From positions 7,316,001 to 7,380,000 of the forward strand of contig CM060733.1 in NCBI GenBank assembly GCA_030704615.1: a stretch of 64,000 bases of DNA, given 5' to 3'. Shown one piece after another: positions 1-64,000 of this stretch. Position 1 is the first letter of the stretch. Every line of letters starts with the position of its first letter. Below the pieces are notes generated by a model. That model saw only the letters and a program-made list of their open reading frames with translations, did not search any database and was not told where the DNA came from. This DNA comes from Takakia lepidozioides (taxonomy: Eukaryota; Plantae; Bryophyta). Made by a program: the position numbers and the translations under genes.

Positions 1-486
1 AGAGAAGAGTATTTCACAGCAGATCCGGGTGTTTGGCACATGGACGACAGCAGCATTACCTCATCAATGCAGCGTACGTAGGTACCATCACAATCCACGC
101 TCACAATTGAAATCTATCCAGGGAAAGCGAGCCCTTATTATTAAGCTACTCATGTATGCGATGTTTTACAAAGCATGTCTGCGATGCAAAGCGCTGCACT
201 CTGTTTTGCTTTGTTACTTGCGGCGCCGGCCACGAAATACTCAGGCGGGCACCTCAGGCTTCTTCTTCTTCTTTTGTTAAGAAAAATATATATATACATT
301 TATTGGCTCCTCCCATCCCTGGCAAAACAATGTCAACTCCCTCTTACACCTTCCCCACATAACACCTGCCCTGAATGAACCTCTCCTCAGATTACAACAG
401 GGGTCCTGTAGTAAATTGCATATTCCATATTATTATTTAATGATTTTGATAGTAAATTAGATCTATTTTTCTTCACAATTTTAGAA

Positions 487-1182
487 GCCTCTCATTATAG
501 GATAATAGCGATTTCAATGCGCCTCTGGCCCGCAAATACGGCCGATGGGGTGAGCTCATGAACCCACCCCCCTTTCACCGGGTCTAGATTCTGAATTTGT
601 TCGAAGTCCTAGTTCTTTAAGGGCAGACCTTCTAGCGGACTGGCCAAACCCTCCAAGAGATTGACTCCAACTGGCGAGCAGACTGACCAACAGATTGGCG
701 ATTGGTGAGCAGACTGGCGAGCGGACTCACCAGCAAACTGGCGATTGACGAGCGGACTGACCGGCGAGCAGACTGACCAACAGACTCCAACTGGCGAGCG
801 CCTAACTCCAACCTTCAGACCCTCCTCAAACAAAATATATATTTATAATTAACACACATTACCGCCACAATATCACCTGCCAAGATTTGAACACCAGACC
901 TCACGTTCATCACAAGTTGCTCTTTACCACCACACACCCGCTACTTTCTATAAACCCTTCAAATAATTAATTATTTATCTACATATTTCACGTGTTTTGT
1001 GGGCCCAACAGACCCGCTCCCCCTCTCGCTTCCCCCTATGCGCGCCCCGAGGCGGCTCACCCGAGTATGTACCCCGCGGGTAGGAGGCACCCCACCCGCC
1101 GAGACCCCCTCTCCCACATGCGGGGCCCCACCACAATCACACGTGCCCGCATTGAAATCACTATTATCAAACAATGAGAGGC
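487..1182. mobile_element. Non-autonomous Mutator-like element (MITE) with ~35-bp TIRs and 9-bp TSD
   Basis: Left end GCCTCTCATTATAGGATAATAGCGATTTCAATGCG (487-521) is the near-perfect reverse complement of CGCATTGAAATCACTATTATCAAACAATGAGAGGC (1148-1182). Flanked by the direct repeat ATTTTAGAA (478-486 and 1183-1191). Internal short repeats CTGGCGAGCAGACTGACCAACAGA at ~670-800. Confidence 0.9.
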
Positions 1183-1716
1183 ATTTTAGAAGATCATACT
1201 TTTCTTTCTATTCATAAGTTCATCCCTAGGGCTGTAGGAGGATGAAGAAATTTGCAGCGCCATCTGATGCATCCAGGGCTAAGCCTGGTTAAAGGGTGCT
1301 GAAATTGCAAGCTTTCAATATGGGTGCAGAATTGTTTTGTTTCTCTTACAAGCTTGCCACGCACGCATCGTTACTCCGAAGGCACAATTGGGTCTTCCCA
1401 TGCCTCTATGGTACGAACCTCTTCTCATATCTTGCATACTTGGTTTTGATGCTTTCTAGTGACATGGTACAAGTTAGAACCACATTGTAACTCTGTCCTA
1501 GGTGAGTGTATTGTAACCCATGACATATTGTTTGATCAGAGGTTAATCCCTGGATATATCACGATGGCAATCACAGGTGTCCCAGATAGAACTATGTTCG
1601 TCACTTCCATGTTGATTGCAAGGGTGGGCGCCATTTTTGCTTGCGATGTCAGATTTGTACTCCGTAGCCACCTGGATAATAAACACTCTCAACTCTCTCA
1701 AGTTGAAAGAAGTACA

Positions 1717-1894
1717 AAAAACTTTTGTGTGAAATAATGAGAGCACCTGGTGTGGGGCTGTGCATTTTGTATCTTGAAAGTGTCACGCTTTTTCTTCCTA
1801 TCCTCTTGCGCTGTGGTTTCATTATGATAAGGTAGAGTTTACAAAATGCACAGCCCCACACCAGGTGCTCTCATTATTTCACACAAAAGTTTTT
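1717..1894. repeat. Perfect ~55-bp inverted repeat (hairpin) with 68-nt loop
   Basis: 1717-1771 AAAAACTTTTGTGTGAAATAATGAGAGCACCTGGTGTGGGGCTGTGCATTTTGTA is the reverse complement of 1840-1894. Confidence 0.9.
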
Positions 1895-1964
1895 GCCCAA
1901 GTTTTGAAATGGTGGTTTGTAGGTTTGGTCTGATGTTAACTTGGGGGTGTTGTGTTTGTGTAAT

Positions 1965-3742
1965 GGAAGGCACACAGCGGCTCCTTTGGCTTGTCGGGCT
2001 CTGTAGAGCTCTTGATATGATGCTGGTGTGCTTTTACTTCCATATATTCCATATTCCGTCTCATGAGATGGACTTGTATATGGGGTTTGCCTCAGCATTA
2101 AATTGCACCCATGCTTTGTGTAGTGAGTTGTAGGAATGTCATGTTTACCATATATGGCTGATGGCAGTTCTAGGCTTGAATAGCAATCACGGTATACCAG
2201 TAGTGAAGAAACAAATGAAGTCTGAAGTTGTGTCCTCTGAGGAGGCAAACAAGGCAGGGTTGATTGATGTCGTTGTCCCCCTCGAGGAGTTGGAGTCTGC
2301 AGCGCGTAAGTGAGCATTGGAGATAGCCTCAAGCAAGCACGCTCGGTGACGGCCGCTTGAGTTGATAGATCCCATGGGCTCCCAAGATGAGGCCCTCAAC
2401 GTGGTTTATAAACAAGCAAGAGTAGATGTGCAAAAAACTGATCGAAATGTGTCCCACCCCTTTCTGTGTTTGGATATAGTAGGAAAAGGCATCATCAAAG
2501 GGGCACTTGCTCGCACCCTGAAGGTTTGACTGAGTCATCCAGATGTCTTTTTTGCAGGAACTCTGGAGGATGTGTCTGTCTAGTATTGGGAAGACAGCAA
2601 AGAATATACCATGAGGTTGGGTCTCCTCTACTTTTACTTACTAGGGAGATAAATCTTTTCTTTCTCGGGAACAAGAATCCTAAAGGTTACCCTTGAAATT
2701 ATGGTTTCAGTGAATCCATTCATTTACAGCTCAGAAAGTGGTACGATTCTTCAGCAAGCAAATTTGTTGATCACAAACTAGCTGAACAACAATTTCGTCA
2801 AGGATTTTTTGAGTTGTGAAAATGGTTATCTGGAATTCACAAGTTGAATTTTTATGATCGTTTGTGGTCGCAGTTGTAGTGTACACATGAAATTTTACAT
2901 AGGTTTTGTCATGTTTGCAGGAAGAGGATATATCAGCAGATCTGGTTCATCCTCCCACAGCGAAGGGACTAATGCACATTTTTTTTGCTCAGAGGTCTAC
3001 TTTAAGGTATGTTCCCAATTTAGGTTTAAGCCTTCGAGGCTGAGGATCTTACAGCCTCCAAAAATAGCCTGCTGATTCTATTTTTTCAGACTTAAGCAAT
3101 GTGTGAAAAGGCTTTCTAGGTAATAATGAAGTTTTGTTCTTCAATCAAATGTAGCACTTGTGGACATATTGCAACTGCCGTTATCCTTAGTGGGATGTCC
3201 ATATATTTGAAGGAAATCAACCCAGAGTTTCTAGAAGTTGGGATTCACCGCATCAAAGATAATGACCCATTTTCCACAAGTGTATTGAGTCAAGTAGCGA
3301 AAGAGAATGTACTCATGAGACATTGTTTGTTGTAGCCTTATGGCCATATATCCCAGCACAGATTAGGCAGATAGGCGAGAACAGCGAGAGAGAGAGACAG
3401 AGAGAGACACACACACTCCTTACATCATGCACTGACTTATGTAAACCAGTGAAGCATCACTGTGCTCTATCTTCTCAGTGTTCCGTGCTTTAAGATGATT
3501 TTGACTAATTGCAGTCTTTAATAGAAGTCCAACAGGTCTTCTTTGTGGACTGCAAAGCATGTGGTCAAATTGTTGCTGCCTGGCTCAACTACTGATCTTA
3601 CGTACTCGGTGTAATTGACAGAGAACTTGAAGATCCGAATGGGCAAGGGTGGGATGACTGAAGCCAAAATGCAGAAGACTCTCAGCCTAGTGACTGGCAC
3701 TCTGGATTATGCAGACTTCCATAATGTCGAATCGTCATTGAG
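1965..3742 (+). pseudogene. MFP: Peroxisomal fatty-acid beta-oxidation multifunctional protein (AIM1/MFP2-like) pseudogene, intron-containing, partial
   Basis: Collinear exons: GTQRLLWLVGLCRALDMML (~1968-2026); SEEANKAGLIDVVVP..ARK*ALEIA..HPFLCLDIVGKGII (~2190-2523, two in-frame TGA); TAKGLMHIFFAQRST (~2921-3007); GHIATAVILSGMSIYLKEINPEFL (~3160-3259); KTLSLVTGTLDYADF (~3622-3742). These match the hydratase and 3-hydroxyacyl-CoA dehydrogenase N-terminal parts of plant MFPs. The GxGxxG motif is lost and no C-terminal exons were recognised. Confidence 0.85.
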
Positions 3743-6386
3743 GTTCATTTCTCTCGAGAAATTATGTTGTAAATTGGTCTTTTTCTGATGCACTAACTGA
3801 TGGATATGCTTGGTGTTCTGGGGCCTTGGCATTGGTTCTCTTACCCAGTTCATTGTCTTCCTTCCTCCTATAAGTTCTCAATCCTTTCGTGATGGAGTGG
3901 TGCTGCGCTTTGTTTCATTATATTTAGGTGGTAGTTAACTGGTGAGCCTTTGTATCATCTAATCCTTGCATGTGTTGATGTGATTATCTGGCACTGCAAG
4001 GATTTTATGTGTTTCCACAGCCCTGTTAAGATGTTTTTGCTAACCCAGTGTACAATGTACGGTTTATATTGTGTCATATGAGATGTTGTGACTCTTCTCC
4101 CTTGTAGAGTAATATATTAGAAGGCAGTTTCCATGGGATGCTGGGTACATTTGAATGACATATATTGGCTTTTGGTAAACCTTGCAGGTTTGTGCTGTGC
4201 TGGTGCAACTTCTAGAACTGCAACCCAGTGTTTTACAGGTATAAACTTGTAAATAAGGTGGCACCACAATTCATCAAAGATAACGTCACCATATAGCACT
4301 CTACTGCCAGAGCTTCCTTATCATTGGAGAATGTCACTGGGAAAGTGTTCCTTGCGAGATGTGTTCTCAATGAAGTTGGACTTTTGCCTCTAGATAGGGT
4401 TTGAGCTCCTGCATGGTCCCCTGATATGAACTATGCTCCACCTATAGACTGAAGTAGATGACATGTGTGAGGCGGGGCTGGCCCAACACAGACATATGTT
4501 AGTCACCACACCAATTGTGAATCGGGACTTAGGATCAGGTCCTGATTTTGATGTTGGAGATTATGGTGTACTTTCTCGCCTTTGAGTTTTTGACGTCGGG
4601 GTCCCCCTCCATCATCACCGAAGGTTCACAGGTACATTACATTTGCTAGGACAAGATGATTGGGATGGTTTTTCTTGCAGTCTAGTGTCAAGTTGTCGTA
4701 GTTTAATGTGGAATCACCATTAATTATACATCATGTGCAACAACTACTGGTTGGCAGGGAGGGCCATGGCGGAGGAAAGCAACGGAGTTGGATGGAAATA
4801 TGGATGCACAAGAACTTCCCTGGTGGTGTATTGAGTGTGTACTACGTAGCTGTCTGCCTCCACCAAGTACTTTCTGTTAGGGTTCCTATGCTGCATTTTT
4901 ACAGCTTGCCCTTTTGTTTGATTGATGGCTTCAAATATTACTTGTTGTACCATGTGACCTCTTGTGGGCCCTTTACGTAGTTAAACGCGCACTTCACCAA
5001 CTGCGGCTAGACAGTGAGAGGTGTTGTTCTATGTCCTTCTTTTTTTTTCATGAAAGTGAGTGAAAGCAGGAATTGACCATGTCCAACTGCACTTCTACCA
5101 ACTATGGTCAAGTAAGATGAATGATATGGTCTCATGTGTTCCTCATCATTGAAGGTATGCAATCAACAATGAAATAAACAAGTGAAAATGAACATAGCAT
5201 GCTTATAGAAGACTCAGTGGTGCTGGCAGTGCAGGAGGCGAGCACTCAGAGAGCTGCAGGCACTGGCAGCTGTAGGTGAGTTGCCTTCACTAATGTGGTG
5301 GTGGAGGAAACTGGTGGTTTAAGTTAAGAATCCTTGTTTGTTCTAGGATATCAATGAGAAGCTGGTTGGTAAGATGGATTGTTGGCCATGATATCACAAG
5401 ATTCTCCATAGTCATTTGGAAGTTTCTGTTCTCTAGGCTATCAAGGTTGTAGCCAAGGGGCAAGCAAACAAATTGATCTACGTCTAACCAATGTGTTGTC
5501 CCTTGGACTTGGCTCAAATTTTCAACTACTACATGTGTACGTTGTGATTGGATGGCTCTCACAGCAGTAATGGAGGTACACCATATTTATCAATCTTTAA
5601 TTTTGGTTTATATCTTTTCTTAAATGAATGTAAAAGAATATTTTATTTTAGATATTTAATCATTAAAGGATTTTTCATGTCTAGTTATATCCACATTTTT
5701 CCAACTTCTCAAGACCTTTAGGTTTTTCAGATCTCAGATCCCTCCAGGTCCCTTAAGATCCATCAATTTATATACAATCAAGAACTAATTGTTTTACAAA
5801 TAAGTTAATTTAATTTGAATATGTCAAGTTTTTTTTTTATAAAAGTCTTTATAGTATTGATATTTTCAATCTTTATAAGTTAATATAATTTTATGATATA
5901 TTATAAAATCATTTTGTTGTTGATTTGTTGTTAATTTTTTGAAGTTGTTAGATATAAAAGACTATAATTAATCAGTATATTTAATCTATAAAATAAAATA
6001 CTCATATTTATTAATCGTATTTTTTAAATTTTATTTTATCTTTTTTAAATACGTTTTGGTGATTTTTTTATTTTAGATATTTTTTTATTGAGGGATTTTT
6101 CAGTCTAGTAATATCCACAATTTTCAACTTTTCAAAACCTCAAGTTTTTTTCAGATCTTAGGTTTTTTGGATCCATCAATTTATATACCATTTCACACTA
6201 ACACGTTGCAAAATCAATTTTCAGATACGTTTTATATTATTTTAACAATTTTTATAATATTATTTACAATTTACAATTCTAACTCATGATGATCTATATT
6301 TTCATGTTTTATTATTAATCATATATGTTTTCCTCACATTTTTTACATAATTACGGTAAACCATAAACCTCCAACATTATCATTAA

Positions 6387-9300
6387 CTAGGGTAGCCTGT
6401 GACGTTGGCCCAAGTGTCCAGTGTCCTCGAAGTCCAAGTGCAATCCCCTATGTATCTAGAGACTAGGCTCCTATTTGGCCTAGGGTAGCCTGAAGACTCT
6501 ATCCGTCTTTCCTCCTTCCTGCGCCATTGGCCCATGTGTTAAGAATTAAAATCTAAGTCCAAGTGCAATCCCCTATGTATTCAAGTAGCGTCTCCTATGT
6601 CAAGGCCCATGTATAAAGAATTGAAATCTAAGCCCAAGTGCAATTTCTTATGTATCCAAGTGGGTCTCCTATGTCGAGGCCCAAGTGCGACCTCTAGTGT
6701 AGCCTATGCCTTTGGCCCATGTGTGAAGAATTGAAATCTAAGCCCAACTGCAATCTTCTATTCATGTATCCAAGTGCATCTCCCATGTACATGCCCAAGT
6801 GTCTAGTGTCATCTAAGTCCAAGTGCAATCCCATATCTAATCATTTTTTTTTCCAGAGAGCCTACGACCAGATTTGAACCGGAGACCTTTCCCGTAATAT
6901 CTCTCCCGTCGAGGCTCCAAACATTGTCCTATGAATGCCCACTTTGCCATTTTTGCTATTTTTTGTGCAATACAGTGACCCCACTGTTTGGGAGATCTAG
7001 GGTAACATGTGTGAAGAATTGAATCTAAGCCCAAGTGCAATCTCCTATATATCCATGTGCATCTCCCATGTAGAGGCCCAAGTGCGACCTCCAGTGTCCA
7101 ATGTCATCTGAGTCCAAGTGCAATCCCAATGCCCACTTTGTTATTTTTGCAATCTCCCTTGTCGAGGCTTTATATATTGATTTATCCACTTTGCTATTTT
7201 TCACGAATTTCTAGCGACCAAAAGTACTTAAAATTCCCAATCTCCCACATGAAGGGCCAATCATTGCTCCAAGAAAGCCCACTTTGCGATTTTTCACGAA
7301 TTTCCAGCGACCAAAAGTACTTGAAATTCGATATCTCCCACACTGCGGGTCCAAAAATTATGAGACCAAGCCGGTGCACCCCTCCTCATCGAGGGCTTTC
7401 CAACGGTATCAAGCACCAGGGCTGGCCCCCCGTAGTTTGGGAGATCTCAACGACGCTACAAACAAACAAACAAACAAATCGTCTTAATTCATATATTGAC
7501 TAGGGTAGCCTGTACCGTTGGCCCCAAGTGTCCAATGCCATCTAAGCCCAAGTGCAATCTTCTATAAATCCAAGTGCGCCTCCGATATCGAGGCCCAAGT
7601 GCGACCTCTAGGGTAGCCTCTACTGTTGGCCCATATGTGAAGAATTGAAATCTGAGTCCAAGTGCAATTTCCGAATGTATTCCAGTGTGTCTCCTACGTC
7701 AAGGCCCATCTAAGTCCAAATGCAATCTTCTATGTATCCAAGTGCATCTCTCGTGTAGAGGCCCGAGTGTCCACTGTCATCTTAGTCCAAGTTCAATCCC
7801 ATATGTTGAGATCTAAATGCGACCTCTAGGGTAGCCTCTGCGGTAAGTATCAAGTATCAGTGTAGATCTTCTATGTATCAAAGTGTCAAGGCCCAAATGC
7901 AACCTCTAGGGTAGCCTGTGCCATTGGCCCAAGTGTCCAGTGTCATCTAAGTCCAAGTGCAATCCCCTATGTATTAAAGTGCGTTTCCTATGTCCAGGCC
8001 CAAATGCAACCTCTAGGGTAGCCTTTGCCGTTGGCCCAAGTGTCCAATGTCATCTAAGTAAGTTTTTTTCCACAGAGCCTACGACCAGATTTGAACCGGA
8101 GACCTTTCCCTTGATATCTCCAAGTGCTATCCCTAAGTGTGTCTCTAGGGTAGCTTGTGCCGTTGGCCCAAATGCCCAGTGTCATCTAAGCCCGAGTGCA
8201 AGATCTCATATGTATCCCAGTGCGTCTCCTAAGTGAGGCCCAAGTGCGACCTCTAGGATATCCTGTGTCGTTGGCCCAAGTGTCCACTGTCATCTAAGTA
8301 ATCTAAGTCTAGTGATTTAGCCATATCTAATTTTTTTTTTCACATAGCCTATGACCAAATTTGAACCGGAGACCTCTCCCTTGTTGTCTCTCCCGTCAAG
8401 GTTCCAACCATTCTCCCAGGAATGGCCACTTTGCTATTTTTCCCGAATTTCCAACGGCCCAATGTCATCTAAGTAAGTTTTTTTTTCCACAGAGCCTACG
8501 ACCAGATTTGAACCGGAGACCTTTCCCTTGATATCTCTCCTGTCGAGGCTCCAACCATTGTCCCATGAATGCCCACTTTGCCATTTTTGCTATAATTTTT
8601 TGTGAATTTCCAACGACCAAAAGTACTTAGAATCCCACATCTCCCTTACCGCTTGTCCAAAAATCATGAGACCAAGCCGGTGCACCCATCCTCGTCGAGG
8701 GCTTTCCAACAGCACCAAGCACTTGCGTTGGGTCCCGTGGTTTGGGAGATCTCAATGACGCTACAAAACAAAACAAAACAAACGTCTCGCTTCATATATT
8801 GACTAGGGTAGCCTGTGCCATTGGCCCAAGTGTCCAGTGTCATCTAAGTCCAAGTGCAATCCCCTATGTATCTAGAGACCCTCCTGTTTGGGAGATCTAG
8901 GCCTAGGGTAGCCTGCGCCATTGGCCCATGTGTTAAGAATTGAAATCTAAGGCCAAGTGCAATCCCCTATGTATTCAAGTAGCGTCTCCTATGTAAAGGC
9001 CCATGTGTGAAGAATTGAAATCTAAGCCCAAGTGCAATTTCTTGTGTATCCAAGTGGGTCTCCTATGTCGAGGCCCAAGTGCGACCTCTAGTGTAGCCTA
9101 TGCCGTTGGCCCATGTGTGAAGAATAGAAATCTAAACCCAACTGCAATCTTCTATTCATGTATCCAAATGCATCTCCCATGTACAGGCCCAAGTGTCATC
9201 TAAGTCCAAGTGCAATCCCATATCTAATCATTTTTTTTTTCCAGAGAGCCTACGACCAGATTTGAACTGGAGACCTTTCCCTTGATATCCATGAATGCCC

Positions 9301-10169
9301 ACTTTGCCATTTTTGCTATTTTTTGTGAATTTCCAGCGACCAAAAGCACTTGGAATTCCAGATCTCCCACACCGCGGGTCCAAAAATCATGAGACCAAGC
9401 CGATGCACCCCTCCTCATCGAGGGCTTTCCAACGGCACCAAGCACCCGCGCCGGGGCCCCGCGGTTTGGGAGATCTCAACGACGCTACAAAACAAAACAA
9501 AACAAACGTCTCGCTTCATGTATTGATAGGGTAGCCTGTGTCGTGGCCCAAGTGCCCAGTGTCATCTAAGACCAAGTGCAATTTCTTATGTATCCCAATG
9601 CGTCTCGTATGTCGAGGCCCAAATGCGACCTCTAGTGTAGCCTATGTCGTTGGCCCATATGTGAAAAACTGAAATCTAAGCCCAAGTGCAATCTTCTATT
9701 CATGTATCCAAGTGCATCTCCCATGTAGAGACCCAAGTGTGACTTCCAGTGTCCACTGCATGAATCCCCAATGTATCCAAAGGCCTATAGTTTGGGAGAT
9801 CTGTATGTCATTGCCCACTTTGTTATTTTTGAAATCTCCCCTGTCGAGGCTTCATATATTGATATATCCACTTTGCTATTTTTTGCAAATTTCCAGCGAC
9901 CAAAAGTACTTGAAATTCGAAATCTCCCACATGAAGGGCCAATCATTGCCAGGAAAGCCCACTTTGCTTTTTCTCGAATTTCCAACGACCCAAAGCACTT
10001 GAAATTCCAGATCTCCCACACCGCTGGCCCAAAAATCATGAGACCAAGCCGGTGCATCCCTCCTCATTGAGGGCTTTCCAATGACACCAAGCGCCCGCGC
10101 TGGGCCCCGCGGTTTGGGAGATCTCAACGACGCTACAAAACAAAACAAACGTCTCGCTTCATGTATTGA
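6387..10169 (-). mobile_element. Tandem array of four non-autonomous Helitron-like units (6387-7499, 7500-8802, 8803-9526, 9527-10169)
   Basis: On the minus strand the array starts A|TC at 10169 and ends CTAG|T at 6387, with an imperfect hairpin (CTTGGGCC-AAC-GGCACAGG-like) 5 nt before CTAG. Internal junctions read TATTGA|CTAGGGTAGCC on + (CTAG|TC on -) at 7499/7500 and 8802/8803, and TATTGA|TAGGGTAG at 9526/9527. No TSD. Confidence 0.8.
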
Positions 10170-11359
10170 TTATTTTTTATCTTCTCTAAAAAAGCTCATT
10201 GATAATATCCCACATTTATGTCCAACAATAATAATAGGAGAACCCCCTATTCTATATATACATATATGAGATTTTAATGTAGATCTCGTACATACCGTGA
10301 CAGCAAATCAATTGCAAAAATTCATGTTTTTTTTTTCACATGCAACTCCAATTCTCAATTGTCTGAAGCTCATAAATGTTGGTTGACCCTTGTTTAAGCT
10401 CTTCCAAAGTGTGGAATCAGGAGGAGAGCCCAACTCATCACGGCCTTCTAGAGTTCTTGGGTAAAAAGTGGGGTGGTCTGCATGAGAACATCGGATACCA
10501 AAGTCAAGTGGGAAAAATCTCTTCCACCCTGTTGGCAGCTCAGTTTGCGCTTGCATTTCTCCCTTGGGGTCTGATGAAGCTGAAGTCAACTGGAGACCCC
10601 AAAAGCGTAGCCTTAGAAAGGGGAAATCGAAAGCTCAACTCTCATTTGGGGCTCCTAAAAAGAAAGGGGTAGCATGTAGTTCTCTGCTATGTTCTTCTGG
10701 TAAAGCCTTCGGAGTAACTTGGAGTTTAGGCTCTTGTAGTTCTGAATGCTTTGTAGAATATGTGACCCCTCTTGCAAAGGCTGGCTCTTGCCATCTTCTC
10801 TGGCTCTTTCTCCCTCCTTGAATTTTCTCCTCTGTGTTTCTGGCTCAGAGTGGAACTTCAATCATCTGCCCTGATGGCTCTTTGTAAGGTTATTTTTTCC
10901 TTACCTTATTAATAAAGTTTCCATGGCCATTGCCCCTTGTTCTCAAAATTGTTTTTCAAAAAACAAATTAGTACTATTATTTATGAATCTCAACTAGACT
11001 ATGTTTGGACAAATGCACCTCACCAACACTGCATATCTAGCATTACAAAAGCATATTGGACGGACCATAAACTTGTATTTATTGCTTTTAAATTACGTAA
11101 CTATATTCCTTACTACCAACATATATCATCATCATAATACTCTAATAGGTAGTCACTATAAGGAGGAGCCATTACGCGACGAGCCGCTTGTTTGAAGGGA
11201 AACACTTGGGAGCGGCAGCTCACAAATCAGGCCCCTTAATTATAGTGAGGGGAAAAAATAACCTCTTTCATGGTAACCTCGCCGTGAGGCACAGAGCACA
11301 AGGCTCTAGGGACACATCCCAAGGGAAAGGGGAGAAGATTATACGTCCACACCTAACAA

Positions 11360-11427
11360 GGTCGCTGGATTTGAACCCAAAGTCACCTGGGTGGCACTCA
11401 ATGGCTCTATCCAACTCAGCTACCGAC
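11360..11427 (-). mobile_element. tRNA-derived SINE-like head (Pol III A and B boxes)
   Basis: Minus strand reads GGTAGCTGAGTTGGATAGAGC...GGGTTCAAATCC (A box then B box) without a complete cloverleaf. Confidence 0.5.
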
Positions 11428-11699
11428 TTCTTCTCTTTCACTTAACTTTGAAAGAAAAGCATCGAAATTGGAAAAGGAAAATGCCAGTGTTGTGTGGGTA
11501 ACTTATAGATTTTTGCTTACCCTCCGGGTAAGGATAAATAGAAATCAGATGATTATTTATCCTTGGGGTAAGGATAAATTAATATGTTCATTTGTTTACC
11601 CTATGCATAAAAGATAAATGCCAATATTTTTGACCGGATAAGGATAAATGATCCTTTATATACCTGTAGGATAAATAAAGGATATATTGAAAGAAAGAA

Positions 11700-11701
<2 letters not shown>

Positions 11702-11741
<40 letters not shown>
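11702..11741. repeat. (AT)n microsatellite
   Basis: Uninterrupted AT dinucleotide run of about 40 nt. Confidence 0.95.
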
Positions 11742-11744
<3 letters not shown>

Positions 11745-11809
11745 TGATATGCTCAACTCAAAAATATAGATGTCCAAATTCAAACACATGATCTGCATAA
11801 GCTAGTTAC

Positions 11810-13352
11810 AAAATTTCGTGCCTTGATTTTTCAATATTTCCTAGGGACAACCATGCAATGATGTCAATGAAGAACAATTGAGCCACTACATCTGCCTCCT
11901 TAGGAGCCCAGGGTTGAACCTCAACCCATTTAGACAAGTAATCAGTTTACTACAACGAGATAGCAATGCCCCTTGATCATAGGATTGAGTGGCCCAACTA
12001 AATCTAAACCCACTCTGGCAAATGGTTCAATTACTGGAATGGACTGAAGTGAAGGTTGGACTCTAGGAAGCAAGGTCTTTAGCATGGCATTCCACACATT
12101 TGGAAACATAATCCGTGACATCATGAACCATCCCCTTCTAGAAATACTGCTCCTGCAATCTCTTCAAGGTATAAGTGATGCCTAGGTGCCCGGAAAAAGC
12201 AGATGCATGATAAATCTCAAGCAATTCTGAAACTGAATCCCTATTATGAATCTCCAAGGCATGAACACCACCTTCCAAGATAGTTCTCTTGAACAACTTG
12301 CCTTCACATTCCTAATGATAAGGAAAATTATAATCGACTTGCTGTTGAGTAGCCTTGGTGATGCCCTGTAATTGAGTGCCGGTCTTACACTTATGGAGCA
12401 GAGCCGAATGTAGATGATTCTCCATACCTGAACTTAACATGAACAGCAAAGCAGTGGGTTAACAAGAGAACTCAAGAGTGTCTGCCCCAGTGATCTTCAT
12501 AGTATGTTACCTCGTACCACATCTGAATTCTGATCTATGGAAGGGACAGGCAGGCCATTGAAGCACAAGTACCTAAGAGGAATAATAGATCATAACATGC
12601 ATGTATGTAAGGAAAAAGGACACCCCTAAGCTAGGAAGCTACACCCACTATGAAAGTTGAATATCAGATTTGTTGCACACCATCACCCCCAAGACATCAG
12701 CCAACATCATAAGTCATGAGATCCCAAGTGTCCAACAAATCAATTGGATGTGGGATCTCATCAAGAAGTCTGCAAAACAGTAGCTGGTCAGCAGATGAAG
12801 CAGAAGCAATCACTGGTGGAGATATACTGAGAAGATCATGAAGAGTTGAAAAAAGAGTAAGAACTTTGGTTTCACCCCGAGTTAATGCATCATCATTACC
12901 ATTCTCCTTCTTTTTTTGGTAAACCACATCATACTCAAAACAATATAATAAAAGTGACCATTTGGCTGATCTGCCAGATAATTCACGAGGCGTTTTCAAG
13001 GCTTTGAGTGGCATTGGTGATCTGTCTCAACCACAAAAAGGCACCCAATGTGTAAGAACTGACGAAAATGTTTAATACAAAAAATGACTGCGAAGCCCTC
13101 TTTGTCAGTTATACTATATTTTCTCTCATGCTTATCCAACCTTCGGGATGCATAAGCAATCACATGCTCATGACCATCCCTACGCTGGCTGAGAATTGCT
13201 GAAACAGCAAGGTCACTAGCATCCGTCTACAGCAAGAAAAGAAGGGGGAAATCAGGAAAAATAAGAATTGGAACTGAAGTCAGGGCAATCTTTAGCTTTT
13301 CAAAGGCTGTTGCCTCAGCCTTACACCACTGAAACTTCACATCTTTGCCTCC
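11810..13352 (-). mobile_element. Ty3/Gypsy LTR retrotransposon pol remnant (RT connection, RNase H, integrase)
   Basis: Fragments FQWCKAEATAFEKLKIALTSVPILIFPDF, DASDLAVSAILSQ..VIAYASRRL..KYSITDKEGFAV, SGRSAKWSLLL..YDVVY, H..SGHLG..C..C and EPFARVGLDLVGPL, in Gypsy order, with stops and frameshifts. Confidence 0.85.
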
Positions 13353-13767
13353 CATCTCCACCAAAACCTCCGACCCCTGGATGTACTCTTTTTCTCTGGG
13401 GGTTCGGTAATATAACAGGGATGTATGCTCTATAAAACGTGCTTTAACCGTTGCCAATACGAAGGAATCACTCGACGCAGGGCCAAGGCCAATCACAAAC
13501 AGCTGTTGAGATCAAAGAATTTTCATCCAGTCACTCAAGCACATACAGGTACACCTTATTGATTACTCAAAACATCCTGCAGCAGCACGATCGTACTTCC
13601 ATTAAATAATGGAGAGAGGCCAATCTGGATATCCAGCTGCTCGGAGAAAATCCTGCATAGCTTTATAAAAATACCCAAGTGGGGTGACTGTACAAATGGG
13701 TGTAACTGTCCCCAAGAGGAAACAACCAAAGCTCGTAGAACTAAATATATTAACACAATGAAAGAAA

Positions 13768-16700
13768 TCAAACTATTCTAGTATCACCTACAGCCTGAAG
13801 AAGGTCAGACAACAGGAAAGAGGGTGGATCAGATAGTGCGGGGAGACGAGATGAAGCCGCCCCAACATCCTCTACCCGACGTAAAATAGATTGAGCTTGA
13901 GCCTTTTGCAAAGCAACATAAACTCGTTGTCTAAAGAAAGCTACAAGAACAGAGGCATATGGGCTTCCAAAATTATTTTTTTCTGCTGCACGATGGGCAC
14001 ATGTGCGAAGGAACTCGTTGAACTGATGACGCAAACAACCAAAGATCTCGACTGCCAAAGGAAGGAATGTGTCTGTGGAATGACGTGCCCGATAGTCATG
14101 CTCATTTCCCTTCGCAACTACTGAAGCGACAACTCCCTATGATGAGGCTGTGCGGGGCAGGAGATCCGACCTAGTAGGATCAGCGATAACAACGTCCGCC
14201 AATGTACGTAGTCCGTCCTGTGAGATAACAATGTCAACCTGTTGTTGAGTGGAATGGTGATTGTGGGTCGATGGGAGTATGTGCACCTACACTCGAATAA
14301 CATGTATCCCAGCATCACGAGCAACCGCAGCTGCTGCATCCCAGACGACGTCATGGGTCGCAGTGTGTTCTCCACCGCAGGGGCAACGAATAAGATGTAC
14401 GCCGAGTGAATCGAGAGGATGGCGACAAACACACTGTTGTAGTCCTAACACAGAGGGATGCGATATGGAGGTGGTAAATACAGCAGAAGACATCCGGAAG
14501 GGTGCAATGGTTGGTCGTACCGTGAGCCACGCGCCTGCTCCGAGCCCTGCGCACGAGAGAAGTCTGGCCCGATGTGCATCTGAAGGAGCGTCGAAAAGCA
14601 TGCTGGCAAATGAGTGTTGGTGCACGCGTTCCATGATGGTATCATGTAAATGCTCCAGACCTTGAGTGACCAACTGTTCAAAGGGTGGCAGACAAGCCCG
14701 TGCTGGTGCTGGAATGAGATCCCGCGCTGAACGAAGATGTTGCTGGAAGGACAAAGAGCCATCGTCGATGTGGGCAACCACCTCCATGAGAAAAGGGCGT
14801 TGCTGACACAGAAACCGAGATGCCAAGGCTGGAGCGACTAAAGCACAACTACCTAGGAAGGCAACAGGGGCAGTGACGACTGTGGATAGTAAACCCACTC
14901 CTCCAGAAGAGATCGGGAGGGTAGCCTGACGACATGCCAAGCGCCCCTGCTCACTATCAAATGCACCTGGGCCTAATAGACAACCAAAAATCCCCCTAAC
15001 AGTCGTATCAAAAGAAGACAGAAGCACCACAAACTGGGGAGTGGGGGGGAAACAACGCAAAAGATAAGAAGGTCGCTGTAAAAAGCATTTGGTGAGAATG
15101 CCATGGGCTACCTGCATATCGCCTAGTTTGGGAAGAAGCTCTATATGGCTTGTATCATGTAGCAAAGCGTCTTGGAGGAAAGATGTTGTGTAAGGGGTAC
15201 TACCAAAGGGAACACCTAATACTCGAATACCTTCAGATGGTGCTAGAAAGTCGACAGGGGGCACGAAATTTGAAGGCAGACCAGAGGGTGACCAAACTGT
15301 GGATTTACGAGGTTGAACAGTGAGCCCAAGAGAGTGAAGTTGGGTAGCAAAGTGATGGAAAGCCAAAATGATATCAGTGGGAGGGCCAATGATGTGGGTA
15401 TCATCAGCAATAGAAGGAAATATACAGGATTGGAAGGCTTGCGCAGATGAGCGAAGGGCTCGGAAGTGGGCAAAAGCAAAAAGAGGTCCCCTAATGGATC
15501 GCCCTGACGGGTTCCTACTTCGGACTGGATTATAGAAAGATCTCCGGTACGGGTGTGATGACTGTAAAACAAAGGGGTGGAGGAAGCATAAAACAATCTC
15601 ACAAAGGGAATGAGTTAATGGCATGCGCCGCCGGCTGATTGCAGTTCTTGAAATATTGCTGATCTGGACACCGTGTTGAAGGCGTTGGTCATATCCACCT
15701 GAAGGACAACCCAGTCTGGATGAAGGTCAAGGGAAGCCCGAATCCCATGCACCACCGCTTTACAACCTCCCGGAGTAACGACCCCAAACTGATGTGGAGA
15801 AAAGTGAGAAAAAAAGACCTCCCGAAACTAGATGCAGATAGAGCGGCTCACCAAGCAATACAAAACCTCCCCCACTGCAATAGAACAAATCCCACCTGTG
15901 TTCTTGGACATGGCCAAGAGTCGTGCTGCTCCAAGCAAACATGCTACTGGGGTAGGTATATGTCCCATCGCAATGAAAGAGCAAACTTGGACGATTCAAT
16001 CCTTGTTATTATAGAAAAATGTGCCAAGCAGCAATGTCGTAAGGGTCCCGAACAAGGCGGTCCAAGGGTAAGCGAAAAGCATGTTGTACCTCTCTGCGAA
16101 GCGCCATTGGGATGCGTGTATAGAGTCGGGGACAGGGCAAACCCAAATGAAGTGCTCCCAAAACATCAAGGGTCGCAATCCAAAGCCATGCCTGGGCAGA
16201 AGGAGCTACTAACGGGGTAGACAAATGACTGTCTAGAGAAGACTGATTGAGTGTAGAACACGTGTGCCGATGACGCGCAAGCCCCCTGATACGGGCAAAC
16301 ATCTGACCACAACCTGGACAAGGCACTCGGTCTGGTGGAGAAGATGGTGGTGCTGGTGGGGGGAGACAAGATGGAGCAAAAGAACGGGCGGTCTGATTAA
16401 GTGAACCTGTCCGCTGTCTAGAAGGAGGTGGCGAGCCAGGTGGAGAGGTAAGCTCTGTGGGAGGTGTACCTGAAAGGCGAATTGGGGAAGGGCCACTGAC
16501 CCCTTGATTTGGAGTTGTTGTGCCTCGCTTGGGATTGTCGGGTATCATTCCTGTAGAGCTGTGACCTTGGGTAGAGTGGGAGGGTTCACCATTAGCAACG
16601 CTTCCTCTCCTCCGTGGAAGAGGGCTACTGTGACCGGAGAGGGAGGGTGTAGGAGTACTCTTGGCCCCATTTCTACTGCTCCTAGGATTGTCTTGCAAGG

Positions 16701-17040
16701 AGGGACAGGGCCCACCACCAATATTGCCCCTGGCTGTACCATGGCTCTGGCGGATGTGCCTAGAGCAAGGGGGCTGACCACCCTGGCTTCTAGGGTTACC
16801 TTGTGTGGCAGAGAAAGGCCCACCATTATCATGCTGAAGGCTGGTGTGTGAGGAGTGGGCGGGTCTGGCACCAGCCTGCACAGCTGCTGTGTCCCGTTTA
16901 GGCCCAGGGTGTCTACCGCCTGTAGCCGCCCGCTGTCCGCCATCTGCCTGTGCCCGCTGTCGGCCATCGCTTTTCACCATCTTCACCTCTACGTTGCCCG
17001 CTGTCTGCACTACAGTCTGCCACACTGCCATTCTAAGCAC
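13768..17040 (-). mobile_element. CRE-clade-like non-LTR retrotransposon (C2H2 finger, RT, CCHC, restriction-like endonuclease), degenerate
   Basis: CPGC..H..C finger at ~16330-16260. RT motifs HQFGV, VLQVDMTNAFNTVSR, GTRQGDPL, SIADDTH, GIRVLGVPFGS, LPISSGGVGL. C-terminal CVC..HLIRC..THD, QVDIV..LADVVIADP and FLPLAVEIFG. Several frameshifts and stops. Confidence 0.8.
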
Positions 17041-17611
17041 AAAGCTGTGATATGATCTGCATGCTCATGCTAATCCCCGCCCTCACTCATAAAACCTGTT
17101 TCCACCGTCAACTTTTCCTGAAGATCCCAACCCATTCATGTACAAGAGACCATGGAAAATCTAACTACTGTCTCTTATTGATTACAAGATCTCACATGAC
17201 CCACCTCAGCACTAGGCTGGTCCTATCATATTACTGTTAGTGTAGGACAAATTAAGTAGTCAAAGATAGACCGGGTTGGGGTTGTATGCAAGTAGAGACT
17301 AGAGACTCTCGACAGCCACCTCGCGGCAAGCACTCAACTCAGGTTCTGCCCGCATAATCATCCGCCCTCTCTATCTCTTGGACCTCCTCCTTCCATGATG
17401 AACGCAAACATCATCAACAATCCAGCAAATTGCTCGTTTATAAGTTGTTGCAATGCCAAAATGGTTGTAATCACGCGTTTGGAGGCCACGAAGAGCACCA
17501 AGGCCACAAGAATATTATGCCTTCCTGCTTCCATGCTTCCAGTTTAGGGATACACAATTTGCGGGGAGAAGCGCAGAAGACAAAGCACTGACGAAGGGGG
17601 GAGTGGTGTAT

Positions 17612-17755
17612 GTTGGGCCTTAGGATTGGGCCCAATAGGTTTACACGGAGAGGGCCCAATTCCTTGAAAATGATATCTTTGTCATTTCATTCAGCCCGAT
17701 TGTGGGCCCCAAAGCTCAAGTCTTGGGCCCTAGGCCCTCGTGTAAACCGGCCCTT
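17612..17755 (+). promoter_or_regulatory. Cluster of site II-like TGGGCY/GGCCCA motifs upstream of the oxygenase gene
   Basis: At least five TGGGCC/GGCCCA-type motifs 230-370 bp upstream of the ATG at 17980. Confidence 0.45.
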
Positions 17756-17979
17756 GTTAGACAACGTGCCAATGCTTCAGCAGCCTGCGCTTAGCAATGG
17801 GTTTAGTTTAATAAGGTTGGGGGCGGAGGATGCTGAGCGTGGAGATGGCGAGATCCCAGTGCACCGTGGGACTAGTGTTTGCAGGAAGAGCGGGCTTTGG
17901 TCAATACAACACAGGAGCCTTGGATTATGTGATGTAGAATCGCCTCACCAAATCCAATTACGTACATGAACCGCAGGGC

Positions 17980-20900
17980 ATGAGACAGCAAGGGAAGGAA
18001 GGTGAGGCGATGGCGGGCACTCGCTTGCTCATGCCCAATTTCCTCCCTGCGCAAGTCTGCAAGGTTTGTCTAGTCTTTTTCTTTACAGCCCGAAACTCCC
18101 TATCGCTTCCGAGTTTTCAGTGAAGGGGAGAGGGGAGGGGGGAGGGAGGTTCAGTACACGGAAGCATCAGGCGGGCTGGAATATTGGCCATATCCACGTC
18201 CTATTCCGGATGCTTGTATGAAACATAAAAGCGCCCGTCACTTGTTCCATTTTTGGCTTTGACATGTAATAGCGAATCGCAAACGGTCGAAGAGGAACTG
18301 CGAGGAACCCAGGTTCAGTGGACATTAATCCATATGGTTTCAACTTATTTTGCACAGAAGCTAAGCTTCCATCAAGCGAAGATCGGTTTGTAGATGTGAC
18401 AATGCAGGGCCATATGCAAATACGAAAGACGAATCGGTTTCAATTGGTTCCAGATTGTTGGGTGAATGCAGGAGTTGGAGTTTATTCACAAGAGCTGTGG
18501 TGTTGTGGGCTACCGGCCTCAAGTGCTCAGCACCACTCTGTCGCATTTGGTGGCCACCAATGGTGCTGCACTCCTCATACCCTTTATTGCCGTCCGGGGT
18601 GAGTTCTTCATTATAATTGCCACCTTCTGCTGTGTTTCGATTTCTAGCGCACCTTCAGTTTGTCTACCGATTATTCATTTTGTTTGAGAGGGTGGCAGTG
18701 TGATCTATTCCTCTGTTCTATGCTGCTTAAAAGTCACATGTGGGATGGGCTGGTTGCATATGGGGGCAGAAAAGGTGAAAGAGGCGGTTGAGGAATATTT
18801 TGCTTGTGAGTTTGAGCTTTTTGTCGAATTCACTGGCTTGATCAGGTAAGTGACTGGAAGCAGAATGAGCCAGTATAAGGAACAGAAAGAGGGGGGTTGA
18901 CGGTTATGCGGAATGATCATCTGCACTCAAAATGACGAAATGTCTATCTGTGTGCCAAAATACAGCACGATTTAAACTTGCGGCTGGAAGAACATATGTG
19001 AAGATAACCTGTCTTTTGGGATGAGCTGGAAGTTTTTACGGACAGTCTCACAGAATTTCAACCACAGCTATGGAAATGTGGGAACAAGTAGACTGAACAG
19101 TTGTGCATAGTTCCGGCAATTTGGAGAGCTTACTGGGAGGAGTTTTCTGTTGTGTTATGCCCTTGTGATTTCATGGTTGTTAAGGGTACGAAGGGAAGGT
19201 GCAGCTGGACCCGAGGGGCAAAGATAGGATGGCACACTGACAACAATCGACCTTACCTTCAGCAACGCCACTTTTCGGTGGGTCTGCCTTTTCACTTCTT
19301 TTGCAAAGGATATGACTACAAACTTTTAGGTATGTGGAAGGGAGGTAGGTTGGATGGGACCAGAGGACACTCATTCATGTTTTATTGCATCGCAGGCAGT
19401 GTGCTACTTGAATACTTGTGAGCAGGACTTCCAAGGGGGTCTCTTCCATTTTCAAAAGGGCAAACCTTCCACAGTTGTCCCAACAATTGGGGTACTGCTC
19501 CTTATCTCTGTGCCTATTTTGACATGCTGGCTGGGTACATTAATTTTGCTTCAATGTCCTGCTACTTGTGTGTACCTTACTCTGCTGTATTGCGCTTCTC
19601 CTCTTTCTGCTAGTGACTTATGCATTCACCTTTGGATTGGTATCACCCTAGACTCTAGGCAAGCCTCTCATGTGTCTCTGTGCACTGGTGGCATATGTAC
19701 TCGTTGCTTCAACTAGCAAGTATGCCCATCTGCAAGTTGGTAGCATAGGTCAGTATTCTCACAGTGTGTGTGAAGTATTTTGGTTTAAAGTTTTCTGTGA
19801 GTGGAGTTCAATTGCATCTGAAGCTGATATGACGCCTGTGTCTATCCAGAGTGTGGTCATCTACTCAGCTGATGAAGAAAATGTGCACTGTGTAGATGAG
19901 GTCAGTTATTCTTCTGATGGACCATGTGTCAGCAACCTCTATTTTCGGACTGACTTTGCAACTAATTCTGCTAAAGGTTGTATATTGACATTGATTCAAG
20001 TGTAGAGATGTGAAGTGAGATTCCAGTGCAAAGGTGGAAAATTAAAGGATAGACCATGGAGAGGGGGATGGAGGATGGAATCTGTTCTGGTGATTTTGTT
20101 CCTTTTATGTTGAGTGGAGAGATGTAGCCTAACCAGAACATGATAGGCAGAGGAGGACTCAAGCTTGGGACCCAAATATATCTGAGAGTATGCCATTTCT
20201 TGGTCAACTCTGTAATGATTAGTCTCCAGTGGGCATAGTTTGAAGAAGACATGATTTTGTAATGTTCCATCATTTTGGTGTGTAAATATATGTTTTAACT
20301 TGGAATCAGGGAGTGTGAGTTTGAAATGACCTGTTCGTTTGAGCACTAATTGAAATGACCTGTCTGGATATGTGCAAGTAGGTTACCAAAGGTGAGCGCT
20401 GCACATTGGCATTGTGGTTTACCCGTGACTCCTCGCATGATGAAGACCGTAAGCTTATCCAACAGCTGTCTGGAGCTATGTCCCAACCCGCCCCCTGCCT
20501 AACCTTGGACGATTGGGCTGAAACCAGGCATCTGCAAGTGGTTGAAATGGGTGATGTATCACTTGGTGCTGAAACACTGTCCAAACAGTGTACTAGTCAG
20601 TTGAAAGGGAAGGCGGACAGTCCTTTACGGGAAATTAGTGATCTAACACAAGCTTCAGTGGAGGCAGTTTCTAGAATACCAACAGGGGATCCAGTGTTGG
20701 GATTCCCACCTTTGTCACACAGATGGCTTCCAGTAGCAGCATCAAGCAGCATGTATTGGATTTCTGGAAAGGATTATGATTCCAAAAGTGATACGGGCAG
20801 TAACCAACAAAGTCCTGCTGACGTCAGCGATGAAGGTATTTTTGTTGAACACAGGTCAGGCTCTGACATCCGTGTGGTCAGGCTTGCAGTATTGGGCTTC

Positions 20901-21785
20901 CACTATCCATGTCCCTCTACTGATTCAGACATATATCGGCAAAGGAGCAGCAAGGGATTTGATTTCGATATATCGAATTTATTTGACAAATCACTCCAGC
21001 TGGAATGGAATTCACAGCGCTTTCCATTTGTGTTTGCAAATGCTCTGCATGTCCTTCAGGTTCTCTCTTGGATCTTGCTCTTCTTCCATCTATTGTGTGT
21101 CAATGTGGGACCCACCCTAATCCCAAATAGGTCCTCAGCACAAGCGCCACAGTGCTCTTGCTCTCTAACTGGCAGGCTACTCCAGAGTGACTGGTAGTTG
21201 TTTGAATTCCTCTGTTCTGGTCTTTAATGTTACTTACATTGCAGAGGGTCCAGTCGTTGTCTCCCACATAAGACTGCTTGGAATATTTATCAACGAGTGT
21301 TCATCTGAACACAGGTAGCACAGTTCCGTGAGTGGAGGAGAGGGGAGAAGGCATTGTGTTGTGAACTTGAGCAAACTCATGTGCAGTCGAAAGTCAAACA
21401 ACAAGCTGATGCCTGTGTCCCCCACATGTCCAAAAAGCGCTGCATTCCAGCTGCGAGGTTGCTGCCTTCCTCATGGAATGATATGACACCGAAGAGGGTA
21501 GGCTTGGGTGATTCATCCAGTTCACAAAGTGAGGCAGATCTCAATACTGCAGGTTTGACCACTATTAGTCTTACTGGTTCACAATTACTTTCAAGGGACT
21601 GCAGTCATGAAGTGGAGTACAGATATCCATTATTTGTGTGCCAATGTTCTCACAACAAGTCCACTAACAGTGTTTTGAACATGGTGAAGGAATGGGAGTT
21701 GTACGTAAGCAATTTGTGGGAGAGTCTGTCAGAGTCCTTCCCCCATTGGCAAGCATCTGGATCTTTGTTCACAATTTCTTCTTGA
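17980..21785 (+). CDS. 2-oxoglutarate/Fe(II)-dependent oxygenase, prolyl 3-hydroxylase-like (At1g68080-like), 8 exons, apparently intact
   Basis: Exons 17980-18063, 18472-18598, 18770-18845, 19205-19277, 19396-19491, 19850-19900, 20382-21059 and 21315-21785 have GT-AG boundaries and join in frame: ..ELEFIHKS..GYRPQVLSTTLSHL..FVEFTGLISWTRGAKIGWHTDNNRPYL..AVCYLN..GGLFHF..NVHCVDEVTKGERCTLALWF. HxD...H...R ligands are present. Confidence 0.92.
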
Positions 21786-22458
21786 GATTGATCAATTGTC
21801 ATGTTTGTTTGATGCTCTTCTCTTGACTTAGTTTCAGGCTCTAGTTTCAGTATCTCATGTGATCTTCACCAATTCCTGATGCATAAATCTAGACCTTGGC
21901 AAATTCAAAAGCATGGTCATTGATGTGAGAGTGCTTGGGACCATCCTGCTACCAAGGAGACCCAAATTCTGACCAGAAAGTGATAGGTTGATTTCCAGCA
22001 GTTGAGCTAATTGGTACTTGGTCAAAACCAGTGGATGCCTCTCCCACCAGCTTTCCTTATTCTATGCATCCTGCAAGGAAAAACTGTATCCCTATTTCCA
22101 GCAGCTGAGTGGTAGAAAGGACGAGCCATATGCTTCAACAGCAACCTCCTAATGTTATATATGATAAAGGTGAATTCCTTCGGAAAATGCACAAGATGAA
22201 CAGCCGTACATCTCTTCTCTTAAGTTGGGTCAAGGAGCTCTTGAATTCCAGCAATGTTCCATACCTGAGTGGCAGAGAGTCATCAAGGGCACGTGCATTG
22301 GCTCCCCTTCAAATATAGTGGGCATTTTCCGGGGTCCTTTGACAGCTAGTAGATAGGACATGGGCTTTGCCTTTGCAACCTTTCCACTCTCATCGGCCCA
22401 ACCTCCATGGGAGAGTAACAAAGCATGGTACATGCTAGCCTTGCCCTGCATCATCTCA

Positions 22459-22575
22459 GAGTAGGGATATTGTTCCAAATAATGGTGTCATCATCTCGAA
22501 ATAAGGATCTTGTTTCAAACAATGGTGTCAATCTTAGAGTAAGGATCTTGTTCCAATTAATGGTGTAATCTTAGC
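22459..22575. repeat. Short tandem repeat, ~39 bp x3
   Basis: GAGTAAGGATCTTGTTCCAAATAATGGTGTCAATCTTA-like unit repeated three times. Confidence 0.7.
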
Positions 22576-23073
22576 CTTGGAAAACGTGTGCATGATGATG
22601 AAATCGATCATCTTTTGGATGAATTTCGATTCATCTCATATTTGGGCATTATTTGTATGAAGATATGTATGGTGAACAATTTGGAGCGATTAAACAAATA
22701 TTGCTTCATCATACCTAACTGTAGCATACAAACATGTATCGAACATACCTAAAAGATTACACATAACTTAACATCCAATAGAAAATAAAGATGTTGGGTT
22801 GTCAGCATAAACATCTATTTGTTTTATTTACATACGAAATGTAAGTGTACACGCGTGTACCCAAATATTGAATATGTATGATGATACTTATTCATGGTTC
22901 TGAGTCCTATAGCATTCTACGGGCTCAGTCTAATTGAACGGCGCTGGCATGAAATGATTCAAAACGCGCGATAGGTTGTATTGGTCCTCTGAGTTGTTGT
23001 CGTAAAGCATCCGAAGTACACTAGTAAAATAATTTCTCGTAGAAGTATCTTTTGAACAGCTGAACATTAATTC

Positions 23074-24060
23074 TTGCTGCAGTTTTACCAACAACAAATG
23101 TCAACAAGGCCATGCTGTGAGAAGATCTTGGAAATGTTCCCTTCCACATGGTTGTTTGATGAACTATACACTATTGCAATTTCTGGTACTACCCACCGTT
23201 TGGACGCCAATGCATGTTTCATCAACGCAGGGCTTTCAAAATATATGCAGACATTTTGGAGGCCTCCGTGGATGATGACATTCCCCGATCGCAACACCCG
23301 ATGTACACATCATCGCTACAACCTACAAGGAGTAGCCATGAGCTTGAAGTCCAAGGATCAACGACTACAGATAGCTATACAGATGTCGATTGGTGAGGGA
23401 ACGTGGATGACAGAAGATCCACCTCAGGAGATGTGTTTATGCTCGGAGGAGGCACAATCAGTTGGAAATAGCAGCAAGCAACGGACCGGTGCACTGTCGA
23501 ATACAGAAGCCGAGTACATTGCTACGAGCAATGCTACTAAGCATGCACTTTGGCTACGAAGTTTTATGAACGGCGTTGGTTTCCCACAGACTATCCCAAC
23601 TACGTTATTTGCTGATAATCAGGATTGCATTCACTTGGCAAGGAACCCAGTTCACCAGTCACGTACCAAGCACATTGAGATTCACTATCATTTCATTCGT
23701 GAAAAGGTTGGCTCAGATATATATTTAGTCTACTGCCATACAACTAGACAAATTGCGGACATTCTTACGTCCAAGGCTCTGGCTAAGGAGAAATATTTCA
23801 CTTTTATGGGAATGATCGGTTGCAAGAGGTTATCATACTAAGTGGGAGTGTTAAAAGCGGTGCATTATGCCACCTCATGCAAACCTCTCGGCTGATCGAT
23901 AGCAGTTAGCATGTCAGGATTTGTATAACTACGAGATGGTAACGGTGACACAAATTAATTATGAGAGATATCAAGGAAGTTACGGTGACCCCTAGCGGTC
24001 ACTCCTTGTATTTAATTGCTATTGTTTGTTTGCAACTAAAGTGTGCGTTCCTGTTACACA
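23074..24060 (+). mobile_element. Ty1/Copia remnant: RT end and RNase H, polypurine tract, start of 3' LTR
   Basis: SKQRTGALSNTEAEYIA..LWLRSF..DNQDCIHLARNPVHQSRTKHIEIHYHFIRE..QIADILT, followed by AAGTGGGAG|TG (LTR start at 23849). The LTR end is uncertain. Confidence 0.85.
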
Positions 24061-24199
24061 AACCCAGTGTGCTCATGCAGTCTCTTCACGCTCTCTTTTT
24101 TACCCGTTGCCTTACAATGGTACCCCCTTGGAGATGGTCCGCCCCCCTTAGGGCCAACTTCCATGTCCCGGCCGTCGGCCAAGATTGCACTAGATGACA

Positions 24200-24900
24200 A
24201 AAACGACATCATGCTTCCATGTGTTAATTTTCGCCGGCACCCAGATATCGGTGGCTGACATCGGTGAGCGCAATAGGGGCGCAATACCTGTGAATTTGCG
24301 CCAGAGTTCATGGCCGATAATCGGTAATCGCTTTTGACCTGTTGTACTGGGTTACCATGTCTCTTTTACCTGCTGTGAAGGTCAACTTTGTGCACATTGC
24401 TCATTATTGCTCATCTCTCTTGACCGCTCCCGTGGGACCCATGCTTTGCCAAGTGGCCGGCTCAATTGGTCCGGGCCTTGGACAGCCAGGCAAACCTACT
24501 GCCTGATTGCTTTTGAACCCTATGCACAGAAAAGCAACCATCCATGCCAACAGTCGGCCATGCTCCACCGATGTCAGCTAACTTTGGATAACTTGGCCGA
24601 GATGGCCAGGACATGGAAGCTGGGCCTTATATGTAGGCAGGATGGTGTGCCCTTGGTACGTTCCTTATATGTTCGCAGGATAATGGTATGCCCTTGGAGA
24701 TGGTACTTGAGGGAAGACTAATTTGACCAGTTCTTTGGGGCCTTTCGGTGGACTGTTTGGAGTCCAAGTTTGCGAACTTCTTGAGCCTCGGCGGGTCTAT
24801 GTTAGGGGCTGATCGAGGGAAGATTTCAGAAGTTCATGGCAATAATTTGAGGGCTCTTGAGAGTTATTTGAGAGGTCCTTTAAGGATAGTCTTATCTATA
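24200..24900 (-). mobile_element. Possible highly decayed Gypsy RNase H remnant
   Basis: Minus-strand fragments LKYHLQGHTIILRT and GWLLFC.*GS..SNN resemble RNase H segments of Tat/Athila-type elements; many stops. Confidence 0.3.
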
Positions 24901-25936
24901 GTGCAAGCAAGAGTGGGTGTGAAGATAGGGGGAGTAATGGGATGAGAGCACTGGGCTTAGAGATTGTTTTAGCTTCTCTTCTCCATAGTCTTCCATCATT
25001 CTTGTAGGCCAAAGCTTTTCCATAAGCGGAGGCAGAGCTAGTTTGGATAGAGACTTGGCCATCTTGTAGGTTTATTGGAGCCGCAAGGAGGTCGACTGAT
25101 TTAAGGTGTGGGAGGTGTTGTTGTTTCAGTTTCATGTGTTTGGATCCTCCTCCCACACATGCATGCTTGACTGTGCGCCATGCTAGTTTGGTTTGGGCGC
25201 TTGTCTTCATAGGTGGTTGGTCCAGAATTATTGTGGCAGGCCAACCCTAGAGCGTGCTGTCGGTGGTGAGGCTGGGGTAATGACCAGCAAACCATCATTG
25301 TTTCTCTTATGGTGAGGCTGGGTTGATGACCAACAGACCATAGGAGTGCTTGTGGTGGATGCAGATGCAGGTACAGGTTTATACTAGGAACCTAGTATTC
25401 CAAACCATAAGCCGCAACAGGTTCTCTACCCGGTTACCTTGTGGAAATGGGGATTAGAGACAGGTTTACAACCAGTTTCAGTGTGAGTTTTTATCACGGA
25501 GGTGCCACCAGTTGCTGAGGAGAGTGCCAGTACGAGTACCAGCGATACTAGTGGGTATACAAGACGAGGTGTGTTGTTCAAGCCACCTTCACCTTCATTG
25601 TCTTCTAAGGAAAGTTCAGACTCGGAGTCAGGAAGATTCTCGCCAAGGGTGCAAGCCATTTCCGTGCCATTGTTCTCGGATACAATGTAGGAAATGTATG
25701 GAGCTACCAAGGGGCCTCGTCGCTACCCTAGAGCTATTAGTATGCATTCACGCATTGTCCTCCTGGATGTGCATGATGCATGATGGCCTCGAAAACATAT
25801 TGTGAGTTCGAAGCCCGTACACCCTTATTTCTTGAATGATATGGTATACCTTCAATCCTTAGTTTACAAGTCCCCATTATGTGCATAATTATGGGGCCTC
25901 ATTTTCACATCACATTCTCTGTGCTTTTTTTTGCAG

Positions 25937-27159
25937 GCTCCGCTGTGGTGCACTCGTCAAAAAAACCACTGACATATGGTTTTTGAAAGGCTCGGGTATT
26001 CTGGCGGTGCCTCTTAGACTAGAAGATGCAGATGACTTGCAATCTAGAAGAGGCTGGATAAGTGATCGTCTCATGGACTTCTGGGTGTCAGCTAAACTGC
26101 TTTCTATTCCCGAAGATGTGTGCAATAAAATTCGTGTGTTAGATAGCTTTACATGGATTTGCCTTCACGATCATTGTGCCAAGTATGGCAATGGAGTGGA
26201 GTCTGTACGGACTTGGATGCAAAGAAGGTTCCCTAACCTGAGTTCTGAGGGTGTTGAAGCCGTTATTGTGCCAATTGTGGTCAAGTGAGTTTCCTGTGTA
26301 GCCATTACCCTTTCTGCTGAATGTGTTTTGCAATCGCATTCTTGCATACAGAACTGGACTAACCTGCTTGTGTTTCCTTGTTCTGCAGCTTTCATTGGAG
26401 TGTGGTGATTTTGGAACGGACTCGCTACATTCACTTGAATAGCATGAAAACCACACACAAGCACCAGTATTTGAAGCCATTGTTTGCTATGTTCTGGACT
26501 ATGCTCAGAGGAATCTCCCCTGACACCCCGGAGTGGAAGGATGGTACTGATGCGAAGCAGTGGACATGCCCGACTGTTCCACAGCAGGCCAACTTATTCG
26601 AGTGTGGTTTGTTTGCGTGTCATTACATTGACTTATACTTGGAACAAACGTTTCTGAACCCACAACCTCATGGTGCAGGCCCGGTAAGATGGACGTTATC
26701 CTGGTTTACATGGTTGTTTGTCGACTGGTTTACTTCTGTAGCATGAACAATGACGGAAGGCACTATGTATAGAAACATGTGTCACCTTCAATGTGCTTCT
26801 TTACATCAATCAATTCTCCCTTACAGAAACAAGTGTGGTTTACTTGTGGCCAATGATATCCACACATGCACATGATCATTCCTTGTTCATTCTTTGCTTG
26901 TGCATTCTTTGTTCCTCTTTGCTTGCAGCTCACAGCAAACTGGTTCCCTGTTGAGGCCAGGCTCCAGAAAAGATATGACATGTTCATTTTGGATGAGCTT
27001 CAGGGTCAACCAACGCACCAGCTTCCATATGCACTTCCCCCCAGTCCAAACAAGTCAGTAGTTGGTTGCAGCAGCCCCTTCCACCTTCTCACCGACATTC
27101 CAGCTCCGATCACACGCACACGTTGTAAACGTCCCAGGAAAGCCGCAAAACTGCAGTGA
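25937..27159 (+). CDS. Ulp1-family (Peptidase C48) cysteine protease, spliced, probably CACTA cargo; 5' end not resolved
   Basis: Exons ~25937-26285, ~26389-26683 and ~26929-27159: GWISDRLMDFW, VLDSF, VIVPIV..FHWSVVI, YIHLNSM, PQQANLFECGLF. Confidence 0.8.
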
Positions 27160-28370
27160 CACTCATTACAAATGCGTACACAATTTAATTTTACTTCATT
27201 GTGTGGCTTTCAGGCCTTCTTTCCTGCCATCTGGGTAGGTATACAAATTCTTGGCAAAGGAATCTTCTCTGCACAAGTGTTCCCTACTTTTGCTCATTTG
27301 CTTCCATCAACGGTATTGTAGCGATAAGTACTGGTAATTTTCTTCTTTTGTGATCTCGATCGCCTACCGTCTCATGCATGAAGTATGTCGGGCCATGCTG
27401 TTCACAATGATTAGCATGTCATTTTCTTCCAATGATCATTGTTTCTTCATTCGCTGCTTTTGCACAGTTTGAAATTATGTCTGGGCATTAGGGCAGTAGA
27501 ATGGTTTAGTGTTGAGACCGTGCTTCATAGAAGGTAGGAACTTCCACATATGATTTTAGATGAGCTTGCGGGTCAACCATCGCAGGAGCCTCCATATGTG
27601 AACCCTAAGACGTCAGGGAAAGTTGGAGATTGCAGAAGCTCTGTCCTCCCTCTCACCACGACTCCACCTCCCATCACACGCGCACGCAGTAAACGTCCCA
27701 GGAATCCAAGAAATGTTTAGTGACATTGATTGCAATTGCCTACACAAAGTCAAATTTGTTAATTGTGGGGCTTTCAGGCCTTCTGTCCTGCCATATCGGT
27801 GGGTGCACAAACCTAGGGAAATGAAGCTTGTCTTCCTTGCTGTTCGCTCTTTCTCGTCCTTTGCTTCCCAGAACTGGGAGATTGCCTGGTGAGTACTGTT
27901 AATTACTATCAGAAGTGCATTTATCATACTGCAATCTCCAACAACATAGCTTCACATAGCCACAAACACCCCATGTCGATATTGGGGTCTTGCCATTTCC
28001 AAACATTTCAACATATTGTTTCATCCGAACATATTTGTTGCCCGTGTTGTACAGATTGATGATCATTGACAATGCATTTCAAGGCGCCCAATGACCAATA
28101 TCAGGCCCACACCCCCGGCGATAATGCCAAATTCGACAGGGGGCAGCATATGATTACTGTTCCCTTTCGTTTACATCACATGCATTAGCATTCTTTCAAA
28201 TTTGGAATGTTATGTACGTTACTGCTCACTATGGTATTCCTTTTTAGCTTCCTACATGCAACACATGCCTACATTGCAGGCTTTGCAGGCCACCAACAAC
28301 ATTTCATTTGCATTGCAAACACCTGAAAGTGGCATAATTTCCACCCCAATAGTATCCATCCTTCTCGCAC

Positions 28371-28817
28371 TCACATCACTGAGTGATGAACTGCTGCCAG
28401 TGTGCCAATGGGTCTCCCAGCTATGATATTAAATATAACTCGTGCTAAGCACCTATGCTCCAGACGCCAGGAGGTCATGTGTGTTGCACAATGGAAGATC
28501 AACAAAGTATATGGTTGTCTATGAGTGCCATTAGGATTTCCATAGTGATACATACACAGAGGGCACCTGATATCGGGCTCGGAAATGAACTGCACAGCGG
28601 TAGGATAGTTCTCAAAAATTTGCACCAACCGCGAAAAAACCAACATTCGTAATTCAGGACGTTGTGGTCCATACATTTTCATGTCTATGGCACAAAGTCT
28701 GAAGATATACACCTCTCCATCCCCCATGTCTCTTTGCCGTTGTCTTTTGTTCAAACACGGAAAAGGATTGAACACTGTGATGTTGTCCGTCCTCGTATAC
28801 CTCTCCACCATCTTCAC
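28371..28817 (-). CDS. Hypothetical ORF (148 aa), start uncertain
   Basis: Protein-like composition (CPLC..H motif); same strand as the neighbouring orphan ORFs; no domain recognised. Confidence 0.3.
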   Translation of the reverse strand: MKMVERYTRTDNITVFNPFPCLNKRQRQRDMGDGEVYIFRLCAIDMKMYGPQRPELRMLVFSRLVQIFENYPTAVQFISEPDIRCPLCMYHYGNPNGTHRQPYTLLIFHCATHMTSWRLEHRCLARVIFNIIAGRPIGTLAAVHHSVM

Positions 28818-29141
28818 CCAAGCCTCTACACTTCTTTACACTTAAACTCCTCAGAAACTTCTACATGCCTCTACAGCAATGTGCCTCACAAGTCCTTCGA
28901 CGAAACTGTTCAAGTAACCTTTCATACTTCGACGGACAGTTGTACCCAACCCTATCTCCAAAAGGATATGCACTTGATCACCCGCATTTTGCTTTTGCAT
29001 TCTCCATTACTGCGATGATTTGGACGTTGATGATCTTGCCTCAGGCAACAGCAAAGCCGACAGGGCTGGACTGACTTTGAGGGCAGTCAAGTCTTGCAGT
29101 GATTCATGCACCAGATCCATGATTCTCCAATGTCAGTTTTG

Positions 29142-29708
29142 TCAATGAAAAAAAACACTCGTGGGAGTGAGGCCCAATGACCAAGCAACACTATTCTCCC
29201 CTCTCTCCAGACTATATTGCTTCTTCAAATGCACTGTAAAGCTACCCTTCACCAAGACGTTTGTTTTTATTGCCGCCAGGGTTTTTTTCAGGTCCACAAT
29301 GGGGACCTTCGATAGGACCCCCCTCTCGTCTGCCTTGACAATGCTGAAGATCCTTTGACTTGTGCGGAGGTTCACCTCCAACCACAAATAGTCCCCTGCA
29401 ATCCGAACTTTCGATCTAATGTCCACACGGAATCCCTTCTCATCTGCTGCATAAGCAATGACATTCCAAATACACAGAGGATCCCCCATAGCAACATAAT
29501 GCGAAGCATATGACTTTGGGGCATTGTCCTTGTACACCATTACAACTCCTTCCAGCAACACAGACTTCTCCATGCCATCGCCAAACAGAATGTTCGCAAC
29601 CACGGTGCGTGTCCCTTCCAGTCGCGGCTGGAGCACTTCGAAGATATTGTGGGGATCTTCAATCCATGCCTTCATAAGACTGGCATTGCTACCTGAATAG
29701 TATGCCAT
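29142..29708 (-). CDS. Intronless hypothetical protein (188 aa), beta-rich
   Basis: Uninterrupted ATG-to-TGA ORF in good start context (GTCATGG) with globular composition; no domain recognised. Confidence 0.6.
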   Translation of the reverse strand: MAYYSGSNASLMKAWIEDPHNIFEVLQPRLEGTRTVVANILFGDGMEKSVLLEGVVMVYKDNAPKSYASHYVAMGDPLCIWNVIAYAADEKGFRVDIRSKVRIAGDYLWLEVNLRTSQRIFSIVKADERGVLSKVPIVDLKKTLAAIKTNVLVKGSFTVHLKKQYSLERGENSVAWSLGLTPTSVFFH

Positions 29709-29994
29709 GACGACCTCAATACGAGATGCAAAGGAACGCAGAAACTCTGGCAGAAAAAAAAAACCCCGCAGATCTCTCTACCGTGCCCCTCACATATGTG
29801 CACAACTCAGCTGGGAGTTGAACAAATAAACGCCGCGAGCACCGTGATACCAAAGACAACTGCCATGCTGGGGAGAAGGAAGACGGAACACATGGAACAC
29901 ATGATTTAGTGCGTAATTAGTATATTACCGACATGTTTTAGTACATATTTAGAGCGTATTTAGAACGTATGTGCACTATGGGTTTCTCATATGT

Positions 29995-31230
29995 AGTTGG
30001 AAAGCTAGTTTTATTCTCTACCTCTGAGATTTTCTTACTCGTCATGCTTGAGTAATAGGACAAAACGTTATGGCCAGAAAAACAAAGGTGCAACTTGGGC
30101 GCCTGCAACTTGTGCCATTTTTTTCCTCTTCATACTTTGACCTGCATAAACATTACTGCTTCAAAAATGTTGAGTAATATTGCACTATAGGCAACTGTGA
30201 TATCTAGTTGAAATTGCTAGATCAATTTTGTGCCACCGGAATTGGGTTACATATCCATGCAGTCAGATATGTTATGGCCACAATACCATACTGCACACTG
30301 AATCACTTTCTTTTTCTGCATATTGTGCCCTACAATTACATTATGCCTTATTCCATCTTGAGTATTGTTTCACGATGCGATTGTGATATCGTATTTGAAA
30401 GGTAGCTTTATTTTCATGCATTGACATATTGTTACACATGGATTCAGTAACATTGGAAGACGTTATGGCCACCTGAAGAAGGTGGGGCTTGCTCTCGTTT
30501 TTTCTCTTCATATACCCACCTGCATTTACGTTATGACTTCTGGAATGTTGAGAATCATTGCACTATAGATGTGTGATATGTTGTTGGAAAGCATGCTTTA
30601 TTCTCCACCTCTGAAACTTTGTTACACATCCTACAAGTAAGATTGGAAGACGTTATGGGCAGGTGAGGAAGGTGTAGGTTGGTCCACTTTATTTTTCTTC
30701 ATACTTTCACCTGCACTTATATTTTGGCTTTTGGAATGTTGAGTACTATTGAATTATACCTTTGTCATATCCTATTGGAAAGTTTTTTTTTTTTTTTTTT
30801 AGTGCGGGGATGTTGTTACACGTCTGTTGAGTAAGACCAGAAGACGTTATGGGTAGAAAACCAAAGTGCAGTTTTGAACACATTGTTTTTTACATAATGT
30901 GCCCTGCATTTAGGTTATGGCTTCTAGAATGATGCCTCCTTCTGCTGTTGGGGTGTGTAATATCTTATTTGAAAGCTGGATTTAAATGACACCACAAGAC
31001 GTTATGGCCAATAAACGGAAGGTGCATCTTGGAGCAATATCATTTTCTTCAGACTATGGCCTGCGTTTACATTACGGCTTGCAGCTGGAATAGTTTCGAG
31101 TCTGGAAGGAATAGGGGAAGAAGTCGCATTCTACCTCCCTGGTAGCGACATTTTGTAGATCTGACATGTTGTTACACATGAATTGCATAAGACTACAAAA
31201 GGTAGGAGTCAGAAAACCTAGGTGCATCTT
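29995..31230. repeat. Diverged tandem repeat, period ~190 bp, ~6 copies
   Basis: GACGTTATGG-like anchors at ~30065, 30269, 30460, 30650, 30844 and 31000; shared blocks TTGTTACACAT, CTTCATACTTT..CCTGCA, GGAATGTTGAG and ATTGCACTATAG. Confidence 0.8.
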
Positions 31231-31495
31231 TTCAGGATGGTTGCATGTACAAGTAAGCTAGGAAGCAATGTGGAAAACAATGTGGAAGCAAAATGACAAC
31301 AGAATACGAGGAATACACCTTCGACATCAATATGTGGAAAGATTGTTGTCACAATATGTTTTTGGCATGTGCATTGTTGAAACCTAGAAATGAAGCAATC
31401 TAGGAAAGCAGAGTGAAAAGAGGTTCAACATGCTACTGACCAGTCAACCTCTTTGAAATTCCACTCATAATTAGGCACCTGAACCTCCTGCCTAA

Positions 31496-32062
31496 TCATT
31501 CTCTCTTTCCAAAAACACACACGCATATCCCAGCGAAAGAAGAAGACTGAGTGATGAAAGTGATTGCTCCCCCAATTCGGCAAGACACGCAAGAACACCG
31601 AGGATAAGTTCTGGAGCCCCTCTGAAGCAGCCGCATGATGGGGGAGGGAAGTTCGTCCAGCAGTTTAATGCTGTCCCAACCTTCATCCACCCATTGAAAC
31701 AAGGTAAGAATATGAAAACACTCGTTCTCCTTTGCAGGGTCCAGGCCCAAAGCATGTGGCCCCCACTCTTTGTTAGGAGCGCACAGGAATCTTGACTTGA
31801 GTACAACGGTGTTAGGTTGTTTTGCAGCTGCACTGTTGGTGTCGTTGTAAAAGCCAGACCAGCCCACTCTACCTGCGGATATATGCGCTGTAAGAATGAT
31901 GTCTCCTGCTGTGGGTTTTGACCAATCCACCAAGGCTTCCAATCCGGAGATGCGAGACCCCACGATGCCAGTAATATCTCCTACCAACTCCTTGTGAGTG
32001 TCGACATCAACTAAAGCTTCATCTTGCAGCCAGGAGCTGCCTCCTTCTTGAGCGTCTAACAT
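31496..32062 (-). CDS. Intronless hypothetical protein (~188 aa from MLDAQ)
   Basis: Open frame with globular composition and a C-terminal CxCxxC; no domain recognised. Confidence 0.5.
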   Translation of the reverse strand: MLDAQEGGSSWLQDEALVDVDTHKELVGDITGIVGSRISGLEALVDWSKPTAGDIILTAHISAGRVGWSGFYNDTNSAAAKQPNTVVLKSRFLCAPNKEWGPHALGLDPAKENECFHILTLFQWVDEGWDSIKLLDELPSPIMRLLQRGSRTYPRCSCVSCRIGGAITFITQSSSFAGICVCVFGKRE

Positions 32063-32817
32063 TGCTAAGTGAGAGAGACGGAAGTGAAAGAGGTTATAAG
32101 GCGAGGCAGATGGATGAGGGAGAGTGTGGAGGAGGCAATGGGGGGTCTGAGGAAGCTGAAGGAGTTTGGGAGTGCTGAATGGCGATGTGGTGTGTGGAGA
32201 GTATGTGTTCAGTGAGGCTGGAGAACATGACATTTTGAGGGGGAAAATCATGTGCTGCACGGTTTCAGATGACCACATGCATCTTCAAGACTAAAGGGAT
32301 GCGATTTTGAATACTGATTCCATCATCAGGTGAGGTGTGCATTGGTCCACATGACATGCACATAACATGCGTGGAGGCAATGTTTCTCATTGGCAGCCTC
32401 CACCCACATGAGAGTAGGGCGGGAAATAGTGGCGGGTGCTTGTGAGGGATGCTTCCTTTTGAATTGGCATTGTCACACTAGTGTGTCAGTATATTCATTT
32501 TGGGTGGGCTGTTTTGTTCACATATGTGGTTGGAGAGGCATTATATTTGTTGCTTTCTAAATGGACTGCAGTCACTAGAAGCATTCGTGTCATTTACCAC
32601 TGGGGTAACGACTCATTTTGAGTCGTAAAAGTCAAACATTCAAATTAGAGACCATCACGGCACACCTGCATATGAGCAAGACTAAATGCCAACATACATG
32701 GTTGCCGGACATCACTTAAACTGTCATGGCCCAAATGTTCAAAACTGGTAACGTGAGTATCATACACACTTCTATGAGTATCATTACACACCCAACAGGG
32801 ACTACAAACATGAAATG

Positions 32818-35800
32818 TCACTTGATACTTTCACCTTTCCTCACACTCTTCTCTGGCCACAGAGTCACCGTGCCTTTCACGTGCGCTAGTGTGGTCTGGG
32901 GGGGGGGGGCATCGTCCACATTTGGGCAAGGCAATGTAACACTTGGAAGCTTGATCTCGTGGACTTTCACCTTGTACCACCCGGATCGAATGTCCTTGCA
33001 GTGGAACTTGTCAACCCCGGCTATTCCCACCACGTACCTTGAAGCAAAGCTCGTTGCTGAGGGTGGCAACTGAGGAAAGCTGCCCACGTGTCTTCAACTG
33101 CAGCAGCAAAAAGAGGTTTAGTCAGACGGATAAGAATAACATGAACTCTGGTGGTTGCAATGGTATAAACACACCTCCACGGAGCAAGCTAACAAACACC
33201 CTGCTCAGACCCTGCACACTACAACTTCCTGGCAAAAATAACCCTACTAAAAACCAGCTAGGCAAAGCAAGGAGCCATGAATGCATGCCTGGGGAACCAC
33301 GTCCTGCTACGATGATGGTGCTGGGGACAGCCCACTCCTCTTGCTCACCTGCAATGAATACACATTGCAACGCTTCAGGAAGTGTATCCATAAAAGAAAC
33401 CAACCAAGTAAGTTTGCGGAGAGGGGCTGGGAACAACCATACCTTGGGCGCTGCCTCCTCATGCCGGGGGGGAAATCCGGAATGTTGCCGCCGTAGCACT
33501 ATGGTCCTAGGCGCAGGACCCACCTTCTTCACATTTGACCCCACTGCCACTCCCTGTACATGTGGTCCCTGCAAAACATATAGTGCCAGCCTTGCGTGAG
33601 AGGGCATCCGGGGGGAACAAAACAAACATGGACTTTGGCTTCGATGTCATGTTGCAAACAATAAGGTTAGTTTCACCTGCATGGGCGCAGAAGTACTTCC
33701 CCCAACGACCCCATCCTCTCCCACATTCAAGCTGCCAGTCGGGGTCAGCTTCCGCGTGCTTGTGAAGACACGCACATCCTTGGAGCAAAACAAATCTTGG
33801 CAGTAGGGCCAGACTGTTTCTAAAAGGTAGTCTGAATCGGGCCCCTCACTGACATTGCCAGTGACATCAAACGACAATGGATGGACCATGTTCAAAGGGG
33901 AGTTCCCCCTCCCCTTGTGTGGTGAATCATCCACTAGGAGGGTGTTGGATTCGTTAAATCCAGAAAATTCCGACCACAACCTCGACAGTCTCTTCTGTAA
34001 GTTCTGTACGGCAGGCCCTTTTGTGGGGTGTGGCTTTGTCAAGGGGTCACACTCCTCTTGTGACCACACAAAGAGGGGAGAACCCTTGACCCCCTACATG
34101 ACCACTTTGAAGATGTCTGCAACATTCCCCTTGGAAGCACAGGACCATATCCCAACGTAGAAATACCGGAAGAGAAGGTTTAAAAACTCGCAGCCCCCCA
34201 TCGTCCATGTCATCCCCACCAACTTGCTGGACCTCTCCCTCTTCAACGAGTGGACCCTGCCCCCCACTGTGAATATCATCAACAACAGCCCGGACCTCTG
34301 TCACATCCCTATCCACTACAATTACTTCCTCCTTGTCAGGTACAATGGTCGCAGCAGGGGGGTCTTCCATAATGCCACCCGTCACACCCCCTTTTTGCCC
34401 CATCATGAGTTCCACTATCTTCTTCAGTTGTGCTTCCATTCCCCTCTCCTGCTCCGCAGAGAGAGCCGCAAGCCTCTCCAGGGCCCCGATGCGGGCTGCC
34501 ATTGAGTTCCCCGCTCCCTACGCATACAAACACCCACCCGTACTATTAAAAACCAAAAGAAGAAGAGGCCGAATGTGCAGGATTTCAGGCATTCGGAGAT
34601 GGTTGGGTTTGGCATAACACCCCTCCTGTACCATGCGTGGGGGCCCCACATACCCACCAAATCTTAGTACAACAACAGATTCATGAATGGAAACCGGACT
34701 TCAAAACATACCTGGCTCAAAACAGACTCTGATGGGGTGCCAGTCGCAGCGTTCTTGCACTCCGCCCCGAGCTCGGATAGTGACGGGCTCCGCGCTTTGC
34801 GTCTTTTCTGTATTTGCCCATCCACACACTGTCAGTACAAAATGCCAGGAGCATATGGACAAAGCACTGCCCTGCATATCACATAACAACTAATTCTGCA
34901 CAAGCAATAAAACCCACTCGTGGGTGTCTCTTCCATCAGAACATGCCACAACGTAAGAGCAATGAGAAGGGGGTGAGGGAGATTACCAAACGGGCTGCTT
35001 GGCCTGCAACTCCTGCCCGGCCCCAACGCGAGGGGTTCGTGACACAAGCACGCGCTTGCTTCATCCCTTCAGCCTTTGCAAGTCCACGAGGGGACTCCCA
35101 GTAGGCAACAAGCTTATCCCAATAGGCGGGTTCAGTGTTCATTGGCCTCACAGCAGTCTTCGCCCATTTATCTTTCAGTTTTGCTCTTTCTCCTTTCATT
35201 ATCTTCCCACATTGCTTCACTATAAAATCACGATTGGCAGGGATAGGTGTGTACTCGTACATTCCATTTATGCCCTCTATTACTGTTGACATGGCACTCT
35301 GGGACTGCTGGTCAATGTCTTGTACGCTTGAGTCAAGGTAACGCAATGCCAGGCCACGCAAATCATGCTGCCAGTGTTCCTTACCTTCGCAGCCAGCATT
35401 GATGACTCCATTTCCATGCACCTCCACCTTGTGGCGCTTTAGCCCTGCAGTTACCCTTCCCTCTCCATCTCCTTCCCATTGTTTCATGGCATGGCGTCGT
35501 TCCTTCCTCAGCTCTGATGTCCATTTCCTGCCCCCATGCTCTGGAGCAGCGCCGTCATACATTGTGGGGGGTGACTGATGTGTGCCGGAGGGGGGAGGGC
35601 CGTATGGAGATGTGGGAGGCCCCCATTGTGACGTGGCAACATCAGGAAGCCAGCGCCATGACCCTGAAGCAGGGGGGGCTCCCCATGGTGCACTCTGTTG
35701 TGGAGACCATCCGGCAGGGGGTGGGTGCCAAGGTTGGTGTTGGTTGGCATTGTGTGGTGGCTGTGAGTGCTTTGCTGCAGCTTCACTCCCCTTCCGCTGC

Positions 35801-37903
35801 CAAAAACATCCCACACACAAGGTGCATCAGTTGTAGTCCTACTGAACACAACGTCACCAGAGCACAAACCATCCCACAACCACAACTATGGATTGGCTGA
35901 CCTCAAACCCACTCCCCTGCAGCGCAAGTGCCAAAAACTGAAAAGGAGAGGGACAGAATGTCCTCATAACATGTAAGCCCATTCATTGGTGAAGAAACAG
36001 AATGTGGGCGGGTTCACATCAGTACCACATGAAACTTACCAGGAAACAGAACATCCATCCGGGTTTTGCACATATCCAGTGGACATCTATTCACACAATC
36101 AGCAAATGGCTGTATGGCGGAGCCCAGCAACGGAGCCCCAAAAGGCCTAAAGACTCTCAATGTTGGAAAACACAGGTGCAGACACAATTCAATTGAAAGG
36201 ATATTGCAGACCTAGCCTCGTTGGAGTTATCAACGCATATAGCAAATGCGTACTCCAACGCAGGTGCAATGATGTGACAAAGCAACATTTCCTTGACCTA
36301 AAAACTAGTCCCTCTGCACACAGTGGTAGACCTGAAGGTTTTTCCACGATGTCCTCCCCTATGTCACAAATTGAAAACATGTTCAGGGATGTTTTCTGCC
36401 TAACTTCATTTTCTGCCCAATCAGATCTCCTCTACGCTGATGATGTTGCCCTTTTGGCACAATCCCCGGTCTTTCTGCAACGCCATCTCAAAATTTTGGA
36501 ACAGTTCTGCAAAGACTATGGGATGCAAGTCAATCTTAGCAAGACCAAGATCATGGTCTTCAATGGCCAGGCTGATCGTAGATTCATCTTCAACCAGCAG
36601 GAAATTGAGATTGTCAAATCATACCGGTACCTAGGTCTGGTTATCCAGTCCCCCAAGTTTCACTTTGCAGCCACTGCCTTGGACAGATTGACTAAAGGTA
36701 AGGCGGCCTCCGTCCGCCTTCACGCCAAATGCAAGCAAATACATCTGTGGCATCCCCCGACCAAAAGTGGTTGTTTGACACCGTCGTCAGCCCTGCTACC
36801 ATCAATGGTTGTGAGTTCTGGGCACCTGGTGTCCCTGTCTCCTGGTGGGAAAAGAATTTGGAACCATTACAGTCATCTTTTCTCCAAGCAATGCTTGGCG
36901 CCAGGAGCACAACTCCATCTCAGATCCTAGGTGCAGAGTTCGCATGTGTACCATTGCAATCCGAGGCACAGTTCAGGCTTACAATCTTTCTCCATAGATT
37001 GCAGGCCCTTCCACCCAAAGGGCTAGTGGCAAGGGCCCTCACAACATCTATGAGGCTCAAAGCTGCAGGTTTCGGGAACTCCCGGTATGCTCGAGTGGAC
37101 AGTTTATTGAAACGTAACGGACTTTCTACTGCTTTCTTATTACCAATGAACCCACATGAGGTGGACATCACATCCAGACATGACTGCAACAGACTCATTC
37201 GGAGAGAGCTTATGGAATTACATGTTATACCCAATCTCACAACAAAGCTCCACTTCTATCGAGAGACATTCTTGGTGCTCCGCGATGATAGAATCTTCAG
37301 ACCAAATTACCTTTCAGCACCCTTACCTCCTTCCCTCTTGAGGGCACTGGGGCGGTTCAGGGTGGGTTCCCACAACCTACGGATAGAGACTGGCAGATGG
37401 GAAAACCTGCAACGGGAGGACCGCCTATGTCCAGCTTGCATAGGGCGCAGCAAGGAAATTGAAACTGAAGAACACTTCTTCTTCTACTGCCCTGTATACT
37501 ACAAGATCCGTTTGAACAACTTTGTGGATATGTGCATCCCAGTTTCAGTTTCAGGAGAACTCAACGCCCAGAAAACAAGAACACAAGTAGGGGTAGAACT
37601 CACCTCACAAGCAGCGGTTTTTTGCCGTTTGCGCACCTTTTGGAGAGACTCTGCAGATGGAGGTGCAATTTTCTCCAAACTGTCCTCCACCTCATTGTCG
37701 TCGCCCATGCTATACTCGTTTGTGTCAAAATCCGAACTCGAAGACCGCCCACCGCTCAACCTTCCCTCTCGCACCGATGCCATCTGTACCGGATTCAGTC
37801 GAGCCAGGCGGGGGCTCCTTCGCACCGCGGGGCTGGAATGTGCAGAAGTGGGAGGAGGTGATGCTGCCTCGGCGGTCGAGCGCTTCTTACTAGGCGTGGA
37901 CAT
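32818..37903 (-). pseudogene. CACTA accessory (TnpA/TNP1-like) spliced gene with embedded FCP1/NIF phosphatase domain; degenerate and interrupted by a LINE
   Basis: Putative first exon MSTPSKKR.. (37903-~37604). Ptta/En-Spm-like segment YWDKLVAYWES..KQARA..SRWGRAG (~35500-34987). NIF-like segment EFLNLLFRYFYVGIWS..VWSQEEC..RLW..NTLLVDDSPHK..N..P (~34200-33760, one in-frame TAG). C-terminal Tnp1-like domain FHCKDIRSGWYKVKV..LPCPN..TLAHVKGTVTLWP (33087-32818). Joining all pieces into one gene is inferred. Confidence 0.65.
36425..37515 (+). mobile_element. 5'-truncated LINE fragment (RT C-terminal half and CCHC; RTE-X/L2-like)
   Basis: LLYADDVALL..VNLSKTKIMVF..YRYLG, frameshift, then RFRVGSHNLRIETGRW..RLCPAC..ETEEHFFFYCPVY. 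Confidence 0.85.
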
Positions 37904-39614
37904 AGACCATGACAAAAATGAAGACAAGCGAGGACATAGACCATGACCAAGACAAAGACGAGCGAGGAAGACCAAGACATGCAAAGGAGGAAAGAAGGAC
38001 AAGGAGGGGAGTGTGATCACACACCCCCCGATCTGTAGTGAAGATCCGGCCGTTGTTGATTTCAAATATGAACACGTGTCGTGCATCCGACACTATGGCC
38101 TTTTCGACTTTGAGACGTTAAACCCTAAACCACTTACAATCCTCCAGACAACTAGATGTAGTGATTCACACAACTGACATGGATCCGTTAACTTTTTTTC
38201 GTTCAAAATTAGGCGAAGGAAACACACTGCAATGATGCCGTGTATGGCTCCGCTTTACATGCATTCTTGGAGAAAATGCGCATGATGTGTGAGAAGTGAA
38301 CACAGTGCTCTGCCAAATGATTCAGCAAAAACAAACTCAACTGTAGTGGTTCTCCCATCGCAGAGAAGGGTCCATTCGACACCCATCGCACCATGCCAGG
38401 TTGAGGTCCTCACACACACACCTACACACCGAGAATTTGCGAACCCACATCAGCTGGGAGAACATGGAAATTACCCCGTGGATCACATGCAAGCATGAAT
38501 GAGAAATGGGTTTATGTTACATGGGAGATTTTGGTGTACCTGCGCGACATGCAACTCTGTCTACATACTCCATAAGTCGTTGTCCCAAGACCCAAGTGGA
38601 CAGGGGAGGCCGGTGAGTCTGTACCACAAATGGTAATCATACAGCAGAGGGTACTGCTGCCCAACGTGCAAAAGCCGCCAGCTGCAGGATGTTAGGCATG
38701 CGAACTCGGGCACAGCACGCCTCCTCTGCACCCCACTCCGTCCCAACCAGTGCAAAACAACCGTGCATGCATTGACTGCCCTCTGGCTTTCTCTCCAGGC
38801 ATTTGGGGGTCTGCGATCTGCTACACGTAAGTGTCTTTGAATGCGACGATCAAAGGATCCGGTCACTTGCAGTTGCCGTCTCAAGGGCAGCATTGCAAGA
38901 ATCAGAATTAAGTAAGAAAGATGGTGGAAGAAGCTGCAAACAGCAAATGAGTGAAGTGGCAGGGCGATGCTCCATTTTTAACATGCTCCCCTTCCCGCCA
39001 TGGTGATAGAGCCACACAAATGGACTCCCTTCCCGCCACGGTGCAATTTCACGGCAACGGAACGGGATTGTCCGCCGAAACGTGATTTGGAGATGGCCTA
39101 AGACAAGTGGCGCAGGTTCTGGCCTTGTAGTCAGGTTGTTCACACTTCAATGCACACATTTCATACACATTCAACCATATGCCCAAGATCACAACGTCGT
39201 CAATCGTGAAAATTGAAATTCCACGTACGTCCTCCGATTCCTCACACACACACGAACTGTAGAGACAGGTCGTTTTCCAGGATGTCGTTGTTTGAGTCGA
39301 TTTTGGTCATTTCTCTCAGTGTCTTGTTGAAAAGATTCTAGTTATGATGGGAAGCATCGTGATGGCTTTTAAATGGTTTGCTGTTGAGTGTAACTTTTCA
39401 TCATGTTGTGGAATCTACCGGTTGGTATAAAATGTCAACTGTCTTCTCTGCCAAAGGATGTGCGGCTGAACCTTTCAAATTGAGATTGCAGGAGGAGGGA
39501 ATTGACGGTAGTGAAATGGGAGTGGCAGAGCCAAATTGAGGAATCTCTGCAAAGGAGAATCCGGCCCCCTGCAACGGCGTGCACAAACAGCATTGAAGAG
39601 GCTCCCCAACAAAA

Positions 39615-42600
39615 ATGAGTTCCCCTCGCCCATGCGGAGGACTTCCAATTAATCACCCTTGTAGACAGAACACCCGAGATGACAGGTTGTGGGAAAGAGA
39701 AGTGGCACGTGCCCGAGCCCTTGGGCTTTCAAGGATGCCATGCCCATGTGAACGTTGTTTGGGCACTACAAGTAGATCTGAGGACGGTGTGCGCACACAT
39801 CTCCTTCACCACAAAAGACATGAAGCATTTCGGGTGTGGATTGGAGATGGACCTGCAGACGAAGACGATGAGGAGTGGGCACAATTGGACAATGCACACC
39901 CCCGAGGGAGCCATACAGACAGGCCAGACGAGGACTATGTCATGGGCGCAGGACATGAACCAGGCATGGACGGAGGGGTGGAGATTACTCGAATGTTGCA
40001 GGAAGCATTCCACATCATGGACGATGCTGAAGAGGGGGACGGCGCTGCGACAACTGGGGATGGTGATGACGCAGGAAATGAAGGCATTCACGTGGGGGAA
40101 GGCGTGGAAGGAGGTGGAGATGGAGAATTGAATTCTGCACACATGACACTAGAAGAAGCATGTGTGCCACTGTACGAGGGATGCAAATCCACAAAGCTTG
40201 CTGCCACCATGCTGTTGATGAACCTGTGCACAACCCACGGTGTCTCAGACCATTTTGTGGACGAGTTGTTCTCTTTGCTTCGGCTGAACTTGCTTCCACA
40301 ACCAAATGAAATGCCAAAAAGCTGTCACATGGCCAACCAAATGATTGGGAAGCTCGGCCTCAACTACGTGAAAATACATGCATGTCCAAAAGGACATGTA
40401 CTTTTCAGAAGAGAGTACAAGGATGCTATGGAGTGCCCCAAATGCGGTGCAGCCCGATACCATGATGTGGGCAGGTTACAACAGCCAGCCAAGGTGTTGA
40501 GGCACTTTCCCCTTATCCCCCGTCTATTACGAATGTACAAATGCAAGACCATTAGTGAGCTCATGACTTGGCATTCCAGGAATGCCTCAAACGATGGTTT
40601 GGTAAGGCATGTCCCAGATTCCCTTGCATGGAAGCATATAGATGCAACTTGGCCCGATTTTGCCGAGGACCCACGCAATGTGCGATTGGCTGTATCTACG
40701 GATGGAGTAAACCCATACGGATCAAAGAGTTGCACATGGTCCACATGGCCCGTGCAGTTGGTGGCATACAACCTGCCACCATGGTTGACAACAAAGAAAT
40801 TCTTTGTCATGTTGTCTCTCTTGATTCCAGGCAAGGAGTCCGTGACAAATGCAAACATAGATGTGTATTTGCAACCATTGATTGAAGAGCTACAGGAACT
40901 ATGGATTGGAGTTGAAGCTTACGACATTTTGAAACCAGTAGGGCAACGGAGTTTCACCCTCCGTGCCATACTCATGTGGTCAATCCACGATTTCCCCGCA
41001 TATGGCCTTGTTGCGGGTTGCAAGACGAAGGGCTACAAAGGGTGCCCCATTTGTGGGCCCTATGTGGATTCACGGCACTCAAAGCCACTAGGGAAGACAA
41101 TATACATGGGGCATCGACGTTACCTTGCAAGAAACCACCCCTACCGACGAGCAGGAAGGCACTTCAATGGATGTGTTGAAAAGAGAATGGCACCAAATGT
41201 TGTGACACCGGAGGAGACATTGCAATTTGCAAAGGAGAAAAGGGATTTGCCATACTGGAAGGTGCATGAATCCCCCCCCCCCCCATTCACTCACTTTCTT
41301 TCACATTGTGCTTCCTGGAATTACCTTTACTGTCAGGAGTCCTTCCACCAACTCCTAAGTCAGTGTAACTACTATGCAGTAGATGTTGAAGTCGTACACC
41401 TCACTGTGGAGAGGATCGTGGAGTTGTTGAAAGCAGAATGTAGTAACATGGACAACTTCTGCCACATATTCTACTTTTTTGGCCCATAGAACTTGGTGTC
41501 ATGGGAGGACATTTGGCATTTCAGAACCTCTTGCAGCGGTACCTCCTGGACCCCATGCATTGTGAGAAGAACTTCTGCGAGAACATTCTGAAGACTATCT
41601 TTGGGGAGAAGGATACGATAAACGTACGAAAGGACATGGAGATTGAAGGGATACGGTCACATCTGTGGCTAAGGCCTGATCCAAATAGACCAGGCAAAGT
41701 GCTCATGCCAGCAGCATCATACGTCCTGACCAAATCAGAGCAAGAGGATTTTTTGAAGACATTGGGAGCCATGAAAGTGCCAACCGGATTCTCGGGTGCT
41801 TTCCAAAAGCATGCCATAAACAAGAAATGGTCGGGGATGAAGTCACATGATCTACACGTGATGATGCAACAGATTTTGCCAGTGTGCATTCGGGGTACGA
41901 TGGCGCCAGGTCCTCGAACAGCCATAATGCGTGTAAGTCGAGTGTTTAGGAAGATTTGTGCGAAGGTGTGGGATCCGAGGGACATTACATCGTTGCATGA
42001 GGATGTGGCTATGACCTTATGTTTGCTGGAGAAAGAATTCCCTCCATCATTCTTTGACGTCATGACGCACTTGCTAGTGCATCTTGTAGAGGAGTTGCAT
42101 GTGTGTGGGCCCGTAGCCAGCCGGTGGATGTACCCCATGGAGAGGTACATGAAGGATCTGAAGGGGTATGTACGCAACATGGCACGGCCAGAGGGGAGTA
42201 TGGCGGAGGGCTACATCCGCGACGAAGCCCTGGGCTTCATGACAGAGTATATGTCTTCATTTGATGCAATACAACGACGGGTGTGGGACGAGAACGAGGA
42301 AGAAGGAGTTGTAGGCGAGGTCCTAGAAGGTGGTGGAACAAAGCGTGCCATGAGCCCGCGCCTTCGGGATGTGGCACATGATTATGTGCTGAACAACACA
42401 ACAACCATGACACCATGGAGACAGTGGGTGCCAACTTACATCCCTCCTGTGCTATTCTTAATGGTTTTGTATGCTGGAATTACATATATATTGTCACAAG
42501 TCATTCCGGCCACTATGGGAGTGGGATCGTGTACTAACAGGGTGCTTCAGACGACTACAGAGGGTGTTTCGTAGATCTTGGTTGTTGCTTGCAAGTGATT

Positions 42601-43607
42601 ATGAAGTAGGCTGCATCACTACAGTGTGCTTGAAAGGACACACACTCTGCATGTGGCATGCATGTACAGCACGGTGTTGGTCAGGGGGACTGAGTTGCAG
42701 CTTCTATTTGGTTTCTGCCAGAAAGTACGCAGCGGAGAAGGTCCGCCTGAAAATGGAACGGAGTGCATTTGCAAAAGCATGGCGGAGGGGCGGTCGTAGG
42801 CGCAGATCCCCGGTGGAGTACCCCACAACAATGGAGGAGCTGCAGCCCTTTACAGTGTGGGTCAGATCTGCAATTGCAGTGTATGCATCAGAGAACGAGG
42901 ACCCAGATGAGGGCATGGTGAGTCTGTCATTCCCCCCAGGGCTGATTGCCACTTCGTACCGGTCAATGAAAGCATATGGCAATCACTATAGAGTGGACGA
43001 TGCCAACACCAGCCTCCTGGTGACTTATGACAACGGAGTGGCATCATTTTTTGAACAAGAGAGTAGGAGCTGTGCACGAGATCGGAATCCAATTTCATGC
43101 CATGTGCAATATGTAGGAGTGATCAAAGAGATCCTTAAACTAGACTATGGTCTTGTGAAGCCAATTCTATTCCGTTGTTCTTGGGTAAAAGCCAATATGG
43201 TAGGAGAGAATGCCACCATGAAACGGGATGAGTACGGGTTCCTCCTTGCTGATTTCAGAAAAATGCTACCACAAGATGAAGAGTCATTCATCTTCCCATC
43301 GCAAGTTGAGCAAGTTTTCTTTTCAGATGACACCCATGCGCCGGGATGGAAGGTGGTTCTTCACAAGGACCCCTGGGCCAAACGAGTCGTGGCCGACGTC
43401 CATGATCTGGACCTAGGGGAGAATGCCGACCACGAGGGTCTGAGGGAACCACGAAATCTACCAGATACGGCCGAACCAGTCTCTTTGGAAGGAGCAATTA
43501 CCTTTAATGAGGAAGACATTCCAGGGTTGGTAATTACCGCAAGGCAAATTGCAGATGTGGGTAGTGAAGGGGAAGATTATTTGGATACAGATAGTGAGCC
43601 CAGCTGA
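39615..43607 (+). CDS. CACTA/En-Spm TnpD (Tnp2) transposase, spliced, near-complete
   Basis: CPCERC..HL (transposase-associated domain); IHACP..CPKC; RNVRLAVSTDGVNPY..STWPV..YNLPPW; WSIHDFPAYG; LPYW; intron 41262-41524; LDPMHCEKN; MKSHD; FPPSFFDVMTHLLVHL..GPV..WMYPMERYM..PEGSMAEGY; final exon YVGVIKEIL.LDY..LFRCSW..FIFPSQVEQVFF..WKVV. A short deletion appears to lie just before LPYW. Confidence 0.95.
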
Positions 43608-44267
43608 ATCTCAGTGTCCATTAAGCCAGCAGCTCATAGACTCTATGCTAAGGACTCTTACTGTCCTTAGAAACCATTTTGTACAGTCCTACAAGCGCGC
43701 AAGGGCGAGACAGTTAATAGTATCAATAATGTCCCGGTATGTGGTCCGTACTGTCTTGTGAACAAACCTTTTTTTGTTCTGCCAATATTGTTTCTGACAT
43801 GTGAGGAGAGGATCGTCTTCATGTACGAGAAGTAGACGTGAATGTGTGCATGCATTTTCTGGCCCAGCTGCATGCTTTCCAGGAACAAAAACCAGTGGAA
43901 TGGGGGGTGTCTCCAAAGGAGCAGGACCGAACGACACCTTTTTGTGCTTCCCTTGCTTTCCTTCTCACCGTTGTTGCATTCTCCCACCTGCCCAACAGCA
44001 GCACTCTCGAAGCAATGCCGTGCAAAACGGTAAACATTGCCTGAAATTGTGGAGCAGAAAATGGAAATGAAATTGCAGTACTGGTAATGTTGTCAGCCAC
44101 ATGCTTCCTCAGCCCAATCCACCAGAAGTTCAAAATGGAAAGAAGGCACATCCAGCAGCTGCCCAACCATCTCACCGTCTCATTCGCTCCTTGTAGACAC
44201 AAACATGCCCTAGTTCATTATATGGATTGCAGGGATTCCAAGAATATGGTGCCTTACCTGAAGTCCT

Positions 44268-46260
44268 TCAGCCGGTGTACAACCTCTTCCTGCTCCTGGT
44301 GGGAGACGGCACGGATGGGAGATTGCCTATGTAGCCATGCCTCTCCATAAAGTCTTTGTACCATGCAAGTGACTTTCCATTCCCATCATCCACAGTAGTC
44401 ATAACTGGGTCTTCACCAGGGTACTGAAGACCCTCCTCCATCATGGCAGTCAAGTCCAAAATCTTTCCCTTCGTAGCTCTCACCAATGCAAGAAGATGTT
44501 GTTGGAGGAATTTGTTGGTATCTGTCAGTTGAAGGATACTTTCCCACTCTGTAGAGATAAGGGCAAGTAGGTTGGGCAATGTACTTGTACCAGCGGATGT
44601 TTTGTGAGCCATAGAAGGGGAGGTTAGACCTAGGGGAGTTCGTGAAGACAAAGGCATGGAAGAGGGGGACTGATGGGCGGTTAGCAAGTTGTGGAGGCCA
44701 CCTTTACATGTGCCCAATAGGGATCCGCACAACTTTGCAATCAGCCCGTCCTCCACATGGGGGTGGAGCATCTTCAAAACCTTTACCTGGTGTGCACACA
44801 TATTTCCTTTCTGGGCCCAATGACAATCACAGCAACCCCACTTAGAATCCGGATTGTGGACAGTATATGTCATACCCAAATGGCGGTGGCATTGAACTGT
44901 TGCAATGCCTCTAGGTGTGTCAGGCAGGTGCACATTCGCATCTGGAATGTTGTTGGTAAGCAAAATAGAAGTACAAACAAATCCCTCCTGCCGCTTGTTT
45001 CGGATGAACCCATAAGCCTTCACATGTGACATGTACCAATAATGGGTTAGCACATCACCTGTCAGTTCAGAGATGAGTTGGAATCCACCCGCCTACTACC
45101 GAGGATGCTTTTGGTGCTCTTCAATTGCGCTTTAAGGTTCCCGTGGTATTGCAGCATTAGTATCTTGAGAGGCATGAGGTATGTTCCGGGATCCCTTCAT
45201 CCACATTTTGGCTTTTGGAAGCCACTCTCTCTCCATGTAGGTGCAAAATTTTGTCTCAGAAGGGTACTTCTCCCGCAGGTCCAGAATTTTGAATACGGCC
45301 CAAACAAATGCTCAAACACGGCCATCGTCGCATAGTTGCTTGTGATGCAACCTTTGGGACGAATGAAAAGAAGGTTGCGGCAGTTTCTTAACCCAAATGT
45401 CCTCAAAGCTTGTCAAATTATGTTCTTCATGTGAACTTTTCTGTTCTTGTACCATTTCCTTTGAACTCACTTCAGTTACACATGATTATTGTTGCAGTAC
45501 CCCTTGTATACCATGATGGTATTCGACAACTGGCTGAATGGTATTCCAGTGGCTTACATTATCACTGGAAGGTGCAAAACCATCGATCTTAGGCCTTGGA
45601 TAGAGGCACTTAACAAACAAATGACAAGTCTGCAGGTAGACTGGCATCCGAATGCCTTTATTGTGGATGACGCAGATGTTGAAATTGCTGCAATTAGGTA
45701 CGTCCATGAACTGAGACAATATACCTACCATGATCTCTTAGTTACACATGAATTTCAGTTTATCTGCCTGATAAGGGAACAGATCTGTGTGGGGGGATTG
45801 TGTTGTTTTCTTGTGCTTGTGGCATGTTCGCCGAGCCTGGCAGAAGAATGTTGTAGCAAAGGTGAAAGACCCAGTATTGCGAGCGGCTATATTACAAGAT
45901 CTGGCACAGATCATGGACGAGAGAAAGGAGACCTATGGGGATCGAGGGAAGACATCAAGAGGGGATGCATGTGCAGGTTTGTAGTGAAGCAATGCTATGT
46001 GGACCCTGATATTGCAGAGCTGGTTTATTATGAAAAGAGACATGTCAATGGGGCTGGAGAGGTCTGCCATGGACCCACTCAGCAACTAGGTCGTATTTCA
46101 TTACCTCCCCACTTGAGCGATGACATGAAATCCTGGGTGTTACATAACCTACGTCTAGGACTAAGCATCAACAAGATAATGGCAAAGCACACGTAGAGGG
46201 TGAGGGATATCATGGATGGGGGGTTGGAGGTTACTCGTGATACCTTCCTTCTTTTAATTG
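44268..46260. mobile_element. Rearranged Mutator (MULE/SWIM) transposase remnant in three pieces
   Basis: Minus 45160-44268: NAAI..YHGNLK..RRVD..HYWY and SWIM CDC..CAH. Plus ~45300-45920: CDATFGTN, YPLYTMMVFD..GIPVA, FIVDD, LCLWHVRRAW. Plus ~45935-46260: KRGCMCRFVVK..H..CHG (N-terminal domain). Confidence 0.8.
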
Positions 46261-46376
46261 ACATCCCTGACTCACCGTCCACTTCCAATTATGAGGCTAT
46301 GCCTCTGCCTCTGTGTGCGGGGAGGGTCATGAAGTATTTCTGCAAATGTTCCGCCATGGCACAAATATACGTATAA

Positions 46377-46378
<2 letters not shown>

Positions 46379-46411
<33 letters not shown>

Positions 46412-46419
46412 GAGAGAGA
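46379..46419. repeat. (AG)n microsatellite
   Basis: Near-pure AG run of about 40 nt. Confidence 0.95.
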
Positions 46420-48399
46420 CCTTCCCATTTTGGTTGCCCCGAGTTAATTGAAACGATGAGGGATATTATTGATCTACATGCATAGAGTTTATAAGGCGCA
46501 CACTAGAAAAGGCTCGGGAGTTTAATGCGAGCCCTTCGGTCCTGCCTGCGTGGCACCCCCCTCGCCCCCCACAGCCCCCCCCCCCCCCCCCCCCCGGTGC
46601 CCGCGCGGCTTGCGGTCGCCGAGCCCGCCCCCCGCTCTGCCGCCCCTGTGCTTGCTGCTCACTGTAAGTTTGGGTAATAACCTCCGGTCTGGCGGGATTG
46701 CCTACTTGTGGTGTGATTCGTGATCACTTTAGTTTGACTTTACCTCGAGTGCTTGACCTGAGAGTCCTGTAGCTTCAAGCTTGAGCACGTATCCTGGTTG
46801 CAAATCTTACATAAAGTTTTGGTGCTTTTGGCTTGGTTACTTTAATGATTTTATCGTCGTGTAATATGTAACGATCTAAGATTGGAGTTATCTCAGAAAT
46901 CAAATTCGTATGTTATCACTTATCACTAACTGCCGCTGGGTGAAAAACTCCTCGTGCCAAAATTACAAACCACAGAACTCAACGAAGAAACTGCTTAAGG
47001 CCGGATCCCCAATGAGAATTGTGACAAAAAACATCGGCCAGATAGGTGCCACTTGGAGCATTATGGCTCTGGTCCATGGAAGCCTTGCTGCCTACCAGTG
47101 CACATTCTCAATTTCTTCATACAAGTTGCGTTAGGCTCCAGCCAATCTTAGCTTGCTCAGTATCAGCTTCAGGATGCAGGGTGACGCCTAAAGTGCATAA
47201 ACTACCCACCCTATTGGGCAGTTGTGACTTTCAGAAGGCCTCTGTGCCTCCGTGCAAGCATGTCAGAAGCAATTGTGTTTGTCATTTGAGATGTTTCTAT
47301 GTGCAGCTGCACACCGCAGGCCAACACGACCACACATGCACCATCATATGTCCTCCCAATATAATTCACCTAATTAAGCAGAGATTTGTTCCTTGCAACA
47401 CGGCTTTTAGAACATCATCTGGTCTAAGATATCTTAGGGATTAAGTATTATTATCTTCGTGTGGCCACCGTTGGTTCCCTAAGGTGCCCTATTATGTAAG
47501 GCATCCCAAACCAATGTTCCACAGCTGCCACCATGGGCTGCCTAAAGAGGAGCAAAGTAAAATTATACAGAGCACGATATTAGCAAACATGAGGCACATT
47601 CTGTCGCCAAAAGGTGGCGCTTGAAATGTCCAAATCCCAATAGATATGACCCCATTGAACAGTAAACGTGGGGTTTTCATCCAACCCACGTGAGGTCAGA
47701 CACTGGGAATTGGCCGGCTAAAATGAGAGAAATCGAATATTTGCTACTAATAAATCTTCTTGCTGAGTCACCTTCGGTTGCCAAAGGTGACACATTAAAT
47801 GCTCAATTTATGCAGATTTGTCAGTATTGAACAACATGTGGGGTTCGATGAACAGACATGTCAATAAAAGTTCTCCTACTTTTTGGTGTACCATGCATTT
47901 CGCATGGTTTTATAACGAATTTCCTCGGTGTCCTGGAAACATTCTACCTTTTTTGCCCTGAACAATGGGTTTGGGCCCCACCTCCGTTTTCCAAAGGTGC
48001 CACGAAAATACCGCATGGACTGCGATGCAGTGGAAATGGCACCGAGAACTGAGATTCGAGAACCTCATTGCGATTGTCTTTCTTCCACCTATGGTTGAAG
48101 GAGGTTGCTCCGGTGATGCTACACAGTGCAATTGTAGTGTGCACAACTGTCAATTTTTCTATTAATTTCATGATCGTTCTGAACCTCAATGCCATTGGCT
48201 CTACCACCTATGGTAGACGAAGGTTCGTTGTGTGATGGGTTATCAAGGAATTGTTCTTAAGTCGGAAGAAATTTAAATTGTTGAAAGATGTATCTTTCTC
48301 TCTTACTTCGAATTGTCTTCCGTGATTTCCTTGATATCTATGTGTTGAATGTTATGACTTTTTTACCGAAGTTATTCCAAATTCCTGCGAATACGTATT

Positions 48400-49369
48400 T
48401 ACTTCGAAGTGAATTAAATAAATATATTGTGTGTAATTACCTAATATCAATAAATCAAATGTGTTGGGGTGCAATGAAGCCCTCATGTGCAGATGTTGCT
48501 CATCGGCTGTTATGGAAACCCTCGAGCATGCCTGCTGCATTGCCAAGCACCTGCTATTCTCTGGCCCATAATAAAAAGTTTCTACAGACCCTGGAATCAA
48601 TGCTCTATATCCCAAATTCACATTCTTCTAAGCTATGACCAGAGCTCCAAATCTAGAGTGCTACCCTGCCCAGTATTTGACACTCTTCGGAGCTCAACAC
48701 TCTGGCACATTTGGAAAGCAAGATGCAATAGAACTTTACTCTGCTAGAACTTGTGGAATATCTGCCCTGCTCACCAACGTTTACCAGGACCTTCAAATTG
48801 AGGGCTTGATAAATACTGTGTGCAGATGTGAAAGAGCGCCACGATAGGCAGGTGCGCTCCACAGTACCTTTACCTCGACATGGGGGAGGGAGGGCATCCT
48901 ATGCTACAGCTCCAGCCCAGACAGCTGCCTATGGAATGTCCTGCCCCCGACTGCCTGGAGGGACATCCGCGGCACCGTCCAGAGCATCACCGGAGTTTGA
49001 TAGAGACATAAATTGGAAGCATATCAAGCAGTCATCAAAAGTCTCAAAGTTCAGCTTTCGCTAATCACATGGCTACTTGGTAGTCCGCAGAAAGCGACTC
49101 ACAACTGCACCCCACGCTCTTAACGAATTCGGATGATTTTCTCAATAAGTGACACTGATCTTCTTGCATAAGTTTGGTTTTAAGGCCGTGGGCCTTGGTA
49201 GATTGTATCATACTCGGAATGAGTAGCAAGTTCCCCCCTTCACTGACGACGGTGTGTGTGCCTTATGGTGTAATCGAGGGTTTTAATTTTTTCCCTCTAA
49301 TAATTATGAAATAAAGCTTCAGGGTCTCTGTCCCTGTTCTTCAAAATAAAATAAAAATAAAAATAAAAA
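48400..49369 (+). mobile_element. L1-type LINE 3' fragment with A-rich tail
   Basis: ETLEH..C and STLWHIWKARCNR motifs typical of the L1 ORF2 C-terminus; ends in an (AAAAT)n-type tail at 49343-49369. Confidence 0.6.
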
Positions 49370-49400
49370 TGTGTAAATAGTATATATACATAATACATAC

Positions 49401-49431
<31 letters not shown>

Positions 49432-49686
49432 CCTCATAATATATTGTAGAAATGTATGTTGGTCTATCTATTTATTAGGCCACAATATTGCGGAAAGCTG
49501 TTAAGGACACACTCAGTTATTTTTTATCATCATTTATTATATATGTATTATAATGTCTGCTTTGTGATTGGTCGATATATTATTTGTTTTCTTCCTATGC
49601 CTGCTTTATATATATGGCACTAAAACCATACCCCCCGCTTATTCTTGCGCTCTCAACAGGAATCTGTGCCGCTTAACCTAACGTAA

Positions 49687-52600
49687 ATGGAGCAGGACAA
49701 TACCTCAAAACCTCAGCGTCGATATTCGTTGAGGAGCAACTGTATTGCCAGCACCGCTGTGTCTGGAGAGCAAGGTGTGGTTGGTGGCCGTCCAAAGCGT
49801 GGCTTGCGCACTTGTTCAAAGGAAATGTCGCAGGTTCTCTTACGTTTTTCTCTTGTTCTCGTGGTGGGGCTGTGCGTGTTCCTGTTTCATTTCTTGTCGC
49901 GTTCACTGTGCGTGTTTCCTCGCTGTGGGACCGTGTTCGTTTTTACTTTCTTGGTCTTTGTGTTTCCAGCGCGCATTGTTATGTCTTCTGCTCCATTCCG
50001 CTAAGGTCCGTCATCTCCCTCTCTCAATCCCCTTCTTTGCACGTTCGCTGAAGCAGCACTGAAGTCGGCTGCATGGATAGGCTTGGGGAAACGACAACAA
50101 CGGCCACATACTGAACCCTGCTGCTGTTATAAAGTGTTCCTTGTCGCTTCTTCCGTAGGCTTCGATCTTTGCTGCTATTTCATTTGTGGTTAGGAAAGAT
50201 AAAAAGATTCATCCCGTTTGCATTTTGTGATACAATCACCTTCGCAAAGATCCTAGTTTAGATGAGCGTTTATGTCAAAGGTTTGTGTTCATTTTCTTTC
50301 TGTTCATGTTTCCAGCCTGCATTGCTATGCTTTGTTGTGCCAATGGCTTTGTTGTTTCTAAGCTTTGCTGTTTGTTTTTGTTTTTGCTCTATCTTTTTAT
50401 TATGCTTGTTGTTCATTGTGTGCAGGATTTGGAGGGAGGCAGCCGGTTTTCAGACTGAGGTCTTAGCACGCTATTAGAGAAAGCGGACATATTGCAGGAT
50501 TGTTTGCCGCTACCTCCTATCGCGGATGGCATTGTGGAGGATCTAGATGGGGAGTTCTTAGCCACCCCTTATGTCGATCGCTCCATCGAGCCAACTGTGA
50601 GCGAGCTCGACCGCGTACACCTTGCAGCTCCCTCGAAGAAGGCCATCGCAGGTGGAGGTGAAGTAGTCAAGGCTATTGGGCATCGTGGGCAGTGGGAGTC
50701 GTCTTACAGGGGCCCTCAAGCTTCTTTGTCTCCCCACAAGCAGGTCTTTGCGAGGCCAGATGTGAGTATTCTGAACAGCCCGGTTATTTCAGTTACTGCA
50801 TCAACCATGGATATGCCAGCATCAAACACACATTCATTGTACAATGAGGAGGAAGTCCCTGCGGTCCCCAAGCCCGCTGGGCTTGCATCTGCAACGGAGG
50901 AGATCTTGGATCAAGGCGATGCCATGAAGCAGTTGCTTGTGCTAGAAGACCACAACACAGGAAATTTGCAGTCCGTGGTCAACAAACTTGCGATAAGTTA
51001 TTCCACCTTGCTTCCCAAAGTGCCTCTTTGTAGGATGATCTTGAATCCAAAAATTAGACCGATTGTAGGGGAGAATGCGGGAGATGCATTGAAAGATTGT
51101 TTTCTTACGAATGGGTATGTGGAAGGGCACGGGTATTTTTATTTGACACCCACCGATGAGATGGAGAACCCCGCATTGGTCAATTCTCATCAGCCTCACA
51201 CTCTGCATCAAACTCGTCGCTAACCTGTTGCCAGTGTGCACTCCACCCTGCTCGGATCGTCATGGGTGAAAAATCGTATGTTTTACGTGTGGGATGGCAA
51301 TCACCGCCTGCACACGTGGTTTAAATTGATCAATACTGTGAAGGCAAAGGAGAAACAATGGCATGTGCGAGTGCAATCTAAAATTCTTCGATGCCAGGCG
51401 AACACAATCGGCATGCTCAAAGCTGCCATGTTCCAAACAAACGCATAAGCTACTTGACTTGTAGCACATGACTTGACTGTTAAGGAATTCCAATTTCATC
51501 TTCATCATGTCCGTACTTCAAACTTCTTGTGTTGCGTTGCTTGCAGTATTAATGAGAAGGCGTTTGTGAAGACCGAGGACATACACAACCTATGGTATAT
51601 TCAAATGATAGGTACTAGCCCAATAGAGCAATACAAGGGGCTCCTCACCAAGCAGCATTACGAGAAATCTCTGGCCAAGGAGCCTGGGAAAACTTGGTAT
51701 ACGATGACCCAAGAGGCTATGATTGAGATTTTGGCGCATGTGAGTTCCTCTTACATTGCACTTCATGGATTACTTGTCCGTTGGAATTGCACAGTTAAGG
51801 TGGTCCATAAGATTCGCTCACGAGGATTGTTTGATTGGCAAGCAGGCGGACATCATGAAGGCCATTGCACAAGCTAAAATAAGGCACGATGCCGATACAC
51901 CAGAGCAAGAACAAAACCGTGACGGGTTGGCGGTGGCCATTGTTGCAACCAAAAACAGTGCAAAGGCGAAGGCATCTAAGCAGATAGTAAAGAAGTTGTC
52001 TGTTTGTGATCCCGGCAACGGGTCCAATTTCTTGAAAACTCTACAAACGTGTCAAGAGGGGGGGGAAAGAGTGGGCTTGGAGAGAGAGCATATTTGATTG
52101 CGACTTCTGAAGTTTCCCCAGAAGAAAAGCAAAGGTGGTTGCAGCTGCATATTGCAGCACCTGCCCAACAGACATAAGCTTTTTTTCCGGGGGTGGAGGG
52201 GAAGATCACAGACAAGATAATGGACACGTGGCTGTCCAAAGAGACATGGTGGTTTCAGGTCATGAGTCTTCCCCCTACGATACTCATGTAGTAGTTGTAT
52301 GTCTTTCTTTATGGACTGCTCTCTAACACCAATATGATATCCACAGGTAACAACAAAAGCTATGGAGCTGCTCGGCAATATCACGGATTTCCCTATGGAT
52401 GAGGGAACTGCACCTCCCTTGGACCGGTGGATACAACAATGGAAGAAGAAGGCATACAAGCAATTATTCCTATCGGAGATTGAATCCCATCGCCGGACAA
52501 TGCTGGTGTCAGATGACTAAGGCGGCCCTCGTGCCGCTAAAAGACTGGTTTACAGGTACACCTTTGTCCAAGCTCCCACCTCCGTTCTCTTGGTAGTTCA

Positions 52601-55600
52601 GGGCTTGTTGTGAGCCACATCCCCTCATCCCAAATTCTATGCCACCTTCGTTGTCCAAACATGCGAAGATATGAATAGACAACCAAGCATGTTACTTCAG
52701 TGACAGATAAGCCACCTTCGTCCACCGTAGGTGCCTGCAAATTGAAAGATAGGCCACCTTTGGTTGACGAAGGTGGAGGCTGAGTGGGAGAACATAAAGG
52801 TAAATACGCAATAAATGGATGACCCAGGAAGGACGAAGGTTTCTCGTTTTATAGGGTTAGCTAAATCAATTTTGAAATCTGAACTTATGGTAGATGCATG
52901 TTAATTCCCGCCATTGATTTCTCCGAAGTTGATCATAGCCATCCAGGTCAAGCTTCGACCTTCGTCCGACGCAGGTCAGTTGTTTGAGCGTTTATAATGT
53001 TTTGAGCTGCTCTAAACATTGTTTTGAGCAATTTCAGCGTTTTGACAGGCTCAAAACATTGTTTTGACAGAATAAATATTTCAAACAGTTGCGGGTTAAA
53101 TCCATCCGGTAACGGATCCTCGATGTACTCTCTTTCTCAACGGTCACTCTCATTCTAATATATGCCGATGCTAATAAATAATCTGTATAATGTACCCACC
53201 TTCGATAGTAGGAGGTTCCCTATAGGCACAGTTGTGCAGTAAGGTGCCCATGTATGAGAAGTATAATCTACTAATTCAAATATATTATTTTTATCCGCCG
53301 ATACTAATCTCTTATCTATTTAGTCTATGTTAAACATATCTCAGAATGTTATTGATTTTTGACCGTACACTTTAATCTGTACCCACCTATGGTTGACGGA
53401 GGTGACAGTGTAGCCGTAATGACAGGTAGAATATAAATATTTTGAGTCCATTTATATTTATTTTCAGTCTATCGATTCTACACTATAATACATAATGTCG
53501 ATAGACTAATCTTATTGTCTATATAATTGTTGTAATATGTTATACGACTTTTCCAATGTAAAGTCTTTAGACTACAATATATATATATATATATATATAT
53601 AGTTTATATACATTTTATACACGGCGTAGATACGGATTAAGTCTACGAATGTCTGTAATCGTGTGTAGTCGTTTGCACACATAGTTTTAAATGCTATTCA
53701 TCTTCGCTTTGGCCTTTAACCGACCTTCGTTTTACGGTGCTACCCTAGGGTCGGAGGTGCGCAGGGAGCTATGTAGCCCTAATGTCAGTATACACAAAGT
53801 TAAAATATTATGTGATATACAGTTTAGTTTAAAATCTACGAAATATGTAGTCTTTAATCTATAAAGTCTATGTACTGCTAGATGGATTGGTCATGACTAG
53901 ATGATTATGACGAGTGATTTGTATACTTGTGTTGCATTAGTGATGATTAATGATCCATCACTAATCCATCATCTATATATTGTGTTATGATATCTGTATG
54001 TATCTCTCTGACTATACAGATAGAAATCATATGATATGGTAATCAGATATATATATTTTATTTAAATCTACACATTGTACATTAGTTTGCCGGCGATCAG
54101 CATCCGTCCTAGCAGCAGATATTTGCTATATTCCTTAACCTCCGTTTGACGTAGGTAGGCAGTGGATGGGCTCGGTTGACTACATGGACCTCTGCATATC
54201 AACTTTTACAATGCATATTGTGTACTTTTGTTCTGGTATATTTGCTGTTTCGATGTACATATTATAAGGGGAGCGTAGACGCAGATTAACCTCGTATTGT
54301 CGTTGCCTCGGGTATCTTCTTGAGGTTCATGGAATTGAATATCTACCCTCTGTCACCGAGGCTTGGACGACTGTTGACAACGACAAAATTACTATGTACA
54401 CTACTGACCAGTCTAGGAACATCACCCTGTTTGTGCATCTCTATGCCCCTGGTATCTGGACTACCCTGCCAAGGAAGGTCCGGCTAGTGAGAGACAAAAG
54501 ATTGCTGCTGAGGAGGGCAAGGTTGGTAAGGACAATCCGACCCGGGCGTCCGATACTGAGAATACCCAGCGACAACAACGACATCGAGAGGCCCTCAACA
54601 CCGCAACTGCTTTGGAAGATGAAAGGATTGCAGCTATGGAAGCTGAAAAAGCGAAAAACAAACGGAGACAGTATATTACAGTGGGCAAGAGGAACAAGGG
54701 AGACAAAGCACAAACTGCATGTGATCGTGGAGAATCGAAACTTTCAGGAAGTGCAGATGACGGAACCCAGAACAAGAAGAAGAGAAGACATAGTGGAACT
54801 AAAAATGACGACATGGTCTGGGAAGCCAGGTACATTGGTTCTTCTTCTGCTTCCCTAGATTCCAAGGTTTTGTGTTTGCAGGGGGATGTAAAAACATTGG
54901 CAACCCTCATTAAATCCGACAAGATGGAAAAGGAGTCCTTGTTGTATTCAATCTCCAAGTTCCTTGGTGATGTTGGGTGTGAGAATACTGGGACACGTAA
55001 CCTTGAAACTACGGACATGGTGTTCTGGGAGCTTCCGGACGGTCACAGTGTTGATCCTGTTGATCCGTCATTGACCCCCGACGATGATGATGTCCCTGAA
55101 TGGAATGAGTATTCTCATGAAAACATGGTCCACGCATTTGAGATAGCGTACCAACTCATGGACGATAATGGTTGCTTCATTGTTGTGGCGCCAAGTGATC
55201 TGCGGATGTCGATACATAGGCACATGAGGAAGAAGGAGATGAGACACTTCAGGACGTGGACATGCATCAACGACAGAGCTTTGAATTGCAACACAGGGAA
55301 GGTGAGATCTTATGCTTTACATTTCAGGCGTTTGTGGTGGTGTTTCTTGGAGTGCTAATCTGTTTCCCTTTTGATTTACATTTCCATCACTTGTGGTGGT
55401 ATTTGTTGGAGTGCTAATCTGTTTCCCTTCCTCTGTATGTACACAGACATTTGTCTTTGAAATGCATTGTTTGGTGCTGGAGTCGTGCAAGGATTTTCAT
55501 ATCAGTGAACAAGGGTTTGTTTTTTCAAAGAACCCGGATTGTTTCACTGGGGATCTGTTGAGACACTATCTTCCAGCATCTGAGATGACAGTATCACCCG

Positions 55601-56584
55601 AAGGCAACCCTTACAGAGGACGCAAAGAAAAATCCCCTGCGTTCTATCAGACACTCATGGAGTTATGTTCCTCTGAGGGTGCGGTTTTGGATATCACAGC
55701 ATCAACAGGTAATATTTTCTCATTCCTCCTCTTATCTGGTGATTGGACATTTGCAATGACAGATGATGGCCGTGTGCCCAGAAGAGTCCAAACAGCGTTT
55801 CTTTCGTGGTGAGCAATTAAGGACAGAGGTCCTTCAATATGGAATTCTAACAAATTTATGGATACGTTTGGCTTGTAGGCATTTTTACACTTTTTGCCTA
55901 GTAAACCTTCATCATATTGCGCCTTCTGGCTTTGGCTTCCCAGGTATTATGCTTTAACAGTACAATGCATTTAGAATCTCATACCGTCTAAATTACTACT
56001 GTAGGGAACTCAGTGAAAGCTGCAAGTACGTCCGGAAGACACATCGTTGCAATGGAGGGGGACAAAGAGGTGTTTGAAGATGTTCTACGGTGATTGAATG
56101 ACTCCAGTCAGAAGAAAACACGAGCTGCCTTGCAACCTCCTCGAAAGTCTGCGGTCAAATATATTGTGGACGGATCAGATGGCGAGGGAGATTTGTGAGT
56201 GAGTCATTTCATTACCCTGCTTGCAACGTTGCTGTGTTAATCATTTCCATTCTGTATGTGGTTTTGACCTTATGACCACAAATGTTCAGGCAACCGGTCG
56301 TGAAGAGGCGGAGGATGAGAGGACCATTGTATACCTACGATGTTGAGTTGCCCCTGAGCCCACAGTTGTTTCCAGAGCTCCCAATGTATGCAGAGGCGGC
56401 GGCCCAAAGACAAGCGACATCAAATCACGACAAGGAGTGGGATAACACCATCACCTGGACACGGAAGAAGTCCTTATTTGGGAATGATAGTTATGTTTAT
56501 GTTCTGGACAAGGCTATCGAGGCATGTGACATGCCAACAATAGTATGGGCACAAGCTCGGTCGATGTTTTGCCCGACTGTGTAA
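49687..56584 (+). pseudogene. Multi-exon ParB/Srx-like domain plus beta-class amino-DNA methyltransferase-like (N6_N4_Mtase fold) gene, decayed
   Basis: Approximate exons: 49687-49833; ~50498-51444 (VPLCRM..IRP..GY..FYVWDGNHRLHTW); 51547-51739; ~51845-52258; ~52347-52556; ~54417-55301 (DMVFWELPDG..PEWN..AYQLMDDNGCFIVV); 55447-55708 (YRGRKEKSPAFYQTLMELCSSEGAVLDITAST); 56005-56194 (GNSVKAASTSGRHIVAMEGDKEVF); 56291-56584. Contains stops, a frameshift and an ~82-bp inversion. Confidence 0.75.
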
Positions 56585-57489
56585 TAGATTTGGTTTCTGA
56601 GGACACTTCTGAATAGCACATTTCATCACATTTGGGATATTTACATTTTGGGACCATACATGTCACATTTCAAAAAAATGGGTAATAATGTTATTTAATC
56701 CCAGGTCCGATGTGATGTCCTTGCTTGTTGTGGTGTATAAGGTCAGATGACACAACCCCAGAATATATTTGTCAAATATTTGCAATTTGTCACCACCTAT
56801 GTTACATTTATGAAGCATGTCAGATTGTCCCATCTCCTCGAATGTTCAAAACTGCATTCCCCAGTTAATGCATTCTTCCATTTTGTCGCATTTTGTTTTT
56901 TCCTTGGTCGTCATTGTGTAGATATACATTCCATTCATATGCAATTGACATGACCCAGGGAGTACAAGGGTGTCTCGTTTTCTATTGTTACATTTATCAA
57001 TTGTGCAATTTGTACCTATGGTAGATGCATGTGAATTCCCACCGTCGATTTCTCCGAAGTTGATCATACCCGACCGGGTCAAGCTTGTACCTTCGGCCCT
57101 CCTATTTTTTACATCTTGGATTGCCCAGCTATCGACTATGACCTTTGGTGAACGAAGGTTACCCTCTTTATGGCTTCTTTGGTCTCTGCAACATTCGAAA
57201 CTACGTTGCACGAACATGGAAGAATTCTGCATGTTTTTTAGCCATTTATATCTCTACCTTGGTTTATCGTATGCTGCAAAAATGTCCGGGGATGCAAGTG
57301 AAAATATAAATTTGTTGGACCTCAGTTGAACGAAGGTGTCTCTTTTGTCACTTGGAATGTGATCTTGTATTCAATTTCAAACTCTAAAATTTAATTTTTT
57401 CAGACAAGTTCGTTGCGCAGATTGAAATGTTCTTGTTCATCTTTTTTGACCTTCGTCACTGGTGGAATTGCGTTGGCAACTGACAGAAT

Positions 57490-58402
57490 ATGAGCTCTCC
57501 CCCCCCCCGGTCTGTTTTTTTGTCTAACTCTGGTAGTACCTGATCCGAACGTTGTACCCACGGCTGTGCCTCTGGCATTACCTCCTCAACCACCTCCACT
57601 TTCATCTCCTCCGCCAGCAGTACCACCTCCACCAGTACCACCTCTACCTCCACCTCCACATGCATGTGCCCCCCGAACCCCTATGAGGGGTCGGCTTCGC
57701 CCTAGGTTTCCTCCCCTTCGGCTTGGGTGGCCTGAGCCGGATCCTTGCCCTCGATGGGAAGCGCATAGGACTATGTTACTGAGAATCGTCCAACCTCGTT
57801 GTTGGGGAAATCATCTCGACCCTCCTACTCCCATCCGAGAGAATGTGGAGTTCAAGTATTGAGGTAGATGGTATGTTGTGAGAGCCGCTACTGACCCTGC
57901 TATGGGTCGGGGTTTATTCATGGTCAATGATATTGTAGTTTCTCCTCGGAGAAACAACATGGTGGACTTGTTTCCTTACTACGGTCTATACTACATCTCC
58001 GGGGAGTTCCGTACATTATGCCTCGAAGCCCCATACATCCTACCCTACATTTTGTGTGTCAACGAACAGGATGTACGTAGATGGGGGTTGTTTCCCATTG
58101 AGATCAGATTTTGTGATGGTGACCCCGATATCTTCGGCAATGTTGTTGGGCTTATCAACAGTTCTTTTGGTCATCCTATGAGAACCAATGTAGTATGGGA
58201 CGAGCGAAGCGACGGGCATGAGAGCTTCTGTGGTGACACATCGGTATATTGTGAGGGGATGCACATGTTTGTCATGACATGTGCTAGTATGACTATTAGG
58301 CTGGCAGCGAGTTATTTGCCTCATACGAGTTCTCCCGGGATGATTGGGACCTCCGGTTACAGCATGAGTGAGATGTGTATGATAGAAATAGGGTTCTTTT
58401 GA
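57490..58402 (+). pseudogene. Pro-rich N-terminus plus SET-domain protein, one stop and frameshifts
   Basis: MGRGLF..I..YYG..GNVVGLINSS..N..FVMTCASMTI, then in the shifted frame AGSELFASYE (~58300-58330). These correspond to the SET motifs GxG, (R)xINHS and ELxxxY. The 57566 and 57878 ORFs share a frame separated by one TGA. Confidence 0.7.
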
Positions 58403-59419
58403 GACAGGGATCGCGTAGAGGGACATTGTATATATTCTCATGATGTACTTTGTATACATCCGATTAATCGATTGATGTAAATATTTTTCTTGTTGCTCGT
58501 GTGGGTTGCAACTTTGCATATGTGATCTGAACATACTTATGCACATGTGGACCAAATATGAGCTTGAACCAAGTTCATTCAATGGGTCATTCTAGTGTTG
58601 AACGCAACTACGTGTCGGAGAGACGAAAAATTGCGTTTCGCCTGCGCATGATTTTTTTTTTTATTCCATTTTTCAAGCCATATGCTTAATGACAACATAT
58701 GCAATGTGCGTGCAAAATTTGGGAGTAAACAAAAGTCATTTGGACCCAGAACCATATTTTGTTCTCTCATTTGCACTCCAAAGTTGAGTTATCTTCAACT
58801 TCATGCACTCTTCATAGAGAATTCTGTAAAAGTGACCCTAGAAACACACTTATTTTTTTTCCATTTTGTTTTGTCCATTTTTTTGTATGGATGTAGTGGT
58901 GCTAACCCCAATGTCACGGAATAAAATAGAGCCAAAAATAAAATCAATACGCCCCTCAAAACCGCAATTCTATATTTTCTAAATACAAATATTTATTTAA
59001 ATTCTTTTAAATTCGATTTAATTCAAATTTGGTTCAAGGGTGAGTGCGTCGTTGGGGAGGCAAATGTTTTTTTTTTTGCTGGATCTTTGCACATGGGTTG
59101 CACACATATTTAAACACATGCGGGAGAATGTAAAGCTTGAGCCTCATCCGTTTGATGGGTGCAATGGCATGAGAGGATTTTCTTTCACATTAATAAACAA
59201 AAATTGGTTGATAGGGTGAACGCGTCCTTGGGGGGGCAAATGATTTTGTTTGGGTTTGAAACTTTGCATGCGTGACGTTGCGCACATACATGTAATTATT
59301 GAATGACAGATTTGATGCATGCACACATTGAAGGTTGTTGTTTGCATTTCGTTTATAATAAGTTGTATGGTTGCAATGACACATTATAATATATGCCCGT
59401 ATGTTCATTTGTTCGTATC

Positions 59420-62208
59420 AGGACTTTGTCCATCCCTTCCCGGTGCTTTCTTGGGGGACCCCATCCGAAAACAACCCAAGTACATTAGGTGAGAGCCGTG
59501 GGCGAGACGCCGCCCCCACCGTTGATCAAGTACCGAACGATGATGACGATGATAGTGACATTGATAGCAGGAGTGAGGATAGAATTAACCAGGAGGATGT
59601 GCAAGCTATGGAGGATCTCTTAATGCATCATGTAGGCGTTGATGCAACCCATGGAGAAGAAACCAGGCCAATCGTTGATCCTGAAATGGGCCCCTCAAAT
59701 GACATGGAGAGGGAGGCGAGAACTCCCTTGTATGAAGGGGCGAAAGTGAGTCGACTTTCATCAATCTTACTATTGCTCAATTTTCAAGTTCGATTTGGCA
59801 TAAGTAATGTTGGGATGTCTGCCATAATGCGAACTATCGCGGACTATATCTTTGCTCCACACTTGAAACCTAAGATGTCAAGGTCGCGGAAAGAGGCGCG
59901 CGAAGTGTGGGGATGGCCTATAAGATGTTTCATGCATGTCCATGTGATAAAACCCTATACTACGGAGATGATTCGCGTCTTACCAAGTGCCCAAAGTACA
60001 AAGAAGACCGATATCAGGATGATGTCCAAGGGAAAAAAAAGTACCACGCAAGGTATAAGCGTCATTCTCCCTTGCATGGAAATTTTCTTCTTTAATCTTG
60101 TCAATGCATGTCAAGTATATTCCACAAAGTTTAGGGTTTAGAGAGTAGTACTCATGCAAGATCTGATTGTGGCTTTGGAAAGAGTGAGTAATATTAGCGA
60201 CGTTCGGTTTTGACCATTCACGCCCATGAGGGAGAGGCTGTATAAAGGGAAAGACATAAGGGTGTTGTATTATGTATCATAATGGGATGATTATATGTGG
60301 CGGACGTGGGGTATTTATCCTAGAAAATGCATTATTTTCCGTTCATCCCGCGATTGAAGGCACACTACCGAAGCCCGGAGTTGGTAACACTGATGAGATG
60401 GCACGCCTCGCATTGGAGCCCCCCGAGAAAGGTGTGCGGGCCACAAGATTCACAAGCATGGAGGCATACTGAAGAGATGTGGCATTTTCTCTCAAGGAGG
60501 ACCCACGACATGTCCGCCTCGGCTTCTCCTCGGATGGGGTCAACCCATACTTTGTCCAGTCATGTAGTCATTCCACTTGGCCGGTGACCTTGGTGAATTA
60601 CAACATCTCTCTGTATCTTTCAATAAAAAAAGACCATATCATGTTGGCTGCCATTGTACCAGGTGAGTGTTCCCATTTCATGCTTATTATTCCATTGGAC
60701 TTTACATTAATCTTATGATCTCTGGCGCAATTCGGATGCAAGATTGATGAGTGACATAATCATGGAGTAAGACGTGTAATTCATTATGTAGTATAATTTG
60801 CATATTGGTGGAGAATTGAAACAATGATGTGAATGTCTCATAGGGAAAAAACAAGTGACAAACATGGACACGTACTTGCGACCTCTAGTTGATGAACTTA
60901 AGGAGCTATGGAGGGGGGTCCCGACATTGGATGCTTCACTTGACCCTATGGCCGGACAATCTTTTCAGATGAGAGACATATTGCTTTGGACAATGCATGA
61001 TTATGCAGGTATATTATGTTCCCCATGAAGAACCCACGTACATTTACTTGTCAAGGTCGGATAGTCTTGTCAAGGCGACAGTCTTGTGCACCGTAGTGGG
61101 GTAGATGGCACCATGGGCCATGCACATGAGAACTTATTGTCTTGGCTAATGTGGCGGGATGTGTACAAGACTAACTATTTGCTCGGGGCTAAGCACCAAA
61201 GGGTACCATGCGTGCTTGCATTATGATGATGATCTTGATACACATAGCTCCCGCTATCTTCCCAAGATAGTGTATCCCAACTACCGCAAGTTTCTTCATA
61301 TGAGCCATCGATGGAGAAGACGAGAGAAACACTTGTTTGATGGCAAAGAGGAGGTACCCCCCCCCTGTGACACCATCCGGGCAGTTTTGGGAAGACCGAT
61401 GGAAGGAGGCCCATGCGGGCACGGTCGGTGAAGTGGAAATGTCCGGCATGAAGCGACTTTCAATCTTCTACGAGTTGCCATATTGGGCGGTACGTATTCC
61501 ACAAAAACACCATCAATATCCTATGCATGCATGTGATATTGCACATTTGGTATGCGTTGCATTGTCACTTTCACGTCAAAAAATTTGTGTAAGCATTTGT
61601 GGATGGGGATATATGTAGGACCTGAAGATTCGCCATCTTCTAGATCCCATGCACATTGAGAAGAATGTCTGCTCGTCCCTTTTTCGGGTTCTTAATGGCA
61701 CGCTGGCAAAGAAGGGAGTGGCTGCAAAAGGAAATTATCTCGGTGTTAGAAAGGAGCTTGAGGAGCAAGGTCACATGCGCCATCTATGGGCCGAACAAAA
61801 TGGTGTGGACCCAAAGGGTGTTGTACGGTGGAAGTATAGGCGCGCATTTTGGCAATGGACAAAGGAGGAATACAAGAATGTGATAGTCACCATAGGTGCT
61901 GTCCGAACACCAACTGGTTATGGGTCATCCCTCCGTATGAAGTTCAACGAAGAAGACGAGGTCGACCATGGTTTGAAGTCTCATGACTACCACAATAATT
62001 TGCAAGACATCTTGCCCATTGCAGTATGTGGGACATTGACTCCCGAGGTTTGCGAGACAATCTACAGATTGGGAGGCTTGTTCCGGTGGATTTGCTCCAA
62101 AGAGTTGGAGGAAGCGGATTTTCCACGCATGAAGAAGGAGTTAGCAGAGGTAATGTGTATGTTGGAGATGAACCTTCATCCCTCCTTCTTTGACATCCAA
62201 GTGCACTT
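59420..62208 (+). pseudogene. Second CACTA TnpD transposase, frameshifted and cut off by a nested CACTA end
   Basis: PLYEGAK..HACPC..CPK; YFPFIPRLK; RHVRLGFSSDGVNPY..STWPV..YN; MDTYLRPLVDELKELW..WTMHDYAG; SIFYELPYW; LDPMHIEKNV; KSHDYH; PSFFDIQVH, then an abrupt switch to non-coding sequence. Confidence 0.92.
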
Positions 62209-62720
62209 CACTACAAGAAAAATTGGCTTTTACGACTCTGTCTTATGACTGCAAATGCAGTTATGAAAGCCATTTACGATTCCCTGACTCTGAAGAAGTA
62301 GAAGCCGAGTTAGTTGTGACATGGTAGTCGTGGCTGCCATTGAGTCGTAAGTGACAGTCGCCAGGCTTTGTGTGACATGGTGCCTGAGCAGCGCGTTCAT
62401 GGTCATACACGCTGGCTTTACTGAATGACTGAACGGACAGTGTAGTCCATGTCATCGGTTGTGCAAGAGTGACATGTGCTCGATATAGAAAATGACACGT
62501 GGCAGAGTGTTCGCTCTCCATGACTGGAACTATGACTACGGGCGTGCTAATTCGGTTGCAGCACATGGCGCGTTGCAGTTTTTACACATGGTCCCTCAGG
62601 AGATTGACATGTGTCATGATGGGTGTTTTATTATGTATTTCTACACATTTGTATTTTTGCCACGTGGTGCATTACTATTGGAGAGTGAAAATAGATTATT
62701 ATGACTATGGTAGAAGTCAT
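62209..62720 (+). mobile_element. Terminal inverted repeat and subterminal region of a nested CACTA element
   Basis: CACTACAAGAAAAATTGGCTTTTACGAC begins at 62209, exactly where transposase homology ends. It is followed by TAYGAC/GTCGT subterminal repeats in both orientations. The predicted TSD is CTT (62206-62208); the partner end was not found in the window. Confidence 0.85.
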
Positions 62721-63489
62721 ATATATATATATACATATATAATGAACAGGGACATAGGCCCTGGAAATTTTATTATATAAAGGGGGACGAGAAGTACATA
62801 AGGAAAAAATAACCTCAATCCTGGTGCTATAGAGATCGACCTAGGAAGGCACTGCTTCAAGACTAGAGGCAAAACGCTGCAAGAGAGGTACTAAAAACTA
62901 AGCAAGGAGAGAGCACTAAAGACTAAGAGCCAGGGCCAAGGAGGCAAGGGCAGGCTGCGCAATGCAACCCAACACAGAAGTGCCAGAAGAGGCATTGTGG
63001 ACTCCATCTCTTGACCCTCTTCCAGAAGCTATGGTCATGGTTGAGCTGCCTGATTTTATCAACTGTGCCGCTGTAGCTGCTGCCTTTAGTTGACTATCTA
63101 CCCATGCAGGTTTCTTGTAGCTATTGATCCACAAGGAATCATAGGTAATCTTGTGCTTGGAAATCTGGCCCTCTTGGATGAATCTGTGCCCACACTCTAC
63201 CCCTGCTCCTTCAACTATCCATGCCTCTGCACAAATCATGCATTCATCGTTGCCTTGCTGCTAGCATCTCACATAACAACCTAGATTTACTCTAGGAAAC
63301 ACCCAACTCAGCTTATCACACTAGTTCCTATGCTGAATTACGTCTGCTACTCTCTGTAATGCAACAGGCATTCACCTTTTTGCCTCGATTGTCCCACCAT
63401 TGACTGGGGTCAGAAAAATATTCATTCCACAGCTTCTCATCGTCTCTGGTACTTGTTTATGGATACTTTCCTGCTGTCACATTGGCAGT

Positions 63490-63945
63490 ATCATGTCAAA
63501 GTCACTCCAAACTATTTAAGGTTCACTCAACCAGTTAACTTGCAGAATTCAACATGAAAATTTAGGGCCGATTCTGATAAGAGGGAAAAACAGGGTGAAA
63601 TGTGTTGAAGAAGGTGCCTTCATTAGCAATGCCTGGTTTTATCAATTGTGCCGATGCAACTGCGGCAAAACAGGCAGAGATTGAAACACGGCCTGCTAAG
63701 ACCAAGCTAACTCTCCCACCATAGATCCACCATGAGCTAACTTGCAGAATTCAACATAAAAATGTAGGGACAACTCTGATAGTAGGGAAAAATAGGGGGG
63801 GATGTCCGTACTTGTCAAAGTCACCCCAAACCTCCACAGATCCACCCAACGAGCTAACTTAAAAAATTCAACATGCATCTCAGGGCCGAGTCTAATGAGA
63901 GGGCAAAACAGGCTGAAATAGGTCGAAGAAGAAGGTGCCCTCACC
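63490..63945. repeat. Degenerate direct repeats (three copies of CTAACTTGCAGAATTCAACAT..GGGAAAAA)
   Basis: Related blocks at ~63535, ~63737 and ~63853. Confidence 0.6.
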
Positions 63946-64000
63946 ACATTGTCCTTGACCTTGTGTCATGACCCATGGACAGATCTGGAGTGTGCCAAGC

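Follow-up and report, generated by a model that had tools for sequence, protein, structure and literature searches.

A dead copy of a probable transposon cargo gene of seed-free land plants, with ParB/Srx-like and methyltransferase-like domains

The window, by which is meant the whole 64-kb stretch of DNA that was analysed, very probably contains a dead member of a multi-copy gene family that DNA transposons of seed-free land plants carry as cargo. The gene combines a ParB/Srx domain, a middle region, a charged linker and a PF01555-type domain and is accompanied by palindromes of its own. The data presented here that carry this reading show which domains are present, that they belong to one gene, that the family is conserved, that palindromes are enriched and that the gene is broken. 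An earlier sequence-only reading had placed such a gene at 49687-56584. Recognised exons cover 50999-56584, and the analysis does not tie the 5' part of the earlier range, 49687-50450, to the gene. Searches with window sequences were run exon by exon. The parts of the gene and the palindromes around it are as follows.

47467..48224, strand not applicable: upstream cluster of five 19-bp palindromes, ACCTNNG-N5-CNNAGGT
50999..51445, + strand: ParB/Srx-like exon, broken by an internal inversion, with the landmarks IPLCRM ... GYVEGHGYFYL ... MFYVWDGNHR ... MFQTNA; two pieces with 40-48% identity to family ORFs (blastp, E 1e-9 to 1e-15), also matched by L038 in tblastn
51183..51284, - strand: inverted segment encoding the ParB domain's helical insert (..AGWSAHWQQVSDEFDAECEADEN), located by tblastn with P0144 residues 109-133
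51287..51307, + strand: VWDGNHR motif, in which D, G, N, H and R are each at least 90% conserved among 120 sequences (alignment A3)
51542..51799, + strand: conserved middle exon, VKT..H.L..IQ..G..P.EQ(F/Y)K..L.....KTWY; L038 tblastn E 2e-9, and 32 pieces recruited by jackhmmer
52714..54156, strand not applicable: seven palindromes ACCTNNG-N5-CNNAGGT inside the large middle intron
54612..55301, + strand: exon A, which encodes a K/E-rich linker as well as methyltransferase half A; motif IV equivalent WELPDG at 55026-55043
55302..55446, + strand: GT-AG intron, phase 0, with a 59-nt tandem duplication (repeat D6)
55447..55708, + strand: methyltransferase exon B, with PYRGRKEKSPAFYQTLMEL (motif X) and VLDITASTG (motif I variant)
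56005..56194, + strand: methyltransferase exon C, covering the motif II region (NSVKAASTSGRHIVAMEGDKEVFEDV) and interrupted by a premature in-frame TGA at 56085-56087
56290..56584, + strand: last exon (..LPMYAEA..), reached by a phase-2 GT-AG join, stop at 56582-56584
57141..57337, strand not applicable: two palindromes ACCTNNG-N5-CNNAGGT, downstream of the gene

The motif strings quoted in the sequence-only reading are all located on the + strand, across GT-AG introns as it had described. Downstream of VWDGNHR, DMVFWELPDG (55014-55043) and QLMDDNGCFIV fall within the same ORF (54612-55358). VLDITASTG|NSVKAASTSGRHIVAME is read across a GT-AG intron (55684-56057). On the donor side EKSPAFYQTLMELCSSEGAVLDITASTG ends at 55708 and is followed by GTAAT; on the acceptor side TAG ends at 56004 and NSVKAASTSGRHIVAME begins at 56005. 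The intron phases are mutually consistent. The join between exons A and B is in phase 0 (donor 55302, acceptor end 55446), the join between exons B and C is in phase 1 and the last intron is in phase 2 (donor 56195, exon from 56290). At the intron 55302..55446, a diverged genomic copy aligns in the flanking exons only. The last exon is kept in a diverged genomic copy at 56376-56519 and has LP(V/M)YAEA in common with L037.

In a tblastn search of the whole window, the intact relative L038 matches four blocks only, in the same order and on the + strand (50999-51442, E 3e-15; 51542-51799, E 2e-9; 55014-55340, E 3e-5; 55537-55716, E 2.5e-5). The agreement goes far beyond chance. The same exon order recurs at many independent loci, and the ParB and methyltransferase halves are therefore one gene, as had been proposed. 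In the source organism the family is multi-copy, with 239 DNA contigs at <90% to >99% identity. Across seed-free land plants, the family shows the design of ParB plus amino-methyltransferase to be old, widely distributed and subject to selection. No window exon exceeds any curated threshold, as would be the case if the ParB and methyltransferase resemblances were chance motif matches in non-coding or unrelated coding DNA. Such an accident is nevertheless extremely improbable, given the hundreds of intact, conserved ParB-exon homologues, a confident fold match of the family model, the PF01555 matches of homologous exons and four exon blocks kept in one order.

The ParB exon family comprises 303 database ORFs at E<=0.01. 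The AF2 model of an intact family member (P0158:1-151, not the window copy), built with the 120 natural homologues of alignment A3, has a pLDDT of 90 and a pTM of 0.86. The top 48 Foldseek matches of this model are all ParB, Noc, KorB, PadC, Srx, SerK or SbnI. In VIA-align the model superposes on Caulobacter ParB-N with Z 8.7 and an rmsd of 2.4 Å over 93 residues, and ParB, Noc and KorB are the best structural matches of the domain (Z 7.4-8.7). On this modelling evidence the N-terminal module of the family has the ParB/Srx fold. The structural comparison that had been suggested for the ParBc/Srx part, run here on the family member, thus agrees with the domain first read from the sequence. DGNHR at 51293-51307 fits the phosphate-binding motif at the strand-helix junction (GxxR / DGxHR / GGCHR), and the plant domain carries a 45-aa helical insert.

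Profile searches of the N-terminal part return little. Pfam ParB_N (PF02195) matches neither the window nor any of the 120 family members. The weak Pfam matches among these members are to DUF1015 (12 members), DndB (2) and DUF6551 (1), which we take to be ParB/Srx-type families, and the window exon matches DUF1015 at E 0.06. The PDB sequence search with ParB profiles A1 and A3 contains no ParB match. After the ParB domain, neither Pfam nor a PDB profile finds a helix-turn-helix or other DNA-binding domain in the conserved middle exon, which has no Pfam or PDB match at all.

Sequence similarity supports the C-terminal module as a beta-class PF01555-type methyltransferase-like domain. Exons of three relatives, searched singly, match PF01555 (L036:13051-13401, 27.0 bits with a cut-off of 26.7; L038, 22.3 bits; L041, 19.3 bits), and each match falls on profile positions 163-218 of 221, the motif X-I-II piece. 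The window exons have no PF01555 match in Pfam. Exon A is matched by L038 (E 3e-5) and L041 (E 6e-5) in tblastn and by jackhmmer from L038 (6e-29), and its neighbours in the ESM Atlas are PF01555 clusters (score 0.93). Exon B is matched by L041 (1.5e-6) and L038 (2.5e-5) in tblastn and by jackhmmer (1e-37). Exon C has a PHROG DNA-methyltransferase match at E 0.037 and blastp matches to pieces of L037 and L036 (5e-6 and 1e-5 in a small database). The bacterial-type methyltransferase-like domain named in the sequence-only reading is thus upheld by the homologous exons of relatives, together with weak signals from the window's own exons.

Other searches with the methyltransferase exons are negative. 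Single window exons give nothing in Pfam, NCBIfam and PHROGs beyond DUF1015 (E 0.06) and the PHROG methyltransferase (E 0.037). The phmmer search of ORF 54612-55355 against 1.84 billion representatives contains a low-complexity match only. There is no methyltransferase match in the PDB sequence search with the exon-A ORF, no methylase match in tblastn of exon B against phages and nothing in the first metagenome scan with exon A. The AF2 model of methyltransferase half A has a pLDDT of 52 and a beta-alpha-beta-alpha-beta pattern, and Foldseek on this low-confidence model returns nothing meaningful.

The motif order is IV ... X - I - II (WELPDG, 55026-55043; X/I, 55620-55708; II, 56005-56084), with motif IV N-terminal to X/I as described earlier, and it is the same in all relatives. 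Motif IV differs from (D/S/N)-P-P-(Y/F/W/H). The window has E-L-P-D, the relatives have D-L/I/V-P-E/S/K and one clade has D-Q/H-P-H, so that the family pattern is D/E-x-P-x-G/N, without the second proline and with H at the aromatic position in one clade only. Motif I differs from D-P-F-x-G-S-G, with D-I-T-A-S-T-G in the window and D-x-T/F/S/N-A/S/T/C-S/A/G-T/M-G in the family. The departures already noted for the window copy are confirmed there, and the collection of homologues shows that the variants of motif IV, like those of motif I, are conserved across clades. Judged from these alignments, the odd motifs are therefore family traits and not decay of the window copy. As they are family-wide, the domain is probably not a canonical amino-methyltransferase, and the consistent absence of the canonical catalytic motifs from the family suggests that a methyltransferase fold was re-used for something else.

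In amino-methyltransferases, the catalytic aromatic, second-proline and FxGxG residues hold the flipped base and the cofactor. In the plant family the aromatic position is an unconserved E, S, K, D or H, the second proline is absent and the FxGxG loop is replaced, and the window copy has WELPDG. It is thus unlikely that in intact members this domain actively methylates DNA at N4C or N6A and so marks the element, although several features are in keeping with activity. The C-terminal half probably belongs to PF01555, motif IV retains its D and the P at position 3, motif I retains its final G, and one clade has ADQPHG or ADHPHG, near DPPH/DPPY. Eukaryotic PF01555 enzymes can also work, as in Marchantia DN4MT1 (bioRxiv 10.1101/2021.02.12.428880) and bdelloid N4CMT (PMC8885841).

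The window copy is dead and cannot make a protein, in line with the decay that had been described. A micro-inversion at about 51183-51284 inside the ParB exon puts a TAA at 51221, and a premature in-frame TGA is present at 56085 in exon C. The inverted segment is matched in tblastn by P0144 residues 109-133 in frame -3 (48% identity, E 6.5e-4), and six 'opposite strands' joints occur at 51168-51267 in the DNA contigs of run X1. RNA support for the copy is limited to a 32-nt match in two presumed RNA runs. Since the copy is dead, its value is that of one more witness and possibly of a case of CACTA association.

The 19-bp palindrome ACCTNNG-N5-CNNAGGT occurs 15 times in the window against 1.65 expected, and none of 100 shuffles reaches 15. 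All but one of the 15 lie within 47467-57337, around and inside the gene. In L038, the palindrome TCTCGGATCCGAGA is contained in each of approximately 31 tandem units of 139 bp just upstream of the ParB exon, and further copies are present in an intron. As far as the sequences compared here go, each element lineage has its own short palindrome, which is arrayed around and inside the gene and co-varies with the protein. Lineage-specific palindromes together with the protein would make ParB-parS-like self-recognition in a eukaryotic nucleus directly testable.

In the proposed mechanism, the intact protein would consist of a ParB/Srx-fold domain with an invariant DGNHR, the conserved middle region, the charged linker and the methyltransferase-like domain over three exons. 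The ParB-like part, perhaps an NTP-dependent clamp, would recognise the element's own palindromes, on the model of ParB-parS. It would bring the methyltransferase-like part to element DNA, either to mark this DNA or to bind and shield it. Binding or shielding without canonical methyl transfer is the likelier of the two, given the non-canonical motifs. A distinction between self and host DNA may help the transposon to resist silencing. Palindrome binding, any enzymatic activity and a benefit to the element are what we infer from the data.

The carrier element is less clear. The sequence-only reading had assigned the module to a CACTA element, and the analysis does not establish this: no CACTA terminal inverted repeats (TIRs) bound the cassette, and intact relatives are head-to-head with a different, large ORF of zinc-finger/DDE-like type that is absent from the window. 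That the cassette (the palindromes, the ParB-methyltransferase gene and a separate, downstream SET-like ORF without a Pfam match) is cargo of a CACTA element with its transposase at 59.4-62.2 kb is possible, at somewhat less than an even chance. Transposase_21 and DUF4218 fragments are present there on the same strand, 2.8 kb downstream of the gene, and no other Pfam-recognisable transposase adjoins it. In red algae, EnSpm/Plavaka elements contain genes of the N6-methyltransferase+SET and ParB+2OG types (bioRxiv 10.1101/2025.02.11.637652). However, neither CACTA TIRs nor 3-bp target duplications bound the cassette, short TIR-like pairs are at chance level, a sensitive self-blastn of the window contains no long TIRs and the far (possible 3') end of such an element would fall beyond the window. 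The window also holds two unrelated CACTA transposases (30-54% identity), so the adjacency may be nesting, and in other genomes the relatives have an ORF of a different kind as their partner.

A Mutator-like origin, as in the relatives, has the same, rather tentative standing. The cassette would then be a remnant that landed between two CACTA elements, its transposase lost or scrambled. In L038, L041 and L043 the gene lies head-to-head with an ORF of 590-730 aa. The ORFs of the three relatives are homologous to one another and show Cys/His zinc-finger-like and DDE-like stretches by eye. In the window, ORFs 44271-45092(-) and 45486-46193(+) appear SWIM-like (CDCHWAQKGNMCAH) and MULE-like, also by eye. 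Yet these two have no Pfam match even at E 10, ORF 45486-46193 has no homologue in a protein search and their orientation is unfit for a head-to-head pair. The relatives' large ORFs match the window in chance-level fragments only, and Pfam likewise matches none of these large upstream ORFs. A more specific proposal, which is doubtful, is a land-plant CACTA toolkit of a ParB-methyltransferase-like protein, parS-like palindromes and a divergent SET-like protein, in which ParB would load NTP-dependently and control chromatin state. If true, this three-part toolkit would be a counterpart of the PAG cassette in red-algal EnSpm/Plavaka elements.

To our knowledge, few transposons carry proteins for recognising and modifying the transposon's own DNA. 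Examples are VANDAL elements and the algal ParB/methyltransferase cargo genes that were described in 2025, and the plant family adds to the algal design. The Ectocarpus Sola1-1_Ec32 transposon encodes an accessory protein with ParB-like and N4C/N6A DNA-methyltransferase domains (PMC12477816). As in the plant family, a ParB-like and a prokaryote-type amino-methyltransferase domain are joined in one transposon-borne protein, which is proposed to bind and modify its own element. The Ectocarpus protein, compared by domain design and not by sequence, differs in its brown-algal host and Sola1 carrier, whereas in the plant family motifs IV and I are non-canonical, the genes contain many introns and the palindrome arrays are specific to the element. 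In red-algal Plavaka/EnSpm, PAG2 is an N6-methyltransferase + SET protein and PAG3 a ParB + 2OG oxygenase protein, with tandem inverted repeats beside PAG3 (bioRxiv 10.1101/2025.02.11.637652). As in the window, ParB-like, DNA-methyltransferase and SET-like modules occur together with inverted-repeat arrays, in red algae within one giant DNA transposon of the EnSpm/CACTA superfamily. Compared by domain design, the red-algal methyltransferase is joined to SET and ParB to an oxygenase, whereas in the window ParB and methyltransferase form one gene and the SET-like ORF is separate.

The literature check on eukaryotic transposon-borne ParB-methyltransferases, which had been recommended, thus located the design in algal transposons, published in 2025 (PMC12477816; bioRxiv 10.1101/2025.02.11.637652). 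Among the papers searched, none describes such cargo genes in land plants. The plant family has the traits of the algal cargo genes: both domains, multiple copies, palindrome arrays (in the window and L038) and adjoining transposase genes. Since similar genes are carried by algal transposons, the window gene is a land-plant addition to a known kind.

Phage and prophage ParB_N + N6_N4_Mtase methylases (e.g., the Wolbachia phage WO DNA methylase, L002) have the same domain order. These bacterial proteins are approximately 410 aa long and intron-less, with canonical DPPY and FxGSG, whereas the plant proteins have the 45-aa ParB insert, the long middle region and altered catalytic motifs. Neither hmmsearch nor hhalign gives a signal with a profile of 112 bacterial ParB-methyltransferases, which is too narrow, against the window pieces, the relatives' loci or the family alignments. 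The chromosomal and plasmid CTP-dependent DNA clamps ParB, Noc and KorB are alike in the N-terminal fold and in clustered palindromes near the gene, similar to parS. The plant family differs from them in having DGNHR rather than GERRxR, no HTH found, no ParA partner and a eukaryotic nuclear setting. Marchantia DN4MT1 and bdelloid N4CMT are also prokaryote-derived beta-class amino-methyltransferase domains in eukaryotic genomes. Unlike the plant family, they keep (T)SPPY, lack a ParB domain and are host genes with shown 4mC activity.

The gene noted within 49687-56584 (plus strand) is genuine, but this copy is dead; it belongs to a known kind of transposon cargo gene. The peptides quoted in the sequence-only reading are all located on the plus strand of the window sequence, and the phases of the three introns (A/B, B/C and last) are mutually compatible. 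Searched singly, the window exons have no curated family matches, and an exhaustive phmmer search with the exon-A ORF returns low-complexity matches only. A 59-nt tandem duplication is present at 55309-55426, within the A/B intron.

Features of the window gene; A, B and C are its successive methyltransferase exons (54612-55301, 55447-55708 and 56005-56194).
51287-51307 (+), VWDGNHR
55014-55043 (+), DMVFWELPDG, within the ORF 54612-55358
55302-55446 (+), intron A/B, phase 0
ending at 55708 (+), EKSPAFYQTLMELCSSEGAVLDITASTG, followed by GTAAT
55709-56004 (+), intron B/C, phase 1
directly after the acceptor ending at 56004 (+), NSVKAASTSGRHIVAME
56195-56289 (+), last intron, phase 2
56582-56584 (+), stop codon

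A metagenome scan with a 70-aa ORF containing VWDGNHR yields 32 loci from plant-associated metagenomes. The decayed genes in these loci contain a ParB-like exon, a middle exon and methyltransferase halves A and B, in the same order. A search with an alignment of these pieces recovers 303 ORFs from the database (E<=0.01). The top 120 (E 1e-38 to 1e-61) are intact exons of the ParB type, about 130-330 aa long, none of which has a name or a Pfam domain. The two ParB pieces of the window are 40-48% identical to the family ORFs (E 1e-9 to 1e-15). Looking up several of the database ORFs leads to loci L036-L046, which contain better preserved genes on long contigs of eukaryotic character (up to 727 kb, GC about 0.40).

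Dozens of independent loci repeat the exon blocks with order and strand unchanged, which is strong comparative evidence that the ParB and methyltransferase exons belong to one predicted gene. The source organism also has a diverged genomic copy whose exons align and whose introns do not. The B/C intron position is common to L037, L038, L043 and L045 and is absent from L036 and L041. No RNA supports splicing of the window gene: two presumed RNA runs match 32 nt only and the other matching runs are DNA.

The N-terminal domain is predicted to be a divergent member of the ParB/Srx fold superfamily. It falls outside the Pfam family PF02195 (ParB_N), since PF02195 itself is not matched by the window ORF or family members in a Pfam search. 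Family members have weak Pfam matches to DUF1015, DndB and DUF6551, which we take to be ParB/Srx-type families, and the window ORF has the same weak DUF1015 match. In the alignment of 120 ParB exons (A3), the near-invariant positions are P-L-C-R-M, V-R-P, G-Y, F-Y, W..W..N..F and M-F-x-V-x-D-G-N-H-R..A-W. With family ORF P0158 as proxy, structure agrees with the earlier assignment of a ParB/Srx-like domain. The AlphaFold2 model of P0158:1-151 built with A3 has pLDDT 90 and pTM 0.86, and its 48 top-ranked PDB matches by Foldseek have the ParB/Srx fold without exception (probability up to 1.0), including Noc, ParB with CDP or CTPgS, PadC, KorB, sulfiredoxin, SerK and SbnI. By VIA-align, the model matches the Caulobacter ParB N-domain with Z 8.7 (rmsd 2.4 A, 93 residues), other CTP-type ParBs with Z 8.0-8.4 and sulfiredoxins with Z 5-6.5.

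Two presumed RNA contigs contain the 32 nt encoding MFYVWDGNHRL (51278-51309), as do DNA contigs of very high depth (about 4,500; elsewhere about 100-300). Upstream of the match, these contigs encode DPLFQHLSGK, in keeping with the ParB family. A relative that is abundant in the same organism, and possibly transcribed, may lie behind these matches.

For three relatives, PF01555 (N6_N4_Mtase) is the strongest Pfam match of the pieces homologous to window exons B and C, and for two it is the sole match. Each of the three pieces covers profile positions 163-218 of 221.

PF01555 matches of relatives' pieces.
L036:13051-13401, 27.0 bits (cut-off 26.7), E 5e-6
L038:14960-15268, 22.3 bits, E 1.4e-4
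L041:12992-13414, 19.3 bits, E 1.2e-3

In tblastn against the whole window, the L038 and L041 methyltransferase exons match only 55014-55340, 55095-55265, 55537-55716 and 55555-55710. A jackhmmer search from two L038 methyltransferase exons recovers the window pieces at 6e-29 and 1e-37, plus all other clades. Exon by exon in blastp, A pairs with A, B with B and C with C. These three results tie the window gene to the pieces matched by PF01555. Two independent but weak signals come from the window itself: exon A falls among PF01555 clusters in the ESM Atlas (score 0.93, 17 of 30 matches), and exon C matches a PHROG DNA-methyltransferase family (E 0.037). Modelled alone, the exon-A half has pLDDT 52, a beta-alpha-beta-alpha-beta pattern and no meaningful structural match.

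The departures from canonical motifs IV and I noted earlier recur across the clades of collected homologues and are traits of the family. In family alignments, motif IV is ADLPEG or ADIPEN in L038, L045 and L046, ADVPEN in L043, DVPSN in the metagenome clade L008-L033, DVPKG in L037, ADQPHG or ADHPHG in L041, L042 and L036, and WELPDG in the window. Motif I variants are DCSTATG, DCTAATG, DFSASTG, DCTASTG, DIFSSTG, DFNCGMG and DITASTG, the last common to the window and L041. In beta-class amino-methyltransferases, the (D/S/N)PP(Y/F/W) and FxGxG loops hold the target base and cofactor. Both loops are replaced, with a variable residue at the aromatic position, which for most clades speaks against canonical catalysis. 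The clade with L036 (13051-13401) and L041 (12992-13414) has no intron after motif I, and its ADHPHG/ADQPHG is the closest in the family to the canonical catalytic loop.

The window copy is decayed, as had been proposed. At about 51183-51284 the minus strand encodes the ParB domain's helical insert; this micro-inversion accounts for the in-frame TAA at 51221 and six "opposite strands" joints in other genomic copies. Exon C is truncated by a TGA at 56085. Many copies of the family are present in the source organism (239 DNA contigs, identity under 90% to over 99%).

Allowing at most one mismatch, the palindrome ACCTNNG-N5-CNNAGGT occurs 15 times in the window versus 1.65 expected, a count reached in 0 of 100 shuffles. 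Fourteen of the 15 are within 47467-57337: five upstream of the gene, seven in its large middle intron and two downstream. The motif is absent from the related loci examined, while the apparently intact relative L038 has its own palindrome, TCTCGGATCCGAGA; the sites are therefore specific to each element lineage. In L038, about 31 tandem 139-bp units (4349-8664), each with this palindrome, sit directly upstream of the ParB exon, with a large minus-strand ORF on their other side; more copies are in an intron (about 10180-10900). Lineage-specific palindromes are the pattern expected of a ParB-parS-like pair, for which these would be candidate sites. A 149-nt direct repeat (52819-52967 and 56950-57098, 81% identity) contains or adjoins array palindromes.

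Similar genes are published from other eukaryotes. The accessory protein of the Ectocarpus Sola1 element combines a ParB-like domain with an N4C/N6A methyltransferase (PMC12477816). Red-algal Plavaka/EnSpm transposons carry PAG2 (N6-methyltransferase and SET) and PAG3 (ParB and 2OG oxygenase) beside inverted-repeat arrays (bioRxiv 10.1101/2025.02.11.637652); the arrays beside PAG3 are mirrored by the palindrome arrays of the plant family. According to Iyer et al. (PMC4738411), chlorophytes and chytrids have ParB-HTH fused to Dam-type methyltransferases, and a clade in haptophytes derives from ParB-terminase loci of phages. No paper on a land-plant ParB-methyltransferase transposon gene was found in the literature searched, as far as which shows this known kind of gene is new for land plants.

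The cassette of palindromes and ParB-methyltransferase gene lies between two distantly related CACTA transposase genes (39615-43607 and 59380-62248) and shares its strand with both. Searches for terminal inverted repeats around it in the window gave nothing above chance. The genes of L038, L041 and L043 each face a large ORF in head-to-head orientation. These large ORFs are mutually homologous, lack a Pfam match and have no counterpart in the window. Three weak fragments at 47268-47534 (+), SNCVCHLRC, TCTIICPPNIIHL and PKVPYYVRHPKPMFHSCHH, resemble the zinc-finger region of the L038 large ORF and follow its order, each singly at chance level. An ORF at 57863-58399 (+), directly downstream of the gene and before the second transposase, has SET-like strings (GRGLF... 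and ..INSSFGHP...); Pfam gives no match to it up to E 10, and neither do the related loci. ORFs 44271-45092 (-) and 45486-46193 (+), on opposite strands, have by eye SWIM-like (CDCHWAQKGNMCAH), MULE-like DDE and GCM/WRKY-like strings, with no Pfam match or database homologue. Upstream of the first transposase, an RVT_1 reverse-transcriptase fragment (36160-36927, +) is probably a nested retroelement. A block of degenerate repeats, tandem or interspersed, occupies 6378-10170 (75-92% identity). At 46380-46640, in the interval from the first transposase to the palindromes, a long poly-C or C-rich tract comes after a (GA)n run.
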